Source of the DNA: an uncultured Gammaproteobacteria bacterium
Lineage (GTDB): Bacteria; Patescibacteriota; Microgenomatia; UBA8517
NCBI GenBank assembly: GCA_964506225.1
Contig: CAZDKH010000009.1
Location: 1 to 55,858 of the forward strand
Reading direction: 5' to 3'
Length of the DNA stretch: 55,858 nucleotides
In this document: piece after piece, positions 1-55,858 of the stretch
Layout of the letters: every line of letters begins with the position of its first letter
How positions within the stretch are numbered: position 1 is the first letter of the stretch
Made by a program: the position numbers and the translations under genes
Notes under the pieces: generated by a model
Seen by the model: the letters and a program-made list of their open reading frames with translations, nothing else
The model's database searches: none
What the model was told of the DNA's origin: nothing

Positions 1-2
1 GT

Positions 3-1286
3 CTAAAGACTTATGAGGTTGACCATGAGGATGCTACAGTTGCCGCTGTGGTTGATTGGATTAATTTGTCGATGCAGTTGGGCGAATCTCCCCTAGCTAA
101 TAACATTGACTGGGCGGAAGAAAATCGAGTAAATATTTTAACCGTTCACTCTTCAAAGGGGCTGGAGTTTCCAGTAGTTTTTTTGGTTAATCTTGTCGTT
201 GGTCGTTTTCCTACTCGAGAGCGCCGCGAACAGATTCCTATCCCCGAAGATTTAATTAAAGAAATATTGCCGGTTGGAGATTATCATGAACAAGAAGAAC
301 GAAGGTTGTTTTATGTAGGAATGACGCGGGCGGCCCAGAGGCTTTATTTTACCGCTGCTAATTATTATGGTGAAGGTAAAAGAGAAAGAAAAATTTCCCC
401 ATTTGTAATCGAAGCGTTAGGGAAGAAGACAATTGAGCAATTGCGCAATTTAGTAATTGAGGAGAAGCAACTTTCACTTTTAGAATGGAGCAAGCCTGAA
501 GAGCCAGAAATTCCCCCCCGGATAAATCAACCGATTACTTATCTTTCCTATTCTCAAATCGAAACTTTTAAAACCTGCCCACTGCACTACAGGCTTCGCT
601 ATATCTTAAATGTGCCAACTCCCCCATCTGCTTCCCAAAGCTTTGGTGTATCTATTCACTCGGCGTTAAGGTTTTTCTATGAGGATCTCAAAAAAGGGGA
701 AAGACCATCCGAAGAACTGCTTCTTTTCAAGTTATCTGAAAATTGGATAAGGGAGGGTTATGCTAGCAAGAGTCATGAACAAAAGTCTTTTGAGAAAGCA
801 AAAAGGTATTTGAGAGAATATTATAAGAGTGAATTTGACCCGGGTATTTTACCTATTGTTCTTGAACAGCAATTTCGCGCACCCCTTCCCAGCAAAGAAA
901 AAGAAAGACCACTTGTCGTCGGGGGGAAGATTGATAGAGTTGATGATTTGGGAAACGGAGTAATTGAAATTATTGATTACAAAACTGGAGTCAATGTCCC
1001 AACACAAAAGGAGATTGATCATGACCTGCAGCTCACCTTTTATGCTCTTTGTGCTACTTTAGTCAAAGAAATTCCCTTTGGAAAGCGTCCGGAAGAAGTA
1101 AAACTAACACTTTATTATTTTGACAATCAGAAAAAAATTACTACAGTGAGAACTGAAAAACAGTTAAATGAGGCTACTGAAGAGATTTATGAGATAAGAA
1201 GACAAATCGAAGGGTCAGATTTCAGATGTTCCGGAGGAATTCTTTGTAGAAGTTGTGAGTATAAGCTGTATTGTAACGTGGATTAG
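3..1286 (+). CDS. C-terminal part of a UvrD-type helicase fused to a PD-(D/E)XK (AddB/Cas4-like) nuclease domain; 5' end cut by the window edge
   Basis: The frame is open from nt 3, with no stop before the GTG at 48. Helicase C-terminal motifs VHSSKGLEFPVVF and FYVGMTRA. Nuclease motif GKIDRVDD...IEIIDYKTG. Fe-S type cysteines: FKTCP plus CX2CX5C (CRSCEYKLYC) at the C-terminus. Confidence 0.8.
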   Translation, partial: LKTYEVDHEDATVAAVVDWINLSMQLGESPLANNIDWAEENRVNILTVHSSKGLEFPVVFLVNLVVGRFPTRERREQIPIPEDLIKEILPVGDYHEQEERRLFYVGMTRAAQRLYFTAANYYGEGKRERKISPFVIEALGKKTIEQLRNLVIEEKQLSLLEWSKPEEPEIPPRINQPITYLSYSQIETFKTCPLHYRLRYILNVPTPPSASQSFGVSIHSALRFFYEDLKKGERPSEELLLFKLSENWIREGYASKSHEQKSFEKAKRYLREYYKSEFDPGILPIVLEQQFRAPLPSKEKERPLVVGGKIDRVDDLGNGVIEIIDYKTGVNVPTQKEIDHDLQLTFYALCATLVKEIPFGKRPEEVKLTLYYFDNQKKITTVRTEKQLNEATEEIYEIRRQIEGSDFRCSGGILCRSCEYKLYCNVD

Positions 1287-1298
1287 TTTCTCTTATAT

Positions 1299-2141
1299 CT
1301 AAGGCCATCTAAACAAATTTGTAATTATTGTTTTTTGGAAAGCACCCGGATATTCGATAATTTTACCTCCGAAGGATTTTTTGAAGCGGGTAAAACCCAG
1401 CCAGCTTTTTAATGGGAAACGTTCATCATAAATTCCCTCAAAATCAAAGATTTTACAACCTCTTTTTTTGGATTTGTTTATTGCCTTCCAGACCAAGAGC
1501 GTTGGGGCAAAAAGGCTTTTGCCCTCGAAAGTTGAAGCGGCATACATATAATAGGCTATATTTTTGGTGTAGATCATAAGTATTCCTCCCAAAATAATAC
1601 CCTCCTTCGAAAATGCCCAAAAAACATCTGAATCATTTTTAAAAGCTTTATGAATTGAAACTATCTCTTTTTTTTGCGAGAAAAATAATCCGCGTTTGCG
1701 AGCGCAAAACTGCCAAAAGTTGGCAAAAAGCTCAATATCTTTTGAAATTTTTATTACAACTTTGTTTCTTTGGGCAATTTTGATATTGTAGCGAGTCTTA
1801 TAATGCATTCCTTTTAAAAGAAATTTTCTTGTTTTTGTGAGATCAATATGAATTGTTTTGGAAGGCAAGAATGTAGATTTCCGGAGTTTGAAACCGTTTT
1901 TGATTAGCTGGGTTAAGTGGTTTTCTCTTTGGGGTTCAAAAATAATCTGGAAGGGTTTTAGTTTTGTATTAATGTATCGATACATTAATACAGAAAAGTT
2001 TTTGGGCCGCTGGATTTTGACAACCCTCCCGATAAATGGGATTTTCTTACTGAAATAATATATATCATTTAACTTTCCAACTTCCCAGCCAATAAGTCTC
2101 ATATATTTGGCATAGTTTTTAGTTTGGCGAAGATCCTGCAT
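1299..2141 (-). CDS. FemAB-family peptidoglycan bridge-forming aminoacyltransferase homolog (short paralog, 280 aa)
   Basis: Same layout as the adjacent 335-aa paralog. HYKTRYNIKIAQRN, AYYMYAAS and IFDFEG motifs resemble FemX/FemAB GNAT-fold transferases. Its start abuts the stop of the upstream gene. Confidence 0.6.
   Translation of the reverse strand: MQDLRQTKNYAKYMRLIGWEVGKLNDIYYFSKKIPFIGRVVKIQRPKNFSVLMYRYINTKLKPFQIIFEPQRENHLTQLIKNGFKLRKSTFLPSKTIHIDLTKTRKFLLKGMHYKTRYNIKIAQRNKVVIKISKDIELFANFWQFCARKRGLFFSQKKEIVSIHKAFKNDSDVFWAFSKEGIILGGILMIYTKNIAYYMYAASTFEGKSLFAPTLLVWKAINKSKKRGCKIFDFEGIYDERFPLKSWLGFTRFKKSFGGKIIEYPGAFQKTIITNLFRWP
1965..1992. repeat. 28-bp perfect palindrome inside the 280-aa FemAB-like CDS
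   Basis: TGTATTAATGTATC/GATACATTAATACA. It encodes VLMYRYINT on both strands. Confidence 0.9.
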
Positions 2142-3149
2142 TTAGAATTTTGGTTTTGAAAGGCCAAGCTTTGCCTTGCCGCGCAGATAAAGCCAGCGAA
2201 GAGACTCGGCGAACCTGTATGGATAATAGGCGGGGCTGGTAATAAGGTCCCAAGAGCCTAAAAACTCGATAACTTTGGGATTATAGCCCTCCTTAAATTT
2301 GGTAAAGCCCTTTCCCTCTTCCCTACCCCACAAATCGAAAGTTTTTAGTTTTAACTTTTTACCAAATTTAATTGCTTCCCACATCATCAAATTATTAGCC
2401 ATGACGTTTTTGTATTTGTCGGTTGAAGCTCCATAAGGATAATAAAGAAAGTCATGCCAGACAAAAAGCACCCATGTGGCAATTATTTCGTGGTTATAAG
2501 TTGCCGTGAGTAATTTTGCAATTTTGGCTTTATGTAGTGTTTCCCACATGAGACGGTGGTAGTTTTCGTTATGGGCATAAAAGTTCTGCCGAGCAATTGT
2601 TTCGCGCGTCAAAGAAAGATACCTTTCAAAAGCCTCTAAAGAATTATCCTCCTTGATAATTACACCCTTTTTTTGGGCCAAACGGATGTTGTAGCGAGTC
2701 TTGGGGTGAAAACTGGAAAAAAGCTCTTTTTCGGATTTGGTCAAATCAATCCAAAAACTAGTTGGAGTAAAAAATCTCCTGCCCCTTACTGCCCCGGAAC
2801 TTCTTAAAAGATTTATTAATTTTTCGGTTTTTTTAGACCTTATGATATAAGGTTCAAGTTTTATAAATATGAAGTGTTCTTTTTTTGCCAGCTTTTTTAA
2901 AAAAGAAAGCATCTGGGTTGATATCTCAGGCCCCCTAAGAATTGTGGCAACTTGAAAATAAGAGTGGGGAATTGAGCTTGAAACAATCTGGGTTGCACGC
3001 AGCAACTTTTTTCCGTCAAATTCCCCGATTCTAATAACCTTATTTCCTGTTTTTTTTCTGAACTCTCCCCACTCCCAACTTTGTAGAGGATGAACTGCAA
3101 CTTTATTAAAAGCACTTTTTTCTTTTGGTGTTATTTCTCGGATTTGCAT
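2142..3149 (-). CDS. FemAB-family peptidoglycan bridge-forming aminoacyltransferase homolog (335 aa)
   Basis: HPLQSWEWGEF near the N-terminus, PKTRYNIRLAQKKG, LYYPYGAS and NNLMMWEAIKFGK...FDLWG are typical FemAB/FemX family features. Confidence 0.7.
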   Translation of the reverse strand: MQIREITPKEKSAFNKVAVHPLQSWEWGEFRKKTGNKVIRIGEFDGKKLLRATQIVSSSIPHSYFQVATILRGPEISTQMLSFLKKLAKKEHFIFIKLEPYIIRSKKTEKLINLLRSSGAVRGRRFFTPTSFWIDLTKSEKELFSSFHPKTRYNIRLAQKKGVIIKEDNSLEAFERYLSLTRETIARQNFYAHNENYHRLMWETLHKAKIAKLLTATYNHEIIATWVLFVWHDFLYYPYGASTDKYKNVMANNLMMWEAIKFGKKLKLKTFDLWGREEGKGFTKFKEGYNPKVIEFLGSWDLITSPAYYPYRFAESLRWLYLRGKAKLGLSKPKF

Positions 3150-5027
3150 TTATTCATTAAAATTATATTCCAAAATTTTGTTGATGATGGAGTGGTTTAT
3201 GGGTTTGATAAGTGACTCAGGAATCTCAATCAAAAACCTGCTTGGTGGATTTGAGGATTTTTGACCAAAATAAAGGCGGCAAGAAGCATAGGTTAGATAC
3301 AAAAGATTCTTTGCCCTCGTCATACCAACATAAGCTAAACGCCTTTCTTCTTCAAGTTCACTAGTTTCCCATAAAGCCCTCGCATGGGGGAAAAGTCCTT
3401 CCTCCATGCCAACAATAAAGACAACAGGAAACTCTAGACCCTTGGCGGCATGGGTAGTCATGAGAGTGACGCTATTTCCTTTATTAATCGTAGCCGATTT
3501 AAGAAATCCCTTTTCATTTTGCTCGGCTTCAACCAAGGTAACGTTTTCCAAAAAGTTTTCTATGTTTGGAAATTCTGTAGCAACCGATCTAAGTTCTTTT
3601 ATATTTTCAAGCCGGGCAATGTTTTCTTCAGATTCTTTTTGGTAAAGCCCAAGGTAATCTGTACTTTGCACAATTTTATCCATCAATTCCAAGGTAGAAT
3701 AATCTTTCAAATCTTCGCGGATTTTTTCGGCAAAATTTTTGAATCTTTCAAAACGATTCTTACCCAGTTTTTTGACCCTTCTTTCAGAAACAACATCAGA
3801 GGGGTTAACTAAAAGTCTTAAAAAAGAAAGTATATCTTTAATTTCTTTTCTCTCATAGAAACGTATTCCACCAACAATTATATAGGGAATACCAAAGTGC
3901 AAGAATGCCTCTTCTAAAACTCTTGACTGCGCGTTTGTTCGATACAAAACCGCAAAGTCTTTAAAATCAAAACCCTCTGTTGTTTTTAAATGCTTGATTT
4001 CACGGCTAACAAAACTAGCTTCATCAAGCCCTGTTTTGGCCTTAAAGATTCTTATTTTTTCTCCAGTGTCGTTTTGGGTCCAAAGGTTTAAAACCGGATG
4101 TGTGGTGTTTTTGGATATAACTGAATTAGCTGCTGACAAAATGTTTTGAGTTGAGCGGTAATTTTGTTCAAGATTGATAATCTTTATATTTGGGAAGTCG
4201 TGTATCAAATTGGTTATATTTCTAAAATCTGCACCGCGCCAACTGTAAATTGATTGAGCCGCGTCTCCAACTGCCGTGATATTTTTTTGTTTACCAACCA
4301 GCAGTTTTGTAAGCTTATACTGAATTTTATTAGTGTCCTGCCATTCGTCAACAAGAACATGGTTTAGTTTGTTTTGCCATTTATCCAAAACCTCCCTTGA
4401 CTCTTCAAATAATTTAACTGCTTTCAAAAGAAGGTCGTCAAAATCCAATGCCCCAACTTCGATTAAAAATTTTTCGTAAGCAGAGTAAATCTTAAAAAAA
4501 GTTTCTTGCCATTCTCCATTGGCAATCTCTGAATAGCCAAGGGGGGTAATCATCTGGTTTTTGACTGACGATATCTCGGAGGCAACGTTTGCTGGACTGT
4601 AAGAGTCTTTTAGTAAATCGAAATCCTTAAGTATCTGCTTAATGGCGTCTTTTTGATCTTCCTCATCATAAATAATAAAACTGGGGTTAATACCAATATA
4701 CTTCCCTTCAAGCCGCAAAATTCTGGCGCAAAAAGAATGAAAGGTTCCTGCAAAAAATGGAGCTTGATTAGAAAGAGTGGTGATTCTTTCTTTCATTTCG
4801 TTAGCAGCTTTGTTGGTAAAAGTTAGAAGAAGAACTTCTTCGGGTTTGGTTTTGCGAGTGGCGATAAGCCAAGCAGCCCGATGGGTTAGAACACGTGTTT
4901 TACCACTTCCCGCCCCGGCCAAGACCAGAAGAGGTCCGCCCTCGTAAGTTACAGCCTGTCTTTGTGGATGATTCAGTTCTTCCAAGAGCTTGTTATAAGA
5001 GTTATCTTTAAATACAATACCCATCAC
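3150..5027 (-). CDS. pcrA: ATP-dependent DNA helicase, UvrD/PcrA family (compact, 625 aa)
   Basis: Walker A AGAGSGKTRVLTHR, DEWQDTN (motif II), YRS, TTHAAKGLEFPVVF and AYVGMTRA. Confidence 0.9.
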   Translation of the reverse strand: MMGIVFKDNSYNKLLEELNHPQRQAVTYEGGPLLVLAGAGSGKTRVLTHRAAWLIATRKTKPEEVLLLTFTNKAANEMKERITTLSNQAPFFAGTFHSFCARILRLEGKYIGINPSFIIYDEEDQKDAIKQILKDFDLLKDSYSPANVASEISSVKNQMITPLGYSEIANGEWQETFFKIYSAYEKFLIEVGALDFDDLLLKAVKLFEESREVLDKWQNKLNHVLVDEWQDTNKIQYKLTKLLVGKQKNITAVGDAAQSIYSWRGADFRNITNLIHDFPNIKIINLEQNYRSTQNILSAANSVISKNTTHPVLNLWTQNDTGEKIRIFKAKTGLDEASFVSREIKHLKTTEGFDFKDFAVLYRTNAQSRVLEEAFLHFGIPYIIVGGIRFYERKEIKDILSFLRLLVNPSDVVSERRVKKLGKNRFERFKNFAEKIREDLKDYSTLELMDKIVQSTDYLGLYQKESEENIARLENIKELRSVATEFPNIENFLENVTLVEAEQNEKGFLKSATINKGNSVTLMTTHAAKGLEFPVVFIVGMEEGLFPHARALWETSELEEERRLAYVGMTRAKNLLYLTYASCRLYFGQKSSNPPSRFLIEIPESLIKPINHSIINKILEYNFNE

Positions 5028-5043
5028 TGGGTTTTATTCTACC

Positions 5044-6120
5044 ATGGAAGAAGAGAAGTTAACCAAACGCAGAATTTTTTTATCAAGATTAAAAAGAAGG
5101 ATTTTAAAGCATCTTTGGTTAACACGGATTGGTTTGTTGGGCATAATTGGCATGGGTGTATCTCTTGTTATTTGGGGAATTGTAGGTTTTATAGGCAAGA
5201 CTAGTCTTGGTTATTATCTAGACCTTGCCAAAAACTTTCTTTTTACCCCATCTGAAGAAGTTTTATCCTTTGAGGGCAGAACCAATGTTTTGATTCTGGG
5301 AAAAGGAGGAGAAGGACATGAGGCGCCGGATTTGACAGACACAATTATTTTTGTTTCCTTCTCTCACAAGAAAGACGACCTTGTTTTTATCTCTATTCCC
5401 CGGGATATTTGGATTCCTGCGCTTCGGGCTAAATTAAACAGCATCTATTATTGGGGGAACCAAAAACAAAGCGGTGGCGGGATACTTTTGGCCAAGTCTT
5501 CGGTAGAGGAAATTTTGGGGCAACCAATTCACTACGCGGCAGTTGTGGACTTTTACGGCTTTTTGAAGGTGATAGATATTTTGGGGGGTATTGATGTTAA
5601 TGTTGAAAATTCTTTTACAGATGAGAAATACCCAATTCCTGGACGAGAAAATGATTTGTGCGAAGGAGATAAAGAACTTAAGTGTAGATACGAGACTGTC
5701 AGATTTGAGAAAGGTTTGCAAACAATGGATTCCGAAACTGCCCTAAAGTTTGTGCGTTCCCGCAATGCCCAAGGTGATGAGGGAACCGATTTTGCCAGAA
5801 GCGCCAGACAGCAGAAAATTATAGATGCGATAATTAAAAAAGTCTCCATGCCTTCGATTTTTCTTTCCAAATCAAAAGTTAGCTCTCTTTGGACAATATT
5901 TAAAGATTCTATCGAAACAGACATAGGCGATTCTGTCTTGGTTATTCTGGTAAGACGCGCTTTTGACGCTAGAGAATCCAAGAGGTCTTTTATTCTACCA
6001 GAGGAGTTTTTAGAGAATCCGCCAATTTCCGCCAAGTATGATAATCTTTATGTCTTTATCCCCAAAAAAGGAGATTGGTCAGAAGTAAAAGAATGGGTAA
6101 AGGAGATTTTGAATAAATGA
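5044..6120 (+). CDS. LytR-CpsA-Psr (LCP) family cell-envelope glycopolymer ligase homolog
   Basis: N-terminal TM helix. NVLILGKGGEGHEAPDLTDTIIFVSF, ISIPRDIW and ALKFVRSRNAQGDEGTDFARSARQQKIIDAI match the LCP domain pattern. Confidence 0.8.
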   Translation: MEEEKLTKRRIFLSRLKRRILKHLWLTRIGLLGIIGMGVSLVIWGIVGFIGKTSLGYYLDLAKNFLFTPSEEVLSFEGRTNVLILGKGGEGHEAPDLTDTIIFVSFSHKKDDLVFISIPRDIWIPALRAKLNSIYYWGNQKQSGGGILLAKSSVEEILGQPIHYAAVVDFYGFLKVIDILGGIDVNVENSFTDEKYPIPGRENDLCEGDKELKCRYETVRFEKGLQTMDSETALKFVRSRNAQGDEGTDFARSARQQKIIDAIIKKVSMPSIFLSKSKVSSLWTIFKDSIETDIGDSVLVILVRRAFDARESKRSFILPEEFLENPPISAKYDNLYVFIPKKGDWSEVKEWVKEILNK

Positions 6121-6128
6121 CTTGAAGA

Positions 6129-8132
6129 TTAAATGACAGTGACTTTATAGACTCTTGATTGTCCGGCTGAGAAAACAGGCTCCCCGAGTTGTGTAAACTT
6201 TTGTTCATTTAAGTTTGGATATTTTTGTCGTTCAAATGCACCAACCACTATATATTCCACTTTATATTTATGCAAAAGATTTCTAGTTTCGTTTAAATTT
6301 TGCGACGTATAAATAATTTGTACATCGTTGACTCTTGCTTGGGGAATCTCCGGTTTTCCCCGCCAGAGCCATTCATGGACAAACCAGCCTTGGACGGTTG
6401 GCAACCCGCTATAAGCTGAAAGAATGTTGTAGTCCGTGTAGCTGTCTCCGGGGGCCTCAAGAATTACTGGTTGTCCAATGACATTTTCCCTAAACCAAAG
6501 GAGTGTAAGGTATTGATCTGGATACTGGCTAGCAAGCCATTTTTCTCCAGAAAGCCCGTGGTAGGTTTTTAGTTCCCCATAATAAGATTTGATTGCAAAG
6601 TATGGATAGATAAGTACACTACTAGCTAGTAGTAAGTAGGTGGTGGTTAGGATGTATTTGTAAAGATATTTTTTTACTAAGAAGAAAGTTCTAACAAAAA
6701 CGTATCCTGCTGACAGATAGCTTACTACAAAAGCCTGGTAGGTAAGTTTAAACATGGTGTTTGCTCTATAGTGTGATGCAGCGTAGATATCTTTGACATA
6801 AATAATCTCGGGAATGATAACAAGAATAAAGGCAGTCAAGAAAAGGCCAAGGATAAATAAATCTGAAACAATAATCTTTCTTTTTCTGCCAAGAATAAGA
6901 AAAAAGATTGTTCCTGTAATTGCCGGAAACCCCCATAAAATTGCCAGTTGCCAAATGCGGGAGTGGCTGTGAACAAATTTTATTCCCTCGGTAATCGATG
7001 AAAAATGAGTCAAGAAGGGTAAAGCAAAAATGATAGCGCCAATTCCAATAGCTCCCATGGTAATTGCTCTTTGGATAAACTTTTTTCTGGTAAGAACAAG
7101 AGAAATTACAAAGGTCAGCAGGGAATAATTTGCAAAGTCCCAAGTGTTTGTCATAATTATTACTCCCAAACAAAAACTCATAAGAATGTGGTTTAGATAT
7201 TTTTTCTTATTGTTTATAGAAATAAAGTGGTTCCACAAAAGCGCCAGATAAAAAATAACGACAGGAAGGTTGAGGAGATGTGCATGAAGGTCAGAAACAA
7301 CAAAGGAATAAATAGGAAATTCGTGAATTGTTTTATCTTCAACGTCGGGGTTGTAACCAATGAAGCGAGTTGCGTCAGGATACCAGTATCTTTCCGTGCC
7401 GTCTTTTAAGATATAAAAGGGAGCGTGGAAATTGCCGGCAAAAACCACCAAAAACGAAGAGGCTATAGCTCCCAAATAGACAATTTGCATTTTTTTGATT
7501 TTTGCTGATAAGAGAAAAGTTGAAACAATTGAGAAGACTTCTGTCAGGGTAAACCCAGCAATGGTTGCAATCATAAGGTTATAGGTAATATCAGAGGGAA
7601 TTTGGGAAATTTTTGTAGCGAAAGCCGTAAAAAGGTGTCCAAACCAGTAGTAATTTATTGCTTTTCCCGCCATCCACATATCAGAAGGAGGAAAAAAATC
7701 ACTTTTTAAGATTGAGTTGATAAAACCAAAGTCCATAAATTTCTCAAGTCCGCGGATATCCGGTTGAAAGCCACGAATTATTGACCAAAAAGAAAGTCCT
7801 AAAAAAAACAAAATTTCTTGAGCCAAAATTATCCTTTTTCGTTCTGTCAAAGTCTTTAATATCTGATTTTTATGCTTTGAGAAAATCAACAGGTTCAGGA
7901 GAGAAAAAGCTGCAAGAATTATATAAAGATTTATGGTTTTGAATGGCAAGATTTTTAGAGTTCCTCCGCAGAAAGCGGTATAAGAAGTAAGAATGAGCCC
8001 AGCAATTTTTGTGAATCCATAGCCGCCGTCAGAAAAACGCCGCAAAAAAAACCATACCAAAGGAAAACTAACTACTCCAATAACCAAAAACACCAACCAC
8101 CAAGTAGTTATGTAGATAATGTCATTTGTCAT
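6129..8132 (-). CDS. Large polytopic membrane protein, GT-C-like / DUF2298-like (Chlor_Arch_YYY type), with a C-terminal soluble domain
   Basis: Many hydrophobic helices. EFPIYSFVVSDLHAHLLNLP and GWFVHEWLWRG motifs as recalled for DUF2298-type proteins. 11-nt overlap with the upstream gene. Confidence 0.5.
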   Translation of the reverse strand: MTNDIIYITTWWLVFLVIGVVSFPLVWFFLRRFSDGGYGFTKIAGLILTSYTAFCGGTLKILPFKTINLYIILAAFSLLNLLIFSKHKNQILKTLTERKRIILAQEILFFLGLSFWSIIRGFQPDIRGLEKFMDFGFINSILKSDFFPPSDMWMAGKAINYYWFGHLFTAFATKISQIPSDITYNLMIATIAGFTLTEVFSIVSTFLLSAKIKKMQIVYLGAIASSFLVVFAGNFHAPFYILKDGTERYWYPDATRFIGYNPDVEDKTIHEFPIYSFVVSDLHAHLLNLPVVIFYLALLWNHFISINNKKKYLNHILMSFCLGVIIMTNTWDFANYSLLTFVISLVLTRKKFIQRAITMGAIGIGAIIFALPFLTHFSSITEGIKFVHSHSRIWQLAILWGFPAITGTIFFLILGRKRKIIVSDLFILGLFLTAFILVIIPEIIYVKDIYAASHYRANTMFKLTYQAFVVSYLSAGYVFVRTFFLVKKYLYKYILTTTYLLLASSVLIYPYFAIKSYYGELKTYHGLSGEKWLASQYPDQYLTLLWFRENVIGQPVILEAPGDSYTDYNILSAYSGLPTVQGWFVHEWLWRGKPEIPQARVNDVQIIYTSQNLNETRNLLHKYKVEYIVVGAFERQKYPNLNEQKFTQLGEPVFSAGQSRVYKVTVI

Positions 8133-9765
8133 AAAGCATATTAAGGATATCTCCTTTTGAGAGTTTTTGGAATTTTTTAAATATTAAGACTGTTGGGTGG
8201 TCGTAAACCTGAAATGTTTCTTCGCTGGCATCATCGTTAATACTGACTCCGAAAATTTCTGGGTACGAAGAAAAACTTGCAATTTGAAAATAACCAAGTT
8301 TTCCGGAAAATAATAATTTGTAATAATTGCTGGTTATTGGATACATATCGGGCAAATGTGTCAGAGTCCCCCATAATCTTCGGCTACTCAGAATGATATA
8401 CTCGCCACTTGCGAGCTTGTCAGCATAATAAAGGGCTTTCTGGAAATTATCAGGTTCATAGATAGTAAGTTGCTCGATTTTGTATAAATTAGGACTTCCT
8501 TCGCTAAGCGGTACCGGCAATCCGTCATCCCAATGCTCGGTATAAAGCGTTGACCCTCGGGGGATGTTTTTGTAAATCCAGTAAGAAGCTTCTATCCTTG
8601 TTTGAGTTTTTGTGTAAATAGAAAAAAAACTAATTCCCCAAACCACGGTTGTAAAGATAACAAAAAAACTTATTGCTTTTCCCAACCAGGTCAACTTGAC
8701 TTCAATCCTCTCCAAAAACCAACCAGAGGCAATAATAAGAAAAGGAATAAGCGGAACAAGATAGCGAACAAACTTTGCGTGCCAGCTGCCGACATAAAGA
8801 AAGTATAAAATAGGAAAACTCAAAAAAACTAAAAGATTCTTGTTTCTTGTTTTTAAAGCAATTAAAAAAAGCAAAATTAAAGCAGAAACTCCAGTTAGTG
8901 CATTTAAACCAACAAGCCAAGGAAGATTAACTAGTTGATATAAAAAAGGAATTGTATTTGTAAATTGGAGGGTGTAGGGAACAGGTAAAGTTCCTTTTAC
9001 TACACCGTGTTCGTACCTCATTGATTCAAAAAATTTTTCCCTGTTCAAAAGAGTGTATGGAGAAAAAATCATAAAAATACTTAAACCCGCTACTACCGCA
9101 ACAGCAGCTAGAACTTGTTTTCTGAGAAAATGCTTTCTTGTCAAGGTTAACAAATGGGCACTAATTGGTATAACGAGAAAAGCCAGTGCAGAAATTTTTG
9201 TTGCAACTGCTAGACCCAAAAAAAATGCGGTAGTTATGTAGGCCGCCGTCTTTTTCTGATTGATGATTCTCAAAGAGAAAATGCATATTAAAAGAGCAAA
9301 AGAGACAAGAAAGCTTTCTGTAACTGCAAAGTGGGCAGATTGGATAAGTCCCGGAACAAAGGCAGAAAGAATGGTAGCATAAAGTGCTGTCTTGAGATTA
9401 AAGAGCTTTCTTGCGAGTATATAAACAAGAAAAATTGAAAGTGTCGAGACAAGAGCTGAAAAGTGTCGTCCAATAAGACTAATATTTCCCCAATCTGTCA
9501 ACCAGCTGCCGTTTTTAGTAAACCAAGCGAGAGTCTCTGCGGCAGCTCTATATAAATAAATAGTAAATCCTCCATAGGCAAAAAATTTTGGGTCAAGTTG
9601 GTCAAAAAAGGAAATTCTGGTTACTGCCATGACAACATTGCGTTCATCGGGGTGAAAATTTAATTTTTCGTCCCAGTTGAGATTGTAAAACCTCATTAAC
9701 CCTCCTAGAAAAGATATCAAGATAATAAAAATAGTTGGAGAAAGTATGTTTTTTTTTGCCCTCAT
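8122..9765 (-). CDS. Polytopic membrane protein, GT-C fold (ArnT/PMT family-39-like) glycosyltransferase candidate
   Basis: Start moved to the ATG at 9765 (MRAKKNILSP...), because the longer track ORF overlaps the upstream gene. HPDERNVV in the first loop, at least 10 hydrophobic helices, C-terminal soluble domain ending ...EETFQVYDHPTVLIFKK. Confidence 0.5.
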   Translation of the reverse strand: MRAKKNILSPTIFIILISFLGGLMRFYNLNWDEKLNFHPDERNVVMAVTRISFFDQLDPKFFAYGGFTIYLYRAAAETLAWFTKNGSWLTDWGNISLIGRHFSALVSTLSIFLVYILARKLFNLKTALYATILSAFVPGLIQSAHFAVTESFLVSFALLICIFSLRIINQKKTAAYITTAFFLGLAVATKISALAFLVIPISAHLLTLTRKHFLRKQVLAAVAVVAGLSIFMIFSPYTLLNREKFFESMRYEHGVVKGTLPVPYTLQFTNTIPFLYQLVNLPWLVGLNALTGVSALILLFLIALKTRNKNLLVFLSFPILYFLYVGSWHAKFVRYLVPLIPFLIIASGWFLERIEVKLTWLGKAISFFVIFTTVVWGISFFSIYTKTQTRIEASYWIYKNIPRGSTLYTEHWDDGLPVPLSEGSPNLYKIEQLTIYEPDNFQKALYYADKLASGEYIILSSRRLWGTLTHLPDMYPITSNYYKLLFSGKLGYFQIASFSSYPEIFGVSINDDASEETFQVYDHPTVLIFKKFQKLSKGDILNMLYDK

Positions 9766-9772
9766 ACTTTTA

Positions 9773-11047
9773 CTATATAAGATTGGCCACTTTTTCACCC
9801 ATGGCGATGGCGTAGTTGGTTCCCCTATCCCAAGGGTAGACCTGCTGCATGGTGGCGATAAAGAGCCTTGGTACTGGGGAGACAACATCTGGCAGATGTT
9901 TTGAGTAGTTCTTTGGAAAAACTGGTTGGGCGTAAGGAGTTTTGAAAACTTCAACTCCGATTATATTTTTTTCGAAACCTGGATTTATTTTTTTGAGGTA
10001 TTTTTTATAAAGTGAGACTAATTTTTTCTTGTCAAGCCAAAACTGCTTGTCTGTGGCAGGAAGATATTTCCCCACATATAAGAGGTGCTCCCCGCCATAG
10101 TTTTTCTTATTTATAAAGTTGGTATGTTCAACAACAGCCACAAAAGGATATGAAAGATCGTTTATATTTAGCCAGTAAGTCTTATCGGGTAAAAAGGGTT
10201 TCTTAAGTCTTATAACCACATTTATTACTCCAAGTTCTCTTACCATTAAGAATTTTTTTTTGTATTTTTCTGGCAATCCAGGGAAGATTTTATCAAAAGT
10301 TTTGAAGGGGATTGTCGAGATTAAAAAATCAAACTTTTGACTTTCGGCTTTTCCTGAATTTTCATATTTAATCACAAATTTGTCCTTGTTCTCTAAAACC
10401 TTTACAACACAAGTTTCGTAAAAAATTTTACCCCTTTTTTTAATTATTTTTTCTGCTAGTTTTTCAGCCAGAGTCAGGTAACCCCCCTCCGGATAACCTA
10501 GTTTTCTACTCCTTTTGTGAATTCTGGTCCAAAACCAGTAAGCTGGAATTTCTTCTGCGAGTTTCCCAAATTTTCCATAAAAAAGTGGTTTCCAAAGAAC
10601 CCGCCAGGTTTGTTCTCCCATGGTTTTTCTTATAAATTCTTCAGAAGTTGAACTTTCTAAAATCTTCCAAAAGGGGTTTAGTTTAAGAAAAAATATGACG
10701 GTTCCGGTTCTTAGTCGGTTGATAAAGCTAAGATGGGGGAAGTTAAATAAGCTTTTGGGTGAGTCTAGTTGATATATGTTCCCATTTAGATAAGTTGAAG
10801 TTTTAGGAGTATAAAAGTTTGTCTTAATTCCAACTTCTTTAGCTAAATTTAAAGCGAAGTGATCAGAGGTAAAGAAATGGTGATAGTAGTACTCAAGAGG
10901 CCAGTTCCAATTATCTTTTCTAAACCCCCCAGCTAACCCTCCGGGGCCTGTATGTGCTTCAAAAATACTCACCCTGTGTCCTCTTTGTGCAAGTCTTAGT
11001 CCTGCACTCAAGCCTGTAAATCCAGCACCAATTATCGCAATATCCAT
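9773..11047 (-). CDS. FAD/NAD(P)-binding oxidoreductase (amine-oxidase / protoporphyrinogen-oxidase-like fold)
   Basis: N-terminal dinucleotide-binding motif DIAIIGAGFTGLSAGLRLAQRGHRVSIFEA...GPGGLAG. The ATG at 11047 is preferred over the TTG at 11056. Confidence 0.7.
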   Translation of the reverse strand: MDIAIIGAGFTGLSAGLRLAQRGHRVSIFEAHTGPGGLAGGFRKDNWNWPLEYYYHHFFTSDHFALNLAKEVGIKTNFYTPKTSTYLNGNIYQLDSPKSLFNFPHLSFINRLRTGTVIFFLKLNPFWKILESSTSEEFIRKTMGEQTWRVLWKPLFYGKFGKLAEEIPAYWFWTRIHKRSRKLGYPEGGYLTLAEKLAEKIIKKRGKIFYETCVVKVLENKDKFVIKYENSGKAESQKFDFLISTIPFKTFDKIFPGLPEKYKKKFLMVRELGVINVVIRLKKPFLPDKTYWLNINDLSYPFVAVVEHTNFINKKNYGGEHLLYVGKYLPATDKQFWLDKKKLVSLYKKYLKKINPGFEKNIIGVEVFKTPYAQPVFPKNYSKHLPDVVSPVPRLFIATMQQVYPWDRGTNYAIAMGEKVANLI

Positions 11048-11073
11048 AGGGGGCAAGTATAACAGTCGGGCAT

Positions 11074-11811
11074 TTAGACTACCAGGAGTACTGCCCAGAA
11101 AACCAGAACCAGTCCTATACCAACCAAAAGAATAGTTGGCAAGCTAATTCCAGCTTCGGGTAGTGCTGCTCCAACTGGTGTGAGTGTAGGCGTGGGCGAT
11201 GCCTGTGCGAGAGTCTTGGTTGGCGTAGGAGTAGACGTAGAGGTGGGGGTTGGTGTGGAAGTTGCACTAGGTGTTGATGTTGGTGTGGGCGTGGGTGTTG
11301 GTGTCAAAGTTCCGGTTGGGGTGGGACTGGGTGTGCCTGTTGGCGTTGGAGTGGGGGTGGGTATAGAAGTACTAATTGTAAATGTAAGTGCTTCACAGGA
11401 AGTTTTTAATCCTTCAATATGTCCAAAGTCTAAACATTCAACAGTTCCCTCAACACGCCAATCAAATCCTTCCTTGGGTACACTAACCTTCCCCAGATTG
11501 ACAACTTGTCCTGGCTCAACCAAGGGAACATCGAGTGTTTGAACTAGCTGATTATTGATATAGACTTTTGCCTGCTGGGGATTTACTGCACTACCGGAAG
11601 TATTTGTCACTTGGACATTTCCAAATTTATCGACAGAGAAATTATACTTTTCACAATCCCAGGCTTTAGGCTGGGATTCAGGATAAGTAGGAGAAACAGA
11701 GCTTTGTCTTAGTTGATATAACCTGACAGCGGTAAATATGGCGACTCCAGCTAGAATTATTGTTGCTAAGATTATTAGAATTGTTGTTGAGTTTTTCTTG
11801 ATTGTATCCAT
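11074..11811 (-). CDS. Secreted/anchored surface protein: N-terminal TM or signal anchor, small beta-rich domain, long Thr-Pro linker, C-terminal LPEAG + hydrophobic tail (sortase-type signal)
   Basis: ATG at 11811, 2 nt after the upstream stop. (TP)n tract over about 60 residues. LPEAG at 11149-11163 is followed by ISLPTILLVGIGLVLVFWAVLLVV. Confidence 0.65.
   Translation of the reverse strand: MDTIKKNSTTILIILATIILAGVAIFTAVRLYQLRQSSVSPTYPESQPKAWDCEKYNFSVDKFGNVQVTNTSGSAVNPQQAKVYINNQLVQTLDVPLVEPGQVVNLGKVSVPKEGFDWRVEGTVECLDFGHIEGLKTSCEALTFTISTSIPTPTPTPTGTPSPTPTGTLTPTPTPTPTSTPSATSTPTPTSTSTPTPTKTLAQASPTPTLTPVGAALPEAGISLPTILLVGIGLVLVFWAVLLVV
11176..11364 (-). repeat. (Thr-Pro)n-coding low-complexity tract
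   Basis: Encodes IPTPTPTPTGTPSPTPTGTLTPTPTPTPTSTPSATSTPTPTSTSTPTPTKT...TPTLTP. Confidence 0.9.
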
Positions 11812-11813
11812 TT

Positions 11814-12797
11814 TTAAATCCACCCCACCACTGTATGATGTATTTCAGCATTCACGGTAATAGTCAAAGAAGTTTGTCCTGTTGGAATTTCCGGTATAGT
11901 GTATTCATCATAGAATTCCTGAGTTCCCGGCCTTTTTGCTGTAACAGGATTTCTTTGGACACCATTTATCGTAAATCTTCCCATATCAAAGCTTCCGCTA
12001 GTTGCGCTACCGACTACTGTGAAACGAACGATGGTTTTGGGTTTGAGTTTAGCAAGCTCAGCCATACTAAGCTCATTCCAGTCCTTGTCAAAGGCTTTGA
12101 TGTTTAGACATTGTGCGCTGATATCCGCAGCCGGAGTGGGTGTAGAGGTGGGTATAAGAGTTGGTGTAGGTGTGGGGGTTGGTTTGATTACACAAGGTTG
12201 ATTTGTTTCGCAAAGGCTAACCAATTCCCAATTTTGGGTGGTTGAACCCTTAGGTCTTCTATCAACTTGATTACATGCCCCCGGTTGATTTCCAAAAATC
12301 ATTCTTGGGTTCACTCCCACATCAGGAGTTTGACATCTTCTATCCGGAGAACATTGGTCACAGATAAAAGTGATATATTCCCACTCTTCTTGAGGGGGCT
12401 TAGTTTGGCAGTCAGGATGGCTTGCGCAAACTCCTGTCCCCTGTGGTCCTTGCCAGCGACCGTCCGACCCGCAAGTATATTGCTGACACTCTTGAGTGTT
12501 GCAGTGAACCTCTCCAGGATTGGCCCAACCATCACATTTCTGGACAGCCGCTTTTTCTTGTAGTTGTCGCTGTTGGACAAGAACCACTCCTGCTCCAACC
12601 CCAACAACTAGAAGTAGGATACCCAAAATTGTTGCAATAGTTTTTTTGCGACTTCCTCCAAACCCTCCCAAGACCCTTTTTAACCTGTTTTGGTCTTCTT
12701 CTGGGTTTGCTCGCGGGGGTTCATTGGCATTTACCATAAATGCTGGAAGCTGATTTTCTAGAGGTTGTTGTGTATTTGTTTGATAGACTGGATCCAT
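11814..12797 (-). CDS. Membrane-anchored extracellular protein with a 12-Cys module, a TP linker and a C-terminal beta-rich domain
   Basis: TM helix TIATILGILLLVVGVGAGVVLV. 12 Cys between KCDGW and NQPCVIK. Linker KPTPTPTPTLIPTSTPTP. No recognisable family. Confidence 0.6.
   Translation of the reverse strand: MDPVYQTNTQQPLENQLPAFMVNANEPPRANPEEDQNRLKRVLGGFGGSRKKTIATILGILLLVVGVGAGVVLVQQRQLQEKAAVQKCDGWANPGEVHCNTQECQQYTCGSDGRWQGPQGTGVCASHPDCQTKPPQEEWEYITFICDQCSPDRRCQTPDVGVNPRMIFGNQPGACNQVDRRPKGSTTQNWELVSLCETNQPCVIKPTPTPTPTLIPTSTPTPAADISAQCLNIKAFDKDWNELSMAELAKLKPKTIVRFTVVGSATSGSFDMGRFTINGVQRNPVTAKRPGTQEFYDEYTIPEIPTGQTSLTITVNAEIHHTVVGWI
12132..12185 (-). repeat. (Thr-Pro)n-coding tract
   Basis: Encodes KPTPTPTPTLIPTSTPTP. 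Confidence 0.9.
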
Positions 12798-12801
12798 GAT
12801 A

Positions 12802-14184
12802 TTAATTTGCTCCCTTTTTCCAAATAATAAAGCTTGTAGAAATTAGGCCTAAACTCATCATAAGAAGAGCAATAGTTGGTGTCAAGTCTCCAGCTGTTGG
12901 AATTCCTGAAGTAGTAGAAGGTAGTGAAACTCTTGGTGTTGGAGAGGGACTAGCGGTTGGTGTAATTGGTCTAGTGGGAGTGGGAGTTGAAGTTGGTTTA
13001 GGTGTTGGAGTAGAAGTGGGTGTCTTAGTTGGAGTGGGAGTTGGCGTTGGGGTGGTTGCCGATGGAGAAGATTCAAAAGCCGGCCCCTCGGCTGCCAACA
13101 CGGTAAAGCTTCTGGTTATGGTTCTTAAGATTCCACTGGAATCTCGCCAGCTAATGGTGATAGTGTGTTCCCCCTCGGTAAGATCGCTGGGAGGAGACCA
13201 TTGCCAACTTCCTGATGACCCGATAGTAAGTGTTTTAATTATTGGTTCTGACTCAAGTTTTATTGTGATTGTTGTGCCGGGGGGGCCTTGACCAAAAAAT
13301 TCTGGCTTTGTGGTGGTAATGCTTTCTTTTTCCTTGATGCTTATTAAACTAACAGTGGTGGGAAATTTATCTGTCCCGGTTGTTGAGGTGATTCTTGGAG
13401 AGGATGTGGACTGGGGAAGTTCCAGTGAAGCTTTGGGTAACTCTAGGGAGTTTTCTTCATTTCTAAAATCATAAGTTTGCCCGAGAGTGATTGATGGAGC
13501 GGGACTTGCGCTTTCTAAAAACACTTGAGCTGAGGCAATACCCCGAGGCCCCCCTTGAACAAATATATTAATAGTAGGGTCTTTTGCAGAAATAGGTAGG
13601 TACGAAGAAAGGTCTGGGTAGGTTCGGCTGGTACTAATGGGAATTACCCAGCTTCCATTGGATGAGGTTTTGGTAACCAGCGGACTTCCTCCGGCGGCAG
13701 TTGCATAGACTAAAACATTTGCAGCCGGTTGGCCCGAAGCGGTAAGGATTGTGCCTGAAATTACCTGTGTTGAAGGAATAGAGTCAATCTTGGGAGCGGT
13801 AGTAACTGACCATGGTATGCCGCTATTATCAAATTCAACTCCACCTGAGTTTATTTTAAAGTAGTAGTTGGTTAATGGATTTAGATTATTTATGGTTACT
13901 AAGTTGGTGGTTGTTGGTTTATTTTCTTCAAAGGATACTGTCTTGTTGATTGATGAATTTGACTCTCCCCAAATTATATAACCGACATACTCTTTATCAG
14001 TAGTCCAAGAGACTGTAAATGAGGAGTCAGTAATATTGGTAACCCTGATATTTTTAGGTGCTTTTTCGGCTTGAGCCCCAAGCCTAAAGACCTGACTTCG
14101 TTCAACTAGAAAGACTCCGATTCCTATCCCGACTATCAAAACAAAAAGACCGATAATTGTTGGAATTGTAAACTTTTTTTTCAT
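12802..14184 (-). CDS. Surface protein: N-terminal TM, FN3-like domain, carboxypeptidase-regulatory-like and Ig-like domains, TP-rich linker, C-terminal IPTAG-TM-KK sorting signal
   Basis: NIRVTNITDSSFTVSWTT (FN3-like). ISGTILTASGQPAANVLVYA (CarboxypepD_reg-like). TP tract of 48 residues. IPTAG (12889-12903), then a hydrophobic helix, then KKGAN. Confidence 0.7.
   Translation of the reverse strand: MKKKFTIPTIIGLFVLIVGIGIGVFLVERSQVFRLGAQAEKAPKNIRVTNITDSSFTVSWTTDKEYVGYIIWGESNSSINKTVSFEENKPTTTNLVTINNLNPLTNYYFKINSGGVEFDNSGIPWSVTTAPKIDSIPSTQVISGTILTASGQPAANVLVYATAAGGSPLVTKTSSNGSWVIPISTSRTYPDLSSYLPISAKDPTINIFVQGGPRGIASAQVFLESASPAPSITLGQTYDFRNEENSLELPKASLELPQSTSSPRITSTTGTDKFPTTVSLISIKEKESITTTKPEFFGQGPPGTTITIKLESEPIIKTLTIGSSGSWQWSPPSDLTEGEHTITISWRDSSGILRTITRSFTVLAAEGPAFESSPSATTPTPTPTPTKTPTSTPTPKPTSTPTPTRPITPTASPSPTPRVSLPSTTSGIPTAGDLTPTIALLMMSLGLISTSFIIWKKGAN
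12928..13071 (-). repeat. (Thr-Pro)n-coding low-complexity tract
   Basis: Encodes SSPSATTPTPTPTPTKTPTSTPTPKPTSTPTPTRPITPTASPSPTPRV. Confidence 0.9.
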
Positions 14185-14480
14185 TCTGAAATTTGGACCT
14201 CTTCGCTGGTACTTTGTGGTTTTTCGACGGTTAGTGTAGGTGTTGGTGTTGGTTTGTTAATCTTAATTTCGGACTCCTCAAAGTGCATTCTTTCTTGTAG
14301 CTTATCTAGAGTATTGGCGTCAAGGGTGGGGTCAATCGGTGAAAGGATTTCTGGAGGAACACCTACATCTGGTCTTTTGGTTAACGCCCTGTAAACTTCA
14401 AATGAAACCCAGACTATAATTGTGATTACAGTTAACGCAGTAATGACCACAAGTTTTGGGGCGCGTATCTTTGTTCTCAT
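14181..14480 (-). CDS. Small single-pass membrane protein with a short TP motif (hypothetical)
   Basis: TM helix LVVITALTVITIIVWVSF. KPTPTPTLT near the C-terminus. 4-nt overlaps on both sides indicate translational coupling. Confidence 0.5.
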   Translation of the reverse strand: MRTKIRAPKLVVITALTVITIIVWVSFEVYRALTKRPDVGVPPEILSPIDPTLDANTLDKLQERMHFEESEIKINKPTPTPTLTVEKPQSTSEEVQISE

Positions 14481-15133
14481 TGATTTAAATTACTACTTTC
14501 AAGATAGGGCACTAAGCCGGTAATAGACAAAAGTATCTGGTTTTCCTGGGGGACAATACTAAAAGTAGCACTTTCTAAAACATAAGGCCTTCTTAAGTTT
14601 TCTAATTGGGAAAATAAAGTTGTCAGAAGTGGGTAATCTCCTTGAACGTCCAAAGAAATACTGAAACTTTTAAAATCATTTACCTCTTGAGAATTTGCAG
14701 TTTGTTGGTTGCTGCTTGTACCGAGTAAAGATACCCTACCAAGAGTAAATTTTTTCAAGACGAGAGAATTTTTTTGAACCAGTGCTTCAAGTTGACGTGA
14801 ATATTTAAGTGGATCCGGAGAGTTGGGAATGGCGCTATCCAAAAGTGAAATTTTGCTAAATTCACGAGAGTAAAGATTCTTGGCTTTATTGAGGTTAGTT
14901 ATTTTGGATTCCATCTCGGCAAGAGTTTTTTCTTTCTCTTTAATATCGTTTACCAGTTGGGCAATTGTCAACAATGTGGGTCTTATGGCCCCAAGAACAA
15001 AAAAAGCAATTGCAAGAAGTGTCAGAAGAATTTCCAGAAACATACGGACATCCTCTCTTTTCCTATAAAAAAGAGAGATATTCATAAAATATTGTTTGTA
15101 TCTTAAATAACCTGTTTGCCAGCTTACTGCCAT
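14477..15133 (-). CDS. PilO-like type IV pilus assembly protein
   Basis: Single TM helix (FLEILLTLLAIAFFVLGAI) followed by a coiled-coil and a ferredoxin-like C-terminal region. It lies directly after the PilN-like gene. Confidence 0.5.
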   Translation of the reverse strand: MAVSWQTGYLRYKQYFMNISLFYRKREDVRMFLEILLTLLAIAFFVLGAIRPTLLTIAQLVNDIKEKEKTLAEMESKITNLNKAKNLYSREFSKISLLDSAIPNSPDPLKYSRQLEALVQKNSLVLKKFTLGRVSLLGTSSNQQTANSQEVNDFKSFSISLDVQGDYPLLTTLFSQLENLRRPYVLESATFSIVPQENQILLSITGLVPYLESSNLNQ

Positions 15134-15134
15134 A

Positions 15135-15692
15135 TTATTTTTCTTTCTTTAAACTTGCACTTATGGTGAAATTTACTCCTGGCTTATCAGCTTTTATATC
15201 TATCTGATCTACGCTCACGTTCTCAAATTTTCCAGAGTGTTCCAAGTTTGAGACAAATTGCAGAATTGATTGTTCGGAAAAACTTGTTGCAGTTATTTTA
15301 AGGACGCCTTTATCTAAATTCCATTTAATAAGAGTAACTTCAGGAGGTAAAAGAGAAACACTACTGGAAAGTACAGGGAAGAACTTATTGTCTTCTTTTG
15401 TGATTTCTGAGAAAAATTTAAGCTTTTTTTGAGCAAGTTTGAAATTTTTTTCAAGATCCGAGAATGATTTGATAATTGATTGTCTTTGGGTTAGTTCGTC
15501 ATTCAGATTCGAAATTTTCGCATCCAGCCAAAATCTTGAGACAAAAGCAGCCACGACAATAAGCTCTGTGATAATAACTATAATTCTGAAAGTTGACAGT
15601 ATCCACGTTAAAACCCTACCGGCAGTAGAAGCTGCAAATTCCTCTTGCGGCAAAAGATTTACACTAGGCTTTTTTTTCCTCAGGGCAGCCAT
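15135..15692 (-). CDS. PilN-like type IV pilus assembly protein
   Basis: N-terminal SVNLLPQEEF (the PilN INLLP-type motif), single TM helix, coiled-coil, small C-terminal domain. Confidence 0.6.
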   Translation of the reverse strand: MAALRKKKPSVNLLPQEEFAASTAGRVLTWILSTFRIIVIITELIVVAAFVSRFWLDAKISNLNDELTQRQSIIKSFSDLEKNFKLAQKKLKFFSEITKEDNKFFPVLSSSVSLLPPEVTLIKWNLDKGVLKITATSFSEQSILQFVSNLEHSGKFENVSVDQIDIKADKPGVNFTISASLKKEK

Positions 15693-15754
15693 ATAACTAC
15701 TTTAAATATAACACACAGAAATTGCCGAGAGAAGAATTATTTAATCCAGAGGAA

Positions 15755-16018
15755 TTACTTTTTGGATTTTGTTTTAGTTTTTGTTTTTGGAAGGAGTTTG
15801 GAAAGACTACTTTTGATGCGGGCGGCCTTGTTGCGGTGAATAACTTTCTTTTTGACAGCGCGGTCTGCAAGAGAAAACGCCTTGGCAATTGCAGTTTTGG
15901 ACTTGGACTTTTTAGCCAGACGAATAGCCAGGTCTAATAGTTTTCTAATCTTTTCGTTTACAAGTTTTTTTCTTCTCGAACCCCGAAGGGCTCTTTTGGC
16001 TGTTTTGGTTACCGGCAT
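15755..16018 (-). CDS. rpsT: 30S ribosomal protein S20
   Basis: MPVTKTAKRALRGSRRKKLVN...VIHRNKAARIKSSLSKLL; size and basic composition are typical. Confidence 0.85.
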   Translation of the reverse strand: MPVTKTAKRALRGSRRKKLVNEKIRKLLDLAIRLAKKSKSKTAIAKAFSLADRAVKKKVIHRNKAARIKSSLSKLLPKTKTKTKSKK

Positions 16019-16092
16019 CTTAGGAATTCAAAAATTGTGAATTCAATTTTCCTGATATCGACAGTATAATTTACCAAGGCTCAAATATCAAT

Positions 16093-17811
16093 ATGTTTGA
16101 CAAGATTTTTAAAAGGGGTAAGAGGCTTGTTACTGGTCCACAAAACTCTGTTCTTTCTGCAGCAACAATCATCATGTTTATGGTTGTTGCTTCAAGAGTG
16201 TTGGGTTTGGTGCGCCAAAGGGTACTTGCCCATTTTTTTACTCCTGAATCTTTATCACTTTTTTTTGCAGCCTTTAGATTGCCGGACCTTGTATTTGAAG
16301 TCTTGGTCTTTGGGACTTTTTCCTCGGCTTTTATTCCGGTTTTCACAAAAGCTTTAAATAAGAGTAAAAAAGAAGCTTGGGATATTGCTGGAAGGGTTGT
16401 GAATATAGGCCTTTTGATATTTATAGTTTTTGCCTTTTGTTTTAGCTTTTTTTCAGAACCGTTTTATACTATCCTGGCCCCAGGTTATTCGGTCGAAGAC
16501 ACACGCAAAATTGCTTCAATCGCAAAAATTTTATTCGCTGCCCAAGGTTTTTTTGTTGTCAGTTATGTCCTAACTGGGGTACTCGAATCCCTAAGAAGAT
16601 TTTTAATTTCTGCCCTAGCTCCAGTTTTTTACAACCTAGGAATTATTTTAGGGACTTTGATTTTCTCTCCCTTTTTGGGTTTACCAGGTCCCGGGTATGG
16701 AGTATTTCTTGGTGCACTACTTCATTTCTCAGTTCAACTGCCCTTCGCTTACAAACTGGGTTTTAGATTTAGTAGAAATATCAAACCAACCCAAGGCGTA
16801 ATTCAGATAGCCAGACTTGCCATTCCCCGTGTGATTGACCTTTCCTTTCAACAGATTGCAAAGACTGTTGAACTTTTTTTCGCATCAATTATCTCTACCG
16901 CCTCTTATACTTACTTTACTTTTGCAAATACACTTCAGCTTTTGCCAGTTGGAATTTTTGGCGTGTCTTTGGCAAAGGCCTCTTTACCAACTCTTTCTGC
17001 CCAGTCTGAAGATTATAAGGCATTTCGTAAGACTCTTTTTACCACCCTTTATCAGATTGTTTTTTTGGTTCTTCCATTATCGACTACACTTATTGTTTTA
17101 AGGATTCCCATAGTACGCTTGGTTTTTGGAACCGGAATTTTTGATTGGCAGTCTACAGTCCAAACAGGCTTAGTTTTAACTGCTTTTGCAGTGGGTATAG
17201 TATTTCAATCGGCCTCTGCCCTTTTGGCAAGAGGATTTTATGCACTTCATGACACAAAAACGCCAGTTGCTATCTCTATTGGTGCGGTTCTAATTACAAT
17301 TGCAAGCGATATTATTCTAGTGGGAGGTTTTTCTTTACCTGTCTGGGCGCTTGCTGCTTCCTTCTCTTTGGGCGCAATATTCCAGGCTCTTTTGTTATTT
17401 TTCTTTCTGGTAAAAAGGATAGACCATACTTTACCACTGGATTCGATTATACCCATGATAAAAAGTTTTATTGCCGCCTTGGCTTCAGGAATAGTTATGT
17501 TTTTCTTTCTCAAACTTTTTGACCGTTCTGTATGGGTAAAAAGACTCTCTTTTTTACAGGGCGTTGACCCGGAGACAGCTCTTTCTTTTAATCGCTTTGT
17601 GTTGGATACCCGCTACACTGTTAATCTATTTATTTTAACTTCGTTAGTAGCATTGGTTGGTTTTTTTGTTTATTTAATGTTTTCCTACTTTCTAAAATCG
17701 CAAGAGCTTGCGTCTTTTGTTAGTTTATTAAAACGCAGGAAAATTGGTGCTCCCCCAACAAAAGAAGCTGAACCACTTTCTCTTCCGACGAGTGAGAGCG
17801 TTAATACTTGA
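16093..17811 (+). CDS. murJ: Lipid II flippase MurJ/MviN
   Basis: Polytopic protein. N-terminus ...AATIIMFMVVASRVLGLVRQRVLAHFF and FRLPDLVFEVLVFGTFSSAFIPVF are typical MurJ motifs. Confidence 0.85.
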   Translation: MFDKIFKRGKRLVTGPQNSVLSAATIIMFMVVASRVLGLVRQRVLAHFFTPESLSLFFAAFRLPDLVFEVLVFGTFSSAFIPVFTKALNKSKKEAWDIAGRVVNIGLLIFIVFAFCFSFFSEPFYTILAPGYSVEDTRKIASIAKILFAAQGFFVVSYVLTGVLESLRRFLISALAPVFYNLGIILGTLIFSPFLGLPGPGYGVFLGALLHFSVQLPFAYKLGFRFSRNIKPTQGVIQIARLAIPRVIDLSFQQIAKTVELFFASIISTASYTYFTFANTLQLLPVGIFGVSLAKASLPTLSAQSEDYKAFRKTLFTTLYQIVFLVLPLSTTLIVLRIPIVRLVFGTGIFDWQSTVQTGLVLTAFAVGIVFQSASALLARGFYALHDTKTPVAISIGAVLITIASDIILVGGFSLPVWALAASFSLGAIFQALLLFFFLVKRIDHTLPLDSIIPMIKSFIAALASGIVMFFFLKLFDRSVWVKRLSFLQGVDPETALSFNRFVLDTRYTVNLFILTSLVALVGFFVYLMFSYFLKSQELASFVSLLKRRKIGAPPTKEAEPLSLPTSESVNT

Positions 17812-17836
17812 CACAAATTAGCACTCATGTTAATTT
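17808..17836 (+). promoter_or_regulatory. Putative promoter of hrcA operon (TTGACA-17-TAATTT) overlapping CIRCE
   Basis: TTGACA at 17808-17813 overlaps the murJ stop. The -10-like TAATTT at 17831-17836 ends 7 nt before the ATG, implying a leaderless or near-leaderless mRNA. Confidence 0.35.
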
Positions 17837-17844
17837 ACTGCTAA
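17818..17844 (+). promoter_or_regulatory. CIRCE operator (HrcA site) in front of hrcA-grpE-dnaK
   Basis: TTAGCACTC-atgttaatt-TACTGCTAA. The left arm is identical to the consensus TTAGCACTC-N9-GAGTGCTAA and the right arm matches 7/9, with an exact 9-nt spacer. The last base is the A of the hrcA ATG. Confidence 0.75.
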
Positions 17845-18572
17845 TGGTAGCAGCACTAACAGCAAGACAGATCCAAATATTACGCGCTTTAATTGATGAG
17901 TATATTGCCACAGCCGAACCTGTGGGTTCCTTGGCTTTGGAAAAAAAATACAATCTAGGAGTTTCTCCTGCAACCATAAGAAAAGAGATGTTTGATCTTA
18001 CTAAAATGAATTATTTACGCCAGCCGCACACTTCTGCTGGAAGAGTACCAACGCCATTGGCCATGAAATTTTATATTGATCAACTTATGGAGGAAAAGCA
18101 GATGAGTTTGACCGAGGAGGTTAAGGCAAAAGAACAGGTAAGAGAGGTAAGGCAAAATTTTGATAAGCTTATGAATCAAGTTACAAACGCCTTGGCTCAA
18201 CAGACTCACGCTTTGGCTGTTGCTACAACCGAGGAGGGAGATAGTTGGAGGGCGGGTTATGGAAATATAATGGATGCACCAGAATTTTCAGATATAGGAG
18301 TTTGCAGAAGTGTTTTTTCAATTCTTGAAGAGACCAGAAAATTACATGAGCTTTTTTTTGAGAGATTAACTGGTTTAAGCCCGATTGAGATTCTTTTTGG
18401 TGAAGAGTTGGGTTGGGATTATTTTGAACCTGTGGGAGTGGTTGCAACAAGATTTATAGTCAAAGACAAAAACGGTGCAATTGGAGTAATTGGTCCTTTT
18501 AGACAAAATTATCCTTATGTAATTCCTGTTGTGAGGTATTTTGGAAGACTTATTCAAGAGATGGCACAATGA
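17844..18572 (+). CDS. hrcA: Heat-inducible transcription repressor HrcA (short form)
   Basis: LTARQIQILRALIDEYIATAEPVGSLALEKKY...SPATIRKEM...LRQPHTSAGRVPT. The ATG at 17844 is preferred because the TTG at 17808 lies inside the murJ stop/CIRCE region. Followed by grpE-dnaK. Confidence 0.85.
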   Translation: MVAALTARQIQILRALIDEYIATAEPVGSLALEKKYNLGVSPATIRKEMFDLTKMNYLRQPHTSAGRVPTPLAMKFYIDQLMEEKQMSLTEEVKAKEQVREVRQNFDKLMNQVTNALAQQTHALAVATTEEGDSWRAGYGNIMDAPEFSDIGVCRSVFSILEETRKLHELFFERLTGLSPIEILFGEELGWDYFEPVGVVATRFIVKDKNGAIGVIGPFRQNYPYVIPVVRYFGRLIQEMAQ

Positions 18573-19027
18573 AAGGGAGAAAAGTTAAAAAGCAAGAAAA
18601 AGAAAGTTTAGACTTGGAACTTTTAAAAAACCAACTTGCGCGAGCCTTGGCAGATTATGACAATTTAAGAAAAAGGGTTGAGAAGGAGAGAGAGGATTTG
18701 AGGCAACTTGCAGCTTTAAAAATAATTGCTAAACTTTTATCAGTTTATGATATGTTTGTTTCGGCCCAAAAGCACCTTAATGATTCCGGCTTGGCGATAG
18801 CTATAGGAGAGTTTAGAAAGGTTTTTGAAGAAGAAGGAGTTATGGAGATTGAGGTTAAAAAGGGAGAGCTTTTTGATGCCAGTGTCCATGAGGCAGTTGA
18901 GGTGACCGAAGACAAAAACTTAAAAGATGGAGAGATTCTTGAAGTTTTGCTGTCAGGGTGGAAATTTAAGGATGGTTTGGTTATAAGACACGCGAAAGTG
19001 AAAGTAAATAAAATTAAAAAAAATTAA
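18569..19027 (+). CDS. grpE: Nucleotide exchange factor GrpE (short)
   Basis: LARALADYDNLRKRVEKE motif, C-terminal beta domain, position between hrcA and dnaK. Confidence 0.85.
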   Translation: MKGRKVKKQEKESLDLELLKNQLARALADYDNLRKRVEKEREDLRQLAALKIIAKLLSVYDMFVSAQKHLNDSGLAIAIGEFRKVFEEEGVMEIEVKKGELFDASVHEAVEVTEDKNLKDGEILEVLLSGWKFKDGLVIRHAKVKVNKIKKN

Positions 19028-19033
19028 CTTACT

Positions 19034-20947
19034 ATGAGTAAAATTGTAGGAATTGATTTAGGAACAACAAATTCGGTTGTAGCGGTAATGGAGGGAGGAC
19101 GTCCCAAAGTCATTCCTGCGGCCGATACAGGGCGCAATATCACCCCTTCGGTTGTTGAGCCTGTCAAAAACTTGGTTGGGGATGTTGCCAAAAGGCAAAT
19201 GATACTAAATCCCAAGAATACTATTTATTCTGTGAAGCGACTGATGGGAAGAAGAGTTGATGATGTTGAGGTTCAGAGGACTAAAAAGATGGTTCCTTAT
19301 GAGATTACCTCTGCCAAGGACAGAATGGCTGTTATCGAGGTTGAGGGTAAAACTTATACTCCCCAGGAGATTTCTGCGCGGATTCTTATGAAACTTAAAA
19401 AAGACGCTGAGGCGTATCTTGGGGAGAGTGTGGACTCAGCAGTGATTACAGTCCCTGCCTATTTTGACGATGCGCAGCGCCAGGCTACCAAACAGGCTGG
19501 TGAGATTGCAGGACTGAAGGTTGAAAGAATTATAAACGAGCCAACAGCAGCTGCACTTGCTTATGGCATGGATAAGAAAAATGCCCAAAAAATTGCTGTT
19601 TATGATTTAGGGGGAGGAACTTTTGATATTTCCATTCTGGAGCTTGGGGAAGGAGTTTTTGAGGTTAAGGCAACAAATGGCGATACACACTTGGGGGGAG
19701 ATGATTTTGACGAGAAGATAGTTGATTGGATTTGCGATGAATTCAAAAAAGAAAATGCTGTTGACCTTAGGGCTGACAAACAGGCTTTGCAGCGTGTTCG
19801 GGATGCTGCTGAGAAGGCCAAGATTGAGTTGTCTGCAGCAGGCGAAGTTGAGATAAACCAGCCCTATATTACTCAAAAGGATGGCCAGCCACTTCACTTA
19901 ACCCTCAAGCTGACTCGGGCGAAGCTGGAAAGTTTGGTTGAAGATTTGCTTGAGAAAACAATGAAACCAGTTGAGGCTTGCCTTAAAGACGCGAAATTAG
20001 ATCCTCATGAGATTGATGAAGTGATTTTAGTTGGGGGGATGACCAGAATGCCCAAAGTTATAGAGTTGGTTAAGGATTATTTTGGTAAAGAACCCAACAA
20101 ATCGGTCAATCCAGATGAGGTGGTTGCGGTTGGCGCTGCCATTCAGGCTGGAGTTTTGGGAGGAGAGGTTAAAGATATTCTTCTTTTGGATGTTACTCCC
20201 CTAACCTTGGCAATTGAAACCTTGGGTCATGTAGCAACTCCCATGATTCCCAGAAACACGACAATACCAACAAGTAAGACCGAAATCTTCTCAACTGCAG
20301 CTGATAATCAAACTCAGGTTGAAATTCATGTCACTCAAGGAGAAAGGCCGTTAGCCCCAGACAATAAAAGTTTGGGAAGGTTTATCTTGGACGGGATTCC
20401 ACCTGCTCCTCGTGGAGTTCCTCAGATTGAGGTTACTTTTGATATTGATGCCTCAGGAATCCTGAAAGTTACCGCGAAAGACAAGGCAACCGGTAAAACC
20501 CAAAATATAACAATCACAGGAGCGGTTGGTTTGTCGGATGAGGAAATCAAAAGGATGCAGGAGGAGGCAGAGAAACACAAAGAGGAAGACCGAAAGAAAG
20601 CAGAGGCGGTTGAAGCCAGAAACAAGGCGGACGCAATGGTTGCTGCTGCCGAAAAAGCACTCAAAGACGCTGGAGATAAAGCACCAAAAGATGTAAAAGA
20701 AAAAGTTGAAGAAAAGATAAAGGCAGTTAAAGATGAATTGGCAAAGACTGATGTAAACAAAGAGGATTTGGATAAGAAAGTGGCTGAACTTTCTGAAGAA
20801 TTGCAAAAAGTGGGCCAGGCGATGTATCAAGGACAACAGGCGGCTGGACAGCAAGGTAGCCAGACAGAGCAAGATAAAGAAAAGGAAAAAAATAAAAGCA
20901 AAAAAGATGGAGAAGAGAAGGTTGAAGAGGGGGAGGTAGTTGAGTAG
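19034..20947 (+). CDS. dnaK: Molecular chaperone DnaK (Hsp70)
   Basis: [36 protein letters not shown]. Confidence 0.97.
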
Positions 20948-20957
20948 ATTTAGGGAG

Positions 20958-20977
20958 TGTATCGATACATTAAAACA
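20958..20977. repeat. Second copy of the palindrome core (TGTATCGATACATTAAaACA) between convergent dnaK and vapC
   Basis: 16 consecutive nt identical to 1973-1988, and 19/20 over the extended match. Confidence 0.85.
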
Positions 20978-20983
20978 ATTGAA

Positions 20984-21376
20984 TTACTTTACTTCTTGAT
21001 ATTTCTCGTATTTTTTGAAAATCTTCATAAGTTTTATGTCAAAGCTTTCTAGCTTTGCTTTGTTTTCTAGGGTCTCTGCGATCAGGAGGCAATCGTAAAA
21101 GCTTATGTTTTCGCCTTTGTAGATTGTTAAGGCTAGAGGAGTAAATTGCGGTGATGAGATATTTGGTTGTTTGATAAAGGCAAACAGACTCTCACAAATA
21201 TCTAATTTTCTTGCTTGGTAATGATTTTCTAGAATAAAGACAGTTTCGGCTAAAACAATTGTGGCTATGTAGATTTTTTTGGTTTTGGAAAGTGTCTCTT
21301 TTGCTTTTTGTGCTTGTTCTGGTATGTCTTTGGTAAAAAAGCGAATAAGATAATTAGTATCCAGATAGATTGTCAT
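20984..21376 (-). CDS. vapC: PIN-domain toxin, VapC family
   Basis: IYLDTNYLIRF (first acidic residue), LAETVF, FYDCLL, SFD. 4-nt overlap with the upstream antitoxin. Confidence 0.8.
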   Translation of the reverse strand: MTIYLDTNYLIRFFTKDIPEQAQKAKETLSKTKKIYIATIVLAETVFILENHYQARKLDICESLFAFIKQPNISSPQFTPLALTIYKGENISFYDCLLIAETLENKAKLESFDIKLMKIFKKYEKYQEVK

Positions 21377-21618
21377 TTATCTTTTTGTGAGAAGAGCTTG
21401 GTTCTTATCAGTTTATCAAGTTTTTTGTTGCTTAAAGGTTTTACTTTAGGATTGGCTAATTTGCCATATAGAGAATCAATAGTTGCAAGCTTTGAAATAA
21501 GAATTTGTCCATTAACGAGGCTAAAAATGACTTTGTCGGTAGGTTTGATGCCTACCTTTTTTCGCAGTTCGGTCGGGATAGTTATTTGTCCCTTGCTGGT
21601 AACGGTTGATATTTGCAT
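21373..21618 (-). CDS. vapB: AbrB/SpoVT-MazE-fold antitoxin (VapB-type)
   Basis: VTSKGQITIPTELRKKVGIKPTDKVIF is the swapped-hairpin AbrB-type DNA-binding motif. Confidence 0.8.
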   Translation of the reverse strand: MQISTVTSKGQITIPTELRKKVGIKPTDKVIFSLVNGQILISKLATIDSLYGKLANPKVKPLSNKKLDKLIRTKLFSQKDK

Positions 21619-21627
21619 GATTCTTAC

Positions 21628-21656
21628 ATTTTATTGATTGTATTACGAATTGTCAA
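21628..21656 (-). promoter_or_regulatory. Putative vapBC promoter (TTGACA-17-TAAAAT)
   Basis: On the minus strand, TTGACA at 21656-21651 and TAAAAT at 21633-21628. Only 9 nt separate the -10 from the ATG (near-leaderless). Confidence 0.45.
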
Positions 21657-21678
21657 TGGTAAGAATTATTGTATTGTT

Positions 21679-21702
21679 TATCACTGTACTAGTACAGTGA
21701 TA
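21679..21702. promoter_or_regulatory. 24-bp perfect palindrome TATCACTGTACT/AGTACAGTGATA between the divergent vapB and dnaJ promoters
   Basis: Read directly. It lies 22 bp upstream of the vapB -35 and about 30 bp upstream of the dnaJ -10. Confidence 0.5.
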
Positions 21703-21729
21703 CAAATGGCTTTTTCTTTTTAAAGAGTA

Positions 21730-21738
21730 TGGTATAAG
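21730..21738 (+). promoter_or_regulatory. Extended -10 element (TGgTATAAG) of the putative dnaJ promoter
   Basis: TG-N-TATAAG lies 20 nt upstream of CIRCE-2. Confidence 0.35.
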
Positions 21739-21758
21739 AGATTTCGATTGTTTCGGGC

Positions 21759-21785
21759 TTAGCAATCATTTAAATTGAGTGCTTA
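21759..21785 (+). promoter_or_regulatory. Second CIRCE operator, upstream of dnaJ
   Basis: TTAGCAATC-atttaaatt-GAGTGCTTA: one mismatch per arm to the consensus, 9-nt spacer, 32 nt upstream of the dnaJ ATG. Confidence 0.7.
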
Positions 21786-21817
21786 ACAGTTTGTGAATAA
21801 AATGCTATTATTACTTC

Positions 21818-22690
21818 ATGGCAAATTCAAAGGTTGATTATTACGACATTCTGGGTATCTCCAAAAACGCCTCTGCCGATGAAATAAAAAAGGCTTACAG
21901 AAAGCAGGCTTTGGAGTGGCATCCCGACAGGCATAAAGATGATAAAGAGGCAGCAGAGAAACGTTTTAAGGAGATAAATGAGGCGTATCAGGTGCTTTCT
22001 GACCCCCAAAAAAGGGCCGCGTATGATCAGTTTGGCCACGCTGCCTTTGCTCCTGGTGGAGGTATGGGGGCAGGGAGCCCTTTTGGGCAGCAATCAGGAA
22101 GGTGGGGACCATTTACTTATACATATACCACTTCAGGAGGCTCTCCTTTTGCTGGTTTTGACTTTGGGGACCCGTTTGAAATTTTCGAGCAATTTTTTGG
22201 CGGAGGAAGTCCTTTTGCTAGAGTTCAAAGGAAACCCAGATACTCTATAACCCTTGATTTTATGGAGGCAGCTCACGGTGTTGAAAAGGAAGTTTCTATT
22301 GAAGGCAAGAAAAGAAAGATAAAAATTCCGGCTGGTGTGGATGATGGCACAAGAGTTGATTTTAATGATTTTGTTTTGTCTGTAAATGTAAGGCCGCATG
22401 AGATTTTTGAGAGGGATGGAGCTGATGTTTTTGTTAGGGTTGAGATTCCCTTTTCTTTGGCTGCTTTGGGAGGGGAGATTTCTGTTCCTACTATTGATGG
22501 GGAAGTAAAAATAAAGATTCGTCCCGGAACCCAGCCCGGCAGCATGATTAGACTTAGAGATAGAGGATTGCCATTTTTGCGCCACAGGGGTCGTGGAGAT
22601 GAGTATGTCCGAATCCTGGTTCATATTCCCGAGAGCCTTACCCGAGAGCAAAGAAAGCTGATTGAGAAGATGAGAGAAGAGGGTTTGTGA
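21818..22690 (+). CDS. dnaJ: J-domain co-chaperone, DnaJ/CbpA-like (type II: no Cys-rich zinc-finger domain)
   Basis: J domain DYYDILGISKNASADEIKKAYRKQALEWHPDR, G/F-rich region, two C-terminal beta domains. No CxxCxGxG repeats anywhere in the 290 aa. Confidence 0.85.
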   Translation: MANSKVDYYDILGISKNASADEIKKAYRKQALEWHPDRHKDDKEAAEKRFKEINEAYQVLSDPQKRAAYDQFGHAAFAPGGGMGAGSPFGQQSGRWGPFTYTYTTSGGSPFAGFDFGDPFEIFEQFFGGGSPFARVQRKPRYSITLDFMEAAHGVEKEVSIEGKKRKIKIPAGVDDGTRVDFNDFVLSVNVRPHEIFERDGADVFVRVEIPFSLAALGGEISVPTIDGEVKIKIRPGTQPGSMIRLRDRGLPFLRHRGRGDEYVRILVHIPESLTREQRKLIEKMREEGL

Positions 22691-22696
22691 AATTGT

Positions 22697-22725
22697 TTGA
22701 CTTCAAAAGACTTTTGGAGTAAGAT
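22697..22725 (+). promoter_or_regulatory. Putative nusA-infB promoter (TTGACT-17-TAAGAT)
   Basis: Read directly in the dnaJ-nusA spacer. Confidence 0.4.
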
Positions 22726-22791
22726 AGATCTTGGAATTTTAAGAGTTATGGTTAGGAAGTGGTGGGACGAGTGCCCACCTTTTTTAATAAT

Positions 22792-23838
22792 ATGGCAGCA
22801 CAAATACCAAGAACAGAGTTTGCCCAAGCATTAAAAGCTATAGCCACAGAACGTGGTTTAGATCCCGAAGTTATTGTTGGTACAATTAAACAGGCGATTG
22901 TAGCTGCCTACAAAAGAGACGCACGCGAACAGGGAATTGAGGTTGATGAATTTGATTATGATGTGGATCTTAATTCCGTTTCGGGTGAGGTGAAGATCTT
23001 TGCTTGGCCACTTGGAAAGCCCGAAGAAAAAAAAGATGTTACTCCACCGGGATTTGGCCGAATAGCTGCGCAAACTGCAAAACAGGTAATTCATCAGAAA
23101 ATCCGAGAGGCTGAAAGAAACTCGATTATGGATGAATTTAGTGGTCGTGTTGGATCGTTAATTTCTGGAATGATTTTAAGATTCGATGGACCAAACGTTA
23201 GGGTTGATCTGGGCAGAACAGAGGGTATAATGCCAGCATCTGAAAGAATTCCCAGCGAGCGTCTTAATCCTAATCAACGTCTTACATTTCTACTAAAGAG
23301 TATAGAGGATACCCCTCGTGGAAAACAAATTATTCTCTCAAGGTCAGACCCTGAGTTTGTTGTTAAGCTCTTTGCCCGCGAAGTGCCGGAGATAACTTCT
23401 GGAAGTGTTGAAGTGAAGGCTGTAGCAAGAGAAGCGGGAGTGCGATCTAAAATTGCCGTTTACTCAAGTCAAAGTGGAGTTGACCCTGTTGGAAGCTGTG
23501 TTGGCCAAAAGGGTGTTCGTGTTCAGGCTGTTACCAATGAGCTGGGCGGAGAAAAAGTGGACATTATTCCTTGGACTGAAGATCAAAAAGAACTTATAAA
23601 ATCAGCCCTTGCCCCCGTTGAGGCTCTTGAAATTACACTTGATTCAAAAAACAAAAGTGCTAAGGTGCGAGTCGCCGACGAGCAACTTTCCCTTGCTATT
23701 GGTAAAGAAGGCCAAAATGTAAAACTTGCAATGAAGTTGACTGGTTGGAACATTGAAATTCAGGGTACAGGTAATCCTTTAAGTTCAAAAAAGAAATCTT
23801 TAAAGACAAAGAGCAAAAAAAGACAAGACCAAGCGTAA
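22792..23838 (+). CDS. nusA: Transcription termination/antitermination factor NusA
   Basis: S1 and two KH domains (GVDPVGSCVGQKGVRVQAV..., LSLAIGKEGQNVKLAMKLTGW). Start uncertain: ATG at 22792 or GTG at 22759. Confidence 0.9.
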   Translation: MAAQIPRTEFAQALKAIATERGLDPEVIVGTIKQAIVAAYKRDAREQGIEVDEFDYDVDLNSVSGEVKIFAWPLGKPEEKKDVTPPGFGRIAAQTAKQVIHQKIREAERNSIMDEFSGRVGSLISGMILRFDGPNVRVDLGRTEGIMPASERIPSERLNPNQRLTFLLKSIEDTPRGKQIILSRSDPEFVVKLFAREVPEITSGSVEVKAVAREAGVRSKIAVYSSQSGVDPVGSCVGQKGVRVQAVTNELGGEKVDIIPWTEDQKELIKSALAPVEALEITLDSKNKSAKVRVADEQLSLAIGKEGQNVKLAMKLTGWNIEIQGTGNPLSSKKKSLKTKSKKRQDQA

Positions 23839-23873
23839 GTAGATGGGAAGTTACCTACCCATAATTAATAACT

Positions 23874-25295
23874 ATGGACAGAGAAGGTGTATCTCAGCAG
23901 AATTCGTATGTAAGACCTCCGGTTGTTGTGGTTTTGGGCCATGTAGATCATGGTAAAACAACACTTCTTGATGCAATAAGAAAAACCAATGAAGCTTCCA
24001 GGGAAGCCGGTGGAATTACCCAAAGAATCGGAGCTTCAATTGCCATAACTCAAAATAAAAGACGCATTACTTTTATAGATACACCGGGACATGCGGCTTT
24101 TACTCAAATGCGCTCCAGGGGGGTGGAAGTTGCAGATATTGCTATTCTGGTTGTTGCGGCTGATGATGGCGTACAGCCACAAACCAAAGAGGCATTAAAG
24201 ATTATTCGTGAGGCTCAAATACCATTCATCGTTGCTATAACCAAAACAGATCTTCCTTCAGCTAACATGGAGGTTGTTAGAGACGAGCTTGAGAAAGAAG
24301 GGGTGGCTTTTGAAAAAAGAGGGGGGGATGTTCCGTTAATTCCTGTCTCTGCAAAAAAAGGCGAAGGTATTAATGAGCTTTTAGAGATAATTCTTTTAGT
24401 CTCAGATCTTGCGAATATAAAAACTAAAATAGAAGCCCCATTGGAAGCGGTTGTTATAGAAACAAGCAAAGATAGAAGGGGAATTTTGGTCTCAGTTATT
24501 GTCAAAAACGGGGTACTCAAAAAAGGACAAAAGATTTCTGCAGACGGTAACACCTGTAAGATTCGGGGATTATTTAATGACAAGAATATCAAGGTGGACT
24601 CCATCTACCCAGGTGAACCAGCACTTATACTGGGGTTTGAGTCTTTTCCCGCTGTTGGATCTTTAATTACTCAGGTGGGAAATATTGATAAAAAGGTTAC
24701 AGAGGCTCCTTTTTGGAAAGCAAAGGAACCAAAAAAAGAAGGATTGCCAATAATCTTAAAGACACAAAGCGCTGGAGTGATGGAGAGTATTCTAGAGAAT
24801 TTACCAGAGAAAGTAATTGTTGTAGCAGCTGGAGTTGGGGAAGTAAACGAAACCGACGTTTTTACTGCAAAGACTACAGGAACAAAATATATTTTTGTAT
24901 TTGCTGCTAAGGTGCCGTCTTCAGTAAAAAAACTTGCCGAGACCGAAGGAGTTAAAATAGAGGAATATGAGGTCATTTATGAACTTTTTAGGCGTTTTGA
25001 AGAACTTCTTAAGGAAGGTCAAGAAAAAGTTATCGGAAAAGCGCAGATACTTGCAACCTTTCCTTTTGATGGCAGGAAAGTAGCTGGCTGTAAAGTAATT
25101 GAGGGAGAGATTTCTAAAGTGAATAAATTAATTCTAAAACGCGCTGATAAAATTCTGGGCGAGGTGAAAATCATTTCTATGAAAAGACAGAAGCAAGATA
25201 TAAATATTGCCAAGGTTGGTGAGGAATTTGGAGTTCTTATTGAGCCCGAGCTTGATTTTGTAATCGGTGATATGATACTATCGGTTGCAAAGTAA
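23874..25295 (+). CDS. infB: Translation initiation factor IF-2, minimal form (473 aa, no N-terminal extension)
   Basis: [34 protein letters not shown]. Position after nusA. Confidence 0.9.
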   Translation: MDREGVSQQNSYVRPPVVVVLGHVDHGKTTLLDAIRKTNEASREAGGITQRIGASIAITQNKRRITFIDTPGHAAFTQMRSRGVEVADIAILVVAADDGVQPQTKEALKIIREAQIPFIVAITKTDLPSANMEVVRDELEKEGVAFEKRGGDVPLIPVSAKKGEGINELLEIILLVSDLANIKTKIEAPLEAVVIETSKDRRGILVSVIVKNGVLKKGQKISADGNTCKIRGLFNDKNIKVDSIYPGEPALILGFESFPAVGSLITQVGNIDKKVTEAPFWKAKEPKKEGLPIILKTQSAGVMESILENLPEKVIVVAAGVGEVNETDVFTAKTTGTKYIFVFAAKVPSSVKKLAETEGVKIEEYEVIYELFRRFEELLKEGQEKVIGKAQILATFPFDGRKVAGCKVIEGEISKVNKLILKRADKILGEVKIISMKRQKQDINIAKVGEEFGVLIEPELDFVIGDMILSVAK

Positions 25296-26141
25296 ATGGA
25301 ACAATCTTTTGCAAAATTAATTGCCCAGGTTCGATCCCCGCTCATCCTTTTACCCACGAATCCACATCTAGATAATGTGGCGGCGGGACTTTCTTTATAT
25401 CTGGCGCTTAAAGAGGATAAAGCGCCGGCTATCTCCTGTGCTACCCCAATGCTTGTAGAACACAATAGGCTGGTGGGAGTTGATGCAGTGGGACAAGATA
25501 CTGGGAATAAGAATTTGGTGATACGCTTTGCCAATTATCAGGCTACTGAGATCGAAAGAGTTTCCTACGACATTGAAAATCAAGAGTTTAAACTTACCGT
25601 TATTCCAAAGCCTCAAGTGTCTCCGCCCAGAAAGGATCAGGTAGAACTTTCGTATTCAGGTCTTTCTTCTGATCTGGTTGTCTTGGTCGGAGGAACAGAT
25701 AAAGCTCATTTCCCGGCACTGGGAAAAGAAGATTTTACCGGAGGTAAAGTTGTTCACATTGGTATAAGACATCTTGAGGATTCTGAAAATTTGTTGCATT
25801 TAGCATTTGTTAAACTTGCTTCTTCAATTTCAGAACTTATGTTTAGTCTTCTTAAAGAAAGTGGTTATAAGTTAAGAGAGGATATAGCAACCAATCTTCT
25901 TTTGGGGATAGAAGAAGGCAGTAATAATTTTACTTCAGAGGGAGTTACAGCTGAGACTTTTGAAATGGTTGCTGAGCTTATTAGAAAAGGAGGCAGACGC
26001 ACTCCTAAGGACGCTTTTGCTTTAAAGAAGAAATTCTTTCCTCCCGGAGCAATTCCCGAAACTTCTTTTCAAGTTAAGAAAGATGAGCCCCCCAGAAGCT
26101 GGCTTGAGCCAAAAATCTACAAAGGAACTAGCATAAGTTAG
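25296..26141 (+). CDS. DHH-domain (NrnA-like) protein with degenerate catalytic motifs; no DHHA1 domain
   Basis: The layout parallels the NrnA DHH domain (PLILLPTNPHLDNVAAGLSL, DLVVLVGGTD, VVHIGIRH, LLLGIEEGSNNF), but DHH is IRH and GDTG is EEGS. Its position after infB mirrors the infB-rbfA-nrnA neighbourhoods of other bacteria. Confidence 0.4.
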   Translation: MEQSFAKLIAQVRSPLILLPTNPHLDNVAAGLSLYLALKEDKAPAISCATPMLVEHNRLVGVDAVGQDTGNKNLVIRFANYQATEIERVSYDIENQEFKLTVIPKPQVSPPRKDQVELSYSGLSSDLVVLVGGTDKAHFPALGKEDFTGGKVVHIGIRHLEDSENLLHLAFVKLASSISELMFSLLKESGYKLREDIATNLLLGIEEGSNNFTSEGVTAETFEMVAELIRKGGRRTPKDAFALKKKFFPPGAIPETSFQVKKDEPPRSWLEPKIYKGTSIS

Positions 26142-26148
26142 AATACTG

Positions 26149-26157
26149 TGATACAAT
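26149..26157 (+). promoter_or_regulatory. Extended -10 element TGaTACAAT upstream of rpsO
   Basis: Same TGnTACAAT form as the element upstream of fusA. About 55 nt from the rpsO ATG. Confidence 0.3.
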
Positions 26158-26213
26158 TTCTTTTGATGTAAACAAGGTTTGCTGAAAATCGGCTTACTTT
26201 GTTTCACACGGCC

Positions 26214-26483
26214 ATGGCTTTATCAAGTCAAGAAAAACAAGAAATAATTAAAAAATTTGCACGCGAGAAGGGTGACACTGGTTCCCCAGAGGTCCAGATA
26301 GCACTTCTTACAGCTCAAATTAACAAATTGGTTGAGCATCTTAATACACATCACAAAGATGTACATTCCCGACGCGGACTTTTATCTATGGTTGCGAAAA
26401 GAAGAAGACTTCTTAGTTATTTGAAAAAGCGCGCTCAAGATAGATATGATACCCTGATTAAGGAACTTGGTTTGAAAAAATAA
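26214..26483 (+). CDS. rpsO: 30S ribosomal protein S15
   Basis: [48 protein letters not shown] at 26214 preferred over TTG at 26199. Confidence 0.9.
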
Positions 26484-26494
26484 TCGTTTCTCCG

Positions 26495-28684
26495 ATGAAA
26501 AAAATTGATAAATCGTTAGAGTTTGGGGGAAGAAAATTAACTTTATCCACTGGATTTTTGGCAGAACAAGCAGACGCTGCAGTTTTAGCGTCTTACGGAG
26601 AGACAGTAGTTTTGGCAACGGTAGTTGCCGCACCTCTTCGCGAATATCCCGGGTACTTTCCCTTATCAGTTGAGTATATGGAAAGGCTTTATGCTGGAGG
26701 GAGAATTAAGGGAAGTAGGTGGGTAAAAAGAGAAGGACGCCCCTCAGACGAGGAAATTCTCATAGGTAGACTTGTTGACAGGTCGATTCGTCCGCTTTTT
26801 GACAAATCATATCAAAAGGAAGTTCAAGTCATAGTTACTGTTTTGTCGGTTGATTTGGAGAATTCCCCTGATGTTCTTGCCTCAATAGCTGCTTCGGCCG
26901 CGATTGAAATCTCTGCTATTCCTTGGAATGGGCCGGTTGGTACGCTAAAGGTGGGGATGAAGGATTTGGTCTACTTCACAAATCCAACTGACACCGAACT
27001 TGGTCATTCGGAAATGGAACTTGTAATTTCAGCAACCAATGAGGCAATTGTGATGCTTGAGGCTAGCAGTAAAGAAGTTCCTGAGGAAGAAATTTTAGGT
27101 GCAATAGAATATGGTCAATCCGAGGCAAAAAAGATAATTACTCTTATTAAGGAATTTGCCAAGGAGGTTGGAGTTAAAAAAGAGGTTATAGTTAAAGAAA
27201 AACCTGACCAGGATCTTTATAAGAAAGTCAAGGAAGTAGTTGACAAAGAAATTTCCACTTTGGTTAGAAAACTGGCTTCTCATCAAGAAAATCGTCTTAC
27301 TTATGAGGAATACAAAAAAAGCCTTTATGATTCTTTTCCCGATACTGACCCACAGGTAATTGCTGGTATTTTTGACGATCTAGTCAGTCAAAATTTGAGA
27401 GAAATGATTTTATCAGGTAAGCGTCCAGACGGAAGAAGGCACGACGAAATTCGCAAAATTGAAATTGAAGTTGGTATCTTGCCACGAACTCATGGATCAG
27501 CGATTTTCAAGCGTGGTCAAACACAGGTTCTTACCGTAACCACCCTTGGTTCTCCTTCTCTTGAGCAGCTTATTGAGTCTGCAGAGGGCGAGGAGACCAA
27601 AAGGTATATTCATCACTATTCAATGCCCCCCTTTTCCACCGGAGAAACAGGAAAAGTTGGTTTCCCTTCAAGGCGCGAAATTGGACATGGTGCACTTGCA
27701 GAAAAGGCCCTAATTCCTGTTATCCCCCCTGAGGAGAAATTTCCCTACACAATCAGGGTTGTTTCTGAAATACTTTCCTCAAACGGTTCAACATCTATGG
27801 CTTCAGCTTGTGGTTCAACACTTTCTTTGATGGATGCTGGTGTTCCCATAAAAGCTGCTGTTGCTGGGATAGCCATGGGTTTAGTAATAGAGGACGAAAA
27901 AAATTTTGTCATTTTATCCGATATCACAGGACTTGAAGATAGTGGCGGAGATATGGATTTTAAGATTGCAGGAACCAAAGCCGGGGTAACCGCCATGCAA
28001 CTTGATGTTAAGACTCTTAAACTTACTTCCAAAATTTTAGCCGAGGCTCTTAAGAAAGCTTACAAAGGTCGCCTAGAGATTCTTTCTGAGATGGAAAAGG
28101 TTATCTCCCAACCGCGTCTTAAGATTTCTGATTATGCACCAAAGATAAAAGTTATCAAAATTTCTACTGACAAAATTGGGGATTTAATCGGCCCTGGAGG
28201 AAGGATTATCAGAAAAATAATTTCAGAGACAGGTGCCCAAGTTGACGTTGAGGATGATGGTACAGTAACTGTTTCCGGGCTTTCTGAAGATAAGGTTTCT
28301 GAGGCAATAAGGAGAGTAGAAGGACTTACCAAAGAGGTTAAGGTGGGTGAAATCTATGAAGGGGTTGTCAAAAGAATTCAGCCGTTTGGAGCCTTTGTGG
28401 AGTTTTTACCGGGTAAAGAAGGACTTATTCACATATCTGATATGTCTGAGGGCTTTGTTAAAGATCCTGCTCACGTAGTTTCAATCGGTCAAAAAGTACA
28501 GGTCCGTGTAAAAGAGATAGACGATTTTGGGAGAGTGAACCTTTCAATGCTTTTAGAAGATAAGAGAAAGGTTTTTAAAAAGGAGACAAGATTTATTCCA
28601 AAAGGGAAATCGAAATGGAACAAGAAGTCCTCAGGCCCGCATTTTCCTACAAGCAGACTCTTGGAGACTAAAAAGAAGTATTAA
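26495..28684 (+). CDS. pnp: Polyribonucleotide nucleotidyltransferase (PNPase)
   Basis: Two RNase PH domains, a KH domain (IGDLIGPGGRIIRKI) and an S1 domain (GEIYEGVVKRIQPFGAFVEF). Follows rpsO. Confidence 0.95.
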   Translation: MKKIDKSLEFGGRKLTLSTGFLAEQADAAVLASYGETVVLATVVAAPLREYPGYFPLSVEYMERLYAGGRIKGSRWVKREGRPSDEEILIGRLVDRSIRPLFDKSYQKEVQVIVTVLSVDLENSPDVLASIAASAAIEISAIPWNGPVGTLKVGMKDLVYFTNPTDTELGHSEMELVISATNEAIVMLEASSKEVPEEEILGAIEYGQSEAKKIITLIKEFAKEVGVKKEVIVKEKPDQDLYKKVKEVVDKEISTLVRKLASHQENRLTYEEYKKSLYDSFPDTDPQVIAGIFDDLVSQNLREMILSGKRPDGRRHDEIRKIEIEVGILPRTHGSAIFKRGQTQVLTVTTLGSPSLEQLIESAEGEETKRYIHHYSMPPFSTGETGKVGFPSRREIGHGALAEKALIPVIPPEEKFPYTIRVVSEILSSNGSTSMASACGSTLSLMDAGVPIKAAVAGIAMGLVIEDEKNFVILSDITGLEDSGGDMDFKIAGTKAGVTAMQLDVKTLKLTSKILAEALKKAYKGRLEILSEMEKVISQPRLKISDYAPKIKVIKISTDKIGDLIGPGGRIIRKIISETGAQVDVEDDGTVTVSGLSEDKVSEAIRRVEGLTKEVKVGEIYEGVVKRIQPFGAFVEFLPGKEGLIHISDMSEGFVKDPAHVVSIGQKVQVRVKEIDDFGRVNLSMLLEDKRKVFKKETRFIPKGKSKWNKKSSGPHFPTSRLLETKKKY

Positions 28685-28714
28685 AAGCTATCTTCTTGTG
28701 TTAAAGTAAAAGTA

Positions 28715-29764
28715 ATGGATCAAGCAGTCAAACAAGTAGAGGATCTTGTGGTAAAGATGCAAAAAGCAGATGTTCCGGAGGATCTTAGAAATTCTGTTCT
28801 CACCCGATTGTCTCAGCTTGAGAAATTGACAGAGTCTTCCACTTTTCTTCCGGAGTTTGACAGGATGAACAATTACATAGGCTGGATAACAGCCCTTCCT
28901 TGGAATAAAAGAACACAGGATGTTTTGGATTTAGAGCATGCAAAAAAGATCTTGGATAAAAATCACTTTGGTCTAGAGCACATTAAAGAAAGGCTTTTGG
29001 AGTATATTTCTGTTATGAAATTAAAGCAAGAAAAGGGGGAGGGAGAGGATTTTATGAGAGCACCAATTCTTTGTTTTGTTGGCCTTGTAGGTACGGGCAA
29101 AACTACAATTGCAATTTCTATCGCAGAAGCCCTGGGAAGAAAATTTGCAAGAATCCCGTTTGGTGGAATGGGTGACCCCCTTGATTTAAGGGGGCAATCC
29201 AGAATGCACCCCGAGGCAGAACCGGGAAGGGTAATTAAGGCCCTTAAATTTACAGCGAGTAAAAACTCGGTGATTTTGCTTGACGAGATTGACAGGGTAA
29301 CAGATGAAGGAAGAGCATCGATAATGGGTGTTTTGGTGGAACTGCTTGACCCTGAGCAAAACAATTCATTTATCGATCATTATGTTGATTACCCCTTTGA
29401 TTTAAGCGAAGTCCTTTTTGTCGCGACAGCCAATAATACTACAAATATCGCAACGGCAGTTTTGGACAGGCTTGAGCCAATAAGTATGCCTTCATATACT
29501 GACCACGAGAAAGTCATTATTGGACAGCGTTACATGCTTCCAAAAATTATGAAGCAAGCGGGTTTACCTCCCGATAGCCTCACAATAGATGAGGAGGTCT
29601 GGATTAATATAGTTCGTCCATTGGGTTTTGATGCGGGCATCAGAACCTTAGAACGAACCATTTCTGGGATAACAAGAAAGGTTGCACGATTAATTGTTGA
29701 AGGGAAAGCACAAAAGTTTCAAATTACCCCGAAGAACGTCAAAGAATTTTTGCCACAGTGGTGA
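28715..29764 (+). CDS. Lon-type AAA+ ATPase module only (no N-terminal substrate domain, no protease domain)
   Basis: YIGWITALPWNKRT...HFGLEHIKERLLEYISV, Walker A GLVGTGKTT, Walker B VILLDEIDR, LVELLDPEQNNSFIDHY. The ORF ends where the Lon protease domain would begin, and its TGA overlaps the ATG of udg. Confidence 0.7.
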   Translation: MDQAVKQVEDLVVKMQKADVPEDLRNSVLTRLSQLEKLTESSTFLPEFDRMNNYIGWITALPWNKRTQDVLDLEHAKKILDKNHFGLEHIKERLLEYISVMKLKQEKGEGEDFMRAPILCFVGLVGTGKTTIAISIAEALGRKFARIPFGGMGDPLDLRGQSRMHPEAEPGRVIKALKFTASKNSVILLDEIDRVTDEGRASIMGVLVELLDPEQNNSFIDHYVDYPFDLSEVLFVATANNTTNIATAVLDRLEPISMPSYTDHEKVIIGQRYMLPKIMKQAGLPPDSLTIDEEVWINIVRPLGFDAGIRTLERTISGITRKVARLIVEGKAQKFQITPKNVKEFLPQW

Positions 29765-30381
29765 TGGACAAACTAAAAGCTCTCCAAAAAATAAAACAAG
29801 AGATGTTAAAAGATAATTCCCTGCCTCTTAAAAAAGAGGCTACTAATTTAGTCTTCGGAGATGGAAATCCCAATGCAGAAATTTTCTTTTTAGGAGAGGG
29901 GCCAGGCTACTGGGAAGATCAAAAAGGTATTCCCTTTGTCGGTAATGCAGGGTCCCTTCTTAATCAGCTACTTCGGTTAATAAATATAAAAAGAGAGGAT
30001 GTTTTTATAACCAATGTCATTCATTATCGCCCGCCAGCAAACCGCGATCCGACACCCGAGGAGATAGAGGCTTTTTCTCCCTATCTTGACAGAATAATTG
30101 CGGTTATCAATCCAAAAGTTTTTGTGACGCTGGGGCGTTTTAGTATGGGCAAATTTCTACCAAATGCTCGAATTAGCAGTGTTCATGGCAAGGTACATAA
30201 GGTAAACTGGAGAGGAAGAAAGATAACAGTTGTACCAATGTATCACCCTGCTGCAGCCCTAAGAAACAATGATATTTTAAGACAAATTAAAGAGGATTTT
30301 CTGAAATTACCAGAAATTTTGGAAAAAGCTCGCGAGCTGGAAAAACCAGAACAAGAGGTCAAGCAAATGCAACTTATATGA
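29764..30381 (+). CDS. udg: Uracil-DNA glycosylase, family 4
   Basis: FLGEGPGYWEDQKGIPFVGNAG and MYHPAAALRN motifs. ATG at 29764 (TGATG overlap) preferred over GTG at 29758. Confidence 0.85.
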   Translation: MDKLKALQKIKQEMLKDNSLPLKKEATNLVFGDGNPNAEIFFLGEGPGYWEDQKGIPFVGNAGSLLNQLLRLINIKREDVFITNVIHYRPPANRDPTPEEIEAFSPYLDRIIAVINPKVFVTLGRFSMGKFLPNARISSVHGKVHKVNWRGRKITVVPMYHPAAALRNNDILRQIKEDFLKLPEILEKARELEKPEQEVKQMQLI

Positions 30382-32027
30382 GTTTAAAATTTATAGCTTT
30401 ATCAGGAACAACAGGAGTTACTGAAAACTTCTATGTTTATGAACATCAGAACGATATGATAATCATTGATTGTGGGGTTGGATTTCCTGAAACTGATATG
30501 TATGGGGCTGACCTTGTAATTCCCGACTTTTCATATATCAAAGAGAATGTGGGCAAATTAAAAGCCATACTTATAACCCACGGACATGAGGACCATTTTG
30601 GAGCATTACCGTTTTTATTAAAAGAAGTGAAAGCCCCAATTTATGCGACTAAGTTGGTAGCCGGCTTTATCGAAGATAAGTTTGGCGATTATAGCCTTGA
30701 CGATTACATAATCAATGTTTTTGATCCAGATAAGGATGTCTTAAACATTAATTCATTTAGAGTTTACCCCTTTAGAATAACCCACTCGGTTCCGGATAGT
30801 GTTGGTTTTTGTCTTGAAACTCCTCAAGGTAAGGTCTTCCATGTAGCCGACTATAAATTCGACTGGACTCCTGTTGATGGCAAAACTTTTGATGTACGCA
30901 AGGTGGCTCTTCTTGCCTCGAAGGACGTGTTGGCTTTGGCCTCGGATTCTTTGGGATCAACCACCCCGGGTTATACCGGGAGTGAAAAAGAAATAGAAGC
31001 AAGAATTGAAAAAATTGTCAGAGAGGCAAAAAAGGCAATCTATTTTACAACCATTTCTTCAAATATTTCTAGAATCCAACAGGCAATAAACGTGGCCAAA
31101 AGGCAAGAAAGAAAGGTTGTTTTCATTGGTCGTTCAATTGATAAGAAAGCAGCCATTTCTCAAAATCTTGGTTTTTTGTATTATGAAAAGGGAGTTGTCA
31201 TAAGGCCAGAGGATGCGAAAGAATACGCCGGCGAAAAGCTTTTTTATATTATTTCAGGTAGTTATGGACAAGTTGGAAGTGCCCTCTACAGACTCTCTTT
31301 GGGAGAGCATGAATTTTTGAGAATAAAAAAGGACGATGTGGTAATTTTTTCTTCGGATCCTGCCCCTCCAGGGTCAAAACAAAATGTTGATTTTGTGGTG
31401 GACCATCTTATCAATTTGGGAGCAGATGTTCATTATTATGATCTTCAGGAAGACCTGCATGTCTCGGGTCATGGGAGTGAGGAAGATATAAAGATGCTTT
31501 TTGCTCTTGTACGACCAAAATATTTTATTCCAATTGGAGGAACAATTCGCCACATGAGGTCTTATAAAAACTTGGCAGAACTATTTGGCGCAAAAAATGG
31601 AGATGTTCTTGAGCTAATGCCTGGAGAGATTGTTGAGTTTCAAGAAGGAAAAGCAAAAAAAGCAGGTCGAGTTCCTGTCAGAGAAGTCTTGGTTGACGGT
31701 CTGGAAGTTGGCGATGTTGGGAAAGTGGTTTTAAGAGACCGCCAAATCCTTGCAAAAGAGGGAATTGCCATAGTTCTGGTTCAAATTGATCTCAACAAAA
31801 AAAGGCTTTTGGGAACCCCCGAGATAATAAGTCGCGGCTTTGTTTTTGAAAAAGTCAAACGTGGTCTTTTAATCTCTGCAGGTAAGCTTCTTGAAAGAGA
31901 GCTTATGAAAAAGAAATTGTTAGATAGACCTGTAGTCAAAGCCGTAACCAGACATACTCTGGAGAAGTATTTCGCCAAAAAAATTGGCCGCCACCCCATG
32001 ATTCTACCTGTTGTTGTAGAAGTCTAG
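30378..32027 (+). CDS. rnj: Ribonuclease J (metallo-beta-lactamase / beta-CASP)
   Basis: ITHGHEDHFGALP and HVSGHGSEED; size and C-terminal domain are typical of RNase J. Confidence 0.9.
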   Translation: MSLKFIALSGTTGVTENFYVYEHQNDMIIIDCGVGFPETDMYGADLVIPDFSYIKENVGKLKAILITHGHEDHFGALPFLLKEVKAPIYATKLVAGFIEDKFGDYSLDDYIINVFDPDKDVLNINSFRVYPFRITHSVPDSVGFCLETPQGKVFHVADYKFDWTPVDGKTFDVRKVALLASKDVLALASDSLGSTTPGYTGSEKEIEARIEKIVREAKKAIYFTTISSNISRIQQAINVAKRQERKVVFIGRSIDKKAAISQNLGFLYYEKGVVIRPEDAKEYAGEKLFYIISGSYGQVGSALYRLSLGEHEFLRIKKDDVVIFSSDPAPPGSKQNVDFVVDHLINLGADVHYYDLQEDLHVSGHGSEEDIKMLFALVRPKYFIPIGGTIRHMRSYKNLAELFGAKNGDVLELMPGEIVEFQEGKAKKAGRVPVREVLVDGLEVGDVGKVVLRDRQILAKEGIAIVLVQIDLNKKRLLGTPEIISRGFVFEKVKRGLLISAGKLLERELMKKKLLDRPVVKAVTRHTLEKYFAKKIGRHPMILPVVVEV

Positions 32028-32065
32028 AAGAATTTTGTTGTTACTTCTTACAAACCTTGGGTATA

Positions 32066-34174
32066 ATGAATCTAGCTATGTCCAAAAAGAAGAAAAAACA
32101 TGGCAAACTTGGGCGTCCCAAAAAAGGACTTGGTCTAAAGCTCTCAAGAAGTACAGTTATTTCAATCCTTCAAGTTGGATTTTTTGTTCTTTCGGGATTG
32201 GTTATTGTTTCTTTTAGTCGACAGGGCGCAATTTTAGTCCAGTTGAATGATTTTTTGGTAAGTTATTTTTCTTGGACTGCCGTTTTTTTGCCTTTTGTTT
32301 TTTTGACATTAGGCCTTCTTTTTTCAAAGTTTAAAACACCTCTCAATCAACCCAATGTGATTGTCGGTTTTATGCTTTTTTTAATTTCGATAATGAGCCT
32401 GACCAAGGCTGGCTTTCTGGGTAAAGCTGCGTGGGAAGGTGTGGCTGCGTTAATTACCCCTGCCGGAGCATTTATAGTACTTTTGGGTACAACACTTGTT
32501 GGTCTTGTGATTTTATTTAACACCTCCCTTGATCAAGTGATTTCCTTTTTTGTGGCCTTTTTGCTACAAGTGCGCCGTTATCTTTTGGGTGAGAAGAAAT
32601 TGGGCAAAGGTCTAATGAGGGGACAACTAAAAGTTTCTGGTGGGTTGACCTCTTCTGCGACAACAATTAGGAAACCACAGCCAGTCTCCAAAGAGCCATT
32701 GGCCGAAAAGCTTGTAAGTAATATGCCCGGTGAGGATAAAGTTTGGAAATATCCTCCTTTTTCGCTTTTGCTGGAAAGCGAAACTGGTAAGGCCGACAGG
32801 GGAGACATCCGCGGAAACGCCTCCACAATTGAGAAAACTCTTGAATCTTTTGGTATTACAGCCCGGGTAGTTGAAGTAAATCTTGGTCCAGCAGTTACTC
32901 AATATGCCTTAGAGGTTGCCCTTGGAACAAAACTTTCAAAAATAACCGCCCTTGAGCGAGATTTGGCCTTAGCACTTGCTGCTCCCACCGGTACGATTAG
33001 AATTGAGGCTCCAATTCCCGGGAAAAGCCTTGTGGGTATTGAGCTTCCCAATAGGACCCCGGAATTTGTGCATATAAAAAGAATGCTTGAATCAGATGCG
33101 ATGCGTGACAACGACTCACGCCTTATTTTAGCTCTTGGACTTGACGTTGCCGGCAAACCTATTGTTGCCAATCTCGCAAGAATGCCCCACATGCTAATTG
33201 CCGGTCAAACAGGGTCTGGAAAAAGTGTTTGCATTAATACATTTTTAGCTTCGCTTTTATTTAGGGCGTCTCCAAGCGAAGTAAAGCTTATCTTGGTTGA
33301 TCCCAAACGTGTTGAACTTACCTCTTATGATGGTATACCCCATCTTCTATCCCCGGTGATAGTTGAGCCTGAAAAAGTAGTCTCGGCCTTAAGATGGGTT
33401 TTATCTGAAATGGACAGAAGATATAAACTTTTTTCACAGGCCGGGGTTCGAAATATTGACTCTTACAACGACATGTCTGGTTTTCAGGCGCTTCCTTATA
33501 TTATTTTTATTATTGATGAACTTGCAGACATCATGCTTTTTTCTCCAGTGGAAGTTGAGGATGCGATTACCAGAATTGCCCAAATGAGTCGGGCAACCGG
33601 GATTCACATGATTTTGTCCACTCAAAGACCCTCGGTTGATGTTATTACTGGCCTTATAAAAGCAAATATCCCTTGTAGAATCGCCTTTGCAGTTGCCTCT
33701 CAGGTTGATTCAAGGGTTATCCTCGACACTCAGGGAGCCGAAAAGCTATTGGGACGGGGTGATATGCTTTATCTTCCCCCTGAGCAGGCCAAGCCTATAA
33801 GAATTCAGGGAGCCTATATTGCCGACAAAGAAATTAGTTCACTTGTGTCCTTCCTAAGAAATCAGGGTGTTGCCCCGCAATATACCGAAGAGGTAACCTC
33901 AATGCCAAAGCCGGGTACCACGACAGTTGCTGGAGTAGATGGAGAGTTGGATGAGCTTTTTGGCGAAGCGGTAAAGATAGTCTGTCAGTACGAAAGAGCC
34001 TCAGCCTCTCTTTTACAAAGGAAACTATCTATTGGTTATGCTCGGGCTGCTAGAGTTATAGATCAACTGGAGGCGGCAGGGGTAGTTGCACCATCGGACG
34101 GAACTTCCAAGCCACGCGATGTGCTCATTCAAAATGCTGACGAGTTTTTAGCTCGTCGCAAACAAGAAGAGTAA
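32066..34174 (+). CDS. ftsK: DNA translocase FtsK/SpoIIIE
   Basis: N-terminal TM helices, HMLIAGQTGSGKSV (Walker A), IFIIDELAD, gamma domain LLQRKLSIGYARAARVIDQLE. Start ambiguous (TTG 32057, ATG 32066 or ATG 32078). Confidence 0.9.
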   Translation: MNLAMSKKKKKHGKLGRPKKGLGLKLSRSTVISILQVGFFVLSGLVIVSFSRQGAILVQLNDFLVSYFSWTAVFLPFVFLTLGLLFSKFKTPLNQPNVIVGFMLFLISIMSLTKAGFLGKAAWEGVAALITPAGAFIVLLGTTLVGLVILFNTSLDQVISFFVAFLLQVRRYLLGEKKLGKGLMRGQLKVSGGLTSSATTIRKPQPVSKEPLAEKLVSNMPGEDKVWKYPPFSLLLESETGKADRGDIRGNASTIEKTLESFGITARVVEVNLGPAVTQYALEVALGTKLSKITALERDLALALAAPTGTIRIEAPIPGKSLVGIELPNRTPEFVHIKRMLESDAMRDNDSRLILALGLDVAGKPIVANLARMPHMLIAGQTGSGKSVCINTFLASLLFRASPSEVKLILVDPKRVELTSYDGIPHLLSPVIVEPEKVVSALRWVLSEMDRRYKLFSQAGVRNIDSYNDMSGFQALPYIIFIIDELADIMLFSPVEVEDAITRIAQMSRATGIHMILSTQRPSVDVITGLIKANIPCRIAFAVASQVDSRVILDTQGAEKLLGRGDMLYLPPEQAKPIRIQGAYIADKEISSLVSFLRNQGVAPQYTEEVTSMPKPGTTTVAGVDGELDELFGEAVKIVCQYERASASLLQRKLSIGYARAARVIDQLEAAGVVAPSDGTSKPRDVLIQNADEFLARRKQEE

Positions 34175-34186
34175 TAATCTACTTTA

Positions 34187-34813
34187 ATGAAGACAATTGG
34201 AGATTATCTAAAAGAAGCCCGCATAAAAAAAGGATTGTCTGTCACCGAGATAGGAGAGATAACAAAAATTAAGAAAAGTTTTATTGAGGCAATAGAAAAG
34301 AATAAATGGACGAGTTTACCTGATTTTGCTGCTGTGGTTGGCTTTGTCAAAAGCATAGCCCAGACACTTGAGTTGGATGAAAAGCAGGCAGTGGCATTTT
34401 TAAAAAGAGACTATCCGCCCAAAAAAACTGCTTCATTCCCAAAACTAGAAATTCGCGAGAAATTTACATGGAACCCGAGGCTTACCTTTCTTTTGGGAAT
34501 TTCATTGGTGTCAATTTTGGTATTGGGTTATATGATTTTTCAATATAAAAAGTTTTCAAGCCCGCCATTTTTGCAAATAGAAAGTCCAAAGGAGGGGGAA
34601 GTTATTCAGCAAACGCCAGTGACTGTCAGGGGTAAAGTGGATGCAAATGCCACTCTTTGGATTAATAACCAGCCTGGTTTGGTCGAAGAGAATGGTGATT
34701 TTAGTGTGGATATTGAAGTTGGCAGCGACACAAAGGAAATAGTTGTTGTTGCAAGGTCTCGTTCTGGAAAAGAAACTGTAATTCGTCGTACAATCAAACC
34801 AGAATTAAAATGA
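34187..34813 (+). CDS. RodZ-like HTH + single-TM morphogenetic protein
   Basis: N-terminal XRE-type HTH (IGDYLKEARIKKGLSVTEIGEITKIKKSFIEAIE), central TM helix, C-terminal beta-rich domain. Confidence 0.55.
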   Translation: MKTIGDYLKEARIKKGLSVTEIGEITKIKKSFIEAIEKNKWTSLPDFAAVVGFVKSIAQTLELDEKQAVAFLKRDYPPKKTASFPKLEIREKFTWNPRLTFLLGISLVSILVLGYMIFQYKKFSSPPFLQIESPKEGEVIQQTPVTVRGKVDANATLWINNQPGLVEENGDFSVDIEVGSDTKEIVVVARSRSGKETVIRRTIKPELK

Positions 34814-35058
34814 CTGGGTTACAAACACTTTTGGTGGTTGTTGTTATTTCTTTAACAACACTTTTATTTATTGTTGGTTATCAGGTGTTTATGATTCTTA
34901 TTGATTTGCGTAGAGCCTTGAAAAGGCTTAATAGTATCTTGGATGATTCAATACTAGGGGGAGGACTTATAAGACCACATAAATTAACCGGAATTTTGGA
35001 AATGTTTAAAAAAGGTCGGGTGAATGAAATTAAAAAACAGGGCGAAATTTCTTCTTAA
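34810..35058 (+). CDS. Small membrane protein (N-terminal TM + helical tail), hypothetical
   Basis: TM helix LLVVVVISLTTLLFIVGYQVFMILI. 4-nt overlap with the upstream gene. Confidence 0.45.
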   Translation: MTGLQTLLVVVVISLTTLLFIVGYQVFMILIDLRRALKRLNSILDDSILGGGLIRPHKLTGILEMFKKGRVNEIKKQGEISS

Positions 35059-35143
35059 TCCTTGATAATATGCTTACTTTCACTTTAGTGTTTCTATCTT
35101 CTGATAACTAGCCTTAAAAGAGATTTGAAGTTATAATTTATCC

Positions 35144-36910
35144 ATGATTAGTGTTGAAGTTAAGAGAAAATTTATAGAGTTTTTTAAAGTTTCTCCCAGA
35201 AATCATAAAGAAGTTTCTCCTGCCCCACTTGTGTTACCAGATGACCCAACAACTCTTTTTACTTCTTCTGGCATGCAGCCGCTTGTACCTTTTTTATTGG
35301 GAGAAAGTCACCCCCTAGGAAGGCGTCTTGTGAATTATCAGCCCAGTCTACGGGTACAGGATATTGATGAAGTTGGAGATAACAGACATACAACCTATTT
35401 TGAAATGTTGGGAAATTGGAGTCTTGGAGATTACTTTAAAAAAGAACAGTTGGCGTGGTTTTTGGAATTTTTGACAAAGGAATTGGGGCTTGCTAAAAAG
35501 AAACTTTGGGTGAGTGTATTTGAAGGAGGTGCAGGGGTTCCTAAAGATACAGAGTCGGCTGAAATTTGGAAAAAACTAGGGATTCCCAGAGAGAGGATTT
35601 TTTACTATGGTGTTGCTAAGAATTGGTGGAGTAGAAGCGGGCCACCCGATAAAATGCCACCGGGGGAAATTGGTGGTCCGGACAGTGAGGTTTTTTATGA
35701 TTTTGGGGAAGATTTAAGGCTCCATGAGAAGTCAAAATGGGTAAAAAAGAAATGTCACCCCAACTGTGATTGCGGAAGATTTTTGGAAATTGGCAACAGT
35801 GTTTTTATTCAGTACAGAAAGACCAAAGAAGGGAAGCTCGAGGAGCTTCCACAAAAGAATGTGGATTTTGGAGGAGGACTTGAAAGAATGACTGCTGCCA
35901 CCATGAATACGCCGGACATCTTTAAGATTGATGTTTTTTCAGGGTTTATTTCAGCAATAGAGGAGATATCTCATAAAAGTTACCAAGGAAATGAGAAAGA
36001 GGTGAGGATTATTTCTGATCATATGAGAGCTTCGGCTGCCTTGATTTCAGAGGGGGTTCTTCCCAGCAACAAGCTGCAGGGGTATGTCTTAAGAAGATTA
36101 ATAAGAAGATCGGCAGTCAAAATGCGAGCTCTAAAGGGAGATTTGCAAAAAAATGACCTTAATTTTAATTTTCTTAAAAAAATCTCGAAGGTCATTGAAG
36201 AGGAAGTTGAACGTTTTGCCAGGACATTAGACAAAGGGTTAAGAGAAATCGAAAAGATAAAAAATATTAACGGCAAAATCGCCTTTGATCTTTACCAGAC
36301 TTATGGCTTTCCTTTGGAAATTACCGAGGAGATAATCAGACAAAAAGGCCAGAAGATTAATCACGCTGAATTCCAAAGGGAATTTGAGAAACATCAAGAG
36401 TTATCCAGAAGTGCCAGCGCTTCTATGTTTAAGGGGGGACTTGCAGATCACTCTTATGAGGTAACAAGGCTTCATACTGCTACTCACTTGATTCACGCTG
36501 CGTTAAGAAAGGTTTTAGGTAAACACGTTGTCCAAAAAGGATCAAATATTACAAAAGAAAGATTAAGGTTTGATTTTTCGCACCCAAATAAATTAAGCGG
36601 TGAAGAGATTAAGTCTATTGAGAGGTTGGTAAACGAGCAGATTGATAAGGACTTGCCGGTTTATTGGGAGATAAAAACCTTGGATGAGGCTAAAAAGGAG
36701 GGGGCCTTGGCTTTTTTTGGACAGAAATATGATAAGAAGGTTAAAGTTTACAGTATAGGTCCTCCGAGAGGTTCAGGTACTCCTTTCAGTCAGGAAGTTT
36801 GTGGTGGGCCCCATGTAACGCATCTTGGTGAAATTCAAGGTCATGTTAGAATAATAAAACAAGAGTCTGCCGCCGCGGGAGTCCGAAGGATTTACGCGGA
36901 AATCTCTTAA
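35144..36910 (+). CDS. alaS: Alanine--tRNA ligase, compact form lacking the C-Ala domain (588 aa)
   Basis: FIEFFK...H..V...PLV...DPTTLFTSSGMQP, FEMLGNWSLGDYFK, editing-domain HTATHLIHAALRKVLG and CGGPHV. Ends just after the editing domain. Confidence 0.9.
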   Translation: MISVEVKRKFIEFFKVSPRNHKEVSPAPLVLPDDPTTLFTSSGMQPLVPFLLGESHPLGRRLVNYQPSLRVQDIDEVGDNRHTTYFEMLGNWSLGDYFKKEQLAWFLEFLTKELGLAKKKLWVSVFEGGAGVPKDTESAEIWKKLGIPRERIFYYGVAKNWWSRSGPPDKMPPGEIGGPDSEVFYDFGEDLRLHEKSKWVKKKCHPNCDCGRFLEIGNSVFIQYRKTKEGKLEELPQKNVDFGGGLERMTAATMNTPDIFKIDVFSGFISAIEEISHKSYQGNEKEVRIISDHMRASAALISEGVLPSNKLQGYVLRRLIRRSAVKMRALKGDLQKNDLNFNFLKKISKVIEEEVERFARTLDKGLREIEKIKNINGKIAFDLYQTYGFPLEITEEIIRQKGQKINHAEFQREFEKHQELSRSASASMFKGGLADHSYEVTRLHTATHLIHAALRKVLGKHVVQKGSNITKERLRFDFSHPNKLSGEEIKSIERLVNEQIDKDLPVYWEIKTLDEAKKEGALAFFGQKYDKKVKVYSIGPPRGSGTPFSQEVCGGPHVTHLGEIQGHVRIIKQESAAAGVRRIYAEIS

Positions 36911-36913
36911 ATC

Positions 36914-39085
36914 ATGAAACAAGAATATTACTGGTCCCTAACAATTGAGCCGGGGTGGGTCCAAAGTTCTCTCTGGAGCATTGGTGAAGATAATAGGGCT
37001 AAAATTTTTTCGATTTCTCAAGCTAGTCATTGGGAGACAGATTCTGAACTTGTGGAAGTGGTCGACGCGTCACTTTCAAGTATAATCGTCGCTCTTCCCG
37101 AAGGAGCAAAAGAACCCTCTAAAACAATTCTTGGCTTTTCTCCATCTTGGATTGGTGATGGAAAAATAAAAGAAGAGTACCTCACAAAGGTTAAAAAGAT
37201 CTGTTCTAAGCTTTCTTTGGATCCAGTTGGCTTTGTTGTTCTTCCAGAGGCAATTGCTTTTTATAAAAAACAAGATGAACAGGTTCCATTAACCGCAGTG
37301 GTTGTTGGTGTAAGTGAAGGAAGTATTGATGTAGGTCTTTTCAAGCTTGGAAATTTAGTTGGCACAGTAACCGTTGTAAGAAGCGTTTCTCTTTTCGACG
37401 ATGTGGTGGAAGGTCTGGTTGGCCTTAAAATTCCAGATCAGATTCCTTCTCGATTTATAATCTATAACGGAAAGGAAAAAGATCTTGAGGAGGCACGTCA
37501 AGCTATTGTTACAGCTGACTGGGAGGCAGTTTCGGATAAAATAAAACTTTTGCACACTCCCAAAGTTGAAGTAATTGACGCAAAGGAAAAATTAATAGCC
37601 GTCTCTTTGGCTGGAGCATCAGAAATCGGCAAAGTTACAGGTTATGACCTTGTAGAAACTTTTCAAGAGGTAAGCGGTGTGAAACCTTTACAGAAACTAC
37701 CAGAAGAATTACCAGAAAAAAAAGAAGCCTTTGATGAGGAACTAAAAGAAGTGACTGAGGGGTCAGGATTTGTAATTGGGCGGGATATTCAGGAATTACC
37801 TCTTTCTGTTAGGGAGACTCCGTCGCAAGAGCCGCCCCTGCAACCTCCAATTTCTGAGAGACAAAAACCGCTTGTTACTAGCCTATTTACTTCGAAATTG
37901 AGAGGAAGATTTGTGAGATTTCCACAATTTAGATTTCCTTCTTTTGAAATCGGTAAAAAACCGTTTGTTTTTGGAGGAGTTTTTCTTCTTTTATTCTCTA
38001 TAGCAGGATTTATGATTTGGTGGTTTTTTCCCAAAGCGACTGTAACAATTTATATAAATTCCAAAAAGCTAGAAGATGTTCAAACTGTAACTTTTGACCC
38101 AAAAAGAGAGTTATCTGACTATTCTCAAAAGGTTTTGACAGGCAAGATTGTTCAATACACACCAGAGGGGGAGAAGACAACTTCGGTAACCGGCTCTAAA
38201 ACCGTTGGCGAGAAGGCTAAAGGAAAGGTGCAAATTAGAAACGGTACTTCTAGTACGATTAATATCGCGGGAGGAACAACAATCGTTGGCCCAAATGATT
38301 TAAAATTTAGTCTAGACTCGGCGGCTTCTGTTTCTGCTGCTTCTTCTCCAACATCGCCTGGGACTGCCTTAGTAGAGGTGACGGCGGAAGATATCGGAGC
38401 TGAATATAATCTTGCAAAAGGCGAGTCGTTTAGCGTCTCAAACTACCCAAAAAGCGAAGTGGATGCAGTTTCTGAGGAGGATTTCTCCGGGGGCACGAGC
38501 AAAGAAATATCCGTTGTTGCCACAGCCGACCAGAAAAGCCTAGAGGACGAACTCAAAAAAGAACTTCTAGAAAAAGGCAAGACACAAATTCGCAATGGTT
38601 TGTTGGAGGGGGAGATTTTTATAGATGAGGCTGTCAAAACCGATACCAGCAAAAAAGATTTTAGTCACAAGGTCGGAGATGAGACTACAACCCTTAAACT
38701 TACAATGCAGTTGTCAATTTTTGGACTTGTAGTTTCTAAAAAAGAGCTTAACAGTTTAGCTCAAACGATTTTAAAAGACCGGGTACCAAGTGGGTATGTC
38801 TTAAGAGACGAACAGATAGACACAGCTTTTTCCTTGAAAGGACAAAAGGATAATTTATGGGAGGTAGAAGTTACTTTTATTGCCAACCTTCTTCCTGAAA
38901 TCAAAACAGAAGAAATTGCCTCCAAGATATCGGGTAAATACCCCCACCTTGCTCGGGATTATCTCTCTTTGATTCCAGGCTTTAGTTCTGCTGAAATTGT
39001 TTTGAATCCTCGCCTTCCCGGAAAACTGGGTACCCTTCCTCGGGTTTCCAAAAATATTTCCATAGAGATTGTAGCTGAGAAATAG
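36914..39085 (+). CDS. Bitopic 723-aa protein: cytoplasmic N-terminal domain (possibly a degenerate actin/ASKHA-like fold), one TM helix, large extracellular domain with a baseplate-J-like sequence pattern
   Basis: TM helix FVFGGVFLLLFSIAGFMIWWFF at about residue 350. N-terminal strands SLTIEPGWVQSSLWSI and AVVVGVSEGSIDVGLF. The extracellular segment GKVQIRNGTSSTINIAGGTTIVGPNDLKF...ALVEVTAEDIGAEYNLAKGE resembles Baseplate_J-type repeats. Assignment is from memory only. Confidence 0.35.
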   Translation: MKQEYYWSLTIEPGWVQSSLWSIGEDNRAKIFSISQASHWETDSELVEVVDASLSSIIVALPEGAKEPSKTILGFSPSWIGDGKIKEEYLTKVKKICSKLSLDPVGFVVLPEAIAFYKKQDEQVPLTAVVVGVSEGSIDVGLFKLGNLVGTVTVVRSVSLFDDVVEGLVGLKIPDQIPSRFIIYNGKEKDLEEARQAIVTADWEAVSDKIKLLHTPKVEVIDAKEKLIAVSLAGASEIGKVTGYDLVETFQEVSGVKPLQKLPEELPEKKEAFDEELKEVTEGSGFVIGRDIQELPLSVRETPSQEPPLQPPISERQKPLVTSLFTSKLRGRFVRFPQFRFPSFEIGKKPFVFGGVFLLLFSIAGFMIWWFFPKATVTIYINSKKLEDVQTVTFDPKRELSDYSQKVLTGKIVQYTPEGEKTTSVTGSKTVGEKAKGKVQIRNGTSSTINIAGGTTIVGPNDLKFSLDSAASVSAASSPTSPGTALVEVTAEDIGAEYNLAKGESFSVSNYPKSEVDAVSEEDFSGGTSKEISVVATADQKSLEDELKKELLEKGKTQIRNGLLEGEIFIDEAVKTDTSKKDFSHKVGDETTTLKLTMQLSIFGLVVSKKELNSLAQTILKDRVPSGYVLRDEQIDTAFSLKGQKDNLWEVEVTFIANLLPEIKTEEIASKISGKYPHLARDYLSLIPGFSSAEIVLNPRLPGKLGTLPRVSKNISIEIVAEK

Positions 39086-39091
39086 ATTTTT

Positions 39092-39784
39092 ATGAAAAAA
39101 CGTTTAGTTATCAAATTTATTGCCTTTGTCATGGGTTTGGTTGGAGTATCTTTGCTTTCCTATGTTTTTTTCCCAATCCTTTCTTATGAGATGACTTCCC
39201 GACCGCGCTTTGCAAGTTTTCTTTCGCCTATTCCCGAAAATCCCATCTTCGCTGCGAATTCAGAAAACATGGATTATACACAAGCGAGTAATTGGTTTAT
39301 TGGGGGAGTAAAAAGCGAGGGCTTTAATCGTTCTAAGGTTGATTATTATACAATTTCGATACCTGCCTTAGGAATTGAGCAGGCAACGGTAGCAGTTGGT
39401 GGGGAGGATCTTTCAAAACACCTTATCCAGTATCCGGGGACAGCCCAGCCCGGAAAAATCGGTAACGCCGTGATATTTGGGCACTCAATACTTCCCCAAT
39501 TTTATAATCCCAAAGATTATATCGCCATTTTTTCAACGCTACACACAATTAAAAAGGGAAGTGAGATACTTGTCTATTTTGATGGTATGTCTTTCAAATA
39601 TAGAGTTGAAGATAAATTTGAAGTTTTACCTACTGATATTCAGATTTTAGAGCAAGACATGAGTGATTCATTTATAACTTTGGTCACGTGTGTTCCACCG
39701 GGAGACCCAAGACGTCCTCGACGCCTTATAGTTCGTGCTAAAATAGTGCCACTGGGAGAAATTGATGCGGCTTCTTGGAATTGA
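39092..39784 (+). CDS. Sortase-family transpeptidase
   Basis: N-terminal TM anchor. Catalytic triad context: GNAVIFGHS (His), FITLVTCVPPG (TLxTC Cys), RRLIVRAKI (Arg). Confidence 0.85.
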   Translation: MKKRLVIKFIAFVMGLVGVSLLSYVFFPILSYEMTSRPRFASFLSPIPENPIFAANSENMDYTQASNWFIGGVKSEGFNRSKVDYYTISIPALGIEQATVAVGGEDLSKHLIQYPGTAQPGKIGNAVIFGHSILPQFYNPKDYIAIFSTLHTIKKGSEILVYFDGMSFKYRVEDKFEVLPTDIQILEQDMSDSFITLVTCVPPGDPRRPRRLIVRAKIVPLGEIDAASWN

Positions 39785-40160
39785 TTATGGATTGAGAAAA
39801 ATTGGTCTAGCCATCTCTGAGGGGCAATTTGCTAGGCCCTTTTGTGTAATACGTCTTTCTGAAAAAAGCAGGGCACTCAGAAAAATTGCTAAAATCGTCC
39901 AAGAACAAAACATCAAAAAAATTGTAATTGGTATTTCAGAGGGTAAAATGGCTAAATTATCAAAGGAATTTGGAAAAATGCTTTCGAAGAAATTAAAGAT
40001 TGAAGTCAATTATGTTGATGAAACTCTTAGTACTTCGGATGCCCAAGATTTTGCGATTCAGGCTCATATCCCCCAAAGAAAAAGAAGAAGACTAGAAGAT
40101 GCATATTCAGCGGCTTTAATACTTCAAAGATACTTAGAAGATTGTACTTGTGCGAAGTAG
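39762..40160 (+). CDS. ruvX: Holliday junction resolvase-like / pre-16S rRNA nuclease RuvX (YqgF)
   Basis: LLGIDYGLRKIGLAISEG motif and about 130 aa size. Overlaps the sortase 3' end by 23 nt. Confidence 0.8.
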   Translation: MMRLLGIDYGLRKIGLAISEGQFARPFCVIRLSEKSRALRKIAKIVQEQNIKKIVIGISEGKMAKLSKEFGKMLSKKLKIEVNYVDETLSTSDAQDFAIQAHIPQRKRRRLEDAYSAALILQRYLEDCTCAK

Positions 40161-40194
40161 TTTCATAGGTGGTAAAATAAGATAATTCTTTTAT

Positions 40195-40398
40195 ATGTTT
40201 AAAAATATAATTGCACCAATTCAGGCTTGGCTACTTAGTCAGGGTAAATGTGTGGGCTGTGGGACGCCGCTTAATAAAGGTAAAAGCGAGAAAAGAAAAG
40301 ATGGCACATTTCAGGTTACTTGCAAATGCAGAAGAATATATATTTATGATGCAAAAACCAAAAGATACAGAAGAGCCCTCATAAGTGAAGTTAAATAG
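40195..40398 (+). CDS. Small zinc-ribbon protein (CxxC...CxC), hypothetical
   Basis: KCVGCG...VTCKCR and a basic C-terminus. Sits between ruvX and mltG. Confidence 0.45.
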   Translation: MFKNIIAPIQAWLLSQGKCVGCGTPLNKGKSEKRKDGTFQVTCKCRRIYIYDAKTKRYRRALISEVK

Positions 40399-40400
40399 CT

Positions 40401-41381
40401 TTGATTAGGAAAATCTCAATACTTCTTGTTGTTTTATCGGTTATTTTTGTTTTTGGGCTTTTGGGAGTTTTTGTGTGGTGGAAGGATGCAAGCGGGTCTG
40501 TCGGTAGTGACCCAAACCCCAAAAGATTTGTGGTTGTAAAGGGAACCAGCGCAAGCCAAATAGCTGAAAATTTATACAAAGCCGGTCTTATAAAAAGTAC
40601 TCTTGCCTTCAAGTTTTACGTCCAGTTGATTGGTAAATCTGATCAGATTAAAGCAGGACAATACGATATACCCCAGAATTACTCACTTACTCAGGTTGTT
40701 GCAACTTTAATGCAAAATCCCAAAGAAGTTTGGGTCACCATTCCAGAGGGATTAAGACGCGAAGAAGTTGTGCGAAAGATTATTGAGGGTTTGCATTTTC
40801 CGCCAGAAGAAGCCGAGTCCTTTGGAGAAGAGTTTTTAGCTTTAACAAAAGATAAAGAGGGGTTTCTTTTTCCGGATACCTATCTTTTTCCGATAGATGT
40901 GAAGGCCGCTACTGTTGTGAATGTTATGGAAAATACTTTTAAAAAGAAGGTAGGGGAGGTAGATAGGAAGAGTGTTATTCTTGCCTCAATTATCGAGAGA
41001 GAAACGAAAACTGATGAGGAGAGGCCGGTGGTTGCAGGAATATTAATAAAAAGGCTTGAAGCAGGTTGGCCTCTTAATGTTGACGCAACTGTTCAATACG
41101 CCCTAGCAAATGAAAATTGTAAATTGGAAATTGAAAATTGTATCGATTGGTGGCCAAAAATTACAAGAGATGATTATCAATTTAACTCTCTATATAACAC
41201 CTATAAGTTTGCCGGACTCCCTCCGGGCCCTATTTCAAACCCTGGTCTTTCTTCTATTAAAGCAGTTCTAGCCCCTAAACAAAGTGACTATTGGTACTAT
41301 TTACACGCGCCTGATGGTAAAATTTATTATGCAAAGAATCTTAAAGAACATAACCAAAACATTCAAAAGTATTTGAAATAA
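40401..41381 (+). CDS. mltG: Endolytic murein transglycosylase MltG (YceG family)
   Basis: N-terminal TM helix, LysM-like segment VKGTSASQIAENLYKAGLIKS, EGFLFPDTY, ASIIERET, YNTY...GLPPGPISNPG. Confidence 0.9.
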   Translation: MIRKISILLVVLSVIFVFGLLGVFVWWKDASGSVGSDPNPKRFVVVKGTSASQIAENLYKAGLIKSTLAFKFYVQLIGKSDQIKAGQYDIPQNYSLTQVVATLMQNPKEVWVTIPEGLRREEVVRKIIEGLHFPPEEAESFGEEFLALTKDKEGFLFPDTYLFPIDVKAATVVNVMENTFKKKVGEVDRKSVILASIIERETKTDEERPVVAGILIKRLEAGWPLNVDATVQYALANENCKLEIENCIDWWPKITRDDYQFNSLYNTYKFAGLPPGPISNPGLSSIKAVLAPKQSDYWYYLHAPDGKIYYAKNLKEHNQNIQKYLK

Positions 41382-41388
41382 ATTCTGC

Positions 41389-41416
41389 TTGACAGGCAAG
41401 TTTTATCTAGTATAAT
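41389..41416 (+). promoter_or_regulatory. Consensus promoter of rpoBC (TTGACA-16-TATAAT)
   Basis: Perfect hexamers in the mltG-rpoBC spacer. Shares CTTGACAGG with the tuf promoter. Confidence 0.6.
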
Positions 41417-41425
41417 TCAGCATAG

Positions 41426-41462
41426 GCGTACTAATGTACGCTGATCCTCAGTCTGACTGAGG
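41426..41462 (+). other. Two small hairpins in the rpoBC 5' leader
   Basis: GCGTAC-taat-GTACGC (41426-41441) and CCTCAGT-ctg-ACTGAGG (41446-41462), followed by AATTTT. Confidence 0.4.
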
Positions 41463-41491
41463 AATTTTGCGTAAAAAACAAAAAATCCTCG

Positions 41492-44400
41492 ATGATTAAG
41501 GGCCAATATAAACATCGTTACCTAGGGAGAGAGGAGAAAGATTTACCTAAACTTAATCTTTCTGAAGTCCAAAAAGAAAGTTGGAGTTGGTTTCTTAATA
41601 CCGGAATTAGTCAAGAAATTGCAGAAATTTCACCAATTGATGATTTTACCGGCAGGAACTGGCAACTTATCTTAAGCGACCCGGTTTTGGATACACCTGA
41701 GATTACTCCACAGATTGCTCGAGAAAAGGGACTTACCTACTCCTCGCCATTTCGTATTAAGGCAAAGCTTATTAACAAGAAAACAGGAAAAGAAGTCTCG
41801 CAAGAAGTTTTCTTAGGGGAGATTCCCCAGATGACTCCTGCTGGTACCTTTATTATAAATGGTATTGAACGCTGTGTTATTAATCAGTTGGTTCGATCTC
41901 CTGGTATTTACTTTTTTGGAGATTTAGATGTCTCAAGCGGTAGAATGCTTTATAAAGCAGAGATTCGCCCCCTTCATGGGTCATGGCTTGAATTTGAGGT
42001 TTCTCGTAACGATGTTATTGCAGCCAGAATTGACAAGAGGAGAAAAGTGGCTGCAACAACCCTACTTCGTGCAATGGGGGTTGAAACTGATGATCAGATT
42101 CTTTCCATTTTTAGTGCCGTTGATAGTGATCAAAATCACAAGTATATCAAAAGCACGATAGATAAAGACCCTGCTAAGAATCGTGATGAAGCCCTTCTGG
42201 AAATCTACAGGAGATTAAGACCAGGAGAGCCAGTTGTGCTTGAGAATGCTCAAAATCTTTTTAATAATCTTTTTCTGGATCCAAGACGTTATGATCTTGG
42301 CAAGGTGGGTAGATATAAAATCAACAAAAGGCTTGGACTTGATATACCTAATGAAAAGGGTACTTGGGTTCTAAAAAAGGAAGACATAATTGCAGCACTT
42401 ACCTATATTATAGGTTTACAAAACGGCCAGGGTACTTTGGATGATATTGACCACCTTGCCAATAGGCGTTTACGAAGAGTCGGGGAACTTGTAGCAACCC
42501 ACGCTTTCCGCGTAGGGCTTTTGAGGCTTGAAAGATCGATCAAAGAGAAAATGAGCCTTATTTCTCCTGAGGATAAACCTCTTCCTTCCGGGCTTATTAA
42601 TGCTCGTCCACTTATTGCTTCAATCAACGAGTTTTTTAGATCAAATCAACTTTCAGTTATCTTGGATGATACTAATCCTTTATCTGAGATTGATAATATT
42701 CGGCGCGTGTCTGTTTTGGGTCCTGGTGGGATAAGCAGGGAGCGTGCGTCTTTTTCTATTCGCGATGTTAATTCTTCCCAATACGGAAGGATTGATCCCG
42801 TGCGTTCTCCAGAGGGGCCAAACATTGGTCTTGTGACTTATCTTGCCCTTTATGCACGTATTAACGAATATGGTTTTATTGAAACCCCTTACCGAAAGGT
42901 AGAAAAAGTAAAAATTGGGCAGAAGGTTAAAGTGAGGGTGACCGATGAAATCGTATATTTGGCAGCAGATGACGAGAGCGAATATCATATCAGCCATTCT
43001 AATATCAAGATAGATGAGAAAGGTTTTATCCAAGAGGAAAGAGTCGCTTTCCGTCACCATGGGGCATTTATAGAAGGGTCGGTAGAACTTGTTGATTTTA
43101 TTGATGTTACACCGCGGCAAGTCTTTGGTGTTTCAGCTGCTCTTATTCCCTTTTTGTCACATGATGAGGGAAATCGTGCTTTGATGGGCGCTAATATGCA
43201 ATGTCAGGCGGTTCCTCTTATTGCACCCCAAGCACCTATTGTGGGGACTGGTATGGAGGGTGTTGTGGCAAGCGCCATGGGAAGAGTTGTGAGAAGCGAC
43301 TGTAGTGGAGTAGTCACTTATGTTGACGCAAACAGGATAGAAATTACCGGTAAGGAGGGAAAATTCGTTTATAACACAACAAAGTTTATGCGTACCGCCC
43401 AGTCCACATGTTACAACCAAAAAGTCAAAGTTGTGGTCGGTCAAAAAGTAAGGAAAGGAGATTTAATAATTGACGGTCCGTCAAGCGAGGATGGACTTTT
43501 GGCTTTAGGACAAAATTTGGTGGTTGCTTACTGTTCATACGGTGGTTATGGTTTTGAAGACGCAATTCTTATTTCCGATCGTCTGGTAAAAGATGATCTT
43601 TTAACTTCGATTCACATTAAGGAATATCAGGCGGATGTAGTTGAGACAAAGCTTGGACCAGAAGAACTCACTCGTGACATTCCCAATGTTTCTGAGGCAG
43701 AGTTGGCAAACTTGGCTGAGGATGGAATTGTGGTTGTTGGTGCTAAGGTTGGTCCAAACGATATTCTTGTGGGGAAAATTGCACCAAAGGGTGAAACTGA
43801 ATTAACCTCTGAAGAAAGACTCCTGAGGGCCATTTTCGGAGAAAAGGCTCGTGAAGTCCGAGATACCTCTTTGCGAGTTCCTCATGGTGAAGGTGGAATA
43901 GTAACGGATGTGAGCATCTTGGATCGTACGAAAGGTGATGAACTAGGTCCAGGTGTTATTAAAAGCGTGATAGTTAAGGTTGCCCAAATGAGAAAAGTGA
44001 TGGTTGGAGATAAACTTGCCGGTCGCCATGGTAACAAAGGTGTAATCTCCAAAATAATGCCTGCTTCAGATATGCCGTATCTTGCCGATGGAACGCCTGT
44101 AGATATTATCATTTCTCCTCTTTCTGTGCTTTCGAGAATGAATTTAGGGCAGCTTTTAGAGTGCCATTTGGGCTGGGCACTTAGTAAAAATGCTGAAAGA
44201 GCTTCAATCCCAGTTTTTGATGAGATAGGGGAGGACTTTATCGCTAAAGAACTCGAAAGAGCCGGTCTTCCCAGGACTGGTAAGACAAGACTTTATGACG
44301 GGATAACTGGTGAGCCTTTTAAAGAAGAGACGGTGGTTGGGATAGGTTATATCTTAAAACTTAAACACATGGTTGAGGATAAGACTCATGCTCGTTCAAC

Positions 44401-47400
44401 TGGTCCATATTCCCTTGTTACTCAACAGCCTCTTGGGGGCAAAGCTCAAATGGGGGGGCAACGCCTTGGAGAAATGGAAGTTTGGGCGCTAGAAGCTCAT
44501 AGAGCAGCATATTCGCTTCAGGAGATGTTGACCATTAAAAGTGACGATATTGTGGGCCGTGCACAAGCTTTTGGGGCTATTGTAAAAGGAGAGGATATTC
44601 CTGAGGCTAAGGTACCCGAAAGTTTCAAAGTTTTAGTTAGGGAGCTTAACTCTTTGTGTCTGGCAATAGAGGCAGGTGGGATTGAACCTTCTAGTGAGGA
44701 GGTCTCAGTAGACATTCCAAAGATTGAACTAGAGAAATCAAGCTCTCATGATTCACTTTTGGAACTTAGAAATCTGGCTGATTTTAAGACTCTTAAGATA
44801 AGGCTTGCATCACCTAGAGAAATCCGACTCTGGTCAAGAGGAGAGGTTACAAAACCAGAAACGATTAACTATAGAACCCTGAAGCCTGAAAAGGATGGAC
44901 TTTTTGACGAGAGGATTTTTGGTCCAACCAAAGATTGGGAATGCTATTGTGGTAAGTACAAACGCATACGCTATAAAGGGGTTATCTGTGATAAATGCGG
45001 AGTAGAAGTTACAGAGTCAAGAGTCAGGCGCGAAAGAATGGGACATATCGACTTGGCTGCTCCTGTTGTCCATGTTTGGTTTTTTAAGGGTGCACCATCG
45101 CGGATTTCTTTGCTTTTGGATCTCCCTCCTAGGGCAATTGAACAAGTAATTTATTTTGCGCGTTATCTTGTACTTTCTGTTGAAGAGAATAAGCGGCGTG
45201 AAGCCCTAAAAGTAATTGAGGTGAAAAAGAAGGAAAAGTTGGATGAGCTAAAGGAAATTTTTTCTCAAAGAAAAAAGCTCATTGAAGACGAAGCTAAGGC
45301 GGAAAGAGAGAAGGCAAAAGAGCGTGTAAAAGGGAAGGACCAGCTTGCTCTTGCTCTTTCAGAGATAGATTTAACAACACGCAAGAAAGAAAACTCTTTA
45401 CATGAAGAAGAGAAAAGGAGTTTTGAGAGAACTGAAGAGGTTTTTACGCGTCTGACTAACCTTGTCAAGGATATTTCCGTCCCTGGTTTTCTCTCAGAGG
45501 AAGAGTATGATGAGCTTTTGTCTTTTGATGCAGCAGATTTTATTGAAGTAAAAATGGGAGCAGAAGCTATTTTGCGGGCCCTGGAGGCAGTTAATTTAGA
45601 CAAAGTTTCCATTGAGATAAGAAAAGAGATAGAGGAAACAAAAACCAAAAGTCCACGCTATGTCAAACTTACTAAACGCCTGAAGCTGGTTGATGGTTTG
45701 AGAATGGCAAAAGTTGATCCCACTTGGATGGTAATTCGTGTTCTGCCGGTTCTCCCTCCAGATCTGAGACCAATGGTTCAACTGTCGGGGGGTCGCTTTG
45801 CTACAAGTGATTTAAATGATCTTTACAGGCGCGTAATCAATAGAAATAACCGTCTCAAACACCTTATTGCTCTTGGTGCGCCCGAGATTATTTTGCGAAA
45901 TGAAAAAAGAATGCTTCAAGAAGCAGTCGACTCATTGATAGACGCCTCCCAGCGCAAAGCCACCAGAAGGGGGCGAGGTAGACAAATTCTTCGCTCACTT
46001 TCCGATATGCTTAAAGGAAAACAGGGAAGATTTAGACAGAATCTTCTCGGAAAAAGGGTTGATTATTCAGGAAGAAGTGTGATTATAGTGGGTCCTGAGC
46101 TTAAACTTACTCAGTGTGGTCTTCCAAAAGAGATGGCTTTGGAAATGTTTAAGCCTTTTGTTCTTCACGAAATGATAGAAAGAGGAATTGCGCCCAATGT
46201 CAAAAATGCCAAAAACATGCTTGAGAGACGCCCGCCTGAGGTTTTTGATATTTTGGAAGAGATTACTCGTGAACACCCGGTCTTGCTTAATAGAGCACCA
46301 ACCCTTCACAAGCTGGGCATTCAGGCATTTTACCCTGTTTTAATTGAGGGGAATGCAATTCGTATTCATCCTGCTGTTTGTTCTGGATTTAATGCTGACT
46401 TTGACGGAGATCAGATGGCGGTTCACATTCCTTTATCTAAAAAAGCCATCGAAGAGTCTTTAAACTTAATGCTTTCTGATAAAAACCTCTTAAGGGTAGC
46501 TGATGGTTCGCCAATTACAGCACCTTCTTCAAAAGAGATGGCTTTGGGTATTTATTATCTTACCAGTGAAGATGTGAGAATTCCTCCTTTTGAGGGTATT
46601 TTTGCTGATAGCGCTGAGGCAATATTGGCATATCAACTGGGTGTTATCGAATTAAGGCAAAAAATAACAGTGAGAGTTAGAGGAAAAAGGATTGAAACTA
46701 CCGTTGGAAGAATTCTTTTCAATGAAGTGATTCCGGAGGATTTTGGCTTTATCAATGAAGGGGTTAGTTCATCGGTTATCAAATCGCTTATTAATGATGC
46801 TTTTACTAAAGTTGAGAGGGCTAAGGTTGTTGAGCTTATAGATGCGATAAAGGATCTTGGCTTTTGGGGCGGAACAATTTCCGGAATTTCCTTTGGTATC
46901 TCAGATGCGGTAATTTTGCCTGAAAAGGGAAAACTTATTGCTGAGGCTGATAGACGTGTCTCTGAAATCGAACGCAACTACCTCGATGGGCTTATTACTT
47001 TAGAAGAGAAAAAAAGACTTACCCAAGAGGTTTGGATTGAGACAACCGAAGAGATTGCTGATAAAACATGGGAGATTATCGAGCCAACTGGATCCATAAG
47101 AACTGTTATAGATGCAAAAGTTGGTAGAACTTCAAGAGACCAAATCAAGCAACTGGCGGGAATGAGAGGATTGGTTGTTGATCCGCTCGGCAAGATTGTT
47201 GAGCTTCCTATTAAAAGTAACTTTCGTGAGGGTCTGTCGGTTTTTGAATACGTGACTTCAAGTCGCGGATCGCGCAAGGGCTTGACTGATACCGCGATAA
47301 AGACCGCTGATGCCGGTTATCTAACCAGGAGATTGGTTGATGTTGCCCACGACGTTATCATCCGTGAAGAGGACTGTGGGGTACAAGAGGGGATTATCAT

Positions 47401-48469
47401 CAGAAGAGATGTTCGTCCCCAATCTTTTGCCAAAAGAATTTTTGGCAGATATCTGGTTGAAGACATTAAAGACGATAAGGGAAATTTGCTTGTCAGGAAG
47501 GGCGAAATTTTAGACGAAGCCAAGGCAAAAGAGATTGAGGATAACCAGTCAATTGCCGAAGTACATGTACACTCGCCACTTACTTGTTTAAGTCGCTATG
47601 GTGTCTGTGCAAGGTGCTATGGATGGGACCTTTCAAACAAAAAACCTGTTCAGATAGGAGTTCCTGTTGGAGTAATTGCTGCCCAATCTATAGGCGAGCC
47701 CGGGACTCAGCTTACTCTTAAAACAAAACACTCAGGTGGAGTAGTTGGCGTGGATATTACTCAGGGTTTGCCTCGTGTGGAGGAGCTTTTTGAAGCCAGA
47801 ACTCCCAAGTCTTTATCTCCTTTGAGTGAAATTGCCGGACGGGTAAGTATCAGCGAGTCTGATGAAGGTTGGGTAGTTAGAGTTGAGAATCTAAACATCA
47901 AACCCAGGGAGGAACGGGAGTATATTATTCCAAAGGCGAGTAAACTTCAGGTTGAGGATGGTCAGTTTATTGAAGTTGGTACTCAACTTGCATCAGGCTT
48001 TTTGGATATCAAGGAAATTTTAGCTGTAAATGGTCTGAGGGCTGCACAGGAATACTTAGTTAATGGTTTTCAGGCGGTTTATGAATCTCAGGGAATTCCG
48101 ATTAACGATAGACATTTTGAGATAATTGTTAGGAAAATGAGTGATGAAGTAAAGATAATTACTTCAGGAGATACACCCTTTTTGCCGGGTGAGCTTATAG
48201 AAAAAGCAAGGTTTGAAGAAGAGAATGAAAAAATTTTGGCTGCCGGAGGTGAACCTGCAAGTGCACGACAGATTATTTTGGGTATAACACGTAGGGCTCT
48301 TTATACAGAGAGTTGGCTTTCTGCGGCCAGTTTTGAACAGACAACTGATATTCTCACTGATGCGTCTCTTCTTGGAAAGGAGGATAGACTTTTGGGTCTT
48401 AAGGAGAATGTAATAATTGGACGGCTAATTCCTGTTGACCCCGAACGAGCCTCTTTCGCAAAAATCTGA
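41492..48469 (+). CDS. rpoBC: Fused DNA-directed RNA polymerase beta and beta-prime subunits (RpoB-RpoC single polypeptide, 2325 aa)
   Basis: RpoB motifs ([57 protein letters not shown]). These are joined in frame by a linker at 44681-44752 to RpoC motifs ([49 protein letters not shown]). There is no stop codon in between. Confidence 0.9.
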
Positions 48470-48491
48470 TATAATTAAATCCTATAAAATT

Positions 48492-48938
48492 ATGCCAACC
48501 ATATCACAATTAGTTAGGAAGGGCAGAAAAAAGCTCACTAAAAAGACAAGAAGTGCTGCCTTAAAACGTTGGTTTAATGCGAAGGACCGTCGCTTCAAAA
48601 CCATTGCTGCCCCTTTTAAACGAGGGGTTGTGTTAGCTGTGAGAACAATGACTCCCAAGAAACCAAATTCAGCCCTGCGTAAAGTGGCCAGAGTAAGGCT
48701 GTCAAATAAACAAGAAGTGACTGCTTACATTCCCGGAGAGGGCCATGATCTTGCTGAACACGCGATTGTTCTTGTCCGGGCGGGGCGCGTAAGAGACCTT
48801 CCCGGAGTTCGTTATCAAGTTGTTCGGGGTAAATTTGCAACAAGTGGGGTTGTGGGTAGAAAAACTTCACGCTCGCGTTACGGTACAAAGAAGGAGGGAG
48901 TACAAGCTAAAGCAGAAGCTCAGGTAGCACAAGCATAA
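48492..48938 (+). CDS. rpsL: 30S ribosomal protein S12
   Basis: [53 protein letters not shown]. The ATG at 48492 avoids overlap with rpoC. Confidence 0.95.
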
Positions 48939-48944
48939 AATTTT

Positions 48945-49424
48945 ATGGCACGCAGAGGTCCGGCAAAACAAAGAAAAATTAATCCTGACCCAATTTATCA
49001 AGATCAACTTGTGGCAAAGTTGATTAACCGTTCAATGAGAGAGGGAAAAAAATCTGTGGCCGAAAAGCAGGTATACAAAGCATTTGAGATTATCAAAAAG
49101 AAAACTAAAGAAGACCCTGTTGAAATTTTTTTAAAGGCACTGGGTAATATCAAGCCTTCCATGGAAGTAAGACCAAGAAGAGTGGGGGGAGCTGCGTATC
49201 AAGTGCCAATGCCTGTTAGAGGAGAAAGGAAAAATTCTCTGGCTATACGTTGGTTAATTCTTGCCGCACGTTCACGCCCAAACAGTGAATTTCACACCTA
49301 TGCAGAAAAGTTAGCCGCAGAAATTCTGGATGCTGCAAAAGGCGAGGGGGCGGCGGTAAAAAAGAGAATGGATACAGAACGCATAGCCGAGGCCAACCGT
49401 GCCTTTGCCCACTTTAGGTGGTAA
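48945..49424 (+). CDS. rpsG: 30S ribosomal protein S7
   Basis: DPIYQDQLVAKLINRSMREGKKSVAEK and MEVRPRRVGGAAYQVP. Confidence 0.95.
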   Translation: MARRGPAKQRKINPDPIYQDQLVAKLINRSMREGKKSVAEKQVYKAFEIIKKKTKEDPVEIFLKALGNIKPSMEVRPRRVGGAAYQVPMPVRGERKNSLAIRWLILAARSRPNSEFHTYAEKLAAEILDAAKGEGAAVKKRMDTERIAEANRAFAHFRW

Positions 49425-49453
49425 AATTTACTGCTTATTACTAATCTCATCCG

Positions 49454-49482
49454 TTGATTTTAGTATAACAGCTTGTTACAAT
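49454..49482 (+). promoter_or_regulatory. Putative internal promoter upstream of fusA (TTGATT-17-TACAAT, with TGt extended -10)
   Basis: Read directly in the rpsG-fusA spacer. Confidence 0.35.
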
Positions 49483-49492
49483 TCTTAACTGT

Positions 49493-49514
49493 CCCCGAAT
49501 GGGGCGGTTTTTTT
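49493..49514 (+). terminator. Weak hairpin + T-run (possible attenuator/terminator) between rpsG and fusA
   Basis: CCCC-gaat-GGGG, then cgg, then TTTTTTT. The stem is only 4 bp, so this is weak. Confidence 0.25.
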
Positions 49515-49532
49515 GTTACAATTTAAAAAACA

Positions 49533-51695
49533 ATGCCGGCACAACAGATTAAGAAAAAAAGCGCAATGGTCATGACGGTTACCAAAGACAGGATTGTTCC
49601 TTTGGAGAAAATCCGAAATATTGGGATAATTGCCCATATTGATGCAGGGAAGACTACCACTACTGAGCGCATTCTTTTTGAAACAGGAAGAACCTATAGG
49701 CTAGGGTCAGTTGACGAAGGAACAACAGTCACCGATTGGATGGCACAAGAAAGAGAAAGAGGAATTACCATAGTTTCTGCTGCCATTACAACTTTTTGGG
49801 ATTTGAAAGAGAAAACTTCTGTTGATTCTGGACATTACAGGATAAATATCATTGACACTCCGGGACATATTGATTTTACAGCTGAAGTTGAGAGAAGTCT
49901 TAGGGTTTTGGATGGAGCTGTTATGGTTTTTGATGGCAGAACCGGAGTTGAATCTCAATCCGAAACAGTTTGGAGACAGGCTGATAAATACAATGTTCCA
50001 AGAATTTGCATTTTAAATAAATTAAATTTAATCGGAGCTGATTTTGAAGGATCGATAAAAAGCATTAGGGAGCGTCTGGGTGCAAATGCCGCGCCAGTGC
50101 AGATTCCAATTGGTATTGAGCATTCTTTGCATGGAGTAATTGACTTAACAAAAATGAAGGCTTATACATATCAGGGGATTGAGGATAACAAACTCAAAGA
50201 AGAGGAAATTCCGACTGAGCAAGTTGAAGAGGCAAAAAAATACAGGGAAGAATTGATAGAGAAAGTGGCTGAGTTTGATGATGCGACCTTGACAAAATAT
50301 CTTGAAGGCCAAGAACTTTCAGAGATTGATATAAAAAGAGCCATAAGAAACGGTGTCATAGCTGGTAAATTTTTTCCAATTTTAGGAGGAGACAACAGAA
50401 CTGCAACAGTGCAACTTTTGTTAGACGCCATTGTTGAGTACTTGCCTTGTCCTTTGGATATTTCTGAAATTAGCGGAGTTAACCCAAAAACTGGCGAAAA
50501 AGAAAAGCGGGAGTTTAAAAATGAAGAGCCATTTAGCGCTTTAGCCTTTAAAGTAGTAACAGACCCTCACGTTGGCAGACTTGTTTACATTCGAGTTTAT
50601 TCAGGAAAAATTACAGCTGGACAAGTTGTATACAACGCATCCAAGAGGCTTTCTGAGAGAGTGGGTAAGCTGGTTCTTTTGCACGCGGACCAAAGAGAAC
50701 TTATCAACGAGGCTTACACAGGTGAAATAGTGGCTCTTGTTGGGGTTAAAGATACTACAACCGGTAATACGCTTTGTGACCCGGGCCATCCGATACTTCT
50801 TGAATCAATTGAATTTCCAGACCCGGTGATTAGCCTTGCAATAGAACCAGCGACAAAAGCTGATCAGGAAAAAATGGGCCTTGCTTTAAATAAACTTTCT
50901 GATGAAGACCCAACTTTTAAAATCAAATCAAATCTCGAGACTGGTCAGACTATCATTTCAGGAATGGGTGAGCTACAGCTTGAGATTTTGGTTGATCGAA
51001 TGAAAAGAGAATTCAATGTTGACGCCAAAACAGGAGCTCCGCAGGTTGCCTATAAAGAAACTATTAGAGGTACAGCCAAGGCAGAAGGAAAGTATATTCG
51101 CCAGAGCGGTGGTCGTGGTCAGTATGGTCATTGTTTTCTTCGAGTTGAACCCAAGGGAAGAGGAGAGGGTTTTGAGTTCAAAAACGAGATTAAAGGTGGA
51201 GCGATTCCATCTGAATTTATTCCGGCAATAGAGAAGGGAGTTATAGAAAAACTTGAAAATGGAATCTTGGCAGGATATCCTGTTGTAGATATAAAAGTTG
51301 CTGTTTATGATGGAAGTTTCCATGAGGTAGACTCCTCTGAAATCGCTTTTAAAATTGCCGGTTCAATTGCTGTTGAGGAAGCAGTACGTCAGGCTGGACT
51401 TATACTTTTGGAGCCCATTATGAAGCTTGAGGTCTCTACCCCCGAGGAGTATATGGGTGATATTATTGGAGATTTATCTAGTCGGAGATGTCAGATAAGG
51501 GGAACTGAGATGAGAGGCAATGTTACCATAATTTATGCTTTTGGTCCTCTAGCTGAGCTTCGCGGCTATGCCACAAATCTTCGTTCAATTTCCAAAGGCC
51601 GAGCCAGTTTTTACATGGAACCAAGTCATTATGAAGAAGTCCCGGCCAATATTGCCCAAAACATTATTTCCAAGGGCGGCAAATCTACAAATTAG
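49533..51695 (+). CDS. fusA: Elongation factor G
   Basis: [36 protein letters not shown]. Start uncertain; ATG at 49566 or 49572 would give the usual N-terminal length. Confidence 0.95.
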
Positions 51696-51712
51696 ACTTC
51701 AAAGTATGGATT

Positions 51713-51976
51713 TTAAAACTCATATATCCCAACCGTGTGGAATCTGGCAGTATCTATCTTTGTAAATTCAAGAACAATTTTATATCCATGACCGATTGAA
51801 AATGCCCACAATTTTCTGTACTTTTCGGATATCTTGACTGTTTTTAGTCTTAAATCAAAAGGATAATTTCTGAAAATTTCTTCTTTTTTCTCAGCCAAAA
51901 GCTTTATTTTTAAAGGTAGTTTTCTATACTCCTTGGCAAATTTTGGGGAATAATAAATTTTCATCGATTTAATCAT
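51713..51976 (-). CDS. RelE/ParE-superfamily type II toxin
   Basis: About 85 aa. YSPKFAKEYRKLP...IFRNYPF...LKTVKI..KYRKLWAFSIGHGYKIV.EF pattern. 8-nt overlap with the upstream small ORF. Confidence 0.65.
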   Translation of the reverse strand: MIKSMKIYYSPKFAKEYRKLPLKIKLLAEKKEEIFRNYPFDLRLKTVKISEKYRKLWAFSIGHGYKIVLEFTKIDTARFHTVGIYEF

Positions 51977-52193
51977 TCAGTTCCTTGAGGGAATTAAGTA
52001 ATATTCCCTTACCACTTGAAAACTCTTGCCTACTTTCTTTTACTTCTTCTTTGACTTTGTTTTCTAGAAAGTAGCGAAAGATGTAGGTAAAAAACTCACT
52101 TTCTGTTGCAAAATTTCCATTTTTAAGGTTTTTTTCAACAATTTTAGCCAGAGTTTTTGAAAGGGAAATTTTAAAATTAACTACCTTCTTCAT
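51969..52193 (-). CDS. Cognate antitoxin candidate (small, ribbon-helix-helix-like N-terminus)
   Basis: ATG at 52193 (MKKVVNFKISLSKTLAKIVE...) lies just downstream of a TTGACT-16-TAATAA promoter. It overlaps the toxin start. Confidence 0.5.
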   Translation of the reverse strand: MKKVVNFKISLSKTLAKIVEKNLKNGNFATESEFFTYIFRYFLENKVKEEVKESRQEFSSGKGILLNSLKELND

Positions 52194-52204
52194 TGCTACC
52201 AAAG

Positions 52205-52232
52205 TTATTACAAAATACAAAAATTAAGTCAA
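52205..52232 (-). promoter_or_regulatory. Putative promoter of the RelE/ParE-type TA pair (TTGACT-16-TAATAA)
   Basis: On the minus strand, TTGACT at 52232-52227 and TAATAA at 52210-52205. The ATG at 52193 lies 11 nt downstream. Confidence 0.4.
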
Positions 52233-52574
52233 TAGTAAATTCTTCAGATTAAAGGCGCCTTTTGCCTTATTATCTCTAGGCGGCTTGAAACTGACAGCAG
52301 ATTACTTGTATTATAGGCAATAAATAAAATATGGAAAGAGATAGTAGGTTGGCGGGAAAAGCTAATATTCCTAGTCCAATAGATATTGAATTAGCTGTAG
52401 ACGCTGATTTAAATAGCGTGTGGGAGAGTAATCCCGATTAGCGCCATAGATCGCGCGGCAAAGACTTACTATTGGGCAAGTTTTAATTGGTGGGACGAGT
52501 AGAGAGCAAGATCCAGATGATGAGCCAATTCCACCTTCTAAGAATTAAAGGATGCTGGCTACTGTAATTGCCCC

Positions 52575-52604
52575 TTGACAGGGGAAAATAGGCTCAAATA
52601 TAAT
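52575..52604 (+). promoter_or_regulatory. Near-consensus tuf promoter (TTGACA-18-TATAAT)
   Basis: Read directly. The CTTGACAGG context is shared with the rpoBC promoter. Confidence 0.55.
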
Positions 52605-52613
52605 ACCCTTACT

Positions 52614-52634
52614 ATCGGGCTAAACTAGCCCGAT
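52614..52634 (+). other. 9-bp stem hairpin in the tuf 5' leader
   Basis: ATCGGGCTA-aac-TAGCCCGAT followed by TTGATTTG. Confidence 0.45.
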
Positions 52635-52670
52635 TTGATTTGTAAGAAAGATTTAGTATAAAATAAAAAA

Positions 52671-53870
52671 ATGGCAGGTGAAGCTAAACAAAAATTTGAA
52701 AGGACCAAGCCGCACGTCAACGTTGGTACGATTGGACATGTGGATCACGGTAAAACAACCCTAACCGCGGCAATCACCCATGTTCTTTCAAAACAGCCGG
52801 GAAATAAAACCCGAGCTTACCGCTTTGACGAAATTGACAATGCTCCAGAAGAGAAAGAAAGAGGAGTAACTATTAACATTACCCATGTTGAGTACGAGAC
52901 GGATAAGCGCCACTATGCTCACATTGACGCCCCAGGACACATTGATTACATCAAAAATATGATAACAGGCGCTGCTCAAATGGATGGAGCAATTCTGGTA
53001 GTTAGCGCGCCTGATGGAAAAATGCCTCAAACTACAGAGCACGTGATTCTGGCACGTCAGGTTAATGTTCCAGCGATTGTTGTTTTTCTTAATAAAATTG
53101 ATGTAGTTGACGACCCTGAACTTGTTGATCTGGTTGAAGAGGAGATTCGAGAACTTTTGACAAAATACGGGTTTCCCGGCGATAAAGTTCCTGTTATCCG
53201 AGGCAGTGCACTTAAGGCTATGGAGGGAGATGCTGAGGCCGAAAAGCAAATACTTGAGCTTATGAAGGCTGTTGATGAGTATATTCCCGAGCCGGTCCGT
53301 GAAGTAGATAAACCTTTCTTAATGCCCATTGAAGATGTTTTCTCCATAAAAGGCCGTGGGACTGTTGTTACAGGAAGAGTTGAGAGAGGTAAACTTAAAA
53401 TCAATGAGGAGGTTGAAGTTGTTGGTCTTAGGGAGACAAAAAAGACTGTGGTTACAGGGCTTGAGATGTTTAGAAAAACACTTGATGAGACCCAGGCGGG
53501 AGATAATGTTGGACTACTTCTTCGGGGAGTTGAAAAAGATGAAGTTGAAAGAGGTCAGGTTGTGGCAAAACCGGGTACGATAACTCCTCATACGGAGTTT
53601 GAGGCGGAAGTATACATTCACTCAAAAGAAGAGGGAGGAAGACATACCCCCTTCTTCACAGGGTATAAACCCCAATTCTTTATTCAAACGGCTGATGTGA
53701 CAGGAGAAGTGGTTTTGCCTTCGGGAATTGAAATGGTTATGCCCGGAGACAATGCAAAGATGACCATTAAGCTTATCCAACCAGTTGCTATTGAAGAGGG
53801 GATGAAATTTGCAGTAAGAGAGTCAAGACTTACAGTTGGTGCTGGAGTAGTCACCAAGATATTAAAATAA
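52671..53870 (+). CDS. tuf: Elongation factor Tu
   Basis: [36 protein letters not shown]. Confidence 0.97.
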
Positions 53871-53890
53871 AACTTGCACCTTAAAGAAAA

Positions 53891-54199
53891 ATGCCGGCAG
53901 GAAGACTTCGAGTCAAGCTCAAAAGCTATGACCACCGCGTTATAGACGAGGCGGCAGCAAAGATATTGGATACAGCTTTGGCAACCGGCGCGAAAGTGGT
54001 TGGCCCCATACCTCTCCCCACAAAAAGAACAGTTATTCCCACACTTAAATCCCCTTTTATAGACAAGGATGCTCAAGAGCATTTTGAGATTTTAGTGCAC
54101 AAAAGATTAATTGATATTTTGGACCCATCTGATAGGACAATTGATAGTCTTTCAAATCTTGATCTTCCTGCAGGAGTTTCAATTGAAATAAAGATGTAA
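53891..54199 (+). CDS. rpsJ: 30S ribosomal protein S10
   Basis: LRVKLKSYDHRVIDEAAAKI...GPIPLPT...SPFIDKDAQEHFEI..HKRLIDI. Confidence 0.95.
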   Translation: MPAGRLRVKLKSYDHRVIDEAAAKILDTALATGAKVVGPIPLPTKRTVIPTLKSPFIDKDAQEHFEILVHKRLIDILDPSDRTIDSLSNLDLPAGVSIEIKM

Positions 54200-54474
54200 A
54201 CTGTAATAACAGTTTTATATTGCTAAATTGCCAAAATACGGATAAATTGTTTAGTCTTTAAGCTTGCTTCTTGCAAATTCAACAAGATGGTTTATTTGAT
54301 TAAAGTTTAAGTTTCAAAACTTCCAATCCTTTTTCTTTATAAGTTTTTTTGATTTGGCTTTTTTGAGATGTTTCCATATTCTGATTTTTTTCCATATAAT
54401 ATACCTAGTAAGAAGTGCTTTTTATGAGTAGAGTTATTATTAATTTTAGATATTTCCGCCTTTAGATTATCACA

Positions 54475-55032
54475 ATGACTAAATTTGTCTCACGGGCCGG
54501 GGAAAAACTCGAATTTGCCTTAAGGCATTTTGGAATTTCAGTTCAGGATAAAATTGTAGCTGATTTTGGCAGTGCGACAGGGGGATTTGTGGATTGTCTA
54601 CTTCAAAATGGTGCAAGGCGCGTTTACGCGGTTGAAGTTGCCCACGGTCAGCTTGACTGGAAACTTCGACATGATAATCGAGTTATTGTTTTGGAAAGGA
54701 CAAACGCGATGCACGTTGAGATTGCCGAGAAAATGGATCTTATTACTATTGATGTTGGCTGGACAAAACTTTTTTATGTTTTGCCCCGTGCCTTTGCTAA
54801 TTTAGCCCACAATGGCAAGATAATAGCTCTTATTAAGCCCCACTATGAGGCTCCACGAGGGTATATTCGCAAAGGGAAACTTATGGAGGAGAAACTTGAG
54901 GAGGTTTTGGAAAAAATAAAAGAAGACATAAAAGCAGTTGGTGGCAGAGTTTTGGGCATAGTTGAGTCGCCTCTTGTGGGTACGAGAGCCAAAAACAAAG
55001 AATTTCTAGCTCTTATAGTATCAAGCAATTAA
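54475..55032 (+). CDS. TlyA-like FtsJ-fold rRNA 2'-O-methyltransferase lacking the N-terminal S4 domain
   Basis: FVSRAGEKLEFALRHFGISVQDKIVADFGSATGGFVDCLLQNGARRVYAVEVAHGQLDWKLRHDNRVIVLERTNA closely follows the TlyA methyltransferase core. Confidence 0.75.
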   Translation: MTKFVSRAGEKLEFALRHFGISVQDKIVADFGSATGGFVDCLLQNGARRVYAVEVAHGQLDWKLRHDNRVIVLERTNAMHVEIAEKMDLITIDVGWTKLFYVLPRAFANLAHNGKIIALIKPHYEAPRGYIRKGKLMEEKLEEVLEKIKEDIKAVGGRVLGIVESPLVGTRAKNKEFLALIVSSN

Positions 55033-55237
55033 ACTTTTAATATTTTCTCCTAGTTTTCTTGCTTCCTCTATCAAATCATCTGGTCGCAGCACTTTTTTAC
55101 CAAGGTGGGTAGCTATTACATCAGCGGGTATTTCTGAGACAATGACAAAAGGAGCGTCTTTGTTACGATTTTCAAAATCCTTGCTCCTAGAGAACTTCGA
55201 AATTCTTGAGGGTTAATTGCGGTTAGCCTTTGATATT

Positions 55238-55522
55238 CTACTTGAGGATTAAAAAGCGCTTTCTCTGATGGATGAGGAAGCCTAAAGACTCCTCAGTTCT
55301 AAAAGACTGATGCGTTGTAATAATTCCTTCTTTTGTGATAATAAGACCGACCCTTAGTCTTCGAAAAGGAGAAAGTCTACCTAGTGGATGATATTCAATG
55401 CCATGCCAACCTGCCCTTCTTGCTATACGGATATATGCTTCGGTTGGCATAAGTAAAAGCCATGCCGTTGAGGGAGCTATATCTGCCAAGTTTGATCTGG
55501 CTATCTTTATTTCCTTTTCCAT
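55238..55522 (-). CDS. Hypothetical protein; possibly the 5' fragment of a frameshifted gene that continues to about 55021
   Basis: 94-aa ORF with an ATG. Two further stop-free stretches in other minus-strand frames continue down to a TGA at 55021-55023. Confidence 0.3.
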   Translation of the reverse strand: MEKEIKIARSNLADIAPSTAWLLLMPTEAYIRIARRAGWHGIEYHPLGRLSPFRRLRVGLIITKEGIITTHQSFRTEESLGFLIHQRKRFLILK

Positions 55523-55641
55523 TAGATATAAGCCTTTTCACGATAGTATATAATTACAAATGCCTTTTGACAAATCCTTTTTAATAATTTAATAATATAG
55601 AGATTAAAATTAATCTTTGAGATGAAGGGGGGTGAGAATGC

Positions 55642-55858
55642 ATGATGACTTTACTTTCAACAGTATTTGCACAACAACATAATGTTCTTAATCTTGCCCC
55701 AGGAGGAAATTTCACAACTTTACAGAGTGTCTCCATTCCAAGCATAATCTCAACACTTATTACCTTGGTTTTGATTGTTGCAGCAATCATCTTTTTCTTC
55801 ATGTTGATAGTTGGAGGAATAAGATGGATGCTCTCAGGTGGAGACAAAGCAGGAGCAG
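55642..55858 (+). CDS. Small secreted/membrane protein resembling TrbC/VirB2-type (T4SS-pilin-like) proteins; 3' end cut by the window edge
   Basis: Not in the ORF track because no stop is reached. ATGATG at 55642 is preceded by AAGGGGGGTGA (SD-like). Signal-like MMTLLSTVFAQQ. TM helix IISTLITLVLIVAAIIFFFMLIVGGIRWMLSGGDKAGA, typical of this small-pilin family. Confidence 0.5.
   Translation, partial: MMTLLSTVFAQQHNVLNLAPGGNFTTLQSVSIPSIISTLITLVLIVAAIIFFFMLIVGGIRWMLSGGDKAGA

Follow-up and report, generated by a model that had tools for sequence, protein, structure and literature searches.

A conserved operon joins PilN and PilO homologues to four Thr/Pro-stalk envelope proteins in Woesebacteria-like bacteria

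The six genes described here, g1–g6, are best explained as an envelope operon that is conserved in, and particular to, a Woesebacteria-like lineage (Microgenomatia, CPR), in which genuine PilN and PilO homologues (g1 and g2) are followed by four membrane-tethered extracytoplasmic proteins on Thr/Pro-rich (TP) stalks (g3–g6). The operon lies in a 55,858-nt stretch of DNA (the window) from an uncultured ultra-small member of this lineage from a hot spring. We tentatively propose that the PilN/O pair still serves a type IV pilus (T4P) whose PilM is encoded elsewhere, and that g3–g6 are its wall-side partners. The features discussed are as follows.

15755–16018, minus strand: rpsT (ribosomal protein S20; Pfam Ribosomal_S20p), 62 nt upstream of g1
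15135–15692, minus strand: g1, PilN, 185 aa (Pfam PF05137)
14477–15133, minus strand: g2, PilO, 218 aa (PDB profile match and Foldseek)
14181–14480, minus strand: g3, small bitopic protein, 99 aa (17-sequence alignment)
12802–14184, minus strand: g4, 460 aa (Pfam fn3, Big_13)
11814–12797, minus strand: g5, 327 aa (alignment; AF2 model)
11074–11811, minus strand: g6, 245 aa from ATG 11811, or 249 aa from GTG 11823
8122–9765, minus strand: PMT-family gene, GT-C membrane glycosyltransferase type (Pfam PMT_2/PMT)
6129–8132, minus strand: DUF2298 gene, GT-C membrane glycosyltransferase type (Pfam DUF2298)
39092–39784, plus strand: sortase, 230 aa, with TLVTC catalytic motif (Pfam Sortase, 81 bits)

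An ORF check placed all six genes on the minus strand between 11074 and 15692, exactly where an earlier sequence-only reading had put them, and its junctions also stood: a 1-nt gap between g1 and g2 (15135/15133), 4-nt overlaps between g2 and g3 (14480/14477) and between g3 and g4 (14184/14181), a 4-nt gap between g4 and g5 (12802/12797) and, provided that g6 starts at ATG 11811, a 2-nt gap between g5 and g6 (11814/11811). Both the mechanical ORF list and the JGI gene call begin g6 at GTG 11823, which gives a 10-nt overlap with g5; we favor the ATG since the N-termini of homologues read MKxxxKxK.... What did not stand is the weight given to this coupling, which is the norm throughout the window. 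Same-strand gaps there are 5 nt or less in 15 of 35 cases, and a gap survey found close spacing between unrelated genes as well, such as murJ and hrcA. Since the median same-strand gap is 6 nt, the tight spacing of g1–g6 proves nothing on its own. No terminator-like site was found between rpsT and g1 or within the cluster, a promoter-like site is present at 16091–16063, and rpsT may be co-transcribed with g1–g6; it is context, outside the six-gene module. In one related locus (L007), the six genes are kept behind a different upstream neighbor, which, together with the lack of an internal terminator-like site, speaks for a pilus role. The window sequence was matched in a DNA run only.

Unlike the tight junctions, the conservation of gene order goes beyond chance. 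In a neighborhood analysis of related genomes, the order was a prefix of g1–g6 in 76 of 79 distinct loci and was complete in 14 of the 17 loci that span enough sequence for the full set, bearing out the conserved six-gene order on which the earlier proposal depended. The order is invariant for g1–g4; g5 and g6 are variable mosaics, missing or fused among loci L041, L054, L093, L076, L080 and L065. However, synteny extends across the lineage from IF2...DnaK-GrpE-HrcA-MurJ through rpsT and g1–g6 to PMT, LCP and UvrD, with unrelated genes in the region likewise holding their order. As region-wide synteny and tight junctions are the norm, order and coupling argue only weakly for interaction among the products.

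PilN and PilO are bitopic membrane proteins that pair and form the ring at the base of the type IV filament machine. The g1 protein has a basic N-terminus, one transmembrane (TM) segment (~31–49), a coiled-coil region and, at the C-terminus, a PilN domain that scores 37.7 bits against PF05137 (cutoff 22.8); its family profile matches M. xanthus PilN in 3jc8 (E = 8.2e-5), and its 1737 relatives are named PilN by their sources. The g2 protein opens with a conserved cytoplasmic helix of 30 aa, has a single TM segment (~32–50) and continues through a long coiled coil to a C-terminal domain with a ferredoxin-like fold. In Pfam, g2 is matched below threshold only (T2SSM, 17.5 bits; PilO, 13.7 bits). 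Its family profile identifies PilO in 3jc8 (E = 2.4e-5) and, more weakly, 5uvr/2rjz, and the best Foldseek matches of its AF2 model (pLDDT 72.6) are again PilO (3jc8_Oa, E = 1e-6; 2rjz, E = 6.5e-4), followed by Amuc_1100, PulM and EpsL. Profile searches for both proteins, along with the fold of g2, thus uphold the PilN/PilO assignment first made from layout. Near its N-terminus, g1 carries the peptide [IV]NLLP.EEF (residues 11–19), of which N12-L13-L14-P15, E18 and F19 are invariant in a 12-sequence alignment. The [IV]NLLP portion occupies residues 11–15 rather than the extreme N-terminus, a detail that sits less well with a pilus role.

In translation, each of g3–g6 has an N-terminal hydrophobic segment and a TP-rich stretch. 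All four are lineage-specific envelope proteins without named relatives in our searches, in agreement with the sequence-only reading, which had recognized no function for them. Its view that all four are anchored at the N-terminus holds for the hydrophobic segments, but g4 and g6 also possess anchor-like C-terminal tails, which it had missed: a conserved Pro-x-x-Gly motif ahead of a hydrophobic segment.

The g3 protein comprises a basic N-terminus, a TM segment, a conserved outside peptide of ~35 aa (VP.EILEP..P.LD...L..I..R.FF.E.E) and a variable TP/acidic tail. Minimal forms of 72–76 aa stop directly after the peptide, leaving a core of ~70 aa. That conservation is limited to the TM segment and these ~35 residues is a point for a pilus role. 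g3 has no match in Pfam or NCBIfam, lacks a lipobox Cys and was found in all loci that reach its position except L020, where there was no g3 match. The g4 protein begins with a conserved TM/signal segment (K-IPTIIG...GAGV.LV...Q.FRLGA), continues with an FN3 domain, a beta-sandwich, an Ig-like (Big_13) domain and a TP-rich stalk, and ends with an xPx[S/A]G.LTPT motif, a TM segment and a WKK tail. The domains called earlier in g4 were recovered, as was PilN in g1: fn3 at 38.2 bits, Big_13 at 38.1 bits and, below cutoff, CarboxypepD_reg at 24.4 bits; in the PDB profile search, FN3 alone was matched. Homologues are 44–64% identical to the window protein (mean column identity 60% in a 12-sequence alignment), and a cutoff of E ≤ 1e-30 retains 859 representatives, of which over 100 are full length (~430–480 aa).

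In g5, a variable, Pro-rich cytoplasmic N-terminus containing conserved short motifs precedes a conserved GxxxG-type TM segment (IATILG.LLLVGG.GAGVILVQQQQ.IREKA), which shares a conserved Gly-rich motif with that of g4. Next comes a hypervariable Cys-rich module, which holds the 12 Cys counted in the earlier reading (the whole protein has 13) and ranges from 0 to ~350 aa elsewhere, being absent from a minimal 200-aa form. A TP linker then leads to a conserved C-terminal domain of ~100 aa ending IHH.TLGWF. No sequence match to g5 was found in Pfam, NCBIfam or PDB; the 51 relatives of its C-terminal domain carry no functional annotation, although one bears the JGI label "plastocyanin." AF2 predicts this domain to be a beta-sandwich (pLDDT 93), and a Foldseek search of the model against PDB returned nothing at E ≤ 1e-3, with TM-scores below 0.5. 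As modeled, it is a new Ig-like domain without a PDB match. g6 has a conserved TM/signal segment (..ILAGIAIFTA.RLYQLRQ..VAPTAP) and a variable module that is weakly CARDB-like here (13.9 bits, below the Pfam cutoff) but in other loci gives way to Cys-rich knots or is missing altogether. A long TP stalk follows, and the C-terminus carries LP[EDS][AS]G..[WL]PT ahead of a TM segment. Among related loci, g5 and g6 exchange modules, and the g5-g6 pair can duplicate.

The g4 and g6 tails, xPx[A/S]G..PT followed by a TM segment, resemble an LPXTG sortase signal. Their sole NCBIfam match is TIGR01167 LPXTG_anchor, at 11.2–15.2 bits against a cutoff of 15.9; these scores and the lack of a basic tail in g6 are points against the full pilus model. 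Sortases are near-ubiquitous among Microgenomates (PMC6744442), and the one in the window, which scores 50.1 bits against TIGR01076 (cutoff 39.35) and reaches no class-specific model, is a candidate enzyme for the putative signal of g6 and, less surely, for that of g4. Envelope genes are frequent in the neighborhood (MurJ, two FemAB, LCP, PMT and DUF2298). The PMT and DUF2298 genes (6129–9765) sit just downstream of g6, and in related loci with identified downstream ORFs, the gene after g6 (or g4) is PMT, DUF2298 or TMEM260-like, of the GT-C O-mannosyltransferase type, which is a further point for the pilus model. The products of these genes may O-glycosylate the TP stalks.

Where, then, is the rest of the pilus machinery? 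As first noted, the window contains no pilM, pilB/T/C, secretin, prepilin peptidase (pilD) or pilin gene detectable by Pfam and no GFTLIE-type prepilin motif in any frame, and the 10 kb on either side likewise yielded no pilus genes. The absence of PilM beside the pair is general: pilM is adjacent in none of the related loci, none of them has any other pilus gene within 10 kb of g1–g6, and no pilM, pilB or pilC was found across the ~100 loci or ~76 kb examined around the cluster. These searches covered loci and their flanks, and a second pilMNO set elsewhere, or the absence of T4P, would be compatible with them. PilM binds PilN at its first few residues (PMC6325625), most Patescibacteria classes conserve pilB/T/M/C (PMC12206443), and the single T4P locus of the closed Microgenomates genome Ch65 lists PilM without naming PilN/O (PMC7143001). 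Because [IV]NLLP is retained, pilM is conserved in most of these classes and the Ch65 T4P locus has PilM, PilM is most likely encoded elsewhere; and since that locus lists PilM without PilN/O, g1/g2 is the obvious candidate for the missing pair.

If the pair does serve a pilus, how could g3–g6 contribute? Because PilN keeps its N-terminal docking peptide, the pair would still work with cytoplasmic PilM and, through it, act with PilB and PilC from a separate T4P locus. g3 and g4, which would take the operon positions held by pilP and pilQ in diderms, may attach to the PilN/O ring by their conserved TM and juxtamembrane segments, carrying it through the wall of a secretin-less cell. On this platform, g5 and g6 could display variable, disulfide-rich modules at the cell surface, with the TP stalks O-glycosylated by the adjacent PMT-type glycosyltransferases and the genome's sortase processing g6, perhaps also g4, at xPx[A/S]G or linking it to the wall there. 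If this is correct, g3–g6 are candidates for the parts that join the pilus base to the cell wall. Somewhat less probable is that the operon is shared but the functions are separate, with PilN/O working in T4P and g3–g6 being ordinary wall- or membrane-anchored surface glycoproteins, such as adhesins or envelope/S-layer-associated proteins of an episymbiont, within a cell-envelope gene island. The macro-synteny and genome-wide tight spacing, the envelope genes nearby and the generic FN3 and Ig-like adhesin domains of g4 all accord with this; moreover, g5 and g6 are so hypervariable, trading modules, duplicating and in some loci being missing or fused, that they look more like free-standing adhesins or display proteins than structural machine parts. 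However, g3 and g4 never occur apart from PilN/O across the 79 loci (L020 aside), the block outlasts the change of upstream context in L007, g3 looks more like a complex subunit than an adhesin in its conserved TM segment and short peptide, and g4 and g5 have TM segments whose sequence is conserved.

The sequence-only reading had instead suggested that PilN/O might scaffold or position the surface proteins and not work solely in pilus alignment. We consider it unlikely that the pair has left T4P to form a ring or cage that organizes g3–g6 into an envelope-spanning surface structure, even though no T4P gene flanks any examined locus, the association with four unique families is fixed, PilN/O have published precedents outside T4P (PMC10823254, PMC13319060) and the 30-aa cytoplasmic extension of g2 or the Pro-rich region of g5 could replace PilM inside. 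The invariant peptide, of the type that docks PilM, points to a PilM partner, and T4P machinery, which is found in nearly all CPR, requires PilN/O (PMC6744442, PMC12206443). The Ch65 locus leaves this pair as its obvious candidate; in addition, as all of g3–g6 are membrane-tethered, none looks like a polymerizing subunit. Very improbable is a part in a Pam-type pilus, a CPR-specific system that works by donor-strand exchange, with g4 as the counterpart of the FnIII membrane anchor PamR and the g5 Ig-like domain as strand acceptor, a likeness judged from published descriptions. Pam pili do occur in Microgenomatia, their helper/anchor proteins have C-terminal TM helices, among them an FnIII protein (bioRxiv 10.64898/2026.03.03.709456), and g4 combines FN3 and Ig-like domains with a C-terminal TM segment. 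Against this, TM segments in all four proteins leave no secreted, anchor-free pilin candidate, the g5 domain is modeled as a complete sandwich, the Pam gene context (ATP synthase, corB, MFS) was not found here and the Pam paper does not mention PilN/O (bioRxiv 10.64898/2026.03.03.709456).

The proposed pilus-linked envelope operon can be set beside several known systems. With Pam pili (PamA/B pilins, PamC/D chaperones and PamR anchor), it shares Ig-like and FnIII modules and occurrence in CPR Microgenomatia, but it has no free pilin subunit, a different gene context and PilN/O, which are unreported for Pam. Gram-positive LPXTG glycoproteins likewise combine an N-terminal signal, a Ser/Thr/Pro-rich stalk and a Pro-x-x-Gly motif plus hydrophobic segment, and the genome or neighborhood contains sortase, LCP and glycosyltransferase genes, recalling the LCP glycosylation pathway of A. 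oris GspA; here, however, the motif is LPEAG / xPxSG with HMM scores just below cutoff, g6 has no basic tail, and cleavage and wall linkage are putative, being predicted from sequence. PilN/O also lie away from pilus genes in the PilMNO flagellar cage of H. pylori and in the archaellum cluster of Litorilinea aerophila (PilN/PilO-LysM without PilM/P/Q), where they are proposed to scaffold another structure's passage or anchoring through the wall. Our operon, by contrast, includes neither flagellar nor archaellum genes, its PilN/O have four novel surface proteins as partners, and pilM, which H. pylori keeps in the operon, is absent from the locus.

The closest parallels are with pilus alignment genes. 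As in pilMNOPQ of P. aeruginosa and M. xanthus (pilMNOWQ in Thermus), PilN and PilO keep their topology, fold and adjacent order, PilN bears an N-terminal NLLP-type peptide, and the genes after pilO encode envelope proteins, which connect the ring with the outer layers in diderms. Here, though, pilM is not adjacent, other pilus genes are not within 10 kb, there is no PilP lipoprotein or secretin, and four unrelated TP-stalk proteins, two with sortase-like C-terminal anchors, fill the pilP/pilQ positions. Saccharibacteria TM7x (loci 1 and 2) and Microgenomates Ch65 are likewise monoderm CPR with PilN/O alignment factors and no PilQ. In TM7x, pilM, pilN and pilO are together with pilB and pilC (PMC12206443), whereas here pilN/O are split off and joined in an operon with surface proteins; the presence of PilM, but not PilN/O, at the Ch65 T4P locus (PMC7143001) fits this split.

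The six minus-strand genes at 11074-15692, g1 (PilN), g2 (PilO) and g3 to g6 (surface proteins), consist of a PilN/PilO pair and four membrane-tethered envelope proteins, in which g1 to g4 are fixed and g5 and g6 are variable. The six-gene order recognized in the sequence-only reading proved to be conserved in relatives: when HMMs of the six families were run on neighborhoods collected from PilO and PilN homologues, GTDB genomes and JGI metagenomes, 79 distinct loci were obtained, and 76 of these contain a prefix of g1-g2-g3-g4-g5-g6. Exactly six genes are present in 14 of the 17 loci that extend at least 5.6 kb past the g1 start, the exceptions being the related loci L041, which stops at g4, L093, which is without g5, and L076, where g5 and g6 are duplicated. 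In this pattern, g1 to g4 form an invariant core, and g5 and g6 are mosaic.

Macro-synteny is a caveat on this conservation of order. In all loci, the upstream genes are IF2-NusA-DnaJ-DnaK-GrpE-HrcA-MurJ and rpsT, followed by g1 to g6, and the downstream genes are (amine oxidase) PMT/DUF2298/TMEM260-like, LCP, UvrD and FemAB; only in L007 does the block have different upstream genes. Identity between loci is 82-88% for DnaK versus roughly 37-60% for g1 to g6.

Examination of the open reading frames reproduced the six ORFs of the minus strand together with the junctions between them, including a g2 start 1 nt past the pilN (g1) stop. For g6, the start may be ATG 11811 (245 aa, 2-nt gap) or GTG 11823 (249 aa), and the N-termini of homologues favor the ATG. 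The earlier description of a coupled operon survives in part, as the junctions are as described but tight spacing does not serve as evidence. Same-strand genes in the window have a median gap of 6 nt, and 15 of the 35 gaps do not exceed 5 nt, unrelated gene pairs included. Since genes in this genome are normally packed tightly, the junctions alone are no evidence of a functional unit, and we rejected them as a sign of coupling. No terminator-like site was found between rpsT and g1 or within g1 to g6, and a promoter-like site is present upstream of rpsT.

The assignment of g1 to PilN is borne out by a Pfam match above cutoff (PF05137; 37.7 bits, cutoff 22.8, residues 112-180) and by a profile match to a PilN in the PDB: the top PDB sequence for a five-member family profile is M. 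xanthus PilN 3jc8 (E=8.2e-5), with an alignment that spans the TM segment through the core domain. As for PilN, the topology is bitopic, with a single hydrophobic segment at 31-49. The PilN subfamily of g1 has 1737 relatives at E<=1e-3, of which the best 120 are all ~185 aa; sources name these relatives PilN or Tfp pilus assembly protein PilN, and g1 itself already has the PilN label in public databases. An [IV]NLLP.EEF peptide near the N-terminus is invariant in 12 of 12 family members aligned, and its [IV]NLLP occupies residues 11-15 of g1, after about nine basic residues; it is a candidate peptide for docking PilM, and the canonical PilN motif is INLLP. The first residues of PilN are the part that binds PilM (PMC6325625). 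A phmmer search with the N-terminal 60 residues of g1 gave no match in the PDB, and a literature search found no mention of an 'INLLP' motif. No pilM is found next to g1, whether in the window, in the 10-kb flanks or in the related loci examined.

For g2, the PilO assignment is carried by a family profile and by Foldseek, both of which match solved PilO structures. The protein itself falls below the Pfam cutoffs for PilO (PF04350; 13.7 versus 22 bits) and T2SSM (17.5 versus 27.8), and some homologues have a precomputed 'faint' PF04350 match. In the PDB, a profile of 13 homologues matches PilO 3jc8 (E=2.4e-5) and next the P. aeruginosa PilO structures 5uvr/2rjz. In the AlphaFold2 model (pLDDT 72.6), a TM helix and a long coiled coil accompany an alpha/beta core, and the best Foldseek match of the model is 3jc8_Oa (E=1e-6), with 2rjz at E=6.5e-4, 5uvr at a TM-score(target) of 0.65, and PilO-like Amuc_1100, PulM and EpsL among later matches. 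The protein is bitopic, with one TM segment (32-50), and its gene adjoins pilN. Residues 1-30 of g2 (gene 14477-15133) form a conserved cytoplasmic N-terminal helix with the pattern M.xGW...Y.RY..YFLNI...Y.KR.DV.MFLEIL, in which W5, R11, Y12, F16 and Y23 are nearly invariant.

Where are the other pilus genes? A Pfam search of ORFs of at least 110 aa found none in the window, as had been noted earlier, and JGI Pfam calls contain no pilM/B/C/T/D or pilins in the 10 kb beyond each end, bringing the stretch of source genome covered by the search to ~76 kb. No pil genes were found among the unknown ORFs in the flanks of related loci, and a six-frame regex search of the window for the prepilin motif gave 0 matches. 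In Saccharibacteria, pilM, pilN and pilO occur together with pilB and pilC, and conservation of pilB/T/M/C extends to most Patescibacteria classes (PMC12206443). A closed Microgenomates genome has a single type IV pilus (T4P) locus with PilA, minor pilins and PilD, B, T, C and M, where PilN/O are not listed (PMC7143001); this list is consistent with a lineage in which pilN/O moved away from pilM.

All of g3 to g6 have TM segments, in keeping with the anchoring proposed in the sequence-only reading, which overlooked the C-terminal anchors on g4 and g6. The 99-aa g3 has a TM segment, a conserved outside peptide of ~35 residues and a variable Thr/Pro (TP)/acidic tail; its shortest homologues (72-76 aa) end directly after the conserved peptide. 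A PilP lipoprotein and PilQ secretin were not found after pilO: g3 is without a lipobox because it has no Cys, and there is no secretin domain in g4 to g6 or in the window. Absence of PilQ is expected in CPR (Patescibacteria; PMC6744442).

The 460-aa g4 is the most conserved of g3 to g6, with a mean column identity of 60%. At E<=1e-30, 859 representatives belong to its family, over 100 being full length (~430-480 aa), and g4 has hundreds of 50%-identity clusters. It begins with a conserved N-terminal TM/signal, FN3 and a CarboxypepD_reg-like sandwich (below cutoff), after which come a Big_13 Ig-like domain and a TP stalk; the C-terminus has an 'xPx[S/A]G.LTPT' motif, a TM segment and then WKK. 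Alignment of g4 tails to the LPXTG anchor model TIGR01167 covers the TM part only.

The Gly-rich TM and juxtamembrane sequence is very similar in g4 (12802-14184) and g5 (11814-12797), with the common pattern I[PA]TI[IL]G..L[LI].G.GAGV.LV..Q..[IF]R..A. Against the PDB, it gives a weak match, at chance level, to the dimerizing TM helix of ErbB2. This common sequence may serve either for interaction or as an export signal specific to the lineage. Among the sequences compared, the 'Q..R..A' juxtamembrane motif is present only in g4 and g5. We also considered whether the N-termini of g4, g5 and g6 are divergent prepilin signals and rejected this, as they have neither a Gly/Phe cleavage site nor Glu5.

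The 327-aa g5 begins with a Pro-rich cytoplasmic part and a conserved Gly-rich TM segment. A Cys-rich region that is hypervariable comes next, and a TP linker leads to the conserved C-terminal domain. Across homologues the Cys-rich region ranges from absent to ~350 aa, and the minimal form of 200 aa is without the Cys module. The C-terminal domain, which has 51 relatives, none functionally annotated, is modeled by AlphaFold2 as a beta-sandwich (pLDDT 93); Foldseek found no PDB match for this model at E<=1e-3, and g5 has no sequence match in the PDB. The label 'plastocyanin' given by JGI to one g5 relative is unsupported by these sequence and structure searches. In the 245-aa g6, a conserved N-terminal TM/signal is followed by a variable module and a long TP stalk, and the protein ends in 'LP[EDS][AS]G..[WL]PT' with a TM segment and no basic tail; the sole NCBIfam match of g6 tails is TIGR01167 (11.2-15.2 bits, cutoff 15.9).

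In related loci, g5 and g6 act as mosaic cassettes. At L076:12861-16520, the g5-g6 pair is tandemly duplicated and the second g5 has a completely different Cys-rich part. The g6 at L065:4919-6076 has a copy of the Ig-like domain of g5, and a third gene at L080:14660-15496 has a TM segment of the g5 type at its N-terminus and an anchor of the g6 type at its C-terminus. At L054:8018-8488 and L093:12989-13477, there is no g5, and g6 has a g5-like N-terminus with a g6-type C-terminal anchor.

Envelope genes are present on the g6 side and elsewhere in the window:

1299-9765: envelope gene island with two tandem FemAB-family genes, LCP (LytR-CpsA-Psr), DUF2298 and a PMT-family glycosyltransferase
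36914-39085, plus strand: 723-aa membrane protein, ending 6 nt before the sortase gene
39092-39784, plus strand: sortase (Pfam Sortase 81 bits; TIGR01076 50.1 bits, cutoff 39.35)

The TLVTC motif of the sortase is intact, and sortase is near-ubiquitous in Microgenomates (PMC6744442). In relatives, the glycosyltransferases at this position in the island are a ~800-aa PMT with PMT_4TMC, or TMEM260-like. In the 723-aa protein, a cytoplasmic N-terminal region of ~340 aa is joined by one TM segment to a Baseplate_J-like domain on the outside (28.7-30.3 bits); the idea that this protein is a hidden actin-like PilM/GspL was dropped, as its N-terminal 340 aa have no Pfam or PDB match.

The window sequence is matched in JGI samples 3300010284 and 3300022548 (111-kb contig) and in a Logan assembly, and the sole public run containing the cluster is a DNA run of a hot-springs metagenome. 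GC is ~0.40, and the gene content (MurJ, HrcA-GrpE-DnaK-DnaJ, FemAB, LCP, sortase, fused rpoB-rpoC) is typical of CPR/Patescibacteria. Relatives of the locus in GTDB bear the titles Patescibacteria group or Candidatus Woesebacteria. Several public MAG records in GTDB genome_contigs titled 'uncultured Gammaproteobacteria bacterium' (L008, L009, L010, L012 and L013) have the CPR-type locus and synteny, and these organism titles appear to be wrong. Other features of the window are:

20984-21618, minus strand: MazE-like antitoxin and PIN-domain toxin, inserted between dnaK and dnaJ
41492-48469, plus strand: rpoB-rpoC fusion, one 2325-aa ORF with all Rpb2 (beta) and Rpb1 (beta') domains
55642-55858, running off the end: small gene with a T4SS_pilin match (PF18895, TrbC/VirB2-type), between ftsJ and the ribosomal protein operon

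For the fusion, a length of 2325 residues is found in the JGI gene call as well. In related loci with inspected gene calls, the MazE-like/PIN pair is not at the dnaK-dnaJ position; one of them instead has a different small gene pair (HicA-like, faint match) between hrcA and murJ. The gene with the PF18895 match, at L015:11168-11533, is not a T4P gene.

T4P are regarded as central to the attachment of ultra-small CPR to host cells and to life on them, and CPR cells are monoderm, without a secretin. For the connection of the CPR pilus base to the wall and surface layers, or its passage through them, the operon supplies four specific and widespread families as candidates, which are fixed beside PilN/PilO, and separation of the alignment pair from PilM in this lineage affects how CPR pilus loci are annotated and counted. 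The proteins g5 and g6, which swap modules and duplicate, are plausible host-recognition or phage-exposed determinants. Our literature search found no description of a fixed association of PilN/O with the g3 to g6 families, of a pilN/O-pilM split or of LPxAG-type tails.

How might these proteins work together? The reading that we tentatively prefer is that the pair still functions at the T4P base, partnering a PilM encoded elsewhere. In this case, g3 and g4, which would take the operon positions of pilP and pilQ, may use their conserved TM and juxtamembrane parts to bind the ring, which they would extend through the wall, with g5 and g6 displaying variable modules at the cell surface; the adjacent GT-C enzymes would O-glycosylate the TP stalks, and the sortase would process the xPx[A/S]G tails. 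It is also possible, if somewhat unlikely, that g3 to g6 are functionally separate passengers of an operon within an envelope gene island. Should the link to the pilus not be real, what is left would be a conserved surface-glycoprotein cluster, ordinary in itself but of use in the annotation of CPR 'dark matter'.

A donor-strand pilus of the Pam type is very improbable. In the PDB, the complete sandwich of the g5 domain matches no pilin or PapD-like protein, and the cluster contains neither a secreted, anchor-free two-domain pilin nor a PapD-like chaperone. We rejected membership of this class on anchors and gene context, as g3 to g6 are all anchored and the genes that surround Pam operons are missing here. 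Compared with a pair retained at the T4P base, we consider it rather doubtful that PilN/PilO became detached from the pilus machine and are reused as the membrane ring of an envelope-spanning display apparatus. There, g3 and g4 would be the fixed wall-crossing core, and g5 and g6 interchangeable, fast-diversifying cassettes showing disulfide-rich recognition modules to the host cell; if true, such an apparatus would be a surface organelle of a new kind, serving recognition between episymbiont and host. Equally doubtful is the idea, akin to the scaffold suggested in the sequence-only reading, that PilN/O were exapted to scaffold a structure other than a pilus, for which precedents exist in the flagellar cage of H. 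pylori (PMC10823254) and the archaellum cluster of Litorilinea (PMC13319060).

Follow-up and report, generated by a model that had tools for sequence, protein, structure and literature searches.

A probable in-frame rpoB-rpoC fusion inherited by a Woesebacteria-type subclade of Patescibacteria

The subunit architecture of RNA polymerase ranks with the most conserved traits of bacteria, almost all of which encode the β and β′ subunits in separate genes. Few natural β-β′ fusions are discussed in the literature, namely those of Helicobacter/Wolinella and Wolbachia (PMC9696931, PMC6403173). Here, we analyze a stretch of DNA of 55,858 nt (the window), for which a sequence-only reading had proposed that rpoB and rpoC form one continuous ORF of 2325 codons and that this is a genuine and independent fusion in a streamlined lineage. 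The locus raises the questions of whether the two genes are truly joined, whether the joined gene yields one protein or two, and how the fusion arose.

Based on the ORF listing and a table-11 translation, positions 41492-48469 of the forward strand hold a single ORF with an ATG start and 2325 codons plus a stop, with no internal stop codon in this frame; rpoB and rpoC lie in one frame, β first and β′ second, without a stop or frameshift. Pfam and NCBIfam searches recovered both subunits at full length. The β (RpoB) moiety comprises aa 1-1063 (41492..44680, +), as delimited by PRK00405 and the Rpb2 domains 1, 2, 3, 45, 6, and 7. PRK00405 scores 1401 bits against a cutoff of 896, with aa 11-1060 matching positions 6-1093 of the 1096 of the profile, and TIGR02013 scores 1393 bits against a cutoff of 801; all six Rpb2-type domains (1, 2, 3, external-1, 6, and 7) are found in order between aa 61 and 1060 above the Pfam gathering scores. 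The β′ (RpoC) moiety comprises aa 1086-2325 (44747..48466, +), with four of four Rpb1-type Pfam domains (1, 2, 3, and 5) in order and a TIGR02386 score of 1524 bits against a cutoff of 963.5, in which aa 1101-2315 match positions 2-1138 of 1147. The profile alignment that had been suggested for fixing the boundary, therefore, places the end of the RpoB match at aa 1060 and the start of the RpoC match at aa 1101. The landmarks named earlier also lie where they had been read: PESFKVL near the RpoB C-terminus (aa 1042-1048), with EAGG ending at nt 44680; the N-terminal zinc-binding motif of β′, CYCGKYK...CDKCG (aa 1151-1170; 44942..45001, +); and the catalytic Mg-binding motif NADFDGD (aa 1634-1640; 46391..46411, +). 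A frame of 2325 codons to which two profiles match over their whole length cannot have arisen by chance.

The two moieties are connected by an acidic, unconserved linker of 22 aa (aa 1064-1085; 44681..44746, +), which we delimited by comparison with 63 fused homologs, among which its length varies. The sequence-only reading had described a linker of 24 residues at 44681-44752; there is a linker at this position, but its last two residues, His1086 and Asp1087, belong to RpoC because they are the homologs of Met1-Glu2 in the free RpoC of unfused relatives, leaving a spacer of 22 aa. In an alignment with fused and unfused relatives, the CAT codon of His1086 (44747..44749, +) stands where rpoC ancestrally had its start codon. 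At this position, only one of the 63 fused proteins has Met, while positions 2-4 of β′ are kept as D (63/63), P (58/63; Ser in the window protein), and L (60/63); at the equivalent place, RpoC of unfused relatives begins M-E-P/Q-L. The junction signature, ...ELNSLxLAxxxxG followed by a variable acidic linker and x-D-P/S-L-x-x-L...LASP, is present here, with 22 aa and then HDSLLEL...IRLASP. Among the 63 fused homologs, the linkers range from 3 to 55 aa (median 21), contain 27% D/E compared with 15% in the whole protein, and have no conserved column; they differ between relatives in length and sequence, yet the frame is always kept. An AlphaFold2 run without alignment on the junction segment alone (aa 911-1266) gave a mean pLDDT of 37, a value that is uninformative as to disorder of the linker. 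We also built a profile from the acidic RpoB tail that is conserved in the unfused sister clade: it scored the fused linkers no higher than shuffled controls, so homology of linkers and tail is not supported, and it gave no support for an acidic-tail motif retained in the tail of L042, a relative with split genes that is discussed below.

A fused gene could nevertheless supply two subunits if translation also began internally close to the junction or if a protease cut the linker. The linker is exposed, acidic, and unconserved, and cleavage would be compatible with its sequence; it also contains a Shine-Dalgarno-like GAGGAGG (44696..44702, +), which is read directly in the sequence and translated as Glu-Glu-Val codons. 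However, no ATG, GTG, or TTG is present in frame 5-13 nt past this motif, the ancestral start is CAT here and Met in only the one relative, and linkers that shrink to 3 aa and lack a conserved motif offer no recognizable protease site. More broadly, the sequence together with promoter and terminator scans revealed no stop codon, canonical in-frame start, promoter, or terminator match at the junction. The Helicobacter fusion, moreover, is reported to be one tethered polypeptide (Zakharova et al. 1998, in the form in which PMC9696931 cites it). We, therefore, regard the production of two separate subunits as unlikely; rather, the junction retains no independent rpoC start, and a single, uncleaved product is predicted. 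In unfused relatives, GAGGAGG is located at the 3′ end of rpoB, 10-23 nt ahead of the rpoC ATG, and the motif in the linker may be a relic of such an unfused junction.

The fused gene is not confined to the window. It is present in identical form on a second contig, which differs by 1 nt in 12,978 nt. The nearest relative, P0002 (79% identical), is likewise fused and is unchanged in Logan, JGI, and ENA assemblies. At least 62 further fused clusters (P0002-P0062 at full length) with 70-79% identity and lengths of 2308-2366 aa were found in NCBI, JGI, ENA, and Logan, and among the matches listed, all nine of the fused-clade GTDB species genomes read through the junction. In a neighbor-joining tree of RpoB and RpoC (simple distance correction, 2266 columns, 200 bootstraps), the window protein (P0001) pairs with P0002 with 99.5% bootstrap support; the fused clade, the members of which are titled Woesebacteria in public records, is supported at 100%, its sister, an unfused "Ca. 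Woesebacteria" clade, at 92%, and both together at 100%. The fusion is, thus, reproducible and inherited, and not a one-off error, and we consider it highly probable that the gene is a true in-frame rpoB-rpoC fusion shared by descent by a whole Woesebacteria-type subclade of Patescibacteria. Record titles and synteny with relatives place the lineage in the Patescibacteria, in agreement with the streamlined setting that had been supposed.

A comparison of the junction in related genomes, which had also been proposed, showed that the fused state recurs in the clade members examined with one exception. L042, which is 75-77% identical to the window protein, has a stop codon and a separate rpoC start, i.e., the kind of close relative that the sequence-only reading had named as evidence against a fusion. 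The fusion reading stands because the split rests on a single base in an A6 run and the closer relative P0002 (~79%) is fused: the L042 frame is shifted at ACT AAA AAA TAA ATA T ATG, and removing one A of the A6 run restores a single ORF. L042 nests within the fused clade (clade plus L042, 100% bootstrap; clade without L042, 0%). The possibility arises that the fused state is unstable and reversible by homopolymer slippage at the junction, with the window representing one state of a polymorphism. The position of L042 in the tree and its one-base frameshift are in line with this idea, and the N-terminus of its RpoC, which carries the Asp at position 2 derived in the fused clade and begins at a codon farther upstream than the ancestral start, fits a secondary split. 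However, L042 stands alone among the more than 70 clade members that were examined, an assembly error explains it equally well, and the junction in the window lacks a homopolymer run and is identical in the second assembly. We, therefore, judge such a polymorphism to be very improbable.

The converse suspicion, that a base missing or added in assembly or sequencing erased the stop codon of rpoB and thereby merged two ordinary genes, draws on the fact that single-base homopolymer errors act in either direction, as in the fragile calls of L042 and Helicobacter pylori SouthAfrica20 (PMC6403173), but we can practically dismiss it: the same frame is found in the at least 62 diverged clusters from four data sources, in the nine GTDB species genomes among the matches listed, and in the second assembly with its identical gene; the linkers differ among relatives and are always in frame; and the ancestral start codon is gone, while an error would have left it intact.

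The same overall architecture in Helicobacter/Wolinella and Wolbachia, together with high raw scores of the window protein on the NCBIfam fused models, to which both halves contribute matches, could suggest a shared origin by ancestry or horizontal transfer; we give this next to no credence, as the scores are far below the cutoffs of both curated models (Helicobacter-type NF007172/PRK09603, 2098 bits in six separate stretches against 5372; Wolbachia-type NF011417/PRK14844, 1975 bits against 4632), the protein nests in the Patescibacteria beside unfused relatives with which it shares the synteny of 10 genes, each half is 70-73% identical to unfused L007 and L013, and other fused Patescibacteria (P0064-66, P0067) group apart from it (0% bootstrap). 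The nearest relatives being unfused Patescibacteria, the origin is independent of the Helicobacter fusion, and the independence supposed at the outset is upheld: the fusion is a further case of a known oddity that arose separately from the Helicobacter and Wolbachia cases. Similarly to the window protein, Helicobacter/Wolinella RpoBC is a natural in-frame fusion, a single polypeptide with both catalytic subunits that is fixed in a whole clade and appears split in single genome records due to single-A homopolymer frameshifts (PMC6403173); in contrast, it belongs to another phylum and, at ~2890 aa, is ~565 aa longer because of lineage-specific insertions. Wolbachia RpoBC (~2839 aa) is also a natural β-β′ fusion in a bacterium with a reduced genome; however, it is alphaproteobacterial.

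Within the Patescibacteria, our search of the literature found no dedicated report of an rpoB-rpoC fusion in this group or in Woesebacteria; a fused β-β′ in 'Candidatus Adlerbacteria' is mentioned in one sentence (Protein Sci 2024, PMC11515920). That fusion is likewise from the Candidate Phyla Radiation (CPR)/Patescibacteria but from another CPR lineage, and it shows that fusion in the CPR had been noticed earlier. To our knowledge, its junction, origin, and distribution have not been analyzed. Using HMM-based mapping, we found 23 other full-length representatives of 50%-identity clusters that are fused. These representatives and the lineages P0064-66, P0067/P0125, and P0068/69 have the same architecture with spacers of 0-118 aa; they differ in the linker, lack the DPL block, and group apart from the window clade. 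Their contexts include ftsW-rpoBC-rpsF for P0067 and nusG-rplKAJL-rpoBC for P0068. Fusion is, thus, recurrent; with at least 23 fused representatives, the phenomenon is under-reported rather than unique, which tempers the surprise.

How did the two genes come to be joined? In unfused relatives, the distance from the rpoB stop codon to the rpoC ATG is mostly −17 to +24 nt, and in the sister clade, the two are mostly 1-24 nt apart; the stop codon and ATG are in frame in unfused L007, L009-L013, L015-L017, L019, L021, and L025. Because the stop codon and ATG are close and often in frame in the unfused sister clade, the fusion likely arose by loss of the rpoB stop codon. The stop codon appears to have been lost where two in-frame genes were already tightly coupled, with the start of rpoC decaying afterwards. 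The spacing of a few nucleotides, often without a change of frame, suggests that translation of the two genes was coupled in the unfused ancestors. To join rpoB to rpoC, one substitution within the stop codon or a small indel would have sufficed; the rpoC ATG would then have degenerated, and the acidic tail that is conserved in RpoB of relatives would have given way to the short and variable acidic linker. One β::β′ polypeptide of ~260 kDa (estimated from its length) would be made and would fold with the α dimer into a normal crab-claw core, in which the flexible linker is expected to span the β C-terminus and the β′ N-terminus where they adjoin on the enzyme surface.

Two precedents establish that the β C-terminus adjoins the β′ N-terminus: the E. 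coli rpoB-rpoC fusion, which is functional, and the Helicobacter protein, which is not cleaved. The shortest linker in the clade, 3 aa in P0011, implies that the two termini must be close in the folded enzyme. The proposed linker geometry derives from what is known of split enzymes; a PDB sequence search gave no chain that covers both halves among its top 60 hits. The engineered E. coli fusion is functional, as cited in bioRxiv 10.1101/2021.11.05.467461; it shares with the window protein a β-then-β′ tether that is compatible with function but is artificial and a precedent for mechanism only. The fused chain would enforce an obligatory 1:1 ratio of β to β′ and hold the two subunits tethered for the final step of assembly, and the fusion would replace translational coupling as the means of co-expression. 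A more far-reaching proposal is that the fusion is an adaptive, clade-defining rewiring of the way in which an ultra-small cell assembles its RNA polymerase, in which a covalent tether replaced translational coupling (the acidic RpoB tail with GAGGAGG plus the 1-24 nt gap of relatives) and which is reversible by single-base slippage as in L042; we advance this idea as a speculation with little chance of being correct. If true, fused and split RNA polymerases would be alternative states open to selection, and CPR bacteria, with their recurrent fusions, would be a natural experiment on why β and β′ are normally separate.

The fusion described here adds a large, well-delimited clade of Patescibacteria with a clear unfused sister and, thereby, a clean comparative system for the origin of such fusions. 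In public records, the fused proteins are named "subunit beta′" or are unnamed; therefore, marker-gene pipelines built around rpoB and rpoC as separate genes will mis-handle them. Moreover, whether the two genes are fused or split offers an inexpensive synapomorphy by which Woesebacteria-type genomes can be classified.

The sequence-only reading had also pointed to the short subunit halves, the lack of rplKAJL upstream, and the presence of mltG and a consensus promoter instead. All of these features are real; however, they are shared equally by unfused relatives, and a link of the missing rplKAJL or the short subunits to the fusion was rejected for this reason. The upstream neighbor is mltG/yceG (40401..41381, +; PF02618, E = 1.4e-73), which precedes rpoB in fused and unfused relatives alike. 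Downstream, rpsL and rpsG (48492..49424, +) were identified by domain search, with the start of rpsL adopted from the L085 gene call, and the str operon continues after rpsG with fusA, tuf, and rpsJ; the 10-gene synteny is common to the fused locus and its unfused relatives. The mltG-rpoB synteny, the promoter, and the short subunits, thus, characterize the lineage and do not go with the fusion. In the window, Rfam and tRNA scans gave no hits, and a pair of small ORFs between fusA and tuf has no Pfam match.

The promoter scan identified a σ70-type promoter, TTGACA-16 nt-TATAAT (41389..41416, +), ~75 nt upstream of the ATG, which matches at 12 of 12 positions and is the sole such site in 40100-49600. 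The same promoter (11-12 of 12 matches, 16-nt spacer) is located upstream of rpoB in eight of eight fused loci tested as well as in 22 of 23 loci of the unfused sister clade plus L042, and this conservation in fused and unfused loci argues that it is functional. Between promoter and gene, folding predicts a structured 5′ leader (41425..41463, +) with two hairpins (41425-41442 and 41445-41463), the second of which is followed by ATTTTG and scored as terminator-like in the terminator scan. We speculate that the leader could have a role in attenuation or autoregulation; its minimum free energy is −21.7 kcal/mol (z = −3.27), and none of 200 shuffled sequences folded as well.

The stretch 41492-48469 (+) is listed among the window's ORFs as a single frame of 2325 codons with an ATG start, and its table-11 translation contains 0 internal stops. 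The full set of RpoB-type Pfam domains (Rpb2_1, 2, 3, 45, 6, 7; aa 61-1060) is followed C-terminally by the RpoC-type domains Rpb1_1, 2, 3 and 5 (aa 1097-2266). Both halves are full-length based on NCBIfam profiles, matching positions 6-1093 of 1096 in PRK00405 (1401 bits; cutoff 896) and 2-1138 of 1147 in TIGR02386 (1524 bits; cutoff 963.5). These data bear out the sequence-only reading, which had claimed one continuous rpoB-rpoC ORF; the motifs that it named are also found where it had placed them, i.e., the EAGG ending the RpoB core (last nt 44680, +), the beta-prime Zn motif (44942-45001, +), and NADFDGD (46391-46411, +). GC content is uniform along the gene (0.42-0.43). The Rpb1_1 domain spans 422 residues over 312 profile positions and is the site of a ~110-aa Lys/Glu-rich, predicted helical insertion (~45250-45810; ~aa 1255-1440), which is probably the lineage-specific beta-prime insertion described for Chloroflexi and CPR (PMC11515920).

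An assembly indel as the cause of the fusion is excluded by independent records. An identical copy of the gene (0 differences in 6978 nt) lies on the JGI metagenome contig Ga0129301_1000096; with the flanks included, there is 1 difference in 12,978 nt. The nearest relative, P0002 (2320 aa, ~79% identical), is also fused and is unchanged in Logan SRR35045363, JGI 3300029288, and ENA ERZ27247363; its linker DNA has diverged far from that of the window, and the frame is nonetheless kept. In a search of 5.8 billion proteins with records from NCBI, JGI, ENA, and Logan, P0002-P0062 are full-length fused proteins of 2308-2366 aa with 70-79% identity across 99-100% of the query. The few named records among them read "Patescibacteria group bacterium", and P0063, a relative with a truncated protein, bears the name "Candidatus Woesebacteria bacterium GW2011_GWC1_4...". 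We consider a gene-level rpoB-rpoC fusion almost certain, and conclude that the fusion in the window is real and clade-wide.

We described the junction from an alignment of the fused proteins (63 for position counts). The RpoB C-terminus is conserved (...PESFKVL[IV]RELNSLGLAxxxEG) and is followed by a spacer without any conserved column, which varies in length from 3 to 55 aa (median 21; interquartile range 16-24), is enriched in Asp+Glu (27% versus 15% in the whole protein), and has a mean net charge of -2.4. Next comes a conserved block, x-D-P-L-x-x-L-x-x-L-E-D-F-x-x-L-x-I-R-L-A-S-P. Because this block matches the RpoC start of unfused relatives (M-E-P/Q-L-x-x-L-K-N-L-x-D-F-K-S-L-x-I-R-L-A-S-P), the whole beta-prime N-terminus is kept in the fused proteins, and the window's linker comprises 22 aa at 44681-44746 (+). 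A linker at 44681-44752 had been proposed; its start is correct, while its end is not, as beta-prime homology already begins at nt 44747 (+; His1086). Position 2 of the block is Asp in 63/63 fused proteins, and the former RpoC initiator position is Met in only 1/63 (Thr 18, Val 7, Ser 7, Ala 6, others); its codon is CAT in the window and AAA, CCG, GTT, CGC, ACT, GTA, GGA, ATG, and GTC in nine GTDB genomes. The initiator position is the only altered one in the beta-prime N-terminal block. The linker contains a GAGGAGG (44696-44702, +), after which no in-frame ATG, GTG, or TTG lies at Shine-Dalgarno distance, and consensus scans of the junction detected neither a promoter nor a terminator.

Using the junction profile to scan GTDB (one genome per species) and walking the reading frame through each of at least 80 sampled loci, we found, among the matches listed, at least nine fused loci (L001-L006, L008, L014, L032), including Ca. 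Woesebacteria RIFCSPLOWO2_01_FULL_44_24b, UBA5941, and UBA1430, and at least ~40 unfused Patescibacteria loci. Those titled Ca. Woesebacteria include CP066686 (L007), CP055308 (L013, complete genome), and UBA8517 (L015); the rest of the listed matches are unfused Actinomycetota and Firmicutes. In a neighbour-joining tree (2266 aligned RpoB+RpoC columns, 107 taxa, 200 bootstraps), the fused proteins P0001-P0062, with P0001 from the window, together with locus L042 form a clade (100%) that joins (100%) an unfused sister clade of 22 loci (92%); grouping with another fused set, P0064-66, has a bootstrap of 0%. Many GTDB representatives titled 'uncultured Gammaproteobacteria' or 'uncultured Pseudomonadales' (isolates binchicken_*, SRP*_co*) are Patescibacteria. 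Based on RpoBC phylogeny and the shared 10-gene synteny, these loci (L001, L004-L006, L008, L011, L012, L017-L019, L021-L023, and others) were reassigned, and titles of the 'uncultured Gammaproteobacteria' kind are unreliable.

In L042 (CAZCXV010000002.1), a stop codon separates rpoB from an rpoC gene of its own, yet this locus lies inside the fused clade, with 100% support for membership and 60% for its exact position adjoining P0001/P0002. Its junction (10255-10285) reads ...GAG ACT AAA AAA TAA ATA T ATG AGC..., and removing one A from the A6 run yields a continuous ORF (...EETKNKYMSNTTTDTLLDL...). Because the RpoC of L042 carries the derived Asp at position 2 and starts at a codon upstream of the ancestral one, this split is either an assembly error in the homopolymer or a secondary fission of recent origin; the same kind of apparent split is on record for H. 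pylori SouthAfrica20 (PMC6403173). A relative with a stop codon and its own rpoC start had been named as evidence against the fusion. L042 formally fits this description; the fusion claim stands because P0002, a closer relative, is fused, as is every other member of the clade.

In unfused relatives, the distance from the rpoB stop to the rpoC ATG is mostly -17 to +24 nt, with a few gaps of up to 105 nt, and many loci (L007, L009-L013, L015-L017, L019, L021, L025) have rpoB and rpoC in one frame. A single stop-codon substitution in an ancestor with in-frame rpoB and rpoC could have created the fusion; drawn from extant states rather than a reconstruction, this would be the simplest origin. In the sister clade, RpoB has a conserved acidic C-terminal tail of ~45 aa (ELAKAAGAEVVATxELxxxxGPMEVEEV), the last codons of which spell GAGGAGG 10-23 nt 5' of the rpoC ATG (L007, L009-L013, L015-L017, and other unfused loci; ~10130-10260). 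The tail might have a protein-level role or serve as a Shine-Dalgarno site for coupled rpoC translation. Because the outgroup locus L025 also has this tail, and the fused linkers hold no trace of it above shuffled controls, its loss probably followed or accompanied the fusion.

Our model of the fused enzyme builds on one ORF, two intact halves with catalytic and zinc motifs, and no independent beta-prime start. We suggest that the product is one beta::beta' chain, with a length-based mass estimate of roughly 260 kDa, that would join the alpha dimer to form a normal core enzyme, in which the acidic linker would act as a flexible surface tether from the beta C-terminus to the beta-prime N-terminus. 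The shortest linker, 3 aa in P0011, implies that these termini are adjacent, and the spacer is constrained only in that the frame is kept. Fusion would fix a 1:1 stoichiometry and make the last assembly step intramolecular, the tether replacing the translational coupling seen in relatives. Judged from sequence, the product very likely stays uncleaved. The tether model agrees with a functional engineered E. coli rpoB-rpoC fusion (as cited in bioRxiv 10.1101/2021.11.05.467461) and with the tethered Helicobacter enzyme (Zakharova et al. 1998 and 1999, as cited in PMC9696931).

Helicobacter/Wolinella and Wolbachia have documented natural beta-beta' fusions (PMC9696931, PMC6403173), and one sentence mentions a fusion in "Candidatus Adlerbacteria", another CPR lineage (PMC11515920); we found no literature report for Woesebacteria. 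The fused protein of the window falls outside both the Helicobacter-type (2098 bits; cutoff 5372) and the Wolbachia-type equivalog family (1975 bits; cutoff 4632), and its fusion evolved separately from both. Public records name the fused proteins "subunit beta'" or not at all, and none of the best 60 PDB matches is a chain spanning both halves. We searched 1.84 billion 50%-identity representatives exhaustively with HMMER, using a query of 1200 aa across the junction, and then mapped both halves with profile HMMs; this gave several junction-spanning fragments and at least 23 full-length representatives (2031-2859 aa) running from RpoB into RpoC in one chain with gaps of 0-118 aa. These (P0125-P0268, L081-L084) are candidates rather than verified lineages, some of which may be gene-calling, sequencing, or genetic-code artefacts, and their genomic contexts vary. 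Among the three lineages inspected, P0065 has Microgenomates-type synteny like the window's but lies on a separate branch, the P0067 fusion lies between ftsW and rpsF-ssb-rpsR, and that of P0068 is in the canonical nusG-rplKAJL-rpoBC-rpsLG context. Thus, beta-beta' fusion is rare but recurrent, especially where rpoB and rpoC are tightly coupled and in frame, and it seems to extend far beyond the two textbook cases. With identical synteny in the fused clade and its unfused sister, the pair provides a clean comparative system, and fused rpoBC is a pitfall for annotation and marker genes.

Across window positions 1-55858, we found no tRNA genes and no Rfam families at the gathering threshold. The order alaS, Baseplate_J-like protein, sortase, ruvX, mltG(YceG), rpoB/C, rpsL, rpsG, fusA, tuf, rpsJ is conserved across fused and unfused Patescibacteria loci. 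A consensus scan places a TTGACA-16-TATAAT promoter (12/12) at 41389-41416, and 11-12/12 positions are present upstream of rpoB in 8/8 fused loci tested and in 22/23 loci comprising the unfused sister clade plus L042. RpoB is ~1060-1160 aa in unfused relatives as well, and CPR RpoB lacks most lineage-specific insertions (PMC11515920). The sequence-only reading was correct that rplKAJL is absent, that a consensus promoter is present, and that the subunits are short; because promoter, gene order, and RpoB length are common to unfused relatives, these features are traits of the lineage and have no relation to the fusion. Behind the promoter is a two-hairpin leader (41389-41463 overall; z = -3.3), which could be an attenuator or autoregulatory element.

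The fusA-tuf gap is ~975 nt in the window versus only ~100 nt in several relatives, and holds two small overlapping (-) ORFs (87 aa, 51713-51976; 83 aa, 51969-52220) without a Pfam match at E <= 0.1, the layout of which resembles a toxin-antitoxin pair. A PIN-domain gene (20984-21373, -) between dnaK and dnaJ in the hrcA-grpE-dnaK-dnaJ cluster is possibly another toxin-antitoxin insertion. A 723-aa protein (36914-39085) has a weak Baseplate_J-like match (E = 1e-6), and virtually all of the Microgenomates-type loci examined, whether fused or unfused, keep its gene between alaS and sortase. Between ruvX and mltG lies a ~67-aa ORF (40195-40398), which has no Pfam match on record. The gene calls of the second assembly include it, and the P0002 and P0065 loci have a ~66-aa counterpart in the equivalent position.
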